In this document: piece after piece, positions 1 to 64,000 of the stretch
Numbering within the stretch: the stretch's first letter is position 1
Layout of the letters: every line of letters begins with the position of its first letter
Assembly: GCA_951406725.2 (NCBI GenBank)
Contig: OX597819.1
Location: 68,138,001 to 68,202,000, forward strand
DNA: 64,000 nucleotides
Reading direction: 5' to 3'
Origin: Octopus vulgaris
Lineage: Eukaryota
Notes under the pieces: generated by a model
What the model saw: the letters and a program-made list of their open reading frames with translations, nothing else
Told to the model about the DNA's origin: nothing
Database searches by the model: none
Translations under genes and position numbers: made by a program

Positions 1-39
1 ATTCGATGTTTAAAAAAGTTTTTAAGGTGCTTTTTGGGG

Positions 40-370
40 GGGTCGATTAAGTACCAATTAGCTTTTTAGGTGTTGTTTTCAAAATTCCTGTTTTGCCTTT
101 TATCCTTTCAGGGTCGATCAAATAAGTACCAATTATGCATTGGGGTCGACTTAATCCGTTTGTCTGTCCTTGTTTGCCCCCTCTGTGTGTAGCCCCTAGT
201 GGACAGTAAAGAAATAAGAATCGTTAGCTCAGCGGGCAAAAGGCTTAGCGGCATTTCATCTGTATTTACGTTCTTAGTTCAAATTCCGTTGAGGTCGACT
301 TTGTCATTCATGCTTTCAGGTTGGATAAAATAAGTGTCAGTCGAGCACCAGGGTGGATGAAATCGACCTA
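40..370 (+). mobile_element. Cluster of SINE fragments, family A (GAGTTCAAATTCCGCCGAGGTCGAC head/core; GTCCCCTCTGTGT...AAAGAAATA tail)
   Basis: Matches other in-window copies (9908-10142, 55628-55880, 63567-63800); B-box-like GTTCAAATTCC. Confidence 0.75.
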
Positions 371-1344
371 TCACACATGAAATTGTGTAGTTTGAATTAT
401 ATAGAATGTTAGAGAGAGAAATATCATTGTTTCGTGCAATACATAGCAATGCATACAACTAAAACAAAATTTGTGTAGAAGCCCTTAAAATACTTTTGCG
501 TATTCCCAATTCACTATTTTGTTACGTAAACCCCTAAAATCTTATATGGAGCCCTAAAAAGATGATATCCTTTAGAGGCCTTTTGGACTACTGCTTTAGA
601 TGTACAAAACTGAATATGGAGAATCAGTCGAACGCATTACGTGTAATAGTTATCCCGGTCGTCTACGTCATAACTCTTACGTAGTAAGATGGCTGCGGGT
701 GATTCGTTTTATGTCCCTTAGCTTATCTTGGCTTCATATTTATAAATATGTGCGTCTGTGTATATACATGAAGAGGAAAGCATATTTGCGAAAGTAAAGT
801 AGCAATCCTGATTAGGACGATGTTATTAACTTTTTTAGCCCCAGGGAAAACTATTTTCCAATTGGCTACCGACGCACAACAGCGTCCTTATACCTTGATC
901 AAGAGAGTTAATAACCCTACTCATCCTTGCGTACCATGGTTTCTGGGTTATTTATCTTCAGCGGCACAGGATAACTGCCATTTGGTTTAAGTGGTAGGGA
1001 GAAGTAGGATTTGCTATGAAATAAGGATGGGGGATTTCGCTCAAGGGAAGAGAATCACTGACAGAGATTGTTTTTATATATATGTATATACTTTTATTTT
1101 ATTATGCTTCTATATAATTCTTTCTTATTTCTTTTTTCTTTTTTTCTTTGCAAGTAGATGCGGGTAAGTTTAAATTTATTTCGTTCTAAAATTTGAGCTC
1201 AAATAATATATATTGCTAAATACACCTCCACATATATATTTATACATGCACGTGTGCGCGTGTGTGTGTGTATGCGCATTGTATATGTTTGTGTGTGTGC
1301 ATGCACGCGCTTCTATACGTGCACATGGGTTTGTAATATATGTT

Positions 1345-2098
1345 TGTTCAATAAATATCCATAGTAACGAAGATAAAGCACGCAGAGTAAAGCCGCTTGG
1401 CACACATTTACCTTGAACGTTGCTCGTCTTCCGCTGTTTACAGCAGTGCTTGAAAGGAAGGCGTGAAAGTTGAATAGGGAATCTGGGTTAAATTTTGTCA
1501 AAAGCTTGGCGATTCCAGCTCAGAGGCCTACGCAGAGTTTTCGAAAAGTTCTCATCAACCTCGACATAATCAAGGAGATCTTGTGCAAATGAAACCCGAG
1601 TGTACTTTTGGTCAGCTGAAAGCAGTTTTGGCAGAAACTCGGCAGACACACGTCCCATACCTAAATCTTACGGGGATTTGATAATTTCTCAACACAGCTG
1701 CACGCCCATCTGCGATGTTTTTCTCAGTTCTGCTAGTTTCGGGCCTCCCAGAACGTTCGTCAATACCAATATATTTTCTGCCATCTTGTAAACGTCCGAA
1801 CTACTCTTACACTTGTGTGAGGCTCATACGCTCTTCTCCATACACTTTCTGCAGCTTTGGGTAAGCCTCTGAGCGAGTATCGCCATGACAACTTTCCCTA
1901 TCATGGTAAATGCGATAATCACACGCTACACACGTTCCTTCTAAACACTTCTAAATAGTGGAAGTGAGCTAGAACGTTGAAGCATAGTGAACATGCACAA
2001 CAGCGTTCTAGGTCAATCTATGCCAAGCGGTTTTACTGTGCGTGCTTTAGCTTCGTTCCTGTGGGAACAGTCCGGATACTTATTGATCAGGTCTCGTA
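1345..2098. mobile_element. Mariner-derived fold-back relic made of two inverted 5' ends; degenerate transposase N-terminus (HTH)
   Basis: Minus strand from 2098 begins TACGAGACCTGATCAATAAGTATCCGGACT after TA and translates as EAYPKLQKVYGEERMSLTQV*E*FGRLQDGR...DERSGRP...LGMGRVSAEFLPKLLSADQK. Plus strand 1345-1540 carries the homologous 5' end and WVKFCQKLGDSSSEAYAE. Confidence 0.8.
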
Positions 2099-2689
2099 TA
2101 CTGCAAGTTTTTCAGTATTATATTGCTTTGATACGTGAATGTACATATGATTCTGCGTTTTGTATTTTTGTATTTCATCAGCGAAAGCTAATTAAAATAG
2201 ATACAAAAATAATCGTCTAAATATTTTTGAGACGACTCTTTGGATGAATTGTTCTTTCGCCTTGCTGGGGCACTCCTTGAAGTGTTTAGTGGAACAAAAC
2301 GCCCGGGTTATCCAATTTTTATCTTTGTTATTTGTTCTGTCTTTCTCTTTTGACGAGCTGCGAGCATGTGATAACAAGGGTTAACTCCCCGCTTGCAATA
2401 TATATTGGGTGCAGGCTGCACCGAACAACCAGCTAGAGATGACGTCATCCCATGCTTAAAAAATGGCAGTAACGTCCGTTTCTAGGGAACAGCCATATTT
2501 AAGTGTCGACAAACATTACTTCTCTGTATAAATATTGCTTTCATCTCTTATAGAATTTTTCTTAACTACCTAATTTGCTTTTTATATGTGTGTGTATGTA
2601 TATGTATAATATAGCTACATATTTCTGTACATAAATATGAAAACATACATACATACATACACACACACATATATATATATAAATATACC

Positions 2690-3069
2690 TCTCTCTATAT
2701 AAACGGCAGTTTGTCTGTGCGTTTTCTGTGTGTCTGTTTTCTCGTACCCTCACTCTGACCACGGCTTTCAACCGATTCTGATGAAACTTGACACACACAT
2801 AGCCCAATGTCATAATTCAAAACTAACGCAGCGAAAATTTTGAAAAGTTCCCCCAGTTCTGAAAAAAATCGATAAATTCGACATGGGGTCGAGAATCAGA
2901 AACCCAAACCACAGACCGTCTAGGGGACGCAACTCCACCTTTTTTAACTCTCAAAAAAAAATTTACCATCATTTTTTTTTCCATTTTTTTGCTATTTTTT
3001 GGCTATAACTCTCTAAAAATGCTTTATAGTTATTTCCCTTACAAACCTGAGCAACGCCGGGCGATACTG

Positions 3070-3072
<3 letters not shown>
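2690..3072 (+). mobile_element. Non-autonomous Helitron-like element
   Basis: 5' TC(TC)TATATAAA start; 3' hairpin CCTGAGCAACGCCGGG followed by ATACTGCTA(T); 3' end shared with the copies at 26.9-28.7 kb. Confidence 0.65.
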
Positions 3073-3165
<93 letters not shown>

Positions 3166-3185
3166 ACACAAATACATATATACAC

Positions 3186-3234
<49 letters not shown>

Positions 3235-3340
3235 TATATACATACATTGGTGTATGAAATTGCCCTCAGTCGTTAATAAAGAAACTATTTTTATTTTCTT
3301 ATTATTGCTGCTGTTCATATTGTTGTTGTTGTTGCTGTTA

Positions 3341-3398
<58 letters not shown>

Positions 3399-3882
3399 AC
3401 GAAACATGATAATTTCTTTCCCCACACTAATCATTTTCTTTCAATTGAAAAAAATTTTATGAAATTAGGTGAGGGTAATATCGTATGCAATAACTTTCTA
3501 ATATTAATTAAAAAGAAAGTTCATATTAAAAAGACGGAGACAAATTAAATTTGATGACACTTAGAAGGGCGATCTTTCAACAACGAAGAAAACTTTGATA
3601 TTCCTCATTCTCTGCCTGTCTGTCTGTCTCTGTCTCTCAATTTTAAATGAAATATTAACTCACGTATATCAAACGTGATAATATCAAAGATCTTATGCGT
3701 AAATGTTTATGTGTATATATATATGTATATAGTTCCTTCTCTTCTTTTGCTGAATATAAATTTTTGTCCAGCGCTTCTCTTCATTTTCAACTGTATGTTA
3801 CACGCGTCAGATTCACATTGATAGTGAAGACGAATTTCTAGTATTTTCCCTTGCTCTCTTTTTCTGTCTCTGTCTATCTCTT

Positions 3883-3919
<37 letters not shown>

Positions 3920-4236
3920 TTCTCTCTCTCTTTCTCTTTCTCTTTCCCTTCCCCTTTCTCTCGCTCTCTTGTTCACCATGTATATTTTCTTGTATAGTGA
4001 AACTGTACACCTCTCCCGATAAAAACTGGTAGTGGCCAGCCATTATAAATAAACCAGGAGCCGGTCGACAGAAGATCAAGGTCAGGTTCTCGAGAGTACG
4101 TGTAGACTGTGTTGATAGTCGTGTCAGTGCTTATATTACCAGGACATTATAACGATCCAACTTTTGAGGATAGTAACCCTGTATGATTGGGGGTCGTAGA
4201 GTGCCAGATAGATACAGTCTATCGACGACTTCGTAG

Positions 4237-6083
4237 CGAGCTTGCCAAACGTATTTTGACGAAAATACCAGATTTAACAAAATAAAAGTACCAAATTTTG
4301 CTCAAAAGGTACCAAATTCGAATTTCTAATAGTTTGCCTATAAATCAACTCAAATGCATAATATATTTTATTTATAATATACAGGGCTTTATTTTAAAAT
4401 GACCTACACATATTTAATGTACTTACTTTATGATTAGATGGTTGCGTCGTCAATTGGGCGAGGTTCCACTTTGTACCAATTTCCTTACCTTTCTTTTAAT
4501 TTAGCACAAAGCTCTGCATCTGGTGTGCAGTTTAGAATACGAAGAAGACATTTTGAATGTAGCGGAGCATTCATTGTTTGGATAAGCAGATTAGACATAT
4601 TCTTGTCTTTAATGTTATTTAGGACTGAAGATATTCTCTCGGCTGTAGCTGAAGAATGTGGTAATGATAGGAGCTGAAATATAAAGCATGATAGGACCGG
4701 ATAACGAGCTTCATCTCCATATTTTCCCTTAGAAATTTTATACCAATAATTTTCTGGTTTGGCAGCTTCAGTTAAATAATTCTTATTTTGAAGATCAAGT
4801 TCTCTCCATTCTTTATTTGGAGCTTCAATCTGCCTCTCCAGAGCAATATTTGGAAATTTGCATGCCAGAGGGACAATTGAACTTGGACCATTGCAATCAC
4901 AAATACTAACTGAGTCTAGTGCCTCTAGAAGCTTCAGGTTACGAAAAACATCATGCGGAAAGAAGTGATGAAAAGATCCCTTCTCGAGGCGCACAAAAAA
5001 TGTAATGGTTTCACGTGAAATTTTTTCAATCCAGTTGAACTAAAAGATGGAGCTTTCTTTCTTTTTAATTTTTGCTCCTCTGGAAATTTCAGTTATGGGA
5101 AGATACACTGATGGATCATTGATGTTAATTTTATGTAGCGCTTTATTTTTCACGGTTTCTTTTTTAACAAACGTGCCAAATATTCCCTTACCAGTACATA
5201 TAATAGAATTGTGCAGTTTGTGCATTCTATAGCTTTCTGATTGGAAATCTAAGTTCAGCTTAATAATATCTATCAAACCATATGCTAAAAAGGCATAATA
5301 CATCTCTATGATTGGATTTGTTAATGAGTTCAGCACATTTGAAGCTGCACTGTTGTTATCTTCAGTAGCAGCAGTAGTAAAGAATAACACAGCAGGCCAC
5401 TGTTCTGGTATTCTGTTGATAACTTTTCTAAAGATAGCCACCTTCTACAACTTATATGTGATAATTCATGAGGATTTGTTTGAGCAAATGCCTGAAATTT
5501 TTCATATTCTTGCAGTCTTTTGGAGCTATTTGAGAGGAATGAATATATGCTTCTAGGAAGTTCTTCTAAATATGACGGTAATTCTGAACATGCCTTTGAT
5601 TTACAGATATGCATAGAGTGACAAACAAAACCCTAAATAAAGAGAGGGAACTTTGTTCTTCAGTAATGCCTGCGCACCTCTCTTCTGTCCTGTCATTACA
5701 CAAGCATTGTCACTGGCAAATCCTATCAAATTTTCAAAAGAAATATCATGTTAGGTAAAGAATCTTTCAATAAAGGGGAAAATTCCATTAGCATAGAAAT
5801 CCTTGGCTTCCAAAATATTTTGAGTGCTACAATCTTAAAATCTTGCTAACAGAACAAGCTGTTTTTATTCTACTTATATCAGTAGTGTTAACAACCATTA
5901 ATGAAAGCTTGCACTCTTTTAACTGTTTAATGTTTTCACTTAAATACGCAGTAGACTTATTTGTTTACATAAAGCGAAAAAAATTCAAAAAAAGTACTAA
6001 GTCAATGCAGCGTTGTACCAAAAGTATTATGACACACCAAAAGTACGAAATTTGGTACAATAGTCCCAGGTTCGGCAAACCTG
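4237..6083 (-). mobile_element. hAT DNA transposon relic with fragmented transposase
   Basis: 8-bp TSD CTTCGTAG (4229-4236) / CTTCGTAA (6084-6091); imperfect TIRs CGAGCTTGCCAAAC / rc CAGGTTTGCCGAAC; subterminal GTACCA repeats; ORF pieces 4485-4994, 5040-5441 and 5330-5614 with LLSLPHSSATAERISS (hAT dimerisation motif), C..H and RWLS motifs. Confidence 0.88.
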
Positions 6084-6445
6084 CTTCGTAATATAGCAAT
6101 ATCTGTCAGAGCGACAATCGTCGTCAAAAGACAGACACAACAGTGGCCAAAGACCGCTTTACAACATATTTCTCCATATATTTATATGCTCCAGCATGAC
6201 TGCAGCAGCATGGCTGAAACGAATAAAAATAAAAGAAGATATATATATAGGTGTGTGTGTGTGTTCATGCGCGTGTGTGAGTGTGTGCGTGTGTGTGTGT
6301 GTTTACAGTCCCGATGTTGGAGTCGACTTTGTTCAAAATCTTTGAACTGAGGACGGCCAGGACTGGTGCCAGGTTCTGCGTTCTGATACTTTCTTTTCCA
6401 TGGAAGAAACGGGGATATTGCATCGCTTATACACACACACACACA

Positions 6446-6489
<44 letters not shown>

Positions 6490-6514
6490 TAGATATATAT
6501 ATAAACATAAATAA

Positions 6515-6560
<46 letters not shown>

Positions 6561-6570
6561 AAAAACATAA

Positions 6571-6676
<106 letters not shown>

Positions 6677-7270
6677 GTATATATATATATAAAGTACAAA
6701 GTAAGATAGTGTTATGAAAGTAACCCACTATAGGATATCAGTTATCCAATCTGTAGGCATTTTAAGTTGGATTGTCTTTTGACCTGCTGATTTTCCACTC
6801 AAGTTATTTTGAAACGCATGATTGTATATTTATATGTTTTGCAGTTTAAACTTAATGCGAAATGAAACAATTGTAGATGAGGACGTTAATTAATAAATTC
6901 ATTTGTATCCATTGGATCTCTCCGTTTTCAAACCTAATAATTATATATACTTACATACATACACACATATATATAATGTATGTATAACTGTGCGTATGTA
7001 TGTATGTATGTATGTATGTATGTAGGTAGGTAGGTAGGTAGGTAGATAGGTAGGTAGGTAATTAGGTAGGTAGGTAGATAGGTAGGTAGGTAGGTAGGTA
7101 CGTACGTACGTACGTACGTATATATAGATATATATGCACATATATGTGTGCTCGTGCGCGCGTGCAAGCTAGTGCTTACCGAAGGATATGAGGGAGAATG
7201 ATTGACAATGATGTAGACAGATAAGTTTCTGTATTCGTGGAAATAGAGATTGTTTATCTATATAATGTTG

Positions 7271-7301
<31 letters not shown>

Positions 7302-7461
7302 GAGTGTGTATGTGTCTGTATGTGTGTTTGTGTTTGTGCGCGTGTATGTATATATATGAGAAATGAATCCAAAGAAAGAAGAACAAACAAGAAAAAACAA
7401 TAACGCGAGGATGTGGTAAAAGTGCTGTATTATCAGACGCTCAGAAAAGGAAGGAAAGAAA

Positions 7462-7496
7462 ATTTAATGTTTCGGGCCTTGCTCTTTTTCAGAAAT
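7462..7496 (-). ncRNA. Degenerate minimal hammerhead ribozyme in a Penelope-type repeat (~7370-7580), related to 44260-44490
   Basis: rc ATTT-CTGAAAA-AGAGCAAGGCCC-GAAA-CAT-T-AAAT; core is mutated. Confidence 0.45.
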
Positions 7497-7614
7497 AGAG
7501 GAAAGTCTAAAAGGAGGGAAGACAGAGGAAGAAAATCGCCAACTATACACACGCGGTTGTATTTAGAAATGACCAGAAGGGAATACATACATACGCACAT
7601 ACATATATACATAC

Positions 7615-7698
<84 letters not shown>

Positions 7699-7794
7699 CA
7701 TACATATATATATATATGTATATATATATATACATATATATATATACATGTATATATATATATATGCATGCATATATATACATATATAAATATG

Positions 7795-7825
<31 letters not shown>

Positions 7826-7908
7826 AATTACATATATATATATAGGGAGAGTTAACGTAAAAAACAAAAGACGAAGACAGGTGGTGTACAAAACAAACAG
7901 ATGTATTA

Positions 7909-7964
<56 letters not shown>

Positions 7965-8376
7965 TCATAATGACACTTGAAATGAGAATCTGAAAGACAG
8001 GGAAAAAAAAGAAAGAAATACAACGAAAAATTCTTGAATATTTAATTAGTTTCAGTTTGATTATGTGTTGTAGATTTCTATTTATATTGTGGTTTTGTTT
8101 TTCACTAAGGAAGAAAATACTTAATTTCTATGGAAGCCTCGAAACGTCAACAATAAATGGCAACTGGAGTTTGCATCAGGTCGAAAGAAGACGATTTTCT
8201 AATTAGAAATCATTTTTCATCCCGTATCTGACATTATCTGATGATGTGAAATTGTTTGGTACGGTGTGTTTGGCCGTGATGTACCCGAACCAATAAGAGT
8301 TCTTAGTAACACGAGTTACTTTAATAAATTATTGGTGTCTCGATGTTTGAGTGATCGAGAAAATAAGTGAATGAGT

Positions 8377-8416
<40 letters not shown>

Positions 8417-8657
8417 GAAAATAAGAGGAGTGATTACGTTGAATGAAGATGAGTCAGTGAGAAGGTAAATAGGTATCTATGTGTAGGGGTGGGGGGGTTG
8501 AACGGTGGAATGACGAACGATGAAGATGAAGACGTATTGGTTGGCTGGCCGGCTGGCTGGCTGATTGCTTGGTCGGTTAGTTGGTAGGTAAGTAAATATC
8601 TATAGGTTTACATGAGACTGTTTATGTGTGTGCGTGTGTGACTGGTTGTATTTTGTG

Positions 8658-8697
<40 letters not shown>

Positions 8698-8796
8698 ATG
8701 AAGGGGGGTAGCAAGACCATTGGAGATGAATCGATTGATAAAGTCTGATTTATTCATTGATTATTTATATATTTCTCCTCCTCAACCTACTCATCA

Positions 8797-8837
8797 TTCT
8801 TCTTCTTCTTCTTCTTCTTCTTCTTCTTCTTCTTCTT

Positions 8838-8870
<33 letters not shown>

Positions 8871-8925
8871 ATTATTGTTGTTGTTTTTGTTGCTGTTTTT
8901 GAGTTTGTTGCAACTACTGCTGCTG

Positions 8926-9022
<97 letters not shown>

Positions 9023-9040
9023 TTATTATTATTATTATTA
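8797..9040. repeat. Compound trinucleotide microsatellite (CTT)n/(ACT)n/(TAT)n
   Basis: Direct reading. Confidence 0.95.
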
Positions 9041-9051
9041 TCGGTCGAGCT

Positions 9052-9093
<42 letters not shown>

Positions 9094-9332
9094 CGTATCT
9101 GTTAGCATATTGTTAATTACACACACAAATACATACACGCGCACATGCACCTATACAGACATATATCTGTGAATATGCAATATATCACCATAAGGTTGCT
9201 TCTTGTGCGTGTGTATACATCATACATATAAATACACATACATACATACATACATACATACATACATACATACATACATACAAGTATATATAAATATATA
9301 TACATAAATATGTATAAATATATATATATAGG

Positions 9333-9390
<58 letters not shown>

Positions 9391-9639
9391 TATATATATA
9401 TGTATTTACATATATATTTACACACACATTTATATACGCACGCACACATACATACATACATACATACATACATACATACATTTTCAATGTAGGATAGTCG
9501 AAGGTAGAGAAAGGAGGGAAAAAGACAGCGATAAACACATATACTTAATGAAATGTTATTTATATGATTCGATAGTGATTGATTAAGAAACAAGTCAATA
9601 GTTAAATGTGTGTATGTATGTGAGTATATCATAAGAGAA

Positions 9640-9901
<262 letters not shown>

Positions 9902-9907
9902 CAAAAT

Positions 9908-10142
9908 ATCTATTTCTTTACTGCCCACATGGGGCTAAACACAGAGGGGACAAACAAGGACAGACAAACGGATTAAGTCGATTACATTGACCCCAGTGCG
10001 TAACTGGTACTTATTTAATCGATCCCGAAAGGATGAAAGGGAAAGTCGACCTCGGCGGAATTTGAACTCAGAACGTAGCGACAGACGAAATACCTCTAAG
10101 CGTTTCGCTCGGCGTGCTAACGATTCCGCCAGCTCGCCGCCT
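9908..10142 (-). mobile_element. Full-length SINE, family A
   Basis: rc begins GGCGGCGAGCTGGCGGAATCGTTAGCACGCC, contains GAGTTCAAATTCCGCC and ends GGGCAGTAAAGAAATAGATA next to (GATA)n. Confidence 0.85.
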
Positions 10143-10605
10143 AAATAGATTAAAATATCATATAGATGGACGCAAACACACTGGCTTCGAATGTTGGGTT
10201 CTGGTCGGGGTTAGGCTGGTTACATCGATTCCCAGGGTATAACTGGTAGTTATTCTATCGACCCTGAAAGGATGGAATGCAAAGTTGAGCTCGGTGGCAT
10301 TTGAACGCAGAATCTAATGAGAGACGACGGGCATAAAAACACATTTTCTGTCATTCCAAAGTGTAATGAAACGTATTTTTGTGTATTCACATACAGGTAG
10401 CTTAAAGTCTGCATTATTTTGAAGGGCTTTTTGTATGTTGCAGGTAAGTAAGTAATTTTTTTTTTCTATTAAATATAATAATATAAATTATTTACATGTT
10501 TTTATGTTACGAAACAATTTGTCATAAAATTAGAATTTTCTTGCTGATAACTAAAATTTCAACAAGCTATTTTTCTATCATCTCGAACATTATATACAAT
10601 TATTA

Positions 10606-10815
10606 CTTTTTTACTTGTTTCAGTCATTTGACTGCTGCAATGCTGAAGCACCGCTTTAGTCGAACCGATCGACCCCTGGACATATTCCTTGTAAGTTTGG
10701 TACTTATTCTATCGGTCCGTTTTGCTGAACCGCTATTTTTACGAGGATGTAAATACACCAGCATCGGTTGTCAAGCGATGATCAGGGGAAAAAACACACA
10801 CACACAAATACATAC

Positions 10816-10896
<81 letters not shown>

Positions 10897-11038
10897 ACTT
10901 GACGGGCTTCTTTCCGTTTCCGTCTACCAAATCCACTCACAAGTCTTTGGTAGGCCCGAGGCTATGTGTCACGCAGTAGGACTGAATCCGGAATCATGTG
11001 GTTGGGAAGCAAGCTTCTTACCATAGAGCCACTCCTGT
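10606..11038 (-). mobile_element. SINE family B (tRNA-like head, CORE-like segment, internal TA/TG microsatellite, CR1-like tail)
   Basis: Homologous to 56200-56610. Confidence 0.85.
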
Positions 11039-11792
11039 GTGCAATTTCTTATACACGACCATGTATATATATGTGTGTGCATGTGTGCGCGATTTTATTT
11101 ATTTTTGTCACTGGACTGCGGCTAGTGTAGAACACCGCTTTTAAGAGTTTTTGCCGAATAAATCAGATCCGATAATCATTCAAATCTGTAGCTTATTCTC
11201 TCGCCTTTTTGCGAAACAGAAAATCTCCGAAACGTACACAAACTAACACCACTTACCAAGTGGTACAAATGAAATCACAAAGATATACATTCATATATAC
11301 ATGCATACATCCATACTTACATACACACAGACAGAGATACTGACACCCACACACAGACGTATGTATATTTATAAATGACGTACCTCCACATAGTTTATGC
11401 CTACTAAATTCACTTGCTCTGGTCGCCGCGAAACTGCAGGGGAAGCACTTGCCCAAGTAAGGATGCACTGCAGTGGGACTGAACCAGTTGGTTGTAATGC
11501 TTGTTTCATTAACACACGACCATTCCTGTGAAACTATATTTGTGTGTATGTGTGTGTGCATGTATGTGTGCGTGTAAGTATATATATATGTGTGTTTACG
11601 TATATAGATAGATAGGTAGGTAGGTAGGAGGTGTGAGTAATTGCAGAGGGAGAGATGGATAGATAAACAGTTATCTGAATAGATTGTTAAATGAACGAAA
11701 TGCGCAATCTTCATGACAAGCAAAAGAAAAATAAGTTTAACAAAAGAAGACTCTACAACAAAAACAAAAGCAACAACAATGACAACAACAGC

Positions 11793-11827
<35 letters not shown>

Positions 11828-12281
11828 GATGTTCTGTTGACGTTCAGGAGCAATTTAGAAGGATAAGATAGAACAAATTCGTCAGACAGGGAATAAATTA
11901 ATTCGGAAGACATGGCGTAGACATGATATGTTGATGGCAACAAGGTTACAATAATAAATAGCGTCTAGAAATGTAATATACCTATTTGGCTCTAAGACAA
12001 TTCTACAGACTACTAATTAGCTAGCTACCAGTTGTCAATTGTTGAGGGTGTTGGTCATGTTAGGGGAGATGAGAATGGTGAGGTCAAAACGATGGTTTCT
12101 TCTCTCAGCAGCTGTTTCTTTAACCGATTTATTTAGAACACATTTCACGTCAGTATTTTCTTTATATTTTCTGTTCACATTATTTTTTTCCTTTAACTCT
12201 TCTCTGTTTAGCTTCTTGCTATGTTTCGTTTCTTCCTTGGTTTAAATCTCTCTCTCTCCCTCTCTCTCTCCCACCTCTCTC

Positions 12282-12335
<54 letters not shown>

Positions 12336-13165
12336 TCTGACCATTTCCTCTTTAAATTTCTGTTCCCTTTCTCAGTCGTTTTTGCTAGGTTTATTTCAAT
12401 CAGTTCCTCTTCCCTTCCCTTGTATACAGCTTATTCTTTGAGTGTATTCTCTATCTGCCTCAGAGTTCCATAAACAGAAGATGGAGAACGGCTGCGGAGT
12501 TAGATTTATTTAGTTCCCTTCGCTATATTTCTCGAATGCTACAGCTAGGCAGTTAGATAGATATAAAAAAAATAAACAGTGGACACAAGAAGTCACCTTG
12601 CAAAAAATTCCCTTGATTACAGATCACAGAACAATTTCTGAACAATGTAATTTCAGCCACAGGTTTGTTCTGCAGTCTCTGAATCAGTCTTCTATGAAGT
12701 TGTTGAACTTAGGACGCATAGCAGACATAATCTTACTCTTTATTCGTTTGCATTTTTCGTGGATTGGAGAGAAATATAATCGATAGTATTGTTAGCAGTA
12801 TTTATTTAAGTCAAATACAGGTTTTTTCGATACCTATTTAGCGAACTAATAATGTACGGGTCAAAAATAAACTCGGCATAAAAAAGAACAGCACCAGATT
12901 TACACTGGTGAGTGTATATGCACTTACTCACACCTAGGTAGGGTTAGATGTTTTCAAGAAGCAACTTGATCTTCTGCTCACCAGGATCCCCGATGAACCT
13001 ACATAACACCAAGAAATTCATAAGTGACCAGCAACATCGAAATAAATTCTTTATTAAAAGACAAACACAAAAGAATGGCCACTGAAAAGCTGATAATATT
13101 GGCAGCGCCTCATCTTGGCTACAGCTTTTCGGTTGAAATTCATTTGTGTTTATATATATATATAT

Positions 13166-13359
13166 ATTAAACAAAATGAGATAACAGAGCCAAAGCTGTG
13201 AGGAGTTTTCAGAACATTTATAACGAAAAAGATATAGGTGTAGTCTTACATCGTCTCTGATGAAAGGATATCCATAATATTCCAGAAACAGCTGCAACAC
13301 TATTTCATTATAAACATCTGGAAAATTCCCCCCAGCCATGGCTTTGTTATCTCATTTTG

Positions 13360-13365
<6 letters not shown>
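13166..13365. mobile_element. Penelope-type inverted pLTR relic in (TA)n with a degenerate hammerhead (13253-13300, +)
   Basis: Imperfect ~60-bp inverted arms ATTAAACAAAATGAGATAAC... / ...GTTATCTCATTTTGTCTAAT; CTGATGA...GAAACAGCTGCA. Confidence 0.65.
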
Positions 13366-13410
<45 letters not shown>

Positions 13411-13544
13411 TGCTAATACAGAACCCACATTAGACTCGTCACTCGTATCACTATCGAACCACGAGTTTATTTACGGTCTGTCCATAGCACCTACCTACCA
13501 CTCTTTGGGTCTTCTAGATACCAATACTACTCATACACTCGATA

Positions 13545-13678
<134 letters not shown>

Positions 13679-13744
13679 TTTTATAAAATGAAGTAGCATG
13701 AAACGATTGTACTACACTACCTTGGATATCCATGTTGCTTATTA

Positions 13745-13779
<35 letters not shown>

Positions 13780-13881
13780 ATAGAAATGGTAAGACAACAA
13801 AAGAATGAAAGAGACTTCGATATTATGTATATTGAGGAAATTATCTGTAAATAAAATATATGACAATTATTCGGTAGCCAT

Positions 13882-13942
13882 GATAAAACTCCGAGTTTCG
13901 GATGTCGGGGCGGAAACCCACGCCGCCATCTCTTCAGTTATC
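13882..13942 (-). ncRNA. Type I hammerhead ribozyme motif
   Basis: rc GATAA-CTGAAGA-GATG...CATCC-GAAA-CTCGGAG-TT-TTATC; stem I GATAA/TTATC, stem III ACTC/GAGT. Confidence 0.75.
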
Positions 13943-14295
13943 CGCCCATCGAAAAAATTGCATATATATATTATAGCCAAATATAGATTCTATATAGCTT
14001 TTTTCATCAGGTAGCTAGCAATAATAATACGGAGAAAATACATGGCAGTGTCACATGACAGAAAAAGATGGTAAATGACTCTAAACCTATCTTATTTCTG
14101 ACATTGACACGGGCTGAAAGCGAGCGAGGGAAACGAACAAATCCGATTTTTTTTTTTTAAGGTTTCACCATAGATCAACTGATTTCTAGTTCAGGTATAT
14201 AACTTTCTTTACCGTCATCAGGCCATAATAAATAAGGTAGTTTTAGAGTCATTAACACATTTTTTCTGCATGTGGCACTACCATGCTGTTTGCCC

Positions 14296-14363
<68 letters not shown>

Positions 14364-14860
14364 TAAGAGAAAAAATCTATCAGAAAGGAACTCTATCTCT
14401 CTTTAAAAAATATCTTTTGATAAGCATAACAAATGCGCAACCGGTAAAAAGAACTTTCACCTAATTAAATACACTCTCCCTTACTTAAATTATTTTGTCA
14501 GCATTTTCTTCCTTTCCTTTATATATATATATATATATAAACCATTTAATTGCAAGATTTATTGATGTTTAACAACTGAATGAATTTAATAAAAGTATCT
14601 AAATATGAAACAGCATACAAAATTGTTCAAAGTGAAGTCATTTTTCCAAGACCCCTTTTTCCATTCGAGTAAATACAGAGTTACAGATAGTATTTATGGA
14701 ATTTTGATTTACTGTCGGGTGAATTTTGGCTAAACCTGTATATATTATATAACTTTGTGAGTATGTGTGTGTGTGTGGAAGTGTACATACATAAATGCAT
14801 AAATACATTCATACATACATATATAATGTAGGTATATACGATATATATATATATACATGA

Positions 14861-15168
14861 AGGCGTGTGGTTTAGTGGGTAGGGCATTCGGCTCACGATC
14901 GTAAGGTCGTGAGTTCAATTCCTAGAGACGCGTTGTGTCCTTGAGCAAGACACTTTATTTTCACGTTGCTCCAGTCCACCCAGCTGGCAAAAATGAGTAG
15001 TACCTGTAGTTCAAAGGGCCAGCCTTGTCACACTCTGTGTCACGCTGAATCTCCCCGGGGACTACATAAAGGTACTCGTGTCTGTCGAGTGCTCAACCAC
15101 TTGCAGGTTACTTTCACGAACAGGCTGTTCCGTTGATCGCATCAGCTGAGACCCTCGTCGTCGTAACT
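14861..15168 (+). mobile_element. SINE family C (tRNA-derived head, GTGTCCTTGAGCAAGACACT core)
   Basis: A-box GTGGTTTAGTGG, B-box GAGTTCAATTCC; homologous to 16187-16512. Confidence 0.85.
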
Positions 15169-15174
15169 TGTTGA

Positions 15175-15527
15175 GGCGCAATGGTCGTAGGATCGCGGTT
15201 TCGCTTCCCAAATCGGGCGTTATGAGTGTCTATTGAGCGAAAACACCTACACTCCACGAGGCTCCGGCAGGGGGTGGTGGTGGTGGCGAACCCTGCTGTA
15301 CTCCTTCACCACAAATTTCTCTCACTCTTTCTTCCTGTTTCTGTTGTAGCTGTTTTTCAAAGGGCCATCCTTGTCACACTCTGTGTCACGCTGAATCTCC
15401 CCGAGAACGACGTTAAGTGTAAAAGTGTCTGTGGAGTGCTTAGCCACTTACACGTTAACTTCACGAGCAGGCTGTTCCATTGATCGGATCAACTGGTAAC
15501 CCCGTCGTCGTAACCGACGGAGTGACA
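15175..15527 (+). mobile_element. SINE family D (GGCGCAATGG head; 3' half shared with family C)
   Basis: Homologous to 46229-46530, 52045-52290 and 63022-63180. Confidence 0.85.
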
Positions 15528-15554
15528 CGATAAGGTAGGTATATACGATATATA

Positions 15555-15942
15555 CTCTTTACTTTTTTACTTGTTTCAGTCATTTGACTGCGGTCATGCT
15601 GGAGCACCGCCTTTAGTCGAGTAAATCAACCCCAGGACTTTGTAAGCCTAGTACTTATTCTATCGGTCTCTTTTGCCGAACCGCTAAGTTACGGGGCCAT
15701 GAACACACCAGCATCGGTTGTCAAGCGATGATGGGAGGACAAACACAGACACACAAACACAAACATATATATACATATACACGACAGGCTTCTTTCAGTT
15801 TCCGTCTACCAAATCCTCACAAGGCTTTGGTCGGCCCGAGGCTATAGTAGAAAACACTTGCCTAAAGTGCCACGCAGTGGGACTGAACCCGGAACCATGT
15901 GGTTGGTAAGCAAGCTACTTACCACAAAGCCACTCCTGCGCC
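15555..15942 (-). mobile_element. SINE family B, full length
   Basis: rc GGCGCAGGAGTGGC...ACTGAAACAAGTAAAA. Confidence 0.9.
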
Positions 15943-16186
15943 TGATAGGAGTTTTAATGGTTGTATCTTATCTGTCACAAAATGCTGGTTAAAAATCGAT
16001 TAACCGTCGATGACACTTAACCAAGATAACACGCGTTAGGATTATACTCGGCGTCAAGTCGTTTAGAATGAACTTGCAAGCCAAATATACCGTAAGCAGA
16101 AGAAATGACAGAATTAAGAATAAAACTATGCTATTCCATCGTCCATTCAATGGTTTGTTCTATCAGTGTCACTGTATAAATTGGAG

Positions 16187-16512
16187 AAGGCGTCTGGTTA
16201 AGTAGTTAGGGCATTCGGATCACGATTGTAAAGTCGTGAGTTCGATTCCTGGCGACGAATCGAATTGTGTCCTTCAACAAAACACTTTATTTCACATTGC
16301 TCCAGTTCACTCAGCTGGCAAAAATTAGTTGTACCAGTAAATACAAAGGGCCAGCATTGTTACATTCTGTGTAATGCTGAATCTACTTGGGAAGTACATT
16401 AATGTTTCGCGAGTCTGTCGAGTGCTCAGCCACTTGTACGTTCATATCACGTACAAGCAGTTTCGTTGATCGGATTAGTAGTAACCCTCGTTGTCGTATC
16501 CGACGGAGTACC
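16187..16512 (+). mobile_element. SINE family C, diverged
   Basis: Homology to 14861-15168. Confidence 0.8.
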
Positions 16513-16767
16513 TGTGTCGTATCACATATAAATACACATACTTACAATCATTCGTAAATTTCTCCAAAGATGAACGATGTTCTTTTATGTCTGAACTCTC
16601 TGGCAGCTGTTAAAATGATATTTATTTTTTTACTGTTTCTCTCCTCCAAAGCGACTGACGTGTAGCTCTTCATTTTCCTCGTGTTTTTCTTTGTCTCACT
16701 CGAACGCTGTTATCACTATAATAATAATGATGATGATGATGACAACAATAACAACAACAACAACAAT

Positions 16768-16802
<35 letters not shown>

Positions 16803-16814
16803 AAACAATAATAA

Positions 16815-17719
16815 TAATAATGCCGATGATGACAAAGCCCTGACCCATCAATGGCTAATGGCCTCTGGCTTAAAATCTGAAACAGAAGGGTTTATCATAG
16901 CAGCCCAAGATCAATGCCTAACTACAAGGAACTACTAGGCCAACATATTAAAGAACGGCAGCTTCCCAAAATGTCGTGTATGTCATCAACAAAATGAAAC
17001 CATTGGTCATGTTGTCTCCAAGTGCAGTCGTCTTGCACCTACAGAATATCTCAACAGGCATGATAGAGCTGCACAATATATTCACTGGGTAAGTTGCAAA
17101 AGCCAGGACTTGCCCCATGATAAAAACAGGTGGGAACACAATCCACCTCCAGTGCTTGAAAATGACCACATCTCACTCCTCTGGAACTTCACCATTCAAA
17201 CTGACAGAAAGATAGATGCGAATAGGCCGGACATCATAGTAAAAGACTTCAGACAAAAAAACATGCCTCCTCATTGATATGACTGTCCCAATCGATATAA
17301 ACGTATCTGTCAAGACCTACCAGAAACTGAGCAAATATAAAGATCTGGAAATAGAAATCAGCAAAATGTGGAACCTGAAGACTAAAACAATACCTGTTGT
17401 CATAAGTGCCCTGGGAATGATGGCAAAAGGGGCTGATTGCTACCTAACTCAGATACTAGGAAACCCCAAAATGGCAGAAATTCAAAAGATAGTACTCATG
17501 GGAACTGCTCATATTCTTCGCAAAATACTTTCTATGTAATCTCAAGTTTTAAAACAAACATAACTTTCGTATGGCTTTTTAGGCATTCACTGGTACAACA
17601 CTATGTACAAAACCAAATATATGGCAACCTAGGCATAACACCAACACGAACTTCAACTTGTTGTCTCTGGGTGAGACTTGGAGGCAGCTTGTGCAAATGT
17701 AAAGCAAAAGTCAAACATA

Positions 17720-17720
<1 letters not shown>
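16815..17720 (+). mobile_element. 5'-truncated degenerate R4/Dong-type retrotransposon (CCHC + RLE + 3'UTR)
   Basis: Highly similar to 19385-20323; in-frame stop near 16936 and a frameshift in the A-run near 17260; flanked by (AAC/AAT)n and (AAT)n. Confidence 0.9.
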
Positions 17721-17805
<85 letters not shown>

Positions 17806-20106
17806 GAACATATAAGATCTGCTCTCAGGAGGTCAAGCAAATGGAAGTCTCCAGGAAAGGATAAAATTCCTAACTTCTGGCTGAATGCCTTCCCAGAGAG
17901 CCATGAACTGCTAACAGAACTGTACAATGATGTTTTGCAACACCCTAGTAGGATGCCTCCTTGGCTAGTTAATGGGTTAACATTCCTGCTTCCAAAAAGT
18001 GAAGAAACAAATGAACCAAAAAACTATAGACCCATAACCTGCTTAACAACTATGTACAAAACACTAACATCTGTCCTGACGGAATATACCTATAGTTTTT
18101 TAACAGACAGCAGCATATTCCCTAATGAACAGAAAGGATGTAAACGTGGATCCTACGGCTGTAAAGACCAACTACTCATCAATAAGATGATCTTAGAAGA
18201 TTGTCACAAACGACACAAAAACTTATCAATAGCCTGGATAGACTATAAAAAGGCTTTTGATAGCCTACCACATAGCTGGATTAGGAAATGCCTTGAAATG
18301 TATAAGATAGCACCAACTCTGCGAAACTTCTTGACTGTAAGTATGAGATCATGGAGAACCACACTAACTCTGAACAGTGACAGTGAATCCCTAAATGCTG
18401 GTGATGTAAAAATTTCGTGTCGCATTTTCCAGGGTGACTCACTGTCACCACTCCTCTTTTGTTTATCCTTAATACCTCTCTCAAAGCTGCTCAATGACGC
18501 GCAGTACGGGTATAAAATGTTTGATAAAAATATAAATCATCTCGTTTACATGGATGATTTAAAGCTTTTTGCAAAAAATGATCAACAACTCAAGGGCTTA
18601 CTAGCGATAGTCAAACAATTCAGTGACGACATCAGAATGCAATTCGGCCTCGATAAATGTGCAAAGGCTACCTTTATCAAAGGAAAAATGACAGAAACAT
18701 CTAACGTTAACCTTGACCAACAGAATGTCATAAAAGAACTAGACCCAGCGGAGAGCTACAAGTACCTAGGGGTAATTGAAGGGAACGGAATAAGGCATTC
18801 AGAGATGAAGGAAAGGATCAGGAGAGAATGCTATCGAAGAGTGAGAGCAATACTCAAGACAGAGCTGAATGCAAGAAACAGGATCGAAGCAATCAATGCA
18901 TTAGCTATACCAGTCGTGACTTACAGTTTCAATATTGTTAACTGGTCAATTACTGAAATATGTCAGCTCGACAGAAAAATAAGGAAACTGTTGACAATGC
19001 ATAGAATGCACCACCCTAAGGCAGATACAGAACGACTCTATCTGCCAAGAAAAGAGGGAGGCCGTGGTCTTTTGCAACTGGCAATAACAATGAAGATTAC
19101 TACAATTGGCCTAGACACCTACCTGAAAAACTCTGAGGACTGGATGTTAAAACTTGTCTCAAAACATGAAAACAAGAAAGCATCATACTCAGTCACAAAA
19201 CAGGCAAAGGAATATCTAAGTGAGTTCCGAATACAACCAATTTCGGAATTAGAGATAGACATACAAGAAACAAGCACAGAAAAAGCTAGGCGCATGAAAA
19301 CCCGTGCCAAAACTGCGGCCTTAGATATTCTGAATAATAAATGGCAAGAAAAACCTCTCTATGGCAAATACCCAAAGAGAGCGAATAATGCAGATATCGA
19401 CAAAGCCCTGACCCATCAATGGCTAATGGCCTCTGGCTTAAAATCTGAAACAGAGGGGTTTATCATAGCAGCTCAAGATCAATGCCTACCAACAAGAAAC
19501 TACCAGGCCAACATATTAAAGATCAGAAGCAGTCCAACGTGTCGTGTATGCAAGCAACAAAATGAAACCATTGACCATGTGGTCTCCAAGTGCAGTCTTC
19601 TAGCGCCTACAGAGTATCTCAACAGGCACGATAGAGCTGCAGAATATATTCACTGGGTAATCTGTAAAAACCTGGATTTGCCCCATGAAAAAAACTGGTG
19701 GGAACACAAACCACCCCCAGTGCTTGAAAATGACCACATCTCACTCCTCTGGAACTTCACCATTCAAACTGACAGGAAGATAGATGCAAATAGGCCAGAC
19801 ATCATATTGAAAGACTTCAAACAAAGAACATGCCTCCTCATTGATATGACTGTCCCAATCGATATAAACGTATCTGTCAGGACCTACCAAAAACTGAGCA
19901 AATATAAAGATCTTGAAATAGAAATCAGCAAAATGTGGAAGCTGAAGACTAAAACAATACCTGTTGTCATAGGTGCCCTGGGAATGATAGCAAAAGGGGC
20001 TGATAGCTACCTAACTCAGATACCAGGAAACCCAAAAATGGCAGAAGTTCAAAAGATAGTGCTCATGGGAACTGCTCATATCCTACGCAAAATACTCTCT
20101 ATGTAA
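17806..20106 (+). CDS. Reverse transcriptase + CCHC zinc knuckle + restriction-like endonuclease (partial, no native start)
   Basis: KSPGKDKI, NYRPITCL, WIDYKKAFDS, IFQGDSLSP, YMDD, YKYLG, CRVC-x8-HVVSKC, RHD, RPDII...IDMTVP, K..KY. The ORF-track N-terminus (17437-17805) is read-through of the upstream copy and the microsatellite. Confidence 0.92.
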   Translation, partial: EHIRSALRRSSKWKSPGKDKIPNFWLNAFPESHELLTELYNDVLQHPSRMPPWLVNGLTFLLPKSEETNEPKNYRPITCLTTMYKTLTSVLTEYTYSFLTDSSIFPNEQKGCKRGSYGCKDQLLINKMILEDCHKRHKNLSIAWIDYKKAFDSLPHSWIRKCLEMYKIAPTLRNFLTVSMRSWRTTLTLNSDSESLNAGDVKISCRIFQGDSLSPLLFCLSLIPLSKLLNDAQYGYKMFDKNINHLVYMDDLKLFAKNDQQLKGLLAIVKQFSDDIRMQFGLDKCAKATFIKGKMTETSNVNLDQQNVIKELDPAESYKYLGVIEGNGIRHSEMKERIRRECYRRVRAILKTELNARNRIEAINALAIPVVTYSFNIVNWSITEICQLDRKIRKLLTMHRMHHPKADTERLYLPRKEGGRGLLQLAITMKITTIGLDTYLKNSEDWMLKLVSKHENKKASYSVTKQAKEYLSEFRIQPISELEIDIQETSTEKARRMKTRAKTAALDILNNKWQEKPLYGKYPKRANNADIDKALTHQWLMASGLKSETEGFIIAAQDQCLPTRNYQANILKIRSSPTCRVCKQQNETIDHVVSKCSLLAPTEYLNRHDRAAEYIHWVICKNLDLPHEKNWWEHKPPPVLENDHISLLWNFTIQTDRKIDANRPDIILKDFKQRTCLLIDMTVPIDINVSVRTYQKLSKYKDLEIEISKMWKLKTKTIPVVIGALGMIAKGADSYLTQIPGNPKMAEVQKIVLMGTAHILRKILSM

Positions 20107-20322
20107 CCTCAAGGTTTAAAACAACCATAATTTTCGGTTTAAAAAAAAAAAAAAAAAAAAACTTTTTTTTTTTAGACATTCATTAGTACAACATCCCCAC
20201 CCCCCAAATATATGGCACACTAGGCATTACAACAACATGAACTTCCAACCCTGTTGTCTCTTGAGGTCTCTGGGTGAGACTTGGAGCCAACTTGTACAAA
20301 TATAAAGCAAAAGTCAAACATA

Positions 20323-20323
<1 letters not shown>
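17806..20323 (+). mobile_element. 5'-truncated R4/Dong-clade non-LTR retrotransposon inserted in (TAA)n
   Basis: Uninterrupted ORF plus 3'UTR ending AAAGTCAAACATAG(AAT)n; (AAT)n at 17721-17805 and 20324-20369. Confidence 0.92.
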
Positions 20324-20398
<75 letters not shown>

Positions 20399-20795
20399 AA
20401 AAATAGTCGATTATATATAAATATAAATGTTTGTTGGAAGATTGGATACTCCAGTGAGACTATCCATCAGGGAGAGAGGGAGAGAGTGAGGGAATGAGTG
20501 GGATGGTTTGAAAAAGAGAGATAAAGAGACACAAGTAGACAGGCAAGGAGAAAGAAAGAAAGAGAAAAGGAAGGAGACAGAAAGAAAGTAAGAAACAGGC
20601 AGAAAGAAGGAAAGAATCAAAGAAAGAAAAGAATGAATGAACGAATGAATGAATGAATAAATAAATGAATGAATAAATGTAAGGGAGAAAGAAAGACAAT
20701 GAAAGAGAAATACAAAAGAATTCTCCTTTTTCTAATGTAACTCTACAGAGATCGGTTTCCGATGAAGAAAGTCGCCATTATGGTCATAAACTTCA

Positions 20796-20826
<31 letters not shown>

Positions 20827-20995
20827 GTATGGGTATGTGTATCAGTGTATATGTATATATGTATGTGTGTGTGTATGTATATGTATGTATATGTGTATAT
20901 ATGTATGTGTATATGTGTATATATGTGTATATATATATATATGTATGTGTGTGTATGTGTATGTATATGTATGTGTGTATGTATATGTATGTGTA

Positions 20996-21037
<42 letters not shown>

Positions 21038-21524
21038 TGCGCGTGTGTGTATGTATGCATATATGTATGTATGCATGTATATGTGTATGTATATATGTGT
21101 GTAAGTGTGTGCATATATGTATATGTAAGTATGTGTGCGTGTATGAGTATGTATGTATGCTTGCACACGTGTATATATGTGTGTGTGTGTATATATATGG
21201 ATGCGCGTGCGTGTGTGCACGTGTATGGGTACGCATGTATATGTGTATGTGCGTGTATGTGTATGTATGCATATATGTATGTATGCATGTATATGTGTAT
21301 GTATATATGTGTGTAAGTGTGTGCATATATGTATATGTAAGTATGTGTGCGTGTATGAGTATGTATGTATGCTTGCACACGTGTATATATGTGTGTGTGT
21401 GTATATATATGGATGCACGTGCGTGTGTGCACGTGTATGGGTACGCATGTATATGTGTATGTGCGTGTATGCGTATACGTGTATGTATGTATGTGTGTGC
21501 GTATATTTGTATATGTATGTGTGA

Positions 21525-21561
<37 letters not shown>

Positions 21562-21769
21562 TGGGGGTGTGTGTATGCGTATAAATGCATGTAAGTATGG
21601 ATGTATGGATGTATGTATGTATGTATACGTATGTATGCGTTTGTGTGTATATGTATGTATGTGTGTGTATGTGTGTATATATATATATATATGTGTGTAT
21701 ATATGTTTGTGTATGTATATATATGTGTATGTATGTGTGTGTATATATATGTGTGTGTGTGTATGTATG

Positions 21770-21813
<44 letters not shown>

Positions 21814-22202
21814 GGTATGTATCTGTATGTAGAAGTATATGTGTGTGTGTATGTATATGTGTATATATATATATATGTATATTTATTGGTGTATATGTAT
21901 AGACTAGCCTCCTAAAGTGTAGACACGAATCTGTAGGTACGAGTACGTATGTGTATATACGTGTACGTATGTAGATGTTTGTATGTATGAATATAACGCG
22001 TGCGTACGTGTATGTGTATGAGTGTACGAATGGGTGAATGTACGTGCTAATGAGTGTGCGTGCGGGAATGAGTACTTGCCTTCTAGTAGACAGACAAATG
22101 GACATGCTGCCATAGCCAGGATCCTTAGCTCTAGCGATCAAAGATAACAAAAGTAATAAATGAAGATAATAAAATTAAAATTAGGGAATGGGCCTGTATT
22201 GG

Positions 22203-22247
<45 letters not shown>

Positions 22248-22352
22248 GTGTATGTGTAGGTATGTATAGGTACACATGTGTATGTGTGTGTGTATGTATA
22301 TGTGTATATGTATGTATGTGCACACATGTATATATATGTATGCGTGTATATG

Positions 22353-22389
<37 letters not shown>

Positions 22390-22760
22390 GTACATATGTG
22401 TATGTGGGTGTATGTATATATAGGTGTAAATATGTGTATATAGGGAACTAGGTGTGTTGTGTGTGCATGAGTGTATGTGCGTATGAATATATTTTTTTCT
22501 GTGTATATATGTATGTGTGGTCGTGTGTATATATATACATGTGTGTATGCGTGCATGCATGGGAGTGAGTGTATGCATATATACGTGTGTGTATGTGTAG
22601 ACAGGTATATGCATGTGCATGTGTATAAATTTGTATATGTGGGCGGGTGTATGTATGTGTGTATGTAGATATGTATGTATATGTGTATATATGTATATGT
22701 GTATATATATATATATGAGTATATATATGTGTGTAGATACGTATACATATGTGTATAGGT
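20796..22760. repeat. Complex degenerate (TA/TG) satellite with an internal ~212-bp tandem duplication (~21049-21471)
   Basis: Direct reading; identical ORF starts at 21153 and 21365 give the period. Confidence 0.9.
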
Positions 22761-23058
22761 ATAAGTGAGAATCTCCTTATTTACCTATAACTCTATCCCC
22801 CCTTTTTTTATATATATATTTTTTTATATATATATTTTTTATATATATTTTTTATTTTTTTATTTTTTTATTTTTTTATTTTTTTATTTTATTATTTTAT
22901 TTTTTTATTTATCTATTCTTTCATCTAACTTACCACTGACTCCTTGACCACTCCCCCAAGTATGATATTTTGCGCTATGCCTACCCCCAAAAAGTCCCCC
23001 ACCACCACTCCTTTAAACCTGCCTAAATGTATAAATGCTAATACAATTCTTGTTAAAT

Positions 23059-23109
23059 AGCTTCCTGAAGATTTCTCTTGAATGAAACAGTACTAGTCCT
23101 GTAGAAGCT
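23059..23109 (+). ncRNA. Type I hammerhead ribozyme motif
   Basis: AGCTTC-CTGAAGA-TTTCTCTTGAAT-GAAA-CAG-TACTAGTC-CTG-TA-GAAGCT; 6-bp stem I, GTA cleavage triplet. Confidence 0.8.
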
Positions 23110-23193
23110 CCTTCTATATAATAAATTAATTTTACTCTGCTATGTATTGAGTACCTTACTTACTGTGGTTAACCCCCGAATCAACCCGGGACC

Positions 23194-23231
<38 letters not shown>

Positions 23232-23499
23232 TGTGTGTATTTGTGTGTGTGTGTGTGTGTATGCGCGCGCGCGTGTGTGTATGTATGTATGTATATCATG
23301 GGTATATTAATTTTGTGATTCCTCTGTGGCTTAGGAGTATTTGATTGCTATTTTTAGCAAACAGGTGCTTATGAAGTACCATAGTATATATAAATACATT
23401 TATATATCTTACATATAATAACTAACTTTACTAATACGGCTTATACGCTCGCGGCCACTAACGTCATTATTTTTAGGAATAATATTGCTCCTTTATATG

Positions 23500-23595
<96 letters not shown>

Positions 23596-24455
23596 TACAA
23601 ACATATATATATATATAAGGACAAAAAGACAAGATAGAAAATGCTAAAATAATTTTATCGTGAGCTATATTTTAGCACTGGTTTCTGTCGTTTAGACTTT
23701 TCAACATAAAATAATAAAAACAGTTAAATTGGAGAAAAAAATTAAGTGAAATGTTTTGTGAATATTTCCATAGCCTGTCTCTCCTTTGTGTAAGGTAGGT
23801 AGTAGTAAATTTGAAGAGATATTTTATGAGTACAGAGAATTGATGGTTTAAGCAGGAGCAGCTGAGGGAGAAGAAGAAGGTTAGCAAAGGAGGGGACCAT
23901 TCGACACGTGAAACCCAATCGAGAGAAGAATGAGGGAACCGATACGAAAGTTACAAACTCCGAAATCGTCGAAAAAACTTGGTAAGTTATGCGAACCAAG
24001 GACCTCAGAACGAGGAAGCATATGGGATTAATACACTAACAACATACCAAATAGAACACCACATAGTACCACAATGGGACAAATCACTTATAGAGATACA
24101 CTTTTCAATCACCAGCCAACATCGAGCATGGGATATAGAGATACATTTTTCGATCCTCATCCAAGAACCCACACTATAAATCACAACAGGGTACCCCACG
24201 ACAACAGGGGACAGTTACGTAACAGCTAACGTCCAAATCCTTCTTGTCTCTCTCCTTTTCTCTCTCCCTGTCTTTCTCCCTGTCGCTCTCTCACTCTTTT
24301 TCTTTGTCACTCTTTCTCTTTCTCATTCTTTGTCTCTCTCTCTCTGTTTCTCACTCTTTGTCTCCCTCTCCCTCCTCTCTCTGTCTCCTTCTCTCTTTCC
24401 CTCCCTTTCTCACTCTTTCTGCCTGCTGTTCTCACTCTTTCTCACACACACATTC

Positions 24456-24500
<45 letters not shown>

Positions 24501-24814
24501 CTCACTCTCTCTCTCTCTCTCACTCTCTCTCTCTCTCTTTCTCTCTTCTTCCGCCTCTCTTTTTCCTCAATAAACTGCTATTTGCCAGCCCAGCGCATAA
24601 CTCGTTATTGAAGACTATACACAGAGCAATTATGAAAAGAGTTGGACGTTTAAAATAATGAAATGACAATATCGCAATAAGAAGCACAATTTATAAAAAT
24701 ATAAATATTCAACTATTTATTTCTATAAACAGTTTATTGATCGATATTGGAACATAAGATATTCTTTCTGTTATTAAGCACAACTTATAATTGCCTCATA
24801 TATTTTACTTTCAG

Positions 24815-24830
24815 TCAATCAATCAATTCA

Positions 24831-24892
<62 letters not shown>

Positions 24893-24975
24893 CCCATCTC
24901 TCTCTCCTTCTCTATCTATCTATCTATCTATCTATCTATCCATCTCTATTTATCTATCTATCGATCAATCAATCA

Positions 24976-25066
<91 letters not shown>

Positions 25067-25101
25067 CATCTCTATTTATCTATCTATCGATCAATCAATC
25101 A

Positions 25102-25192
<91 letters not shown>

Positions 25193-25260
25193 CATCTCTC
25201 TCTCTATCTATCTATCTCTCTATCTCTCTATCTATCTATCAATCTATCTATCTATCTATC
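24815..25260. repeat. (TCTA)n/(TCAA)n compound microsatellite with an internal duplicated block
   Basis: Direct reading. Confidence 0.95.
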
Positions 25261-25279
25261 GGTCTGTCTGATTATTTTG

Positions 25280-25752
25280 TTATACGATCCCGTTTGATCG
25301 GAATTTTATTTTTCTCCTTTTTTTCTTTCTATTTTCGAAAAGAAAAGCTCTATATTGAATTTTGTCCCCTCTGTGTTCGGCCCTGTGTGGCTAATAAAGA
25401 AACTTATCTATTTTCTTATCTCATAATCCTATGAACCCGGAAAATTTAAAACCTACTTGCAAACAAATGTGGAAACGTGTAACATCATTGACCGAGGTTT
25501 ACCGTGGTCTTTTCCATAGGCTTTTCTTCCCACGGATAAACCTTATCTGGTTCTTCCTTTACACTTTACACCATGACACTGTGATACATGATCCCTACTG
25601 ATCGTTTTTTTTCCCTTTTTTTCTTTTCTTCTTTCCCTTTTACGATCCCTTTTGATCAAAAACCTAACCCCACTTTTTTTCCCCTCCCCCAAAAAGAAAA
25701 GCTCTACTTTGTAAGCTGTCCCGTCTGTGTGCAGCCCTGTGTGGCTAATAAT
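25280..25752 (+). mobile_element. Two tandem 3'UTR fragments of the Tx1/L1-like LINE
   Basis: Homologous to rc of 38290-38560 (ACGATCCCGTTTGATCGG, AAGCTCTAC, CCCTGTGTGGCTAATAAAGAAA). Confidence 0.75.
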
Positions 25753-26935
25753 CCAACTCATTTAGTGTATATGTAGGTGTGAATGATTCGAGTAGCAGCA
25801 GTAGAAGCCGCAGCAGGAGCAGCAGCAGTAGTAGCAGTAGCAGTAGCAGTAGTAGTAGTAAAATTTATTTTGGTCATGTTAACCTCCGTTGTTCGTTACT
25901 ATATTTTATTAGATATTAAATTTTTTTCTTATCTTTTACTTATCTTTCACTCAATAGACTGCGGCCATGCTGGGGCACCGCCTTGAAACAGTTCTAGTCA
26001 AATGAATCGGCCCCAGTACTTGTTCCATTTTTTCTTTATGCTTGGTAGTATTCTATCAATCTCTTTCGCCAAGCCACTAAGTTACAGGGACGTGAGCACC
26101 ACGACACCAGTTATCAAGTGATGGTGGTGGCAGTTGGAGGGCAAACACAGACATAAATACCCCCTCCACAAACACACTCACACACAAACAAACACACTCA
26201 TAAAGAAAATCAAGAGGAATGAAATAAATACATCTATTCCACCGGTTGATTTCCATAGGATGACGGCCGTTTCGTAGTCAACATCATCTATGAATAACTT
26301 ATTTTAGAGCGCAATAAATTATTTTCCCATCCCAGCACTACTGTGAAAGCTATAAACTGTATAGTACTACTGTACAATTTTCAAACAAATGCAAGTATGG
26401 AAGACTAGATTAACAGATCAACAGAATATCATGATTACATGTATTAATATCTTGAAGATGATTTTTGAGTGTGTGTGTGTGTTGAAAAAATTGATGCAAC
26501 CATGGCATTCTTTAGATATGATAGCTTTCTATACTAGCATTCGTTTGAAAGATGTTTTCTTTATATTTGAACTGATCTCAAGGTTGTATGTGTGTATGTA
26601 TATACACAGATACACACACACGCACATATGCATGATATCATATAAACGCGTAGATAAAACAAAGTTATTTTACTCCAAACGAGTAGAAATATAGAAAAGA
26701 GAAGTTGAAAATGAAGTGGGATTGATTTAGAATTTATATTTTTAATATAAAAAGAAATTTAAGACTTTACTGATTTCACATATTCCTGATTTTCAAAAGT
26801 TGAAACAGAAAGACGTGGAGCTATGATGTAGCAAGCAAGAGAGTTGCAGTTTAAATCTTTATTGATATAAAAGCAAAAATATTTCAACGTATCCCAGCGC
26901 ATTTTGAACTTCTAATTTCCCTATATATATATATA

Positions 26936-27328
26936 CTAGCAGTATTACCCGGCGTTGCTCGGGTTTGTAAGGGAAGTAACCATATAAGCATTTTTAGAGA
27001 TGTAAAGTATAATAGCCATCTCAATATGGCTAACTACAAGGGGGGGGTTATTGTAGCTTTTTACGTTCTGAGATTTAATAATAAATTTTTAGAGAGTTAC
27101 TTCCCTTATATATGCCAAAAATGCATTAAAATGGGAAAAATTGATGGTAATTTTTTTAAAAAATCGTAGTCTCATCGTAGACGCGCGCTAATACCCAGAA
27201 GGGCTCGATATGAATCACGACTATAAGATACCCGGTTTTGGTTAAACTGCAGCGCAAAATGTGGGAGTAGTTAGGAATCTAAATCGTAGGTGACAGACAG
27301 CGCACAACCTCACTTTTATATATAAAGA
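26936..27328 (-). mobile_element. Non-autonomous Helitron, copy 1
   Basis: rc A|TCTTTATATATAAAAG...CCCGAGCAACGCCGGG...CTAG|T; no TSD. Confidence 0.85.
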
Positions 27329-27369
27329 TATATCTATATCAAAATAAGCAACAGGATATCAAATATATA

Positions 27370-27773
27370 CTCTTTTACTCTTTTACTTGTTTCAGTCATT
27401 TGACTGCGGCCATGCTGGAGCACGGCCTTCAGTCGAGCAAATCGACACCGGGACTAATTCTTTGTAAGCCCAGTACTTTTTCTATCGGTCTCTTTTGCCG
27501 AACCGCTAAGTGACGGGGACGTAAACACACCAGCATCGGTTGTCAAGCAATGCTAGGGGGACAAACACAGACACACAAACACGTACACACACATATATAC
27601 ACATATACATATATACGACAGGCTGCTTTCAGTTTCCGTCTACCAAATCCACTCACAAGGCATTGGTTGGCCCGGGGCTATAGCAGAAGACACTTGCCCA
27701 AGATGCCACGCAGTGGGACTGAACACGGAACCATGTGGTTGGTTAGCAAGCTACTTACCACACAGCCACTCCT
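27370..27773 (-). mobile_element. SINE family B
   Basis: Very similar to 56200-56610. Confidence 0.9.
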
Positions 27774-27780
27774 ATATACA

Positions 27781-28173
27781 CTAGTAGTTTCGCCCGGCGT
27801 TGCTCGGGTTTGTAAGGGAAATAAGTATATAAGCATTTTTAGAGATGTAAAGTATAATAGCCATCTCAATATGGTTAACCACAAAGGGGGGATTGTTACT
27901 GTAGCCTTTTACGTTCTGCGATTTGATAAATTTTTCGAGAGTTACTTCCCTTATATATGCCAAAAATGCATTAAAAATGAGAAAAAATTTATGGTAATTT
28001 TTTTTTTTTAATCGTAGACTCATCGTAGACGCGCACTAATACCCAGAAGGGCTCGATATGAATCACGACTATAAGATACCCCGTTTTGGTTAAACTGCAC
28101 CGCAAAATATGGGAGTAGTTACGAATCTAAATCGTAGGAGACAGACAGCACACAACCTCACTTTTATATATAA

Positions 28174-28176
<3 letters not shown>
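27781..28176 (-). mobile_element. Non-autonomous Helitron, copy 2
   Basis: Same termini as copy 1. Confidence 0.85.
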
Positions 28177-28221
<45 letters not shown>

Positions 28222-28250
28222 AAATAAGCAACAGGATATCAAATATATAT

Positions 28251-28288
<38 letters not shown>

Positions 28289-28289
<1 letters not shown>

Positions 28290-28686
28290 TAGCAGTATCG
28301 CCCGGCGTTGCTCGGGTTTGTAAGGGAAATAACTATATAAGCATTTTTAGAGATGTAAAGTATAATGGCCATCTCAAAATGGGTAACCACAAAGGGGGGG
28401 GAGTTGTTACTGTAGCTTTTTACGTTCTGAGATTTAATAAATTTTTAGAGAGTTACTTCCCTTATATATGCCAAAAATGCATTAAAAATGGGAAAAATTG
28501 ATGGTAAATTTTTTTTTTAAATCGTAGACTCATCGCAGACGCGCGCTAATACCCAGAAGGGCTCGATATGAATCCGGACTATAAGATACCCGGTTTTGGT
28601 TAAACTGCACCGCAAAATGTGGGAGTAGTTAGGAATCTAAATCGTAGGAGACAGACAGCACACAACCTCACTTTTATATATAAAGA
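28289..28686 (-). mobile_element. Non-autonomous Helitron, copy 3
   Basis: Same termini as copy 1. Confidence 0.85.
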
Positions 28687-28692
28687 TACATA

Positions 28693-29000
28693 GGCGCAGG
28701 AGTGGCTGTGTGGTATGTGGCTTGCTTACCAACCACATGGTTACGGGTTCAGTCTCGCTGCGTGGCACCTTGGGCAAGTGTGTCTTCTACTATAGCCTCG
28801 GGCCGACAAAAGCTTTGTGTGTCTGTGTTTATCCCCGCAACATCGTTTGACAACTGATGGTGGTGCGTTTACGTTCCCGTAACTTAGCAGTTCGGTAAAA
28901 GAGACCGATAGAATAAGTACTAGGCTTACAAAGAATAAGTCCTGGAGACGATTTTCTCGACTAAAGGTGATGCTCAGTATGACTAAAACAAGTAAAAAAG
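28693..29000 (+). mobile_element. SINE family B, internally deleted
   Basis: GGCGCAGGAGTGGCTGTGTGG head and AAACAAGTAAAA tail. Confidence 0.85.
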
Positions 29001-29023
29001 TATATATATACATATATATATAC

Positions 29024-29093
<70 letters not shown>

Positions 29094-29822
29094 GCTTGCT
29101 CAAGAAGATACTATACATGAAATATGGATATATATCAGCGGCGACTCTAGGTCGTCAGCGTCACTCTGGCTCACAGATTTCGTCAATTTGCGCTCATCGT
29201 AGATTTTGCATAAGATACATACGTGCTCGAAGAATTTCACGTTTTTCCGCTTTATTTCTAATCCAAATGGCTTTTTTTTTATCTCTAGCATTATGTATTT
29301 TCCTGTTTCTAAGTTAAGGGTAAGAATGAAGCAACCCTGCATAGCACATCTTTACACACAGACGCACAGAACAACAGCAATCAAATAACGACAGCGGAGT
29401 ACACAAGAGCCACCAACGCGCTGGCTGTCATTTGTACGCTTGACAAGAGATACCAGTTAGTCTTTTACACCTACCAACCTTATTCTTATTAGCCTGGATA
29501 ATTTTTCGGTCCTTTAAGAATATTTTAGAACAGAAACTCTTCATAGATTGGAATTTAAATCCTAATCTCTATTGAAAGATATTGTTTCAAGAAAATATTG
29601 AATTTGAATTACTTTTAATTTTTACGATTATAAATAACAACTCGGGCTGTAACTTCTGAGCCCGAGTCAGGCGCGCGTGAACGATGTCAAGAGAGCGTCC
29701 ACTACGAATGATATATATATATATTCTTGTTAGCATATCATCTCCTATATATTTATTACTTTCTCATTTATTATATTTCAAATATTTTATATTTCGATAT
29801 ATATTTGAATATCATTATTATA

Positions 29823-31254
29823 GGAAGCAGAGCAGATGCTAAAAATTATAGGCCTATCTCTCTGACCTCACACATCAGCAAAGTCATGGAACGAAGAAAC
29901 TAATCATGTTCCTTGAAGAAAATGACTTGCTGACTGACACTCAGCATGGATTTAACCAGGTAGAAGCTACCTAACACAGCTCCTGCAACACTATGACTGG
30001 GTATTAAAATAGCTACTAAATGGCTCAAATGTGGATGTGATATATCTCGACTTTGCATAGGGCTTTGATAAACTGCGTGATCTCGGCATAGGCGGAAAAC
30101 TTGGAGAGTGGCTGCACAACTTCCTAAAAGATAGAAGGCAGGCAGTTGTGACCAATAGAGCCACCTCCAAAGAAACACAAATAACAAGCGCTGTACCACA
30201 AGGCACTGTCTTGGGGCCACTGCTGTTCATAGTGGCCCTTTCAGACATGCCCTCAGTTGCTAAGATGGCCACCCTTGCTAGCTATGCAGATGACACAAAA
30301 GTTTCCCCACACAATACAAAACCCTGGAAATATTGCACATCTGCAACAGGAGTTGGATACAATATACAGGTGGGCTGAGGACAACAACATGCAGTTTAAC
30401 GCAGGTAAGTTCCAGGTCCTGCGCTACCGGCACACAAATGTAAACGACATGCAGACTGGATACACTGGCCCGGGAAGAATTGCAATCCATGAGTCAAAAT
30501 CAGTGCGTGACCTGGGCATTGACATGAGCAATGATGCATCTTTCCAAGTACATATTACTAATCTGGTGATAAAATGCAGACGGCTAGCTGGATGGATTCT
30601 CCGAACTTTCAGAACAAGAGAGAAGGAGACACTGATGGTCCTATGGAAAACGTTCGTCCTCAGCCGCTTGGACTACTGCTCCCAACTATGGTCACCACAC
30701 AATATAAAACTAACAGCAGAACTCGAAGCAATTCAAAGAAGCTACAAAAAGAAGATCGTTTCAATGCAACATATCAGCTACTGGGAAAGACTGAAAGTAT
30801 TAAATCTCTTCTCCCTAGAGCGAAGGCGGGAGAGATATGCGGTGATATACATCTGGAAAATCCTGGAAGGTCTTGTCCCAAACTTTGGCATTCAAAGTTA
30901 CCTCAACCACAGAACGGGGCGCCACTGCATGGTGCCAAAGATACCAACATCACCATCAAAATACAGGACCAGATACTGCAACAGTTTGGGTTTCAGAGGA
31001 CCACAGCTCTTTAACATCCTCCCTAAATACCTGAGAGACTTGCATGGTGTGGATGTGGGTTTCTTTAAAACTAAATTGGATCTCTTCTTGTCGGGAGTCC
31101 CAGATGAACCTACCTCACGACAGGAGACACAGTTGACCAAGTGCCACGTATCAGAGGTGGATTCACATGTTAGTGTAGCTCATTCAACGGTGGTGCCCCA
31201 GCATGGCCGTGGCCTTCGGGCTAAAATATTTTTAAGGATTTAAGGATTTAAGGA
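29823..31254 (+). mobile_element. 5'-truncated CR1/L2-group LINE (degenerate RT with 3' end)
   Basis: NYRPISLTS, QHGF, DVIYLDFA, VPQGTVLGPLLF, YADDTK, RDLG, LDYCSQLWSP, SLERRRERY; stops and frameshifts; (TTTAAGGA)n tail. Confidence 0.9.
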
Positions 31255-31715
31255 TATGAATATATTTTTCATATTCTCTTTTTATTTACATTTTCTTTAT
31301 ATTTATAGCGTTGGAAATTATATTTGCAAATGCACCCCTTTTATTAAAAAAACATTCTCCTTATAATATAAATTTTGTAATTTTTTGTACATAATCCCTT
31401 TTTAAAAACTGCTCTATCATTTCTTACTTTCTTATAAAAAATGTTTCAACAAAATATTATCCCACCCCCAAATTTGTTCCATCCGATTTTACACTATTCG
31501 ATCGTCGCATCTCGAGATTTGCAGGCTGGATAGTCAGCCTAATGGTATCTTCCACATAATCCGTTCCAATAATTGTTTCTTTCGCCTCGTTTTTAAATTC
31601 AGTCCAGTATCTAAACAGCTTAAGACTGCTGGTATGGCTGCCTCTTGAAAAACGTACCTGGGTCCCATAGTAGCGTGGGCCATACATATATATGTATAAG
31701 TGTATATACATACAA

Positions 31716-31761
<46 letters not shown>

Positions 31762-31914
31762 TGCCCGAAATAGTCATGACTTTTGATACTTGACTGAAGA
31801 AAGAAAGCCAAGAATGAGCCGTCTATTTTTGCCTGTCCTTCTAATTGTTGTTTCTCTTGTCCGCGTTTGTATCGTGTATCTGTCCGAATGTTTTAATGCG
31901 CTCTATTGCGTTTT

Positions 31915-32009
<95 letters not shown>

Positions 32010-32132
32010 TCACACATACAAACAAATATTGATTTCTGTTCATACATTTTCAACTGCAAGTGTATTTTTCTTTAATTCTGACCTACTAATGTCATACGCA
32101 TACCTACTTATATTCACTTTGATGTATGCAAC

Positions 32133-32202
<70 letters not shown>

Positions 32203-32367
32203 GCCCACACATACACACACACACTCCTAAATACATACGCAGTTGAATTATCGTAAATTATTTCTCAACGCTTCATTCTGGCGCTAATAACTTTTATTTA
32301 TATTTATATTGTGTCAGCTTGATAATTTGATAATAAAAACAATAACAACAATATTAATAATAATAGC

Positions 32368-32405
<38 letters not shown>

Positions 32406-33179
32406 CAACAACAACAATAATAATAATGATAGTGATAATAATAATAATATCATTAATGTAATTATTTAATAACTTTAAATTTCACCTTAATTGAAGCTGA
32501 CTTGTTTGTGACAAAACACAAACATTGCCATATGTTTTCCAAATGGAAATTATGTGATGAAAAATTATCTTCTTTCTGTCTGTCTGGAATAAATAACGCA
32601 GATTCTAAAATTATGCGTCTAAAGTAAAGCAAAATTGTGCTGAATGTTATATATATTTCCTGAGTTCAAATTTTAACCCTTCTGTTGACAAAGTTTTGTG
32701 AAAACACATGAAATTGGGAAAATGTTTGATCCTGCAAATACAAAAATGAAACCCGTAGAAAGTAGTTCAGCCGGGAGTTGTAGTATGGGGCTATACGATG
32801 TCACAGGACATCGCCGCATCCACTAGTTTTTTGTGACCCCATACTCCTGACAGATGGCACCTTTTCAAAACTCAGGCGACAACTTTCCAATCTATGTGTT
32901 TGTTAAGGTAGTCGTTGCTAGTGAGGATTTTAAAAGGTTGGATCAGAGGGCAAATCCTACCTCACCCTATTTTAGTCACTTTTTGCGGCACGTAAAAGAG
33001 ATGCCGTTTCTTACACAGCACTAAAACAGCGCGAAATAAAGCGTTCTGTTCAAGAAAGCAGCGCGTCCGCCCGGCCTGAGAATCGAACCCATAATCTGGT
33101 GATCGCGAATAGAGCACCCTAACCACTAGGCCACACGTCGTCTGTCGAGAGCGCACCAGCTTTTAAAGATAATCCAATA

Positions 33180-33570
33180 GGCTCAGGAGTGGATGTGTAG
33201 GAAGAAGCTTGCTTTGAAACCACGTTTGCCGGTTCAGTCCCACTGCGTGGCATCTTAGGCGAGTGTCTTCTACTATAGCCACGGCCTGACCAAAGCCTTT
33301 CCAATGTATTTGGGAGACGGAAACTGAAAGAAGCCCAATATATACATTTGTGTGTGTGTGTGTGTGTGTGTGTGTCTATGTTTGTCGCTCCATCATCGCT
33401 TGACAACCGATGCTGGTGCATTTATTCCCCTTAACTTAGCGGTTCGCCAAAAAAGAGTGATAGAATAAGTACTAGGCTTACAAAGAATAAGTCCGCGGGT
33501 CGATTTGTTCAACTAAAGGTGGTGCTCCAGCATGGCCGCAGTCAAATGACTGAAACAAGGAAAAGAAAAA
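33180..33570 (+). mobile_element. SINE family B
   Basis: Homology to 56200-56610. Confidence 0.85.
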
Positions 33571-33656
33571 AGAAAATAAAAACACGCTTATTGCATACCT
33601 GTGGGTTTTTTTTTACATTCTAAGATTGACAAATTTGTTTTCAGTTTCTATTCGCA

Positions 33657-33685
33657 GATAGATGGATGGATGGACGGATGGACGG

Positions 33686-33745
<60 letters not shown>

Positions 33746-34330
33746 ATGGATGGATGGATGGATGGATGGATGGATGGACGGATGGACAGACGAATGGATG
33801 GATGGATGGATGGATGGATGGATGGATGGATGGATGGATGGATGGACGAACGGACGAACGGACGGCTAGACGGACGGACGGACGAATGGATGGATGGATG
33901 GATGGATGGATGGATGGATGGATGGATGGATGGACGGACCAACGGACGGACGTATGGATGGATGGATGGACGGACGGAATGACGAACGAATGGACGGACA
34001 AATGGATGGATGGATGGATGGATGACGGACGGATGGATGGACGGACGAATTGATGGATGGAGGGCTGGATAGATGGACGGACAGATGGATGGATGGGTGT
34101 ATTAATGGTTGGATTATGGCTGGCTGAGGATGGACGGATGGTTGGATGGATGGACGGATGGATGGATAAATGGGTAGATGGATTGATGAGTGGATGGCTG
34201 GTTGAATGGATGGATGGATGGTTGAATGGGTGGATGAATTGATGGATAAACGAATGGATGGACGGGTGGATGCATGGATGGATGGATGGGTGGATGGATG
34301 GATGGGTGTGTGGGTGGGTGATGGACGGAT
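33657..34330. repeat. (GGAT)n/(GGAC)n microsatellite
   Basis: Direct reading. Confidence 0.95.
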
Positions 34331-34416
34331 CGATCTCCGTCACTGATGAGGTTTCAGTAATTAGATCAGCTGAATTACCCGCTTATTGAGTTTACGTAAA
34401 TAGTGGTAGAAAATTA

Positions 34417-34469
<53 letters not shown>

Positions 34470-34589
34470 TCACATTCACACACACAGACGCATATACACG
34501 TACGCACCCGCGCAGACACACACGAACACGCACACACTCACACACGTGTACTTTTAGTGTTGCGAGATTCACAGAAAGGATCAGCATGA

Positions 34590-34953
34590 CAGGCATGGCT
34601 GTGTGGTAAGCTTTCTTCCCAACCACATGGTTCCTGGTTCAGTCCCACTGCGTGGCACCTAAGACAAATTATTTCTACTATAGCCTCGGGTCGACCAAAG
34701 CCTCGTGAGTGGGTTTGGTGAAGGGAAGCTGAAAGAAGCAAGTCTTATATCTGTGCGCACGCGCATGTGTTTGTTGTCTCTGTGCCTATGATTATATCCC
34801 AGTGGCTGGAGCACCGCCTTTAGTTGAACAAATCGACCCGCGGACTTATTCTTTGTAAGCCTAGTACTTATTCTATCGCTCTTTTTTGCCGAACCGCTAT
34901 TTAAGAGGAATAAATGCACCAGCATTGGTTGTCAAGCGATGATGGAGCGACAA

Positions 34954-34990
<37 letters not shown>

Positions 34991-35205
34991 ACCAGTGATG
35001 GTGTGTCTATTTCCCCGTAAGCTAGCGGTTCGATAAAAGCGGTCCAATTGAATAAAAACCAGGCTACCAAATCCACTCATAAGGCTTTGGTCGGCCTGAG
35101 TCTATAGCAGAAGACAGATGCCCAAGATGCCACGCCGTGGGACTGAACCCGGGACCATGTAGTTGGGTTGGTAAGCAATCTACTTACCACACAGCCACTC
35201 TTGTG
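34590..35205. mobile_element. Nested or inverted SINE family B fragments
   Basis: Head on + at 34590-34745; tail and head on - at 34805-35205. Confidence 0.75.
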
Positions 35206-35272
<67 letters not shown>

Positions 35273-36119
35273 CAAAAAAGGGAACAAGACCGTAATAGGC
35301 GACAACAAAACATTCGGGGAGTTAGACGATACAAAAAAAGGACAGGAAAAAACAAGGACGCGTCATTCGGAGATTCCTATCCTCAGTCGAGTTCCAAATC
35401 GTCTTTGCATTTACGGTCGGTTGTACTCGAGACTGCTCCAATCTGACCGATCCCAAGAAAATCTAAGCTAAGAGGACTAGACTCCTTGGAAGAAAGGAAG
35501 CGAAACTATACGAAAATAAAAACGGAGAAATGGTTCACAATTAGAAATACAAACCACAGGACATTATGAAAAGATGTCTTTCGACTAAGGACAAATTAAA
35601 TTAAGCTGTCGTGTGTGGAAGTGAAGCCTTACTGCAGGAATTTAAGAGATGAAAGTCATGGGAAGGAATATAAGAGGTCCCGTGGATGTGGACTGCCTCG
35701 ATCTACTCTCGAACTCGGAACGGACGAAACGGGTTGCTCCTCTCCCGGTCGGAGGAGGCCGTATATCGCAGCCATTGCGATGCGGCGAATGCACATGGTT
35801 GTGTCTGGGGAGAGTCATTCTCTTTTAGTGCCTTATTATTTAATACACGCACCGGCAAAGTTTCCACTCATTTATTTATTTTTCCTTACAACCTTTTCGA
35901 TAGTCAAGACTTTTGAAAAGTTTTCAAGATGCAATGAAAATTTTGGGAAAAATAAACAAGTAAATGAGGGGAAACTTTACCGGTGATCGTGTTAAATAAT
36001 AAGGCTCTAAAAGAGACTGACTCTACCCAGACACAACAATATGTGCTTCAACACATAAAGTCACATAAAGAAACTTGCAAACCAAATCCCCAAACGAAAT
36101 ATATATATGTATGTATATG

Positions 36120-36189
<70 letters not shown>

Positions 36190-36193
<4 letters not shown>

Positions 36194-36998
36194 TACGTAC
36201 ATATATGTTTGTATGTATGCATATATTTTATTTATTACACTATTGTAAGACTGAGCGCCTTCGCGTCGATTCGATTCGATTCGTTTGGTTTCATTTCGTT
36301 TCTTCTTCTTCTCTAAGCTGGTTTTTATATATAATTATGACACGAAACTCCATAACTCCTTCTTCTCTCATTCTTTCACCCTCTTTTGCTTTCTTCCTCT
36401 CTATCTCTCTCTCTCACTCCTCCTCATCTCTCTTACAGCCGGGTCTACGAATTTCCTTTCGCCGGCGGCCTTATTCAAGTAAACATGTTTCTTTCTGCGC
36501 TCGTGAAAAAAATGTTTTCCTCGTCTAGGCTTATAGGCCCTCTTTATTTGTTTTCCTGTCCTGTTTCTATTCCTTTTTGTACTGTATTTCTTGTAATTGT
36601 ATTTTTATTTTGTATTTGTTTTTAATTGTATTGTTTTTACATCCTGTTTTTGTCACATTTTTTTTCCTTGTTTTTACCCCTCTGCAAAGGAATTTTATTT
36701 AATTCTTTCGCAGGAAGGACTAGTTCGATGAGACGTGTTCTGTCCTCACCTTCGAAACACGCTGGAGTTGAACTAGGGACGGCTGATGAAGGGGATTTTT
36801 CCTTGTGTAGTTGTCTTGATCTCTGTTTTTTCGTTGTTAAAGGAATGTTCCATGCTGTTTTTACGTTTTCGTTTCTCGTTGAGTTCTACGTCCTGTACAA
36901 ACGTATATATATTTATATATGCATGTATATATACATGTAGATGTAGGTACGTACATATATGTTTGTATGTATGCATATATTTTATTTATTACACTATT
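36190..36998. repeat. 754-bp unit bounded by an exact 55-bp direct repeat, in TA-rich context
   Basis: TAGGTACGTACATATATGTTTG...ACACTATT at 36190-36244 and 36944-36998. Confidence 0.8.
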
Positions 36999-37594
36999 AT
37001 ATATATATATATAACTCATTTTCTTTACTATATACTGAACCTTACAAAGGTCCTGACAATTAATTTGTCGTATTTACATACCGAATTTTACCGGTAAATA
37101 ATTGTTGGTTACATGAAAAACCACAGGAAAATTATTTACCATTTTTATTGCATTACCATGTGGATTCCTCATTCCATTACGATTACCCAGAAGGCGCGCA
37201 TGGCAGAATTTTGGAGGGAAAATTTACGTTCCCAGTCGTTACTTGGTTTTAACATCTGCGCACTTCCCCCACTATCTGATGTCGCTGGGTCAGAAGTGAG
37301 GGCTGGTGGCATTTGATAAAGCTATCGAATATAGCGCTGATGACGGAATTCAAACTCCCTTTTTTTATATGTTTGTGATCCAGAAACACGGTGTTCGCTA
37401 TTAACGGCCTCCGTATATTTGTCACTCCGATTTTGTGTATGTGAGCCGCAAGGGCCTTCGTTTTTGGAATCTCCACTTATAGAAATGGAAAAAACGGTCT
37501 TTGACTGCCATTTCTAATTCCTTCGGTATGAGGCGAAACAGCTTGCTGCTAGCCAACTCATTTTCTTTACTATATATATATATATATATATATG

Positions 37595-37810
37595 TTAATA
37601 AAAAGAATTCCAACCTTGTCTGATTTTCACGTTTTATTTACAATCTTATAATGATATATTATAAGATAATATATTATAATTGAATAAAATAAAATGAAAT
37701 AGTAGAATGTTAAATATTCATTCTGATTGAACTAGTACTTTCATGCATTGAATTCTGCAATCTTCGGGTTCATGTAGTAGTGTTGACAGTCATGCTTCAC
37801 AATTTTTGTG
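37595..37810 (-). mobile_element. Solo pLTR of the Penelope-like element at 57.5-58.6 kb, including a hammerhead at 37728-37772
   Basis: Nearly identical to 57466-57680; abuts (TA)n. Confidence 0.85.
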
Positions 37811-37930
37811 AAATAGAAAGATGAATAATCTTGTTGCAGATTAATCAAAAGTTTAACCGATACCTTGGTAGCAAAAATCACAGCAGAAAACGATTTCTGT
37901 TCAATCTTCGTTCAACTTCATTTCTTCAAT

Positions 37931-38006
<76 letters not shown>

Positions 38007-38289
38007 TGTATGTATGTATGTATGTATGTATGTATGTATGTATGTATGTACGACAGGTTCCACACATTTTCTGTCGACTAAGTTTATTCAAAGTCATTTG
38101 GAACAGTACTAGAAGGCACTAGCCCAAAGTGCCGCGCAGATGGGCAGAACTCGAACTTTTGTTGTTACATATTGAATACATACATATATACATACATACA
38201 TACATACATACATACATACATACATACATACATACAAACATGCATACATACATGCATACATACATACGAATCTCGATTGAGTTAGATAA

Positions 38290-39235
38290 ATAGATATGTT
38301 TCTTTGTTGGCCACACAGGGTTGAACAAAATACAAAGTAGAGCTTATCTTTTGGGGAAGAAGAAGTGAACAAAAGAGAAAACTGTAGGTTGAATTCCGAT
38401 CAAACGGGATCGTGGAAAAAAAGGGGGATGACCGATCAATAGGGATCGTGTATCACAGAAATGTCAATGTAAAAACGGAAAACAGATTAGGTTTATCCGT
38501 GGAAAGAAAAGCCTACGGAAAAGACCATGGGCAATAGCATCATGCAAAAAAAAAACAACATATTACAGTAAGTGGCTCTCTTTTTTCCTTTCTTTTTCTT
38601 CGGTTCATAGGATTATGCTCAAGCTGGCTCCGTCATCCCCACGTACCATCCTTGCTACATTCACCCATCTTCTTTTGAAACATTCACTAGATAAAACTTC
38701 CCTCTTTACTCTCACCTTCCTCTTCAAGTGATACTTGAAGAAGTTGATGAGAAATTGACCAGAGCGGAAAGTATTTGTCTCTAGACCTTTCAGACGCGTC
38801 CACCATACACATTCTTTCGCCATAGCCACAAGTACGATGAAAATGGCTCTTCCTTCCCGTTTCAAGGAAGGAGGCGCGTCAATATTCACGATAGACTCGG
38901 TTGATAAACCGACTCGTCCCACACTCGATAGCAGTAGTTTGACATAGGCCCACAGGTCGGAAATGGTTGGACACTGTACGAGTGCATGCAGGACGGTTTC
39001 GTCGCTCTGACCGCGTCTCGGACAGGTCGGCCCCGTGTTTCTCGAGCCATGCCTGTAGAGATTATTCCGAACGGGAAGCGCTTCTGGATAGTACTACTAG
39101 GCCAGGGATCTCTGAAAGTTGTCCATAGGTTCCGGCCCGAAAGTCGTCTTGAACAGGCTGGTCAGGTATTCCTCGTCGACGCCCAGGTTCGCCTCGGGAT
39201 CATCGTCGTACCTCCCCTCCACTAATCCCCTATAG
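38290..39235 (-). mobile_element. Tx1/L1-group LINE 3' fragment (C-terminal CCHC region + 3'UTR)
   Basis: C..CGQSDETVLHALVQC-type knuckle, then LWAYVKLLL...AMAKECVWWTRLKG...FKRRW (ORF 38605-38922); ends AAAGAAACATATCTA; GATA-type repeats on both sides. Confidence 0.75.
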
Positions 39236-39368
39236 AAAGATAGATCGATAAGGGGCTAAACACAGAGGGGACAAACAAGGACAGACAAACGAATTAAGTC
39301 GATTATATCGACCCCAATACGCAACTGGTACTTAATTTATCGACCCCGAGAGGATGAAATGCTAAGTC

Positions 39369-39399
<31 letters not shown>

Positions 39400-39530
39400 C
39401 TGGCAGACGCACACATACATCCATCTACCAAATTCACACTAAATCCAGTCGGTTGAGTAGGGGACTTCGTAAGTACGTCACGTCTGGAACGCCTTTAGTA
39501 TTAAATTATACTCAGAGCGTAGCGTCATCG

Positions 39531-39597
<67 letters not shown>

Positions 39598-39904
39598 CAT
39601 CATCATCATCATTTTCATCATCATTACCGTCATCATTAGTTATCAGCGGCAACATCATTATTTATCAACACGAATATTTACGTTATCGCTGGACTTGCTA
39701 GAAATAACAAACGAATCTCCTCTCAAATCACGTTGCGATGTCTTGATTGAATAAATATTTAACTAATGGATAATGGTAGTCGAGGTTATAATTATCTTAA
39801 AACAAAAACATAAAAAAAAAGAGAAAAGTCGGGACGATTAGAAATAAAACATTTCAATACACGATCAGAGACTGTGACGAGGGTTTCTATTTACCTGTAG
39901 AAAA

Positions 39905-39932
39905 GTAGTAGTAGTAGTGGTAGTAGTAAGCT

Positions 39933-39995
<63 letters not shown>

Positions 39996-40257
39996 ATGGT
40001 AGTAGTAGTGGTAGTAGTGAAAGTAGTAGTAGTAGTAGTAGTAGTAACAACAGCAGCAGTAGTAGTAATTGTAGTAGTAGTAGTAGTAACAGCAGCAGCA
40101 GCAGTAGTAGTAATGGTAGTAGTATTAGTAGTAATAGTAGTAGTAGTAACAGCAGCAGCAGTAGTAGTAATGGTAGTAGTAGTAGTGCTGGTAGTAGTAA
40201 TAGTAGTGGTAGTAGTAGTAGAAGAAGCAGTGCAGCAGCAACAGTAGTGGTAGTACC

Positions 40258-40297
<40 letters not shown>

Positions 40298-40500
40298 CTG
40301 GTGGTGGTGGTGGTGGTGGTGGTAGTAGTAGTAGTAGTGCTGGTGGTGGTGGTGGTGGTGGTAGTAGTAGTAGTAGTGGTGGTGGTGGTGGTGGTGGTAG
40401 TAGTAGTAGTAGTAGTTGTAGTAGTAGTGGTAGTAGTAGTAGTTGTAGTAGTAGTAGTAGTAGTAGTAGAAGTAGAAGCAGTGCAGCAGCAGCAGTAGTT

Positions 40501-40531
<31 letters not shown>

Positions 40532-40549
40532 GAGGTGGTGGTGGTAGTG

Positions 40550-40590
<41 letters not shown>

Positions 40591-40740
40591 GGTGGTAGTA
40601 GTAGTAGTAGTAGTAGTAATAGTAGTAGTTGTAGTAGTAGTGGTAGTAGAAGTAGAAGCAGTGCAGCAGCAGCAGTAGTTGTAGTAGTAGTAGTAGAAGT
40701 AGTAGTGGTGGTGGTGGTGGTAGTGGTAGTAGTTGTAGTC
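39905..40740. repeat. Compound (TAG)/(TGG)/(CAG) trinucleotide satellite
   Basis: Direct reading; recurring AGAAGCAGTGCAGCAGC sub-unit. Confidence 0.95.
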
Positions 40741-41231
40741 AACGCTGTGGAAGAAGTAGAACTTCTCATAGTTGTTTAGCCAGATGTTTGTCGAGTACAT
40801 ATACTCTCAAATACATTCCAGCCGTGGCCATTACACCTTATTCCGATTTGGTAAGTAACCCAGCACCAGCACCACATGATTTACCCGACGTGTCCAATTT
40901 TAAGCCGGTAGTGCGATACGAGAAAGATTTGGCTGTTATTTCTAGCTATTTGAGTGACCACGTAAGAGGTACCACCTCGCCGCGTACAACTAGTAATAGT
41001 AGCAATATCACATGCATGTTTCTCTCTCCCTTTCCTTTTCGTATATGTAAACATTACGGTTGATACTTGTCTGTGTATGTGTATGTGTGTTTTGTGTGTG
41101 TGTGTTTGTGTGCGTGTGTGTATTTGTATTTGAACGTGTATGAATGACTGCGTGTATTGTCATATATGCGTCTGCGCTACTGTATAGTGTGTGTGTATGT
41201 ATCTGTGTGTGTGTGCTACTGTATTAGTGTG

Positions 41232-41280
<49 letters not shown>

Positions 41281-41727
41281 CTGCTGGCATGGCCTTCTCT
41301 CCTGTTAAGCTGGCTGACTGCTACAAGCGCACACATTACCGTATACACATTTACAATATATACACAAACCCACCTACATTAAGCGTAACACATACACACA
41401 CACATATCAAGGCTCCAAATATAGACAATTTGGCGGGAAAGCCTACAGCCTTGACCTTATTACGCTTACGTACAATAATAAAAGATTTTATAACATGTAA
41501 TATATTTTATCGTATTAATTTACTAAAATACTTCAAATTACTGCTTGTTTCTATAACATAAACTATTGCATATGTAAAAGTAAAGCGAACAACGTCAAAA
41601 TAATTTTATAACGTTTCATATATAATTTAATATAACACAAAAACTTCAAAACATAATCATCCATTGTGTTCAAGACTTACATTATATCTACTTGCCTTCG
41701 TCTCTTTATTGTAATCGCATATCTTTG

Positions 41728-41787
41728 ATAGTCGGTTGAGTATGACTTTCTAGTTTCTCTTGAAGGGGAACTCTCTAGTTTCCCCCG
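41728..41787 (+). ncRNA. Candidate U7 snRNA, copy 1 (5' end uncertain)
   Basis: ATGACTTTCT-AGTTTCTCTTG-AA-GGGGAAC..GTTTCCCC hairpin; followed by GTATTTAACAAAGAACAGA (3'-box-like). Confidence 0.62.
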
Positions 41788-41824
41788 TATTTAACAAAGA
41801 ACAGAATTTAATCATTATTCATTT

Positions 41825-42150
41825 ATTTGTTTCAGTCACGGCTGTGGCCATGCTGGAGCATCACCTTTGGTCAAATCCGCCGCAGGACTTACTATTTTGT
41901 AAGCTCAGTACCTATTCTATCGGTAGATTTTGCCGAAGCGCTAGTTTACGAGGTCGTAAACACACCAGCCTCGGTTGTCAAACTATGTTAAGGGAACAAA
42001 CATATATATATATATATACGATGGCTTCTTTCAGCTTCCGTCTACCAAAACCACTCACAGGGCACTTTGCCCAAGGGGCAAAGCGGGACTGAACCCGAAA
42101 CCGTGTGGTTGGTAAGCAAGCTACATACCACACAGCCACTCCTGCGCCTA
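41825..42150 (-). mobile_element. SINE family B
   Basis: Homology to other copies. Confidence 0.8.
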
Positions 42151-42679
42151 AGTATGTGATTTTCTTTCACTCGTTTGACTAAGGCCATGCTGGAGCAGCA
42201 CCTTAAAGGGGTTTTTTTTTCTAGTCGAAGAACTCGAATTCATGACTTGTACTTATTTTATCTTTCTCCCTTGCTGAACCGCTAGGTTACGGAGACAGAA
42301 ACACACCAACATCGGTTGTCAACCAATGGCAGGATTACAGACACATACGCAAATATAATGAGGTTTGTTTTTTGTAGTTTTCAGAGTTAATTTTGACTCT
42401 TATTTTTAGCAATCGCTGGTGCTATTTTTGCACCCTTTATTTATTAATTTGTCTTTGGATAATTGCTCGCGAGTTACTTATGTTTATGTCTTAATTAATT
42501 AATTAATATATCTTTGTAGTGTCTTTTTGTATTGATTATGTATAATGTTTGTTTTAAGTAAGGCACTTATTCCATCGGTCACTTTTCTCGAACCGCTACG
42601 TTACGGAGACATGAAGAAACTAATATCGGTTATCAAGAAGTGGGGTGGTGGGAAGGAACACAAAGAATCGTAGATATTA

Positions 42680-43492
42680 TGTTTGTATGTATGTATGGTG
42701 GGTGTAGAAGCGGTGGTGGTGGTGGCGGCGATGGTTTCGTGCCGTCGGTAGTGGTGGTAGCGATGGTGTGGTGCTGTCAGCGCGGCGGTCGTGGTGGTGA
42801 TGATTGTGATGGTTTGGTGTCGACGGTAGTGGTGGTGGTGGTGATGGTTGTGGTGGAGGTGGTTGTAGAGGTGTGGTGGTTGTAATGGTAGTGGTGGAGG
42901 TGGTGGTAGCGATGTTAGAAGAGGGGTGGTGGTGCTGGTGCTGGTGATGATTGTGATGGTGGTACTGGTGTCCGCAGTAGCGGTGGTTGTAGAGGTGGTA
43001 GCGATGGCTGATGGGCGCTGGTGATGGTAATGGTGGCAGTGTTGGTATTGCTGCTGCTGCTGCTGCTGCTGCTGCAACTGTTTGATACCTATTATTGTGG
43101 TGGGCGTGGCAGCGGATGTGAGGTGGTAGAGGAAGTGTTGAGGCTGGAGTACGATGAGATACATGTGGTGGTTGAGGAGCGGGGGAAGGGTCGTGTTACT
43201 GCTACTAACCACTTATGGTGGTGGCGAATACAGCGAACTGGCAGAATCGTCAGCACGCGGACGAAATGGTTCTGAGTTCAAATTCCACCGAGGTCGAATT
43301 TGCCTTTTTTATCCTTTCGAGGTTGATAAAATAAGTACCAGTTGCATAGCCGGGTCGACCACACTCAAAAGTGCTGGCCTTGTGCCAAAGTAAAAGAATC
43401 TGTTTTGGTGGCGGCAGTAGAGGTGGAGTTGGTCTTCATCGTAATGGCTGTTGTAGTTGTCATCATGATGGTGGCGGTAGTGGCGATGATTG

Positions 43493-43536
<44 letters not shown>

Positions 43537-43830
43537 GACTTGAATTGGTGGAAGTTGCGATCGTGAAGGCGGTGGTGGTGGTTGATCGTTGTGGTGGTTG
43601 TGGTGGTGTTTGTGGTAGTGTTTGTGCTAGTGTTGTGATGTTTGTGATCGTAGTGGTGGTGGAGGTTTTGGTGGTTGTGATCGTGATGGTGCTTGTTGTA
43701 ATCGTGGTAGTGGAGATGGCTGTGGTGGTGGTGGTTGTGATCGTGGTGGTAGTTGTGATCGAGGTGATGGTGGTGTTGATGCGTGTGATGATGGTGGTGG
43801 TTGTTGGGCTCGTGGTGGTGGTGTTTGTGA
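42680..43830. repeat. Degenerate (GGT)/(GAT) low-complexity tract interrupted by a SINE A copy (~43225-43395)
   Basis: Direct reading. Confidence 0.85.
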
Positions 43831-44358
43831 TCTGGGGGGGGGGGGTAACGTCGTTATACTAAACTAAATTATCCCCCTTTCGTTTATCATTTCTCTCGTT
43901 TCAGGCATCAGCTTATGGCCGAGCTGGAGCACTAACCTGAAGATTTTTGCAGTCTAATTAATAGACCCTTAGTCCTTTTTTTTCTTTTTGAAGCCTGGTA
44001 CTTACGTTCTCATTTTCTTTGCCGAACCGCCAAGTTACGGTGACGTAAGCATACCAACACCGGTTGTCACACGTTATAATGGAAGAAATGCATACACACA
44101 TACACACACACATACAAATTATTAAGGTGGCTATTCGCAATCTATAACCGAAAGGCAACAAGTATACTCGTCACTAGAGTGACGGAGCGTGCTACTAAGC
44201 ACGGGAATTGCTAGAAATAAGAGTAAAAACAACTCTTAGCCAATATATATATATATATATTTCAACTTCTTTTCTTTCAACATGTGATCTCTTGAGCACC
44301 ACCAGCGAAAAAATATTTTTCCTCTGTCTTCCCTTCTCGGGATCTTTCCTTCTCCTTT

Positions 44359-44393
44359 GTTTCCGACGAAGAGCTCCGCTCGAAACGTTAAAC
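44359..44393 (+). ncRNA. Minimal type I hammerhead with variant core CCGACGA
   Basis: GTTT-CCGACGA-AGAGC-TCC-GCTC-GAAA-CG-TT-AAAC; palindromic ACGT stem III; lies in a ~230-bp unit between TA runs. Confidence 0.65.
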
Positions 44394-44486
44394 CCTCCTT
44401 CGTTTCTTTTCTGAGCGTCAAATAATACTTTAATTGTTCCACGTCTTCGCGTTGCTGTGTTTTTTTCTGTGTTTTCTTGTTTGGAT

Positions 44487-44550
<64 letters not shown>

Positions 44551-44819
44551 TATATACAAAAAGCAATAAAGATCAAGTTAATTTAAATGAATTTACTTGA
44601 ATATGGTACCTAATTCTCTGGAAATTCATATGTGCACTATGGATTGGGTCACCTTCTCTGTGATGCTATTAAGACTTTTTTTAAAATTCTGTGATAAGAC
44701 TGTACATCATCTTTAAAGAACTTTAATGAACTTTTGAAATCTGTTTATGTTACTTAATTATCTACATTACTTCATGAGTATAGCCTCAACCACTAGGATG
44801 TCTAGAGAACTCACATGTA

Positions 44820-44910
44820 TTTTAGCTGATGAGTACGGGACACGTTTATATGCTGTAATTTTTGCAACTTTTAATAAAACCTGTCCTTGTATGAAACGAT
44901 TGTACTAAAA
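44820..44910 (+). ncRNA. Type I hammerhead with long stem II
   Basis: TTTTAG-CTGATGA-GTACGGGACA...TGTCCTTGTAT-GAAA-CGATTG-TA-CTAAAA. Confidence 0.78.
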
Positions 44911-44940
44911 ACCTATCCATTCTTGTTGCTTCATTCTCGC

Positions 44941-44998
<58 letters not shown>

Positions 44999-45103
44999 AA
45001 ATACAATAAAAGGCTTCCAAATAAGGAAGCGTTGTGCTAGAACGCAAAAAGAGATAAATTCACGAAAGGAATGAAAACTAAAAACATTTACCATCTCAGC
45101 TAT

Positions 45104-45181
45104 ATCCCAGACCGACGGTTTCAACCTATTTTTAGCAAACAAACAAAATATATTTGCCAAGGCCAGGTTCTTCAGTGGGAT
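45104..45181 (-). ncRNA. Type I hammerhead
   Basis: rc ATCCCA-CTGAAGA-ACCT...AGGTT-GAAA-CCGTCGG-TC-TGGGAT. Confidence 0.78.
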
Positions 45182-45444
45182 GCCTTCGTAATCCTAGATG
45201 CACAGACTGTTAGAAGCACATGTAGATCTAACGGTTTGTAAATCCTAACTTTTCAAACCTCTGCGCAGACGCAAACCATACCCGGCAATACAATTATATA
45301 AATTAGAGAAGAACCACCATGAAGCAATTCAACAATGATATTCTTAAACCAAAACATATATAAAAAATTAAAGATTCGATAAAACATTTACCTAAAACTA
45401 AATAAAGTACTAAATAATAAATAGTATATAATTAGTAAATTAAT

Positions 45445-45526
<82 letters not shown>

Positions 45527-46228
45527 GACGGGCCTCTTTCAGTTTCCACCAACGAAGCCTATTCACTAGGCTTTGGTCGGTCCGAGACTATAACAGAAGA
45601 CATTTGCCCAATGTGCCACGTAGCTTGACAGAAAGCAGAAACCAGAACCATTTAGGTGAGAACCAAACTCCTCACCACGCAGCCACACCTGCGCCATTAT
45701 ACTGTATATCATTCAAAATAACTTTAAAACCAGCGAAATGACTGTTTATTAATAAACTGAGGCAGCTGGTAATATCTATTAACACTGATATAATCACTCA
45801 ATATTTTACATCCAGATTATTAAATGCGATAATCTTTGACAGATTTCAGAATAATATGCTTAATATTGATTTACTCATGTCGTTGATATTTTATATAAAA
45901 CCATTTGGTGTGCATAGTGCTTTGTTCTGTTTCTTATTTTGTTATACTTTTAGTTGTGGCCATACTGGAGCTTCTGGAAGGGTTTCGGCAATCAGAACGT
46001 TTCCTGAAATTACTTAAGCCTTGTAATCTTATGAACAGTTACTTTACAGTAATGCCAATACTTGTAGTGAAACAGTGAAAGACACATATTGCGTGCAGGC
46101 TCGCTCGAGTGTGTGTGTGTGTGCGTGTGTGTGTGTGTGAATGAGAGAGAGAGAGAGAGAGGGAGAGAGAAATAGACAGACAGACAGAATCTGTCTATTT
46201 ATCTATCTATTTTTTCATCTAACTGTAG

Positions 46229-46720
46229 AGGCGCAATGGCCCAGTGGTTAGGGCAGTGGGCTCGCGGTCGTATGATCACGGTTTCGATTCTCAGGCCGGG
46301 CATTGTGAATGTTTATCGTGCAAAAACATATAAAAGCTCCACGAGGCTCTGGCAGGGGTGGTGGTGAACCCTGCTGTACTCTTTCACCACGACTTTCTCT
46401 CACTATTTCTTCCTGTTTCGTTGTACCTGTATTTCAAAGGGCCAGCCTTGTCACACTGTATCATGCTGAATCTCCACGAGAACTACGTTAAGGGTATACG
46501 TGTCTGTGGAATGCTCAACCACTTGCACGTTAATAAATGAGCTGCGACGTCACTGGTACCAAGCTCCCTTTCCCTTGGATAACATCGGTGGCGTGGAGAG
46601 AGGAGGCTGGTATGCATGGGCGACTGCTGGTCTTCGATAAACAACATTGCCAGACTTGTGCCTCGGAGAGTAACTTTCTAGGTGCAATTCCATGGTCATT
46701 AATGACCGAAGGGGGTCACA
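46229..46720 (+). mobile_element. SINE family D head/body joined to a different 3' segment (46537-46720)
   Basis: GGCGCAATGGCCCAGTGGTTAGGGC...GGTTTCGATTC. Confidence 0.8.
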
Positions 46721-46879
46721 ATATCTATCTGTCTGTCTGTTCATCTATCTATCTATTTATCAATCCATCTCTCCTCTCTCTAAATATATATATGTGTATA
46801 CCCTTTTACTTGCTTCAGCCATGGTCTTTCTCATTTCTCCAATCCAGAGTGTTTCCCATCACCACTCCTGTCTCTGCAT

Positions 46880-47930
46880 TTGTCCCAGCTGTTGGCTCAT
46901 TTGGTGTATAGAAGAATTTGATTCCGCTGCCACCGTATTTGCCTCATATCGGTCTTTTGGTTCATTCGGTATCGTGGAGAGGAAGATGTCTAGTCCGTTT
47001 TTGAAGACATCTTCTTCCAACTTATGCAGATTTCTTAATTTTTGTGGCAGGGCATTGAAGACCTGTGGACGTTTGAACCTTAGGCTATTGCAAAACATGT
47101 TCTTGAATATAGATGGAGTGGATGGTACCTCTGGTACAATACAATGGCGTCGAGTTCTGACTTTTGTATAATATTCAACACCGAAATTAGGTACTAGCTT
47201 TTGTAGATTCTTCCATATGTAGATTACATATCTGTCACGCTTTCGCTCCTGAGAGTAAAGTTGCAATTTTCTCAGCCTATACCTGTAGCTCATCCGCTGC
47301 ACTGTATCAATATTTTTAGCGTAGTGGCATTGGACTGCTACAAGCGCCACTGTTAGTTTAGCAATATGTGGTGACGATAAGTGGAAGCAGTAGTCCAGGC
47401 GGCTGAGAACAGAGGTTCTCTGTTGGGTCAGCATAGTTTCTTGGTCTCTTGTCTTCAACGAACGCAAAGACTATCCTGCCAGTTATCTGCACTTTGCTGC
47501 CATCTTGGTAATGTGCATATAAAAAATGGATCATTGCACATACTGATCTCTAGGTCTTTCACTGCCTGTGACTCAGCGATTGAAGTGCCTTCGGGTCCCG
47601 TATATGCAGGCTGTAGTGCATTCGTGAGTTGATAGTGCAGTGCTTGAAATTGTTGTTTACTTCGGCTCACTTATATATTGAATTCAGTTCCCACTGTGTG
47701 CTTGCGACGTCATCTTGATTTTTTTATTGCCTGTGATAATTTTGTATCATCGGCATAGTTAGTGGCAGTGGCTGTCTGAGTGACCGTGGGCATGTCTAAG
47801 AGGGTTATTATGAGCAGTATCGGCCCCAGAACAGTTCCCTGGGGAGACGCCACCTAGGATTTGAGTTTCCTCAGAAAGGCACATTTGCCTGCAACTACCT
47901 GGATTCTGTCTGTAAGGAAGTCATGCAGGG
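46880..47930 (-). mobile_element. Degenerate CR1/L2-group LINE RT fragment
   Basis: PQGTVLGP, YADDTK, VLSRLDYC, IPNEP; homologous to 30100-31130. Confidence 0.85.
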
Positions 47931-48518
47931 GTCGTGATGACAAAGTGAATAATTCCCGTGTGTATAACAAAGTCAAACAAATAAGTATATTTATGGTTAA
48001 AATATGATAAATATAATAAATGTAACGGGACGTGGAAATAAAATGTAGAGCAAGGAGTGGAGACCCTACATACGACCCCCCAACACAGCTAATGTATATA
48101 TCGAAATTGGCAGGAAAACATCATTCACTTTGTTATATATCAGTTTTATGCACTCGTTCAACTACGCGTGAAGTTAATTGTTTATCACAACAACTACAAT
48201 TTAAAATATTTATTAATTTCGAAAATATCTTACATAAAACCATTTAATATATTCAAATGGTAGGTTCTTATGTCATAGAAATTTTACTGTCTCACGACAA
48301 TGATTTAATTTCAATTAATATGTAAACTCTTAAATCAGTGAATGCTCTTAAGATCAACGTTACATATATTTACTGTTTAATTTAAACTTTATTTGGAATT
48401 TTTTTTAAAAAACCCTATTCGAACTTACAATAAATCATCTATGTATTTGTATTGTCCTGGAATGTCCCTTTCTATGCACGATTTTTATGATCATAATAAA
48501 GAATTTCGCATATCTTTA

Positions 48519-48578
48519 CTAGTCGGATGAGTTGAACTTTCTAGTTCCTCCCGCCAGGGAAACCTACGTGATTTCCTC
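48519..48578 (+). ncRNA. Candidate U7 snRNA, copy 2 (diverged, possible pseudogene)
   Basis: CGCATATC..TAGTCGGATGAGTTGAACTTTCT-AGTTCCTCCCG-CC-AGGGAAA...TTTCCT. Confidence 0.4.
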
Positions 48579-48919
48579 ATTTGCAAATGAATATCAAATC
48601 TATCTTTATACTCTCTCTGTCATACATTCACTTTCGTTTCCATTCCACCTTGCTTGGGCAGACTATGTATATATATATATATATACATACATATATATAT
48701 ATATTCATATACATACACGCGCACACACACACATATATATATATATATACATATATATGTGTGTATATATATGTACATATATGCATATATACACATATAT
48801 ATATGTATGTATGTATGTATATATATATATGTATATATATACATATATATACATACATATATATATGTATGTATATATATATTTATGTATATATATATAT
48901 ATATATATGTATTTTTATG

Positions 48920-48956
<37 letters not shown>

Positions 48957-48982
48957 GTATATATATATATATTCATATACAT

Positions 48983-49013
<31 letters not shown>

Positions 49014-49076
49014 CATAGATATGTATGTATATATATATATGTATGTATATATATATGTACATATATGCATATATAC

Positions 49077-49109
<33 letters not shown>

Positions 49110-49283
49110 ATTTTGTTATGGATATTTCTACAGGTATACTATAGAACGTATAGCCAACACTGAGTTTTGCTACAACGTTTCGTATCTAGACGTCAGATGT
49201 AAACAGACAATGTAATCGAAGACGAAAGTGGTTAATAAGTGTATATGCCATATTTCGAGGTGTGTTGCCCCTTCTTCAACACT

Positions 49284-49319
<36 letters not shown>

Positions 49320-49389
49320 CGGAGTAAACACATAAATGTGAAACAAGGTGGAAAAAAGAGTACTCAAATACCAGTGGTAGAGTAATATG

Positions 49390-49553
49390 CTTTATTTTAA
49401 GCAGCAGAAAATTCAACAAAATCTGTTACTCTGAGTTTCTCGTTGCCGTTCATCAGACAGTTTTTGCTAGAATCTAGCAAAAACTGTCTGATGAACGGCA
49501 ACGAGAAACTCAGAGTAACAGATTTTGTTGAATTTTCTGCTGCTTAAAATAAA

Positions 49554-49554
<1 letters not shown>
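49390..49554. repeat. Perfect 81-bp-arm palindrome with hammerheads on both strands (49423-49460 -, 49484-49521 +); Penelope-type inverted pLTR in (TA)n
   Basis: Arms 49390-49470 and 49474-49554, loop AAT; CTGT-CTGATGA-ACGGCAACGA-GAAA-CTCAGAG-TA-ACAG. Confidence 0.9.
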
Positions 49555-49594
<40 letters not shown>

Positions 49595-51791
49595 CCTTTT
49601 GCTTTGCGAACTGACGGGAATCGCCCGGACAAAGTGTAACTGCGGTAGGATGCAACATTACAAGACATTTTCGTTTCGTATCATATTGGGCAATTCTCAT
49701 CTCAGGTTCATTCAACCTCGACCAAGGATGAGGTGAGTAATAGAGGCAAATTATCGGTACATTTTCGAAATTGCTCTCTTTGTGACTACAGGTGTACTGC
49801 TTCGCTTAAATGCCCAAAGTGGCTTCTTTGTGGCTTCGATAGTATTTGTCGTGGTAATGGAGATTGTTGGTTGCTTCACTGAATCTCAAAGACGATTATG
49901 TTTGGAAATGTCACCAGTATTATACTTTATTTCAAGAATTATTAATCTATGTCTAATATGAGATAAGAAACTTATTACCAAAATAATTTCCCGATTTGCC
50001 CTTTTCTCTGTGATTAAGTTCTAATTCCGATTCTTTATGTTACCTCTTGTTATGGAGTCAACAATATTCTCTAAGTTAGTAGCTTTATAATTTTGCGATT
50101 TTCGAATATTCTGATATTCAAAATCAATGATTAGAGATAGAATTGACATTTAAACATTTTCAATCGCAATGAAATAGTTTGATAACCATATGTAACTGGA
50201 TCCTCAATATAAGTGCTCAGTTATCCAATGAACTAATTCTCCTCTGATTAATTTGGTGAGTGGCCGAATATTCCACAGAAATATGTACTTATATTGTATT
50301 TCACAATTAGAATCTTTGTAACACAGTGACGTAAGGCCGGACCCAATTTTTCCTATCACTCTATCCTACGACATTCCATACTTTCCAGCAACATTGTTTG
50401 ACTTCAAAATGTGGTGGAGGCCAATATGGTCAATCAATGCAGCTCGGGACCGTCAGTTCCCGACCTTCAAAAAACTTATTTACAAAGTTGTCTACAGCCC
50501 CTCCCTTGAGATAGAAGATCACATATTCTTCATTATTTTCACTGGGAAGGGCCACAGATTCCTCCGTCGGTGGCACACGTCCCACCGACGAGGCCTCGGG
50601 ACATGTCAGCAGTGCATTGTAATCCACTGGCACTGTCCCATTCCTTTTTACTTCTTTTTTGTCTTTGATGCGGGAAGGGTTGGCACCTTCGCCTTGACAT
50701 CGCTTCCTCCCGCAACTTTTGGATCCTTCGGAGAGCAACCATTGTTGCTCCTCTTTTTCCTTTTTCTCCCCTTTTTTCCGGGGGAGGGCTCTCCCTCCTC
50801 CCCTACTTCGATCTCTCCTTCCGGAGGATGAAGGGGGCTCTTACCAGCTTGCGTACTGGAAAAAAAAACATTAACGAGATGAGTGATGAAAGGATGGTAT
50901 AAATGGGAGAAAGCAAAAGACGCCTACCGATCTTCTGCTTCTCTAAAATCTTGTTCTTTTTCTTTTCAAAACAAAAAACAAAACGAGGTATTAAACCTCA
51001 TACCTCAGTTCTACAATTACTAGACTTAATAGTCCACTACAAATTGAGGCGCCGAGACTCTACAGGCAAAAACGATACGAGGCACTAAGCCTCTTAATTA
51101 TTTTCCACCTCGCGGGACCCGACCAGGCTCAGTGGCTCAGTCAAGCACCTCGATGGTGCTAGGTCGGGGTTCTTCAGCATAAAGCGGAATGTGTATTTGG
51201 GGAAGGCGTTCACCACCTTGCACAAGTTTGTTCCCCACACGACCTCCGCAGCTACCCGCAGAGGCCAATCAAGGTTCTTAGTATAGGTTAGAATCCCTTC
51301 CCTCCGACCTCCTTTGTTAAACTTTCTAACAAATTCTTGAGTTGCCCTTCCCTTGTGGAATAGGATTACAAATTCCTCCTCCACGTAGGGAGAGTCCACA
51401 CTTTCCACCGTCGGTGGCACAATTCAAGACAGTTCAAGTCACGGCAACACACAGTTCCGGCCACTCGATAACCCTGGCCAACAGGTATTCCCCCCAAAAG
51501 GTACTCCAAACAGGCAAAGTCGACCTCGGCTGAATTTGAATTTAGAACGTAACGGAAAACGAAATACCACTAAGCATTTCACACCACGTGATTTCTGCCA
51601 TCTCGCCGCCTTGAACAGCAAGCTATATAACGGGGACGCTGTCGCTCGCTCTCTATCAATTTCTCTGTCTCTATCACTTGACACCTCTCTCTCTCTCTCC
51701 TTCTTTCTTTCTGTCTCTTTCCCTGTATGACTGTCTGGCATTCTCACTCCCACTCAGTCACTTTGTCGCTTCCTCTCTCTCTCTCTCACGC

Positions 51792-51829
<38 letters not shown>

Positions 51830-52044
51830 TCTACCACGTCTTCAGTGGTGGAACAGCGGCCATACTGGGGTCACTGCCTTGTAGGGTCTACTCGAACAAA
51901 TCGACCCCAATATGTATGCATGTATCTATCTAGCTATCTGGCAATCTATTTATGTATGTTTAGAGACAAAAAAGAGAATAAGAAAGATAGAAAGGGAAAG
52001 AAGGAGAGACGGAAAGCGAAAGAGAGAGAGATAAAGGGAGTGTG

Positions 52045-52292
52045 TTAAATGTTTTTTTTTTGGAAGCACTCCGTCGGTTACGACGACGAGGGTTCCGGTT
52101 GATCCGATGAACGGAACAGCCTGCTCGTGAAATTAACGTGTAAGTGGCTGAGCACTCCACAGACACGTGTACCCTTAACGTAGTTCTCGGGGATATTCAG
52201 CGTGACACAGAGAGTGACAAGGCCGACCCTTTGAAATACAGGTACAACAGAAACAAGAAGTAAGAGTGAGAGAAAGTTGTGGTGAAAGAGTA
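52045..52292 (-). mobile_element. SINE family D, 3' part
   Basis: rc ...CCCTCGTCGTCGTAACCGACGGAGTGC. Confidence 0.85.
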
Positions 52293-52553
52293 CGTGTGCA
52301 TTTGTTTAAAATTTTAAAATCGCCATCCTGTTTCATCAGAATAATTAGCCAAAATTTCAATAACGCTACCTATTTCTCTAAGAAAATTATTTGATATGTA
52401 AAGAGAAAGAGTCGACCATGAGCAATTTTTTAATAAAGCTGAACAATAATTTAATATTTTTCTATAAATTAAATCCCAAATCATCTAATGTATTTGACAT
52501 TCTTGTTATATATATCCGACTTTGTCCTTGTCCAAATTATCGCATATCCAAAG

Positions 52554-52615
52554 ATAGTCGGTTGAGTATGACTTTCTAGTTTCTCTTGCTGGGGAGCTCA
52601 TGTGGCTCCCCCAAT
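52554..52615 (+). ncRNA. Candidate U7 snRNA, copy 3 (best-formed; 5' end uncertain)
   Basis: ATGACTTTCT-AGTTTCTCTTG-CT-GGGGAGC-TCATGTG-GCTCCCC-CAAT; then ATATAACCAAAAATCAGA. Confidence 0.65.
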
Positions 52616-52825
52616 ATATAACCAAAAATCAGACTTTTTGTTGCAAATACGTCCGTACATGTCCGTATAAATTACTTTATAAATTAGTTATTGGACTGTG
52701 GCCATAGCGGAGCATCAACTTGAAAGCTTTAGCCTGTCTATGAGCAAACTATAACCACAGGCATTTTTATCGCTTGCTTCCCTACCTTGAAATTCTGTAT
52801 TAGTCGTATGCCCTACCTCATGAAC

Positions 52826-53360
52826 ACTTGCTGTCACACCTAGGAAGAGTACAGCTATCATTTCAGATTGTGATCAAGAGTGTACCGCCCACCGGATTAT
52901 CCAAACAGGATGAGGCTTGCTTTCTATGTACGGTCGCAGTAATGAAAGAATGTACATTGAGAACTAGAATGCAAGGGATCGAGACAGGAGCCTTCACATC
53001 CGGCAATGGAATACTGCTCTACTTTAGGTATCACCTGAAAGGCAAGATAAAGCTGGAGAAGAGGCTCCTGTTTTCTCCTTACCGTGGAAGTGTTGAAAAG
53101 AATGGTTATGGAAGACAAAAATGCAAGGACTCGTGATGGAATCTTCATCTCTGGCCCCGGTTCACTCATTTATTTCAGATATCATCCGAAGAGCAAGATA
53201 GGGCTGAAGAGGAGACGACTGTCGCGAGGTGTGTTGGAGAAAAGATGGAAGGCAGTGGTAAGTAAAGTGGGTGCAAGTGACTCGGCTTTAATCACCATGG
53301 AGAAAGATAAAGGTATTGTCGCTGGGCTTTTCGGCCATCAGGGTGAATCCACCCGCTAGC
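52826..53360 (+). mobile_element. Tx1/L1-group LINE C-terminal fragment with internal duplication
   Basis: LLSHLGRVQLS...AVMKECTLRTRMQGIETGAFTSG..LLYFRYHLKGKIKLE aligns by eye with 38605-38922. Confidence 0.7.
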
Positions 53361-53530
53361 CACAAAAAGTGTAAAATATATTATATACTATATATCATAT
53401 AATCATCAAAATTTTTAAAATTGAGTTTTATCCGAACTCATTTTAACATTTATCTGTTTGTTCTGTCTTGTTTGTTCTATCTGTTTCAGATAATTATTAT
53501 CATAATAAAAAAAAATATCGCATTTCTTTG

Positions 53531-53590
53531 ATAGTCGGTTGAGAATAACTTTCTAGTTCCTCTTGCTGGGGAGCTCATGAGGCTCCTATT
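53531..53590 (+). ncRNA. Candidate U7 snRNA, copy 4
   Basis: ATAACTTTCT-AGTTCCTCTTG-CT-GGGGAGC-TCATGAG-GCTCCT; then ATATAACCAAAAATCAGG. Confidence 0.55.
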
Positions 53591-54832
53591 ATATATAACC
53601 AAAAATCAGGCTCTTACTTATAAATACACACGTGTATTTTTTATATATATATATTATTTACTACTGCATTAAGTTGTTGGTCCGCGGTCATGCTGCAGCA
53701 TCAATTTCAAAGCTTTAGTCTTGCAATGGGCAAATGTAGCCAACATCACTTTTTTAATTGTTCTGCCTACCTTGAAATTCCTTTTTAGTACTGCACCCTG
53801 CCTCATAATAGGTCTTGTCAGACGGCCAGATCCCCTTCAATTATAGGCCATATCTCCATTCATCGAACGTATCCATCCCATTTCTTTTAAGCCTAGTTCC
53901 TATTCGATCGACTCGCTTTTACTAAACAGTTAGCTATATTACGGGGACGGTATCATTCCCTCCCCGCCCTCTCTCCTTTTTCTCAGCCTCCGTCTCTCTC
54001 ACTAAGCCCATCTATCTGTCTTTCTCTCCATGTCTCTCTCTTTCTGTCTCTCGCTCAGTCACACGCACACACATACCACCCCTCCCTCCACACACAACGT
54101 ATCCCTTGTCTCCAGGGATGGCACAGCAGCCATGCAGGGGGTGCTGCCTTGAATGGTTTAGTCGAACAATGCGACCACAATACATGTTTTTTTTTAAAGT
54201 CTGGTTCTTCATTTGTTTCTGTTTGCCGAAACTCTGGGTTAAGGTCACGATTTACTTACAAGCTATCAGTCGGCTCGGATCTCTTGTAGAAACCATTCGA
54301 CCCAGGTGCCATGCAGTTGGACAGAACCAAAACCTGAGTGACTGCAAACAACTTTCTTAATTATGCAACATGGGTGTGTCTGTCTGTCGGTCTGTCGGTC
54401 TGTATGTATGTATGTATGTATGTATGTATGTATCTATGTATGTATGTACGTCTGTATGTGTGTTTAGAGTGAGAGAAACAGAGGGATGAGTGACAGAGTG
54501 GGTGAGAGAGAGAGAGAGAGAGAGAGAAATAAAGGGAGATAGTTATATGTTTATATCATCCAACGTAGACGCGTGTGTATTTGTTTAAAATTATAAACAC
54601 GTCATCCTCTTTCATAAGAATAATTTGTCAAAACCTTCAATAATGCTACCTATTTCTCTAAGAAAATTATTTGATATGGGCAGTAAAAGAGAAGACTATC
54701 AGTGATTTTTTAATAGTTTTGAACAGTAATTTAATATTTCTCAATAAATTAAATCCCAAATCATCCAATGTATTTGACATTCTTGTTATATATATCCGAC
54801 TTTGTCTCTGTCCAAATAATCGCATATCCTAG

Positions 54833-54894
54833 ATAGTCGGTTGAGTATGACTTTCTAGTTTCTCTTGCTGGGGAGCTCATGTGGATCCCCCAAT
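54833..54894 (+). ncRNA. Candidate U7 snRNA, copy 5
   Basis: Matches copy 3 except one hairpin mismatch (GGATCCCC). Confidence 0.62.
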
Positions 54895-55627
54895 ATATAA
54901 CCAAAAATCAGACTTTTTGTTTTAAATACATGTCCGTATATATTACTTAATGCATTCTTCAGTTATTGGACTGTGGCCATACCGGAGCAGCAACTTGAAA
55001 GCTTTAGTCTTGCTAAGGGCAAACTATAACCGCAGGAATTTTATTGCTTGCTTGCCTACCTTGAAATTATGTATTAGCGATGTGCCCTACCTCATGGGGT
55101 CCACTCCTATTGAATCTTACTTTAATTGAACAAATCCACCGCATTTCTTGTAAGCCTGTTCTTTATTCTATCGATTCGCTTATACTGATCAGCTAGCTGT
55201 ATTACGGGGACACTATCGCTCGGTCTCTTGTCTCTCTTTCTCTCTCTCTCTCACTTACACCATTTCTCTTTCTTTCTCTACTTTTTTCTCTTCCTGTGTA
55301 TAACACTCTTACTCTTACTCTCACCCTCACTCAGTCACATCGTCTCTTCCTCTCGCTCCCTCTCTTGCTCTCATGCACGCAAACACACGCTCACAGACAC
55401 ATGCAAATACACACACACACACAAATTCATACAACATCTCCCTTGTCTTCAGGGATGGCACAGCAGCCATGTAAGGGCACTGACTTGAAAGGTCATGTCG
55501 AACAAACCGACCCGAGTATTTATTTCTTTCGAAGTCTGCTTCTTACCCTATGGTTTTTCTTTTTGCCGAACCTCTAAGTTAAGGGGACGAAATTCACTTA
55601 CAAGCCATTAGTCGGTGAAGGTCTCTT

Positions 55628-56190
55628 GTAGAAAACATTTGTCCTTGGGAGCGAGCGGGCAGAATCGTTAGCCCGCCGGGCGAAATGCGTAGCAGTATTC
55701 CGTCTGCCGTTACGTTCTGTGTTCAAATTCCGCCGAGGTCGACTTTGCCTTTCATCGTTTCGGGGTCGATAAATTAAGTACCAGTTACGCACTAGGGTCG
55801 ATGTAATCGACTTAATCCGTTTGTCTGTCCTTGTTTGTCCCCTCTGTGTTTACCCCCTTGTGGGTAGTAAAGAAATAGGTATTTTGTCTGCTATTATGTT
55901 CTAAGTTCAAATTCCATCAAGGTTGATTTTGCCTTTAATTCTTTCGGGATCAAACTCACATCATCCAATATGTGTAAGATTTTTGTTACATATATCCGGC
56001 TTAAAAGCGATAAGCTGACGAGGTGGCAGAATCGCTATCCCGCCTGGCGAAATGCTTAACGGTATTTCGTATGACTTACGTTCAAAGTTCCAGTTCCGCT
56101 GAGGTCTGGCGTTGATGTAATCGACCGAATCCCTTCGTCTGTCCTTGTTTGTTCCCTTTACGTTTATCCCCCGTGTGGGCAATAAAGAAA
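55628..56190 (+). mobile_element. SINE family A copies (one full length, plus partial copies)
   Basis: Homology to 9908-10142. Confidence 0.85.
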
Positions 56191-56199
56191 TATATATAT

Positions 56200-56357
56200 A
56201 GGAGTGGCTGTGTGGTAAGTAGCTTGCTAACCAACCACATGGTTCCGGGTTCAGTCCCACTGCGTGGCATCTTGGGCAAGTGTCTTCTGCTATAGCCCCG
56301 GGCCGACCAATGCCTTGTGAGTGGATTTGGTAGACGGAAACTGAAAGAAGCCTGTCG

Positions 56358-56394
<37 letters not shown>

Positions 56395-56609
56395 TTGTGT
56401 GTCTGTGTTTGTCCCCCTAGCATTGTTTGACAACTGATGCTGGTGTGTTTATGTCCCCGTCACTTAGCGGTTCGGCAAAAAGAGACCGATAGAATAAGTA
56501 CTGGGCTTACAAAGAATAAGTCCCGGGGTCGAGTTGCTCGACTAAAGGCGGTGCTCCAGCATGGCCGCAGTCAAATGACTGAAACAAGTAAAAGAGTAAA
56601 GAGTAAAGA

Positions 56610-56610
<1 letters not shown>
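56200..56610 (+). mobile_element. SINE family B, young full-length copy
   Basis: GGAGTGGCTGTGTGGTAAG...GGTTCAGTCCC...CTTGGGCAAGTG...GGCGGTGCTCCAGCATGGCCG...(GTAAAGA)n. Confidence 0.9.
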
Positions 56611-56659
<49 letters not shown>

Positions 56660-56665
<6 letters not shown>

Positions 56666-57149
56666 ATCGCCATATTAATATGGCAGTCTTATAGATATAA
56701 GACTAAAAGCTGTCGCTGATTAGCTCCATGAGGCCATCGCCTTAAGATAGCTATTTGACACACAAACTGTGTCCATTATAACCTTCGAACAAGGGAGGTC
56801 AGCCGCTTCACACTGCCAGTCAGACAGCTACAGACGCGTTTCAGGGTATTTGCCCTTTGTCAATATAGCGTAGTCGACCCAGCAGGTGTCGCCACTGATC
56901 GTCTCTGTTCGAAGGTTTTATTTACCTAGTTTCGACTACGCTACATTGACAAAGGGCAAATACCCTGAAACGCGTCTGTAGCTGTCTGACTGGCAGTGTG
57001 AAGCGGCTGACCTCCCTTGTTCGAAGGTTATAATGGACACAGTTTGTGTGTCAAATAGCTATCTTAAGGCGATGGCCTCATGGAGCTAATCAGCGACAGC
57101 TTTTAGTCTTATATCTATAATACTGCCATATTAATATGGCGATAACAAT
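56660..57149. repeat. 218-bp-arm inverted repeat (54-bp spacer) with variant hammerheads (56827-56869 -, 56940-56982 +), in (TA)n
   Basis: Arms 56660-56877 and 56932-57149 with about 2 mismatches; GCTACA-TTGACAA-AGGG..CCCT-GAAA-CGCG-TC-TGTAGC. Confidence 0.88.
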
Positions 57150-57371
57150 TAATTTCCAGTAACGCTGCCGTAATCTCTTTTAGAGAGACTTAGTAATTTT
57201 AATATTTCTATTATAAATAAATAAATAAATATATATATATATATATATATAAATATAAGAGAGTGACCACTATGTGGTCTACTCTAGCACTAAAAATAGA
57301 TCCATTGAGCTTCAGCCACATAAAATCACCCTCATTAGTTGATTATATATATATATATATATATACATAAA

Positions 57372-57407
<36 letters not shown>

Positions 57408-57409
57408 AA

Positions 57410-57465
<56 letters not shown>

Positions 57466-57469
<4 letters not shown>

Positions 57470-58581
57470 TAAAAAAGAATTCCAACCTTGTCTGATTTTC
57501 ACGTTTTATTTACAATCTTATAATGATATATTATAAGATAATATATTATAATTGAATAAAATAAAATGAAATAGTAGAATGTTAAATATTCATTCTGATT
57601 GAACTAGTACTTTCATGCATTGAATTCTGCAATCTTCGGGTTCATGTAGTAGTGTTGACAGTCATGCTTCACAATTTTTGACTGTAGCAAGATGAGTGAT
57701 TCTGTGCTATAAATACAGCTGGGTAGGCTCCAGAGTGCTAGGTTTTGCAAACTGTATTCTGACCAATCAGTGTGTAGTATCACTCAATTACTTAAGCTGA
57801 TTGGTTGGTTGAGCTGATTGGTTTAGGCATCACGCTTTGTTGGACAGGTCAAGAGTCCTGTATCTTGACCCTGGCCGAAGCAGCAATTGTTGGGTTATTT
57901 TTAGAAATGTTGTAAATATCCTTTGTCAGAGATTTTTATATTTTTATATTTCAATTGTCATCATCATCATTGTCAGCACCTTAATTATTGTTGCTAGTGG
58001 TGATGGTGGTGGCAATAGAACTTTTAACCCTAAATAAGATAATTTTCCTGCTATCTTCGTCTTGATCACCTTTAGTATTGTTGTTGTTGTTAGTGGTCAT
58101 GGTCGTAGCAGTGGAAGTAATACCTCTAAGTATTATTATTATTGCTTATTTAGCTTGGGTTCGAATTTATCAATAAAATTCTTTTCTCTGATTTTCCTCT
58201 CGATTTCACTTGGGCTGTGTAATTTGTAGAATGGAAATATTATATATATTTTCCGACCACATGTTGCTAGGTGGTTACTCAAAGGTATCTGACGGACCTC
58301 TGGGTCTCTAATCTGTTGCCGGTGTACACGTGAGCGTTCTAATAGTGCGTTTCCCGTCTGACCTACATATATTTCTTCACAATTTGGGCATTTGATGCAG
58401 TAAATTAAATTTCTGCTTTTGCAGTTCATATTCGCGTTTGTGAATATTTTCCCGGTTTTTGTGTTTATATATTGACCGGTATGTATGAATTGGCATGTGC
58501 CACATCGGCTATCATTGCATTTAGATACCGTGAATGTTTGGTCTTTGTTGCTGAGGTCAAATTTTGCCTTTGTTAGTAATG

Positions 58582-58582
<1 letters not shown>
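57466..58582 (-). mobile_element. 5'-truncated Penelope-like element (GIY-YIG endonuclease + 3'UTR/pLTR with hammerhead at 57600-57644)
   Basis: Flanked by (TA)n on both sides; rc TGAAC-CCGAAGA-TTGCA...TGCAT-GAAA-GTAC-TA-GTTCA. Confidence 0.88.
58139..58582 (-). CDS. GIY-YIG endonuclease domain of a Penelope-like element (partial)
   Basis: CNDSRCGTC, CKSRNLIYCIKCPNCEEIYVGQTG..L.ER..H, H..C, R..RE..FI..F.PKLN. Confidence 0.88.
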
Positions 58583-58625
<43 letters not shown>

Positions 58626-58626
58626 A

Positions 58627-58670
58627 TCGCACACCTAGTTTCTCTTGGTGGGGAGCTCATGTGGTTCCTT
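58627..58670 (+). pseudogene. Candidate U7 snRNA, copy 6, with 5' segment deleted
   Basis: TCGCACAC-CT-AGTTTCTCTTG-GT-GGGGAGC-TCATGTG-GTTCCTT. Confidence 0.5.
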
Positions 58671-59102
58671 CTATATATAACGAAGCATTCTGACTAGGTT
58701 ATAAATACATACGTATATGTCTCTATATATATATATTATCTAATAGTGCATTCACATGTTGGTCTATGAGCATCAACTTAAATGCTGTATTCTTGCATTG
58801 GGTAAACGTAGCCAACGGACGTTTTAAATTGTTCTGCCTACCTTGAAATTCATTTTTGGTTGTGCACCCAGCCTCAAATATTTTTTCTTCTTTCTACGCC
58901 CATGATTTGCAAACAACAGAAAATTCTGTATGTATAAAAACCCCAAGAAATCTAACTTTAAACCATTTTGTGATAAATCTGATAACGGAAGAAAGCGCTA
59001 AAAATGTAAACGAAATGTACAAAAAATATATATATATAATCATCCAACATTCTGACTACCTTATTATTCTAAGTATACAATATTTGTACATCATTCCAAA
59101 TC

Positions 59103-59177
<75 letters not shown>

Positions 59178-59293
59178 GTATATACATGTGTGTGTGTTTA
59201 CATATTCACAGACATGCACACACATACTCAAATACACATAAAATCTTACCTATTAGTAGATAGTTGAAATTTATAGAAAAACAAAAGACATTA

Positions 59294-59372
<79 letters not shown>

Positions 59373-59719
59373 TACACACACATTGACACGTGCGCATATA
59401 TCAAATCACAAAATTTTGATAATTTTGTTGGGAAACAAATATCGTCTGCTTTCTTGTTGCATCTGAAATAAATAAATATATATTTATGACTCGTATATCT
59501 TTTCATAAAATATTTACTAAAATCTTCCACGTTGCTACATATTTCACAATGATAATTGTTTGATATGTATAGTAAGCAAAAAATCTATGACGTAAGTTTT
59601 AAAAGATTTGAATAGAAATTTAATATATTGTGATAAAGTAAGAACTAAATCATCCAACGTGTTTAAATTTATACTATAGAGCCAACATTTTTGTCTGTAT
59701 ACGAATCCCACATAGCTCC

Positions 59720-59776
59720 TAGTCATTTGGGTATGACTTTATGGTTTCTCTTGAAGAGAAATTCCTGTAGTTTCCT
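59720..59776 (+). ncRNA. Candidate U7 snRNA, copy 7 (diverged)
   Basis: TAGTCATTTGGGTATGACTTTAT-GGTTTCTCTTG-AA-GAGAAAT...GTTTCCT; upstream flank homologous to the other copies. Confidence 0.42.
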
Positions 59777-62068
59777 ATGATCTTATGTAAAAAAAAGACA
59801 TAGACATTTTATCTTTTTTATGTTTGGTTTATTTCAGTTATTAGACTGCTACCATATTGGAGTAACGTTCTGAAGTCAAGCAAATCGACGACATTTTGAA
59901 ATCTGGTTAGTAACTTTATAGGTTCGCTTTTACGGAACAGTCGAAGTGGGGAGTGATTGGCGAAGCAAGCACAAACGTGCCACGCACACACATACACACA
60001 CACATGCCCCGCCCCCCTCATATATATATATATATGGGGGAGGGGCTGCTTGTGTTTACTTCTTCACCCACCCCCACTTCGACAATTGTAGTTGGTTTCT
60101 TTACATCGTCATTCAGCTGTTCCGTGAAAACAAACCTATAGAGTTAACTACAAGATTTTAAAATGGTGTCAATTCCCTCGAATAAAGACTTCAGAACGTT
60201 GCTCCAGTATGCCAGCAGTCCAATAACTGAAATAAACCAAATACACATAATCTTGACTCCATCCATGATAAATTTGTGAAGAAACTGTGAAGAAGCTGAT
60301 CAGATGGATTGTAGCTGTACTTCTTATCATAATATGTCGTGCAGGTTCAAGCTGAAAATGAGTTACGGCGATGAGTACACATGTCAAGGAATACTCAATT
60401 ACCTCTCATTACCTATTAATTCAATTAATAGGTTGTTAAATTTGGCCGAACAACTGGTCTCCCATATATTGAAATCGACGGGTAATTACATGACGCACAC
60501 AAAAAGCTTATATGCGTATATCGTTTACTGCCCCGCAAGGAAAATCATCATGATTTCCCCATTTTGAATCTGGTAATCCCAAATGCTTGTGGCGGCATTC
60601 ACCCGGGATGGGTTGAGCAAGCTCCGAGCAACGAGTTGTTCATGTTCGAAGTTTTAGTGGAAATAAAAATTCCCATGTGGTCCTCGGACACATGTATATA
60701 CACTCTAGGTCAGTGTGATCAGTCGCAGCTCGTCTTACCGTCGATTGTCGACTGTTGCAGAAGATTCACTCTCTAAATCATCGCCAATTATCAAACAAGA
60801 CGCAGTATGGGTGTGAAACATGTACTAGAGACATGCTTTAACAAAAGCTAAGAGGTGCCTTACTGCCAATGATCTCCCAGCACGCCGGGCATCAATCCTA
60901 AATTTCTCAGAGCCCGTGTTATTGCTAGATAGTCACCGAATCTACACTAAGTTCATCCGGCCAGATCACTTGTGCGATATCTCATGACTACTACCGGGGT
61001 AACACGGAATCCACAATCTCCTGTTTGCACGATCGGGTCATCGAGAAGCAAACGGGCACCTCCCACTAGGTTTGCCTGGTGAAAAGGGTTGCTAGAAACC
61101 CAGCAGGACTAGATACAAGACATGTGGAACGGATGAATAAAGGTAATTCCAAGTGCATGAACAACTCGTACTGGAAACACAACAACGCTAATTCAGTCAC
61201 AATGTACTCAATCTTCTCCTTCAATATGCGTTGATCTCGCATTAATGCTCCGCCAATCCTGGAAAACATCATTTTGTAGATGTTAAGTGACCGGATGAAA
61301 CAATTACTTTTCTATGGTAATCAGATGAGTAAATTCTGTTAGATCTGCCGGTGCTGAGCAGACTCAATGCATCCCATTTATTTGCAATCGTCAATTGAAG
61401 TTTCTTCAATCTTGTATAAAGCAGAGATGATTAAGGGAGTAAGAGAAACGCTAACACAAGGAGTTGAACAACCGGTACATTTAACAAGCACTACAGTTTT
61501 AGACTACAAATCGTTGATATTTTGCAAAGCGTTGCTTTTACGGAAAATGGAAAAAAAATATATAATTTCAACTTTTCATAGCAAAACCATAATACTATAC
61601 TTTACCAATTTTTGATATTGTGGCATCTGAAGCAGCTGGAGATACGATAGTTTGACCAAAAGAACTGGCTATTGGAAGCAAAAACAATAGTGACAAAAAA
61701 CTAATAAAAACGCGTTTGGCCAAATTTGGACATACGACAGTTTAACATAATAGCAACGAAATGTGCCATAAACTTCAACTAACATCTCTCTAAACTAACT
61801 GTCCGTCGCCTCGTTGACATATACAGAGTTAATAGAGCAGGGTTAAGAGAGAAGCGTAACATCACGAGATATGGCAGAGTCTAATGGCTGAAAGAAGTAG
61901 AAGATTAAATATAAAGTTTATCAAGTTTCCTAGCGCTTATAAAAAATAATGAAATGGAAATTAACTTTCGAAAGACAAATATTTATTAATTGAAAATAAA
62001 ATTGGATAAAATAAATTCTAATTTGTATATTTTCAACACATATTTTATTAATTTTTGAATTTTGATCA

Positions 62069-62378
62069 GGCGCAGGCATGGTCATGTGGTTAGAAGATTG
62101 TTTTTCAACCACAGAATGCTGGGTTCAGTAGCGTTGTGTGACTCCTTAGACGAGTGTTTTCTACTGTAACCCCTAGCCGACGAAAGCCTTGCGAGTAGAT
62201 TTGGTTTGACGAAAGCCCGTCGTGTGTGTGTGTATGTAGCGGGTCGGCAAAAGATACCGATAGAATAAGTACCAGGTTTTAAAAACATGAGTACTGGAAT
62301 TGATTCATTCGACTAAGATTTTTTTAAGCTGCTGCCTCAGCATGGCCGCAGTCTAATGACTGAGTCATATAAAAGAAT
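62069..62378 (+). mobile_element. SINE family B, diverged
   Basis: Homology to other copies. Confidence 0.8.
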
Positions 62379-62727
62379 AATCACAGTCTACTCCTTGAAA
62401 AACCCATGTCGGTCATTTACTGCAACTCCTCCTCTATGGTCCTTTCACTCCCATTGGGTGTCTGTGTGTAGGTGTAGCGTTCATTTACTCATTGCCTGCC
62501 ATTAAGCCAAGTATGTACACTCATCCAGCACCACTTACTTTAAGGGTTTCTGTTTTTCTTTACTACTCCCTCTCTTTCTCCCTTTCTATTTATACTATTT
62601 AAAACGTGACTAGAACAACTATACAACAAACTGACCAACTGACCAACCAATCAGCTAGCCAATCGACCAATCAACCAAAGAATCACAATTCATATCGTTT
62701 ATGTAGTCTTTTTTTTTCAAATAGAAA

Positions 62728-62929
62728 TACGTGGTGAGGGCCGAAGTGTTCCTGACTTTGTGCAAAAGAAAATACAGGGGGATCAGTTAATTATGATTTT
62801 ATTTCCTTCTCAGATCCACACACTTATTGCGGTGGTCCTTCAGTTTTTCTAAGCGTTGTAGAAAAACTTGGAAGCTTCGGGCCTTTCGCGACACACTTAA
62901 AGCCAAGAACTTTTCAGCTACCCCTCACA
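62728..62929 (-). mobile_element. Mariner-derived MITE
   Basis: Degenerate ~30-bp TIRs; homologous to 63337-63536. Confidence 0.7.
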
Positions 62930-62967
62930 TGTGTATGTGTGTGTGTCTCTCTCTCTCTTTCTCTCTC

Positions 62968-63010
<43 letters not shown>

Positions 63011-63021
63011 ATATATATATA

Positions 63022-63307
63022 TAGGGCAGCGGACTCGCGGTCGTAGGATCGCGGTTTCGATTCCCAGACCGGGCGTTGTGAGTGTTTTGTGAGTGTTTAT
63101 TGAGCGAAAACACCTAAAAGCTCCACGAGGCTCCGGCAGGGGGTGGTGATCTCTGCTGTACTCTTGCACCACTCTTTCTCCAACTCTTTCTTCTGTTGGC
63201 CTGCTCGCTTAGCCAGCGGGGTGGCGTCATTCGAAGGCTAAAACAATGCGAACGCATTGTGACCAGCGATGTGTAACTACATCTGATGGACTGGTCGGTC
63301 ACGTGAT
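63022..63307 (+). mobile_element. SINE with family D head and a third type of tail
   Basis: GGGCAGCGGACTCGCGGTCG...GGTTTCGATTCCC; tail ...GTGACCAGCGATGTG...CTGGTCGGTCACGTGAT. Confidence 0.8.
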
Positions 63308-63336
63308 GATATATATATATATGTGTATGTATAAAA

Positions 63337-63536
63337 TATGAAGTGGGGGATGAAAAGTTCCTGGCTTTGAGTAAAAGAAAATATAGCAGGATCTGGTAAA
63401 TATGATTTTATTCAACACATTTCCCATTCACATTCACACGCTTATTGCAGCGGTCCTTCAGTTTTTGTAAGCCCTGTAAAAGAACTCGGAATGTTGGCCC
63501 TCCTTAAAATCGGAAAATTTTCAGCGCCCCATCGTA
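63337..63536 (-). mobile_element. Mariner-derived MITE retaining the transposase C-terminus
   Basis: TIRs TATGAAGTGGGGGATGAAAAGTTCC / GGAAAATTTTCAGCGCCCCATCGTA; rc encodes GLQKLKDRCNKRVNVNGKCVE*. Confidence 0.75.
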
Positions 63537-63566
63537 AGCTGATAACTTTAATATGAATTAATTTAA

Positions 63567-63955
63567 AGCGGCGAGCTGGAAGAATCGTTAGCACACCTGG
63601 GCTAAACGCTTAGTGGTATTTCGTCTGTCTTTACGTTCTGAGTTCAAATTCCGCCGAGGTCGACTTTGCTTTTCATCTTTTCGGGGTCGATAAATTAAGT
63701 ACCAGTTACGCACTGGGGTCGATATAATCGACTTAATCCGTTTCTCTGTCCTTGTTTGTCCCCTCTGTGTTTAACCCCTTGTGGGTAGAGAAGAAATAGG
63801 TATTTCGTCTGCCGCTACGTTCTGAGTTCAAATTGCACCGAAGTCGACTTTGTCTTTCATCCTTTGGGGGATCAATAAATTAAGTACCAGTTGCGCACTG
63901 GAGTCGATCCCACTCACCCAAAATGTCGTACATTGTGCTTAGAGTAGAAAAGAAT
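63567..63955 (+). mobile_element. SINE family A, dimer-like copy
   Basis: GCGGCGAGCTGG...AAGAAATAGG followed by a second GAGTTCAAATT unit. Confidence 0.85.
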
Positions 63956-64000
63956 ATGAATTAATTTTCTGCTTTACTTTTCACTGTGATTGATTTCAAA

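Follow-up and report, generated by a model that had tools for sequence, protein, structure and literature searches.

A seven-copy snRNA gene cluster in Octopus vulgaris likely encodes a U7 snRNA with an extended histone-complementary guide

The window, a 64,000-nt stretch of Octopus vulgaris contig OX597819.1 (GCA_951406725.2; positions 68,138,001 to 68,202,000), contains seven plus-strand copies of a short snRNA-like element, as a preliminary description of this DNA had claimed. The copies start at 41714, 48505 (TTCGC), 52539, 53517, 54819, 58626, and 59705; these starts are the A of ATCGC, and the positions given in that description are those of an internal TAGTC core. The cluster of seven genes that it proposed holds for the number of copies but not for their condition, with about three copies intact and four damaged; the functional genes are probably copies 1, 3, and 5. 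The window consists mostly of repeats, with LINE and SINE pieces adjoining several copies, and no host gene was found among its open reading frames of ≥120 aa. A scan of the whole window with Rfam returned no match at the gathering score, the 150 matches listed by E-value being microRNA models that lie mostly on simple and inverted repeats.

Copy 1 (41714..41787, +) is an intact copy of the predicted U7 RNA, with a guide (41714-41751), an Sm site (41752-41762), and a hairpin (41765-41784), its 3′ end being inferred to a precision of ~2 nt. It is preceded by a promoter (41624..41672, +) with an AATTTAA box at -90 (A-box, top 1.2% of positions) and a PSE-like AATCAT at -59 (weak, top 23%), and is followed by a 3′ box (41788..41806, +; top 0.04%). 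Copy 3 (52539..52613, +; guide 52539-52577, Sm site 52578-52588, hairpin 52591-52611) is likewise intact, with AATTTAA at -91 and AATCAT at -60 in its promoter (52448..52496, +; top 0.04%) and a 3′ box at 52614..52633 (+; top 0.01%). The same promoter spacing occurs at copy 5 (54728..54776, +; top 0.016%), where the promoter is covered by contigs of four other organisms. The predicted RNA of copy 5 (54819..54892, +; guide 54819-54856, Sm site 54857-54867, hairpin 54870-54890) has one G-A mismatch in the hairpin, at 54885, a position that is C in four other organisms, and its 3′ box (54893..54912, +) ranks in the top 0.01%.

The remaining copies show different forms of damage. Copy 2 (48505..48578, +) is a likely pseudogene with a mutated Sm site, separated from a displaced promoter (48303..48345, +; ATTTAA and AAATCAGTG) that has the best promoter score among 127,460 positions; ~113 nt of the 3′ end of a zf-RVT LINE (48392..48504, +) lies at its predicted start site. 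Copy 4 (53517..53589, +), in which guide, Sm site, and hairpin are all mutated, is also a likely pseudogene; its snRNA promoter is gone and a LINE 3′ fragment (52821..53516, +) reaches its +1. Most of the guide is deleted from copy 6 (58626..58672, +), a pseudogene without a promoter or a scoring 3′ box. Copy 7 (59705..59778, +) keeps an Sm-like site and the hairpin, has a diverged guide (mean duplex with histone targets, see below, -11.3; z -2.1), and is preceded by promoter motifs (59617..59665, +; AATTTAA at -88, A-box top 0.6%; AATCAT at -57, poor PSE matrix score); it is either decayed or a variant.

Collectively, copies 1, 3, 5, and 7 have the upstream AATTTAA box (~-90) and AATCAT (~-59), a 3′ box follows every copy except copy 6, and the box spacings match those of the U1, U2, U4, and U5 genes of the same genome. 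Based on matrices trained only on 15 U1/U2/U4/U5 genes, an snRNA-type promoter is clear for copies 3 and 5 and for the displaced promoter of copy 2, while copy 1 has an A-box and 3′ box and an unremarkable PSE score. The PSE core of these copies is ATCATC, compared to ATCAGT at the other snRNAs. A canonical-looking ATCAGTG at -120 of copy 5 was considered as the real PSE and rejected; copies 1, 3, and 7 lack it, and it is altered in contig runs X3, X5, and X6.

A degenerate 26-letter pattern of the core has eight matches in the 2.8-Gb genome and none for the reversed control, so the cluster is not a product of chance, and BLAST likewise returned eight matches. Both counts are lower bounds. The covariance model covered the window, so strongly diverged copies in other parts of the genome may have escaped it. 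The preliminary description held that hundreds or thousands of dispersed copies would mark the element as a Helitron or Helentron terminus, and such dispersal is not borne out. That the copies are the end of a transposon or SINE, duplicated locally and with no RNA function, would suit a repeat-rich window in which LINE and SINE pieces adjoin several copies and four of seven copies are damaged. The low copy number, a depth for the neighbouring SINE that is >1,000-fold higher, a body more conserved than its flanks and set between an snRNA promoter and a 3′ box, and a complementarity to histone genes that a transposon leaves unexplained together make this extremely improbable. The better conservation of the core, also claimed previously, is true of distant copies (copy 1 versus copy 5: 96% identity in guide and Sm site, 58-70% upstream, 60% in the hairpin) but not of copies 3 and 5, a recent duplicate with flanks 70-100% identical. 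Three dispersed copies begin at +1 or +2, and in one contig of run X6 22 of 24 differences lie upstream of +1. The copy on C9 covers only 54819-54894 and then continues into a SINE tail; this RNA-sized, retro-like copy gives indirect support to transcription of the predicted RNA.

The predicted RNA is 72-75 nt long (the 3′ end being inferred from the C9 copy and the spacing of the 3′ box; the range given for U7 is 57-70 nt) and starts with ATCGC, the 38-nt 5′ guide being followed by an Sm site of the U7 type and then by the 3′ hairpin. The Sm site, AGTTTCTCTTG in copies 1, 3, 5, and 6, agrees with the U7 consensus RUUUNUCYNG (PMC5054213), including C8-U9, which has been described as invariant among U7 RNAs but very rare among the snRNAs of the spliceosome (PMC7026596); the U4 and U5 Sm sites of this genome read (A)ATTTTT. 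The box called universal in U7, UCUUU (PMC5054213), reads ACUUU here. The hairpin has 8 bp in copies 1 and 3, within the 8-15 bp given for U7, with G-C pairs at its base. In the hairpin alignment 86.3% of 80 cells pair and two of eight pairs change on both sides. Pairing maintained through sequence change, as described previously, is thus visible, but covariation is not statistically established because column shuffles reach the observed values (44/500 and 408/500). The guide itself is predicted to fold into a weak hairpin (-5.7 to -7.1 kcal/mol) covering the block proximal to the Sm site.

The snRNA promoter and the Sm-like site, together with a GTA within a weak hairpin, would also suit a different snRNA of the Sm class, for example a spliced-leader RNA whose 26-nt leader ends before GTATGA. 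In spliced-leader RNAs the Sm site lies behind the GTA junction, the junction being WWG followed by GTA and the Sm site AT4-6G (PMC3795323); here the junction is GA followed by GTA, and the Sm site does not fit AT4-6G. A pattern of the leader alone has six matches in the genome, five known copies and one unrelated sequence, compared to four for the control, and therefore no leader-bearing retrocopies are seen. Molluscs are among the phyla of which most were never proven to trans-splice leaders (PMC3795323), and with the ordered histone complementarity left unexplained, this reading is very unlikely.

Checked against the Rfam U7 model (RF00066), as had been proposed, copy 1 scores 11 bits (E 7.2), under the cut-off of 34. 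No locus among 65 candidates scored across the genome reaches the cut-off, including nine matches elsewhere whose flanks were inspected by eye. The candidate is invisible to Rfam, and therefore annotation by its U7 model would miss it.

Three motifs that follow the histone stem-loops are matched, in order, by complementary stretches of the guide: AAG(T/C) at +17, CGA(C/T) at +24 to +36, and GATATG/TGCG at +36 to +46. When paired with positions +6 to +55 in a non-redundant set of 29 histone genes, the guides of copies 1 and 5 have mean duplex energies of -19.0 and -19.2 kcal/mol, respectively, compared to -12.0 and -11.9 kcal/mol for shuffled guides (0/200 each reach the observed value) and -12.7 and -12.5 for shuffled targets (0/100 each). 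As controls, the 5′ ends of U1 and U2 give -10.2 and -12.5, and none of 18 other windows beats its own shuffle by >0.6 kcal. The signal persists after the cost of self-structure (-9.1/-7.8/-8.2 versus -4.3/-3.9/-3.7; 0/30) and in H2A, H2B, H3, and H4, with mixed results for the single classified H1. Because histone genes of one class are related to each other, the z-scores overstate how independent the 29 sequences are. The top three 5-mers enriched de novo (TGCGA, GCGAT, and AAAGT) form Watson-Crick pairs with the guide in antiparallel order. An absence of complementarity to histone downstream elements, named previously as evidence against a U7, was thus not found. With shuffle correction, a scan of 597,582 positions places copies 5, 1, 3, and 2 at ranks 1, 2, 6, and 9, while without the correction the copies rank only 2, 8, and 15. 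A flank of the U1 cluster scores nearly as high in the corrected scan (z 6.5 versus 7.5); the high scorers there were considered as a second U7 family and rejected, visual inspection having revealed neither a hairpin nor a PSE nor a 3′ box.

The AGAAAG-type downstream element predicted previously is not simply present. At +13 to +23, the canonical AAGA occurs in 0/29 histone genes and AAG(T/C) in 15/29, starting at +17 in 12 of the 15, a fixed position that fits the known ruler. Judged by the sequences of both partners, the canonical AAGA/UCUUU pair is replaced by AAAGU/ACUUU, with pairing kept and letters changed.

The most commonly matched block is the distal one (23/29), which pairs with nucleotides 1-10 of the RNA. 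It is possible, though rather unlikely, that the RNA is a U7 in which only the Sm-proximal block works, with the distal motif serving something else, such as the U2 5′ end or a DNA-binding factor, and matching the first 10 nt only incidentally. The Sm-adjacent 19 nt already pair above chance (z -7.4), the distal block floats between +36 and +46, and the U2 5′ end, which also starts with AUCGC, slightly beats shuffled targets (z -3.4). However, the U2 5′ end does not outperform shuffled versions of itself (9/60), the GATATG of H3 and H4 pairs with the candidate RNA and not with U2, the strongest segment signal comes from the first 12 nt (z -11.4), and nucleotides 1-10 are conserved among copies 1, 3, and 5, where the linker that follows is variable.

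The genome also possesses genes for SLBP and for Lsm10 (E 4.6e-24 to human, next match 1.3e-7; 98% identical to O. bimaculoides). With the snRNA promoter and 3′ box, the Sm site, the histone complementarity, and the low copy number, the Lsm10 gene supports the U7 identity proposed in the preliminary description, which missed the extended pairing and did not treat the first 10 nt as guide. The cluster likely encodes the octopus U7 snRNA (probability roughly 0.9), with a 38-nt guide complementary to histone downstream sequence in three ordered blocks and predicted to position the cut. In a proposed mechanism, Pol II would start at ATCGC under AATTTAA (-90) and AATCAT (-59) and end 72-75 nt on, before the 3′ box, and an Lsm10/Lsm11 ring would assemble on AGUUUCUCUUG, 5′ of the hairpin. 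In the cell, AAG(U/C) at +17 would be bound by the GACUUU beside the Sm site, the middle CUC..CGAC block by AGUCG...GAG, and GAUAUG/UGCG at +36 to +46 by AUCGCAUAUC. As in the known pathway, SLBP would bind the stem-loop and CPSF73 would cut 4-5 nt past the stem. The weak guide hairpin would cover the Sm-proximal block, and therefore the free first 10 nt may, speculatively, serve as a toehold. At slightly better than even odds, octopods have rebuilt histone recognition around this three-block 38-nt guide, in which a free 10-nt seed would engage the distal element at +36-46 before the hairpin masking the ruler-setting block opens, replacing the vertebrate purine-rich core.

The candidate shares with vertebrate U7 (RF00066; human 63 nt, PMC7026596) the order of guide, Sm site, 2-3 nt, and 3′ hairpin, the Sm C8-U9, a CUUU that stops 2-3 nt short of the Sm site, flanks of the Pol II snRNA type, and the presence of Lsm10. 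It differs in guide length (38 versus 20 nt), in the box (ACUUU versus UCUUU) and its histone counterpart (AAAGU versus AAAGAG), in pairing that extends to +46 in three blocks, and in its 11-bit Rfam score. Several copies at one locus and agreement with RUUUNUCYNG are shared with sea urchin, frog, and zebrafish U7, the sea urchin RNA being 57 nt compared to the 72-75 nt predicted here (PMC5054213). Like Drosophila U7, it would be a protostome U7 with a lineage-specific histone downstream element, though flies have a single gene. The fly RNA has its extra length in the hairpin and a guide of ~20 nt. Its total length (70-73 nt by the coordinates in PMC5054213) is similar to that of the octopus RNA.

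Histone mRNA 3′ ends require U7 in animals where this has been tested. A literature search found nothing that joins U7 snRNA with octopus, and the match for mollusc and U7 snRNA concerns Vibrio in mussels. If true, this RNA would fill a gap for molluscs, from which the literature searched describes no earlier U7; any mollusc predictions in the full match list of Rfam, the supplement of PMC5054213, or Davila Lopez and Samuelsson 2008 could lower the novelty. It would also mean that U7 and its target changed together, from UCUUU/AAAGA to ACUUU/AAAGU, and would double the known guide length, with a bearing on the duplex tolerated by the U7 particle and on the design of U7-based antisense carriers. 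Reading the guide off the histone genes would then be a recipe for U7 in phyla where Rfam fails.

As a side feature, the LINE 3′ end meets the +1 of a U2 gene and of three U7-like copies. Sequence shared upstream of copies 2 and 4 was considered as a second promoter type and rejected, being this LINE 3′ end. An association of the zf-RVT LINE with snRNA genes, including a U2 gene, resembles that of Tx1-clade LINEs such as Keno (PMC4494074).

The seven-copy cluster (41714-59778 of the window, located at C6:68138001-68202000 of a 2.8 Gb genome) is a putative set of U7 snRNA genes, an identity with a probability of roughly nine in ten. The animal is an Octopus, with an Lsm10 that shows 98% identity to that of O. 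bimaculoides. The gene anatomy, the Sm site, the hairpin, the ordered complementarity to histone downstream regions and the fixed spacing of the proximal block are all observed. The seven + strand copies of the preliminary description (copies 1-7, starting at 41714, 48505, 52539, 53517, 54819, 58626 and 59705) were recovered as exactly seven matches in the window by a covariance model trained on five cluster copies and three dispersed copies; this recovery extends to copies 2 and 6 (53 and 36 bits), both left out of training. Between distant copies the core had been described as far better conserved than its flanks, which holds for copy 1 versus copy 5 (guide and Sm site, 96%; hairpin, 60%; upstream blocks, 58-70%), while copies 3 and 5 are a recent duplicate. 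The hairpin had been described as keeping its pairing while its sequence changes. Of 80 cells 86.3% are paired, and two pairs have changed on both sides, but neither value is higher than in column shuffles.

The Sm site, AGUUUCUCUUG, matches the U7 Sm consensus RUUUNUCYNG (PMC5054213) and carries C8 and U9, which according to PMC7026596 never vary in U7 and occur very rarely among spliceosomal snRNAs. An alignment to the Rfam U7 model, proposed earlier as a check, covers the correct elements but scores 11 bits, the cut-off being 34, and no locus among 65 scored genomic candidates reaches that cut-off. The candidate differs from human U7 in its guide (38-39 nt, versus 20 nt ahead of the Sm site in the human RNA; PMC7026596), and the UCUUU box of known U7 has become ACUUU, the histone side having changed to match; in its clustered copies it resembles sea urchin, frog and zebrafish U7 (PMC5054213). 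A literature search returned no paper joining U7 snRNA and octopus and only an off-topic result for U7 snRNA and mollusc, though earlier mollusc predictions may exist in Davila Lopez and Samuelsson 2008 or the online supplement of PMC5054213. The available part of a 2026 preprint on pathway evolution takes metazoan U7 from Rfam and leaves molluscs unmentioned (10.64898/2026.10.14.759114), and that of a paper on bivalve histones describes purine-rich elements and no U7 (PMC6210712).

The Rfam Histone3 model has 73 matches in the genome. Its 30 loci and 40 further stretches yielded 70 distinct stem-loops. The 56 located behind an ORF recognised as histone were retained, one H1-like gene among them having been entered by hand, and 14 were dropped; the retained set was reduced to 29 at <75% identity. 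An AGAAAG-type element had been expected, but the canonical AAGA occurs in none of the 29 downstream sequences, which instead carry AAG(T/C) (15/29; shuffle mean, 1.2), CGA(C/T) (9/29; shuffle mean, 1.1) and TGCG/(A/G)TATG/ATGTGC (23/29; shuffle mean, 1.7). Counted from the stem-loop, AAG(T/C) begins at +17 in 12 of the 15 genes with the motif, and the third motif floats between +36 and +46, which matches the linker of the RNA (nt 11-15), itself variable. When the 5-mers are ranked by enrichment, 13 of the top 20 can pair with the guide, eight by Watson-Crick pairs and five using G-U, and seven cannot. TCATG/CATGA, enriched at +11 to +13 in 9-10 of the 29 regions (L018-L047, L072-L111), has no Watson-Crick pairing with the guide to account for it.

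Mean duplex energies with the 29 targets were -19.0 (copy 1) and -19.2 kcal/mol (copy 5), compared with about -12 for shuffled guides (0/200 reach the observed value), about -12.5 for shuffled targets (0/100), -10.2 and -12.5 for the U1 and U2 5' ends, and -11.3 for the diverged copy 7. All guide segments contribute (nt 1-12, z -11.4; nt 14-28, z -3.8; nt 27-38, z -6.4), these z-scores being optimistic, as the targets are related within histone classes. The effect is limited to +6 to +55 (one of 19 windows tested) and persists after self-structure cost in all four core histone classes, with a mixed result for the single classified H1. In a shuffle-corrected scan of 597,582 positions for complementarity to these targets, copies 5, 1, 3 and 2 rank 1, 2, 6 and 9; uncorrected, the copies rank only 2, 8 and 15. 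The other top matches were repeated U1-cluster flanks, rejected as they are without snRNA anatomy. Some 250-300 nt past the U1 genes (L054:1880-1940, with counterparts in L051, L052 and L058), the repeat unit contains AAGT..CCGAC..ATATGC, ordered like the histone downstream blocks, and its score in the scan comes near that of the candidate, possibly by chance, since it is one repeated unit. One family of histone-type stem-loops (L086, L090, L091, L093, L103, L105) has its downstream sequence in common and lacks a histone ORF in the adjoining 200 nt. Its duplexes with the guide are poor (-9 to -16 kcal/mol), and it is probably a repeat carrying a stem-loop.

The guide folds on itself at -5.7 to -7.1 kcal/mol; speculatively, this hairpin would hide GACUU and leave nt 1-10 free as a toehold, or it may be a mere by-product of the two target blocks being mutually complementary. 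C2 carries a single-exon gene for Lsm10, which matches the human protein at E 4.6e-24 (next match, 1.3e-7), and an SLBP gene was found on C8.

In this genome, the genes for U1, U2, U4 and U5 have in common A(A/G)TTAA at -89 to -92, a (T/C)CA(G/A) core whose CA occupies -55 to -58, and a 3' box that closes with (C/T)AGA(C/T) 16-22 nt past the RNA. Copies 1, 3, 5 and 7 carry AATTTAA at -88 to -91 and AATCAT at -57 to -60. Matrices built from 15 of the spliceosomal genes, applied to 127,460 positions, place the promoters of copies 5, 3, 1 and 7 in the top 0.016%, 0.04%, 1.8% and 9%, the PSE of copy 1 by itself being unremarkable. For copies 1, 3, 4 and 5, the 3' box falls in the top 0.04%. The highest-scoring promoter anywhere is found upstream of copy 2, at a distance of about 113 nt and with a LINE 3' end in between. 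The U1 (42 matches), U2 (48), U4 (6 strong) and U5 (26) genes are likewise clustered (on C18, C3, C23, C25 and C4), with a common two-part promoter in which A(A/G)TTAA lies at -90 and ATCAG close to -58.

The preliminary description held that hundreds or thousands of dispersed copies would speak against U7. Genome-wide, BLAST with copy 1 gave at least eight matches (four in the cluster, two on C7, one each on C9 and C1), a degenerate core pattern at least eight (controls, 0) and a 5' pattern at least six (controls, 4); in these counts, which are lower bounds, there is no sign of a transposon family. The dispersed copies and the sequences of other organisms also mark the predicted RNA start at ATCGC. 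The C7 pair, which duplicates the region running from copy 5 to past copy 7, starts exactly at +1, and the first base of the C1 copy is +2. A contig from another organism (run X6) has 24 differences over 54648-54848, of which the 22 listed all lie upstream of 54819, including both bases immediately before it, and up to two others are possibly inside. Position 54885 is C in all four other organisms, closing the sole mismatch of the copy 5 hairpin. The C9 copy (L003:1421-1560) covers 54819-54894 only, at 97% identity; RNA-sized, within an (AT)n tract and with its 3' end fused to the tail of a common, high-copy SINE, it looks like an snRNA-SINE retro-chimera of the template-switch type, which, if true, would be indirect evidence of transcription, though it may have arisen at the DNA level rather than through RNA.

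The 3' ends of one zf-RVT LINE family (48392-48504 and 52821-53516; L005:1-1500; L065:1-1500), ending near ATAATAAAG, sit at +1 of copies 2 and 4, the C7 copy and a U2 gene, and all elements adjoining them begin ATCGC or TTCGC; the family possibly targets snRNA start sites. The same end occurs in histone clusters L029, L040 and L108 and precedes a repeat common to L113-L118. Other retroelement remains (17437-20106, + strand; 30233-31243, +; 38605-39093, -; 46859-47470, -; 58139-58693, -) include an RT and zf-RVT frame of 889 aa and a zf-RVT fragment (Pfam), a GIY-YIG fragment (Pfam) immediately upstream of copy 6, and two fragments that on visual inspection are LINE-like and related to each other. 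Long, MITE-like inverted repeats lie at 56660-57149, 49385-49559, 35807-36030 and 59823-60241; the first two are 98-99% complementary, and sub-threshold Rfam microRNA matches fall on the first three.
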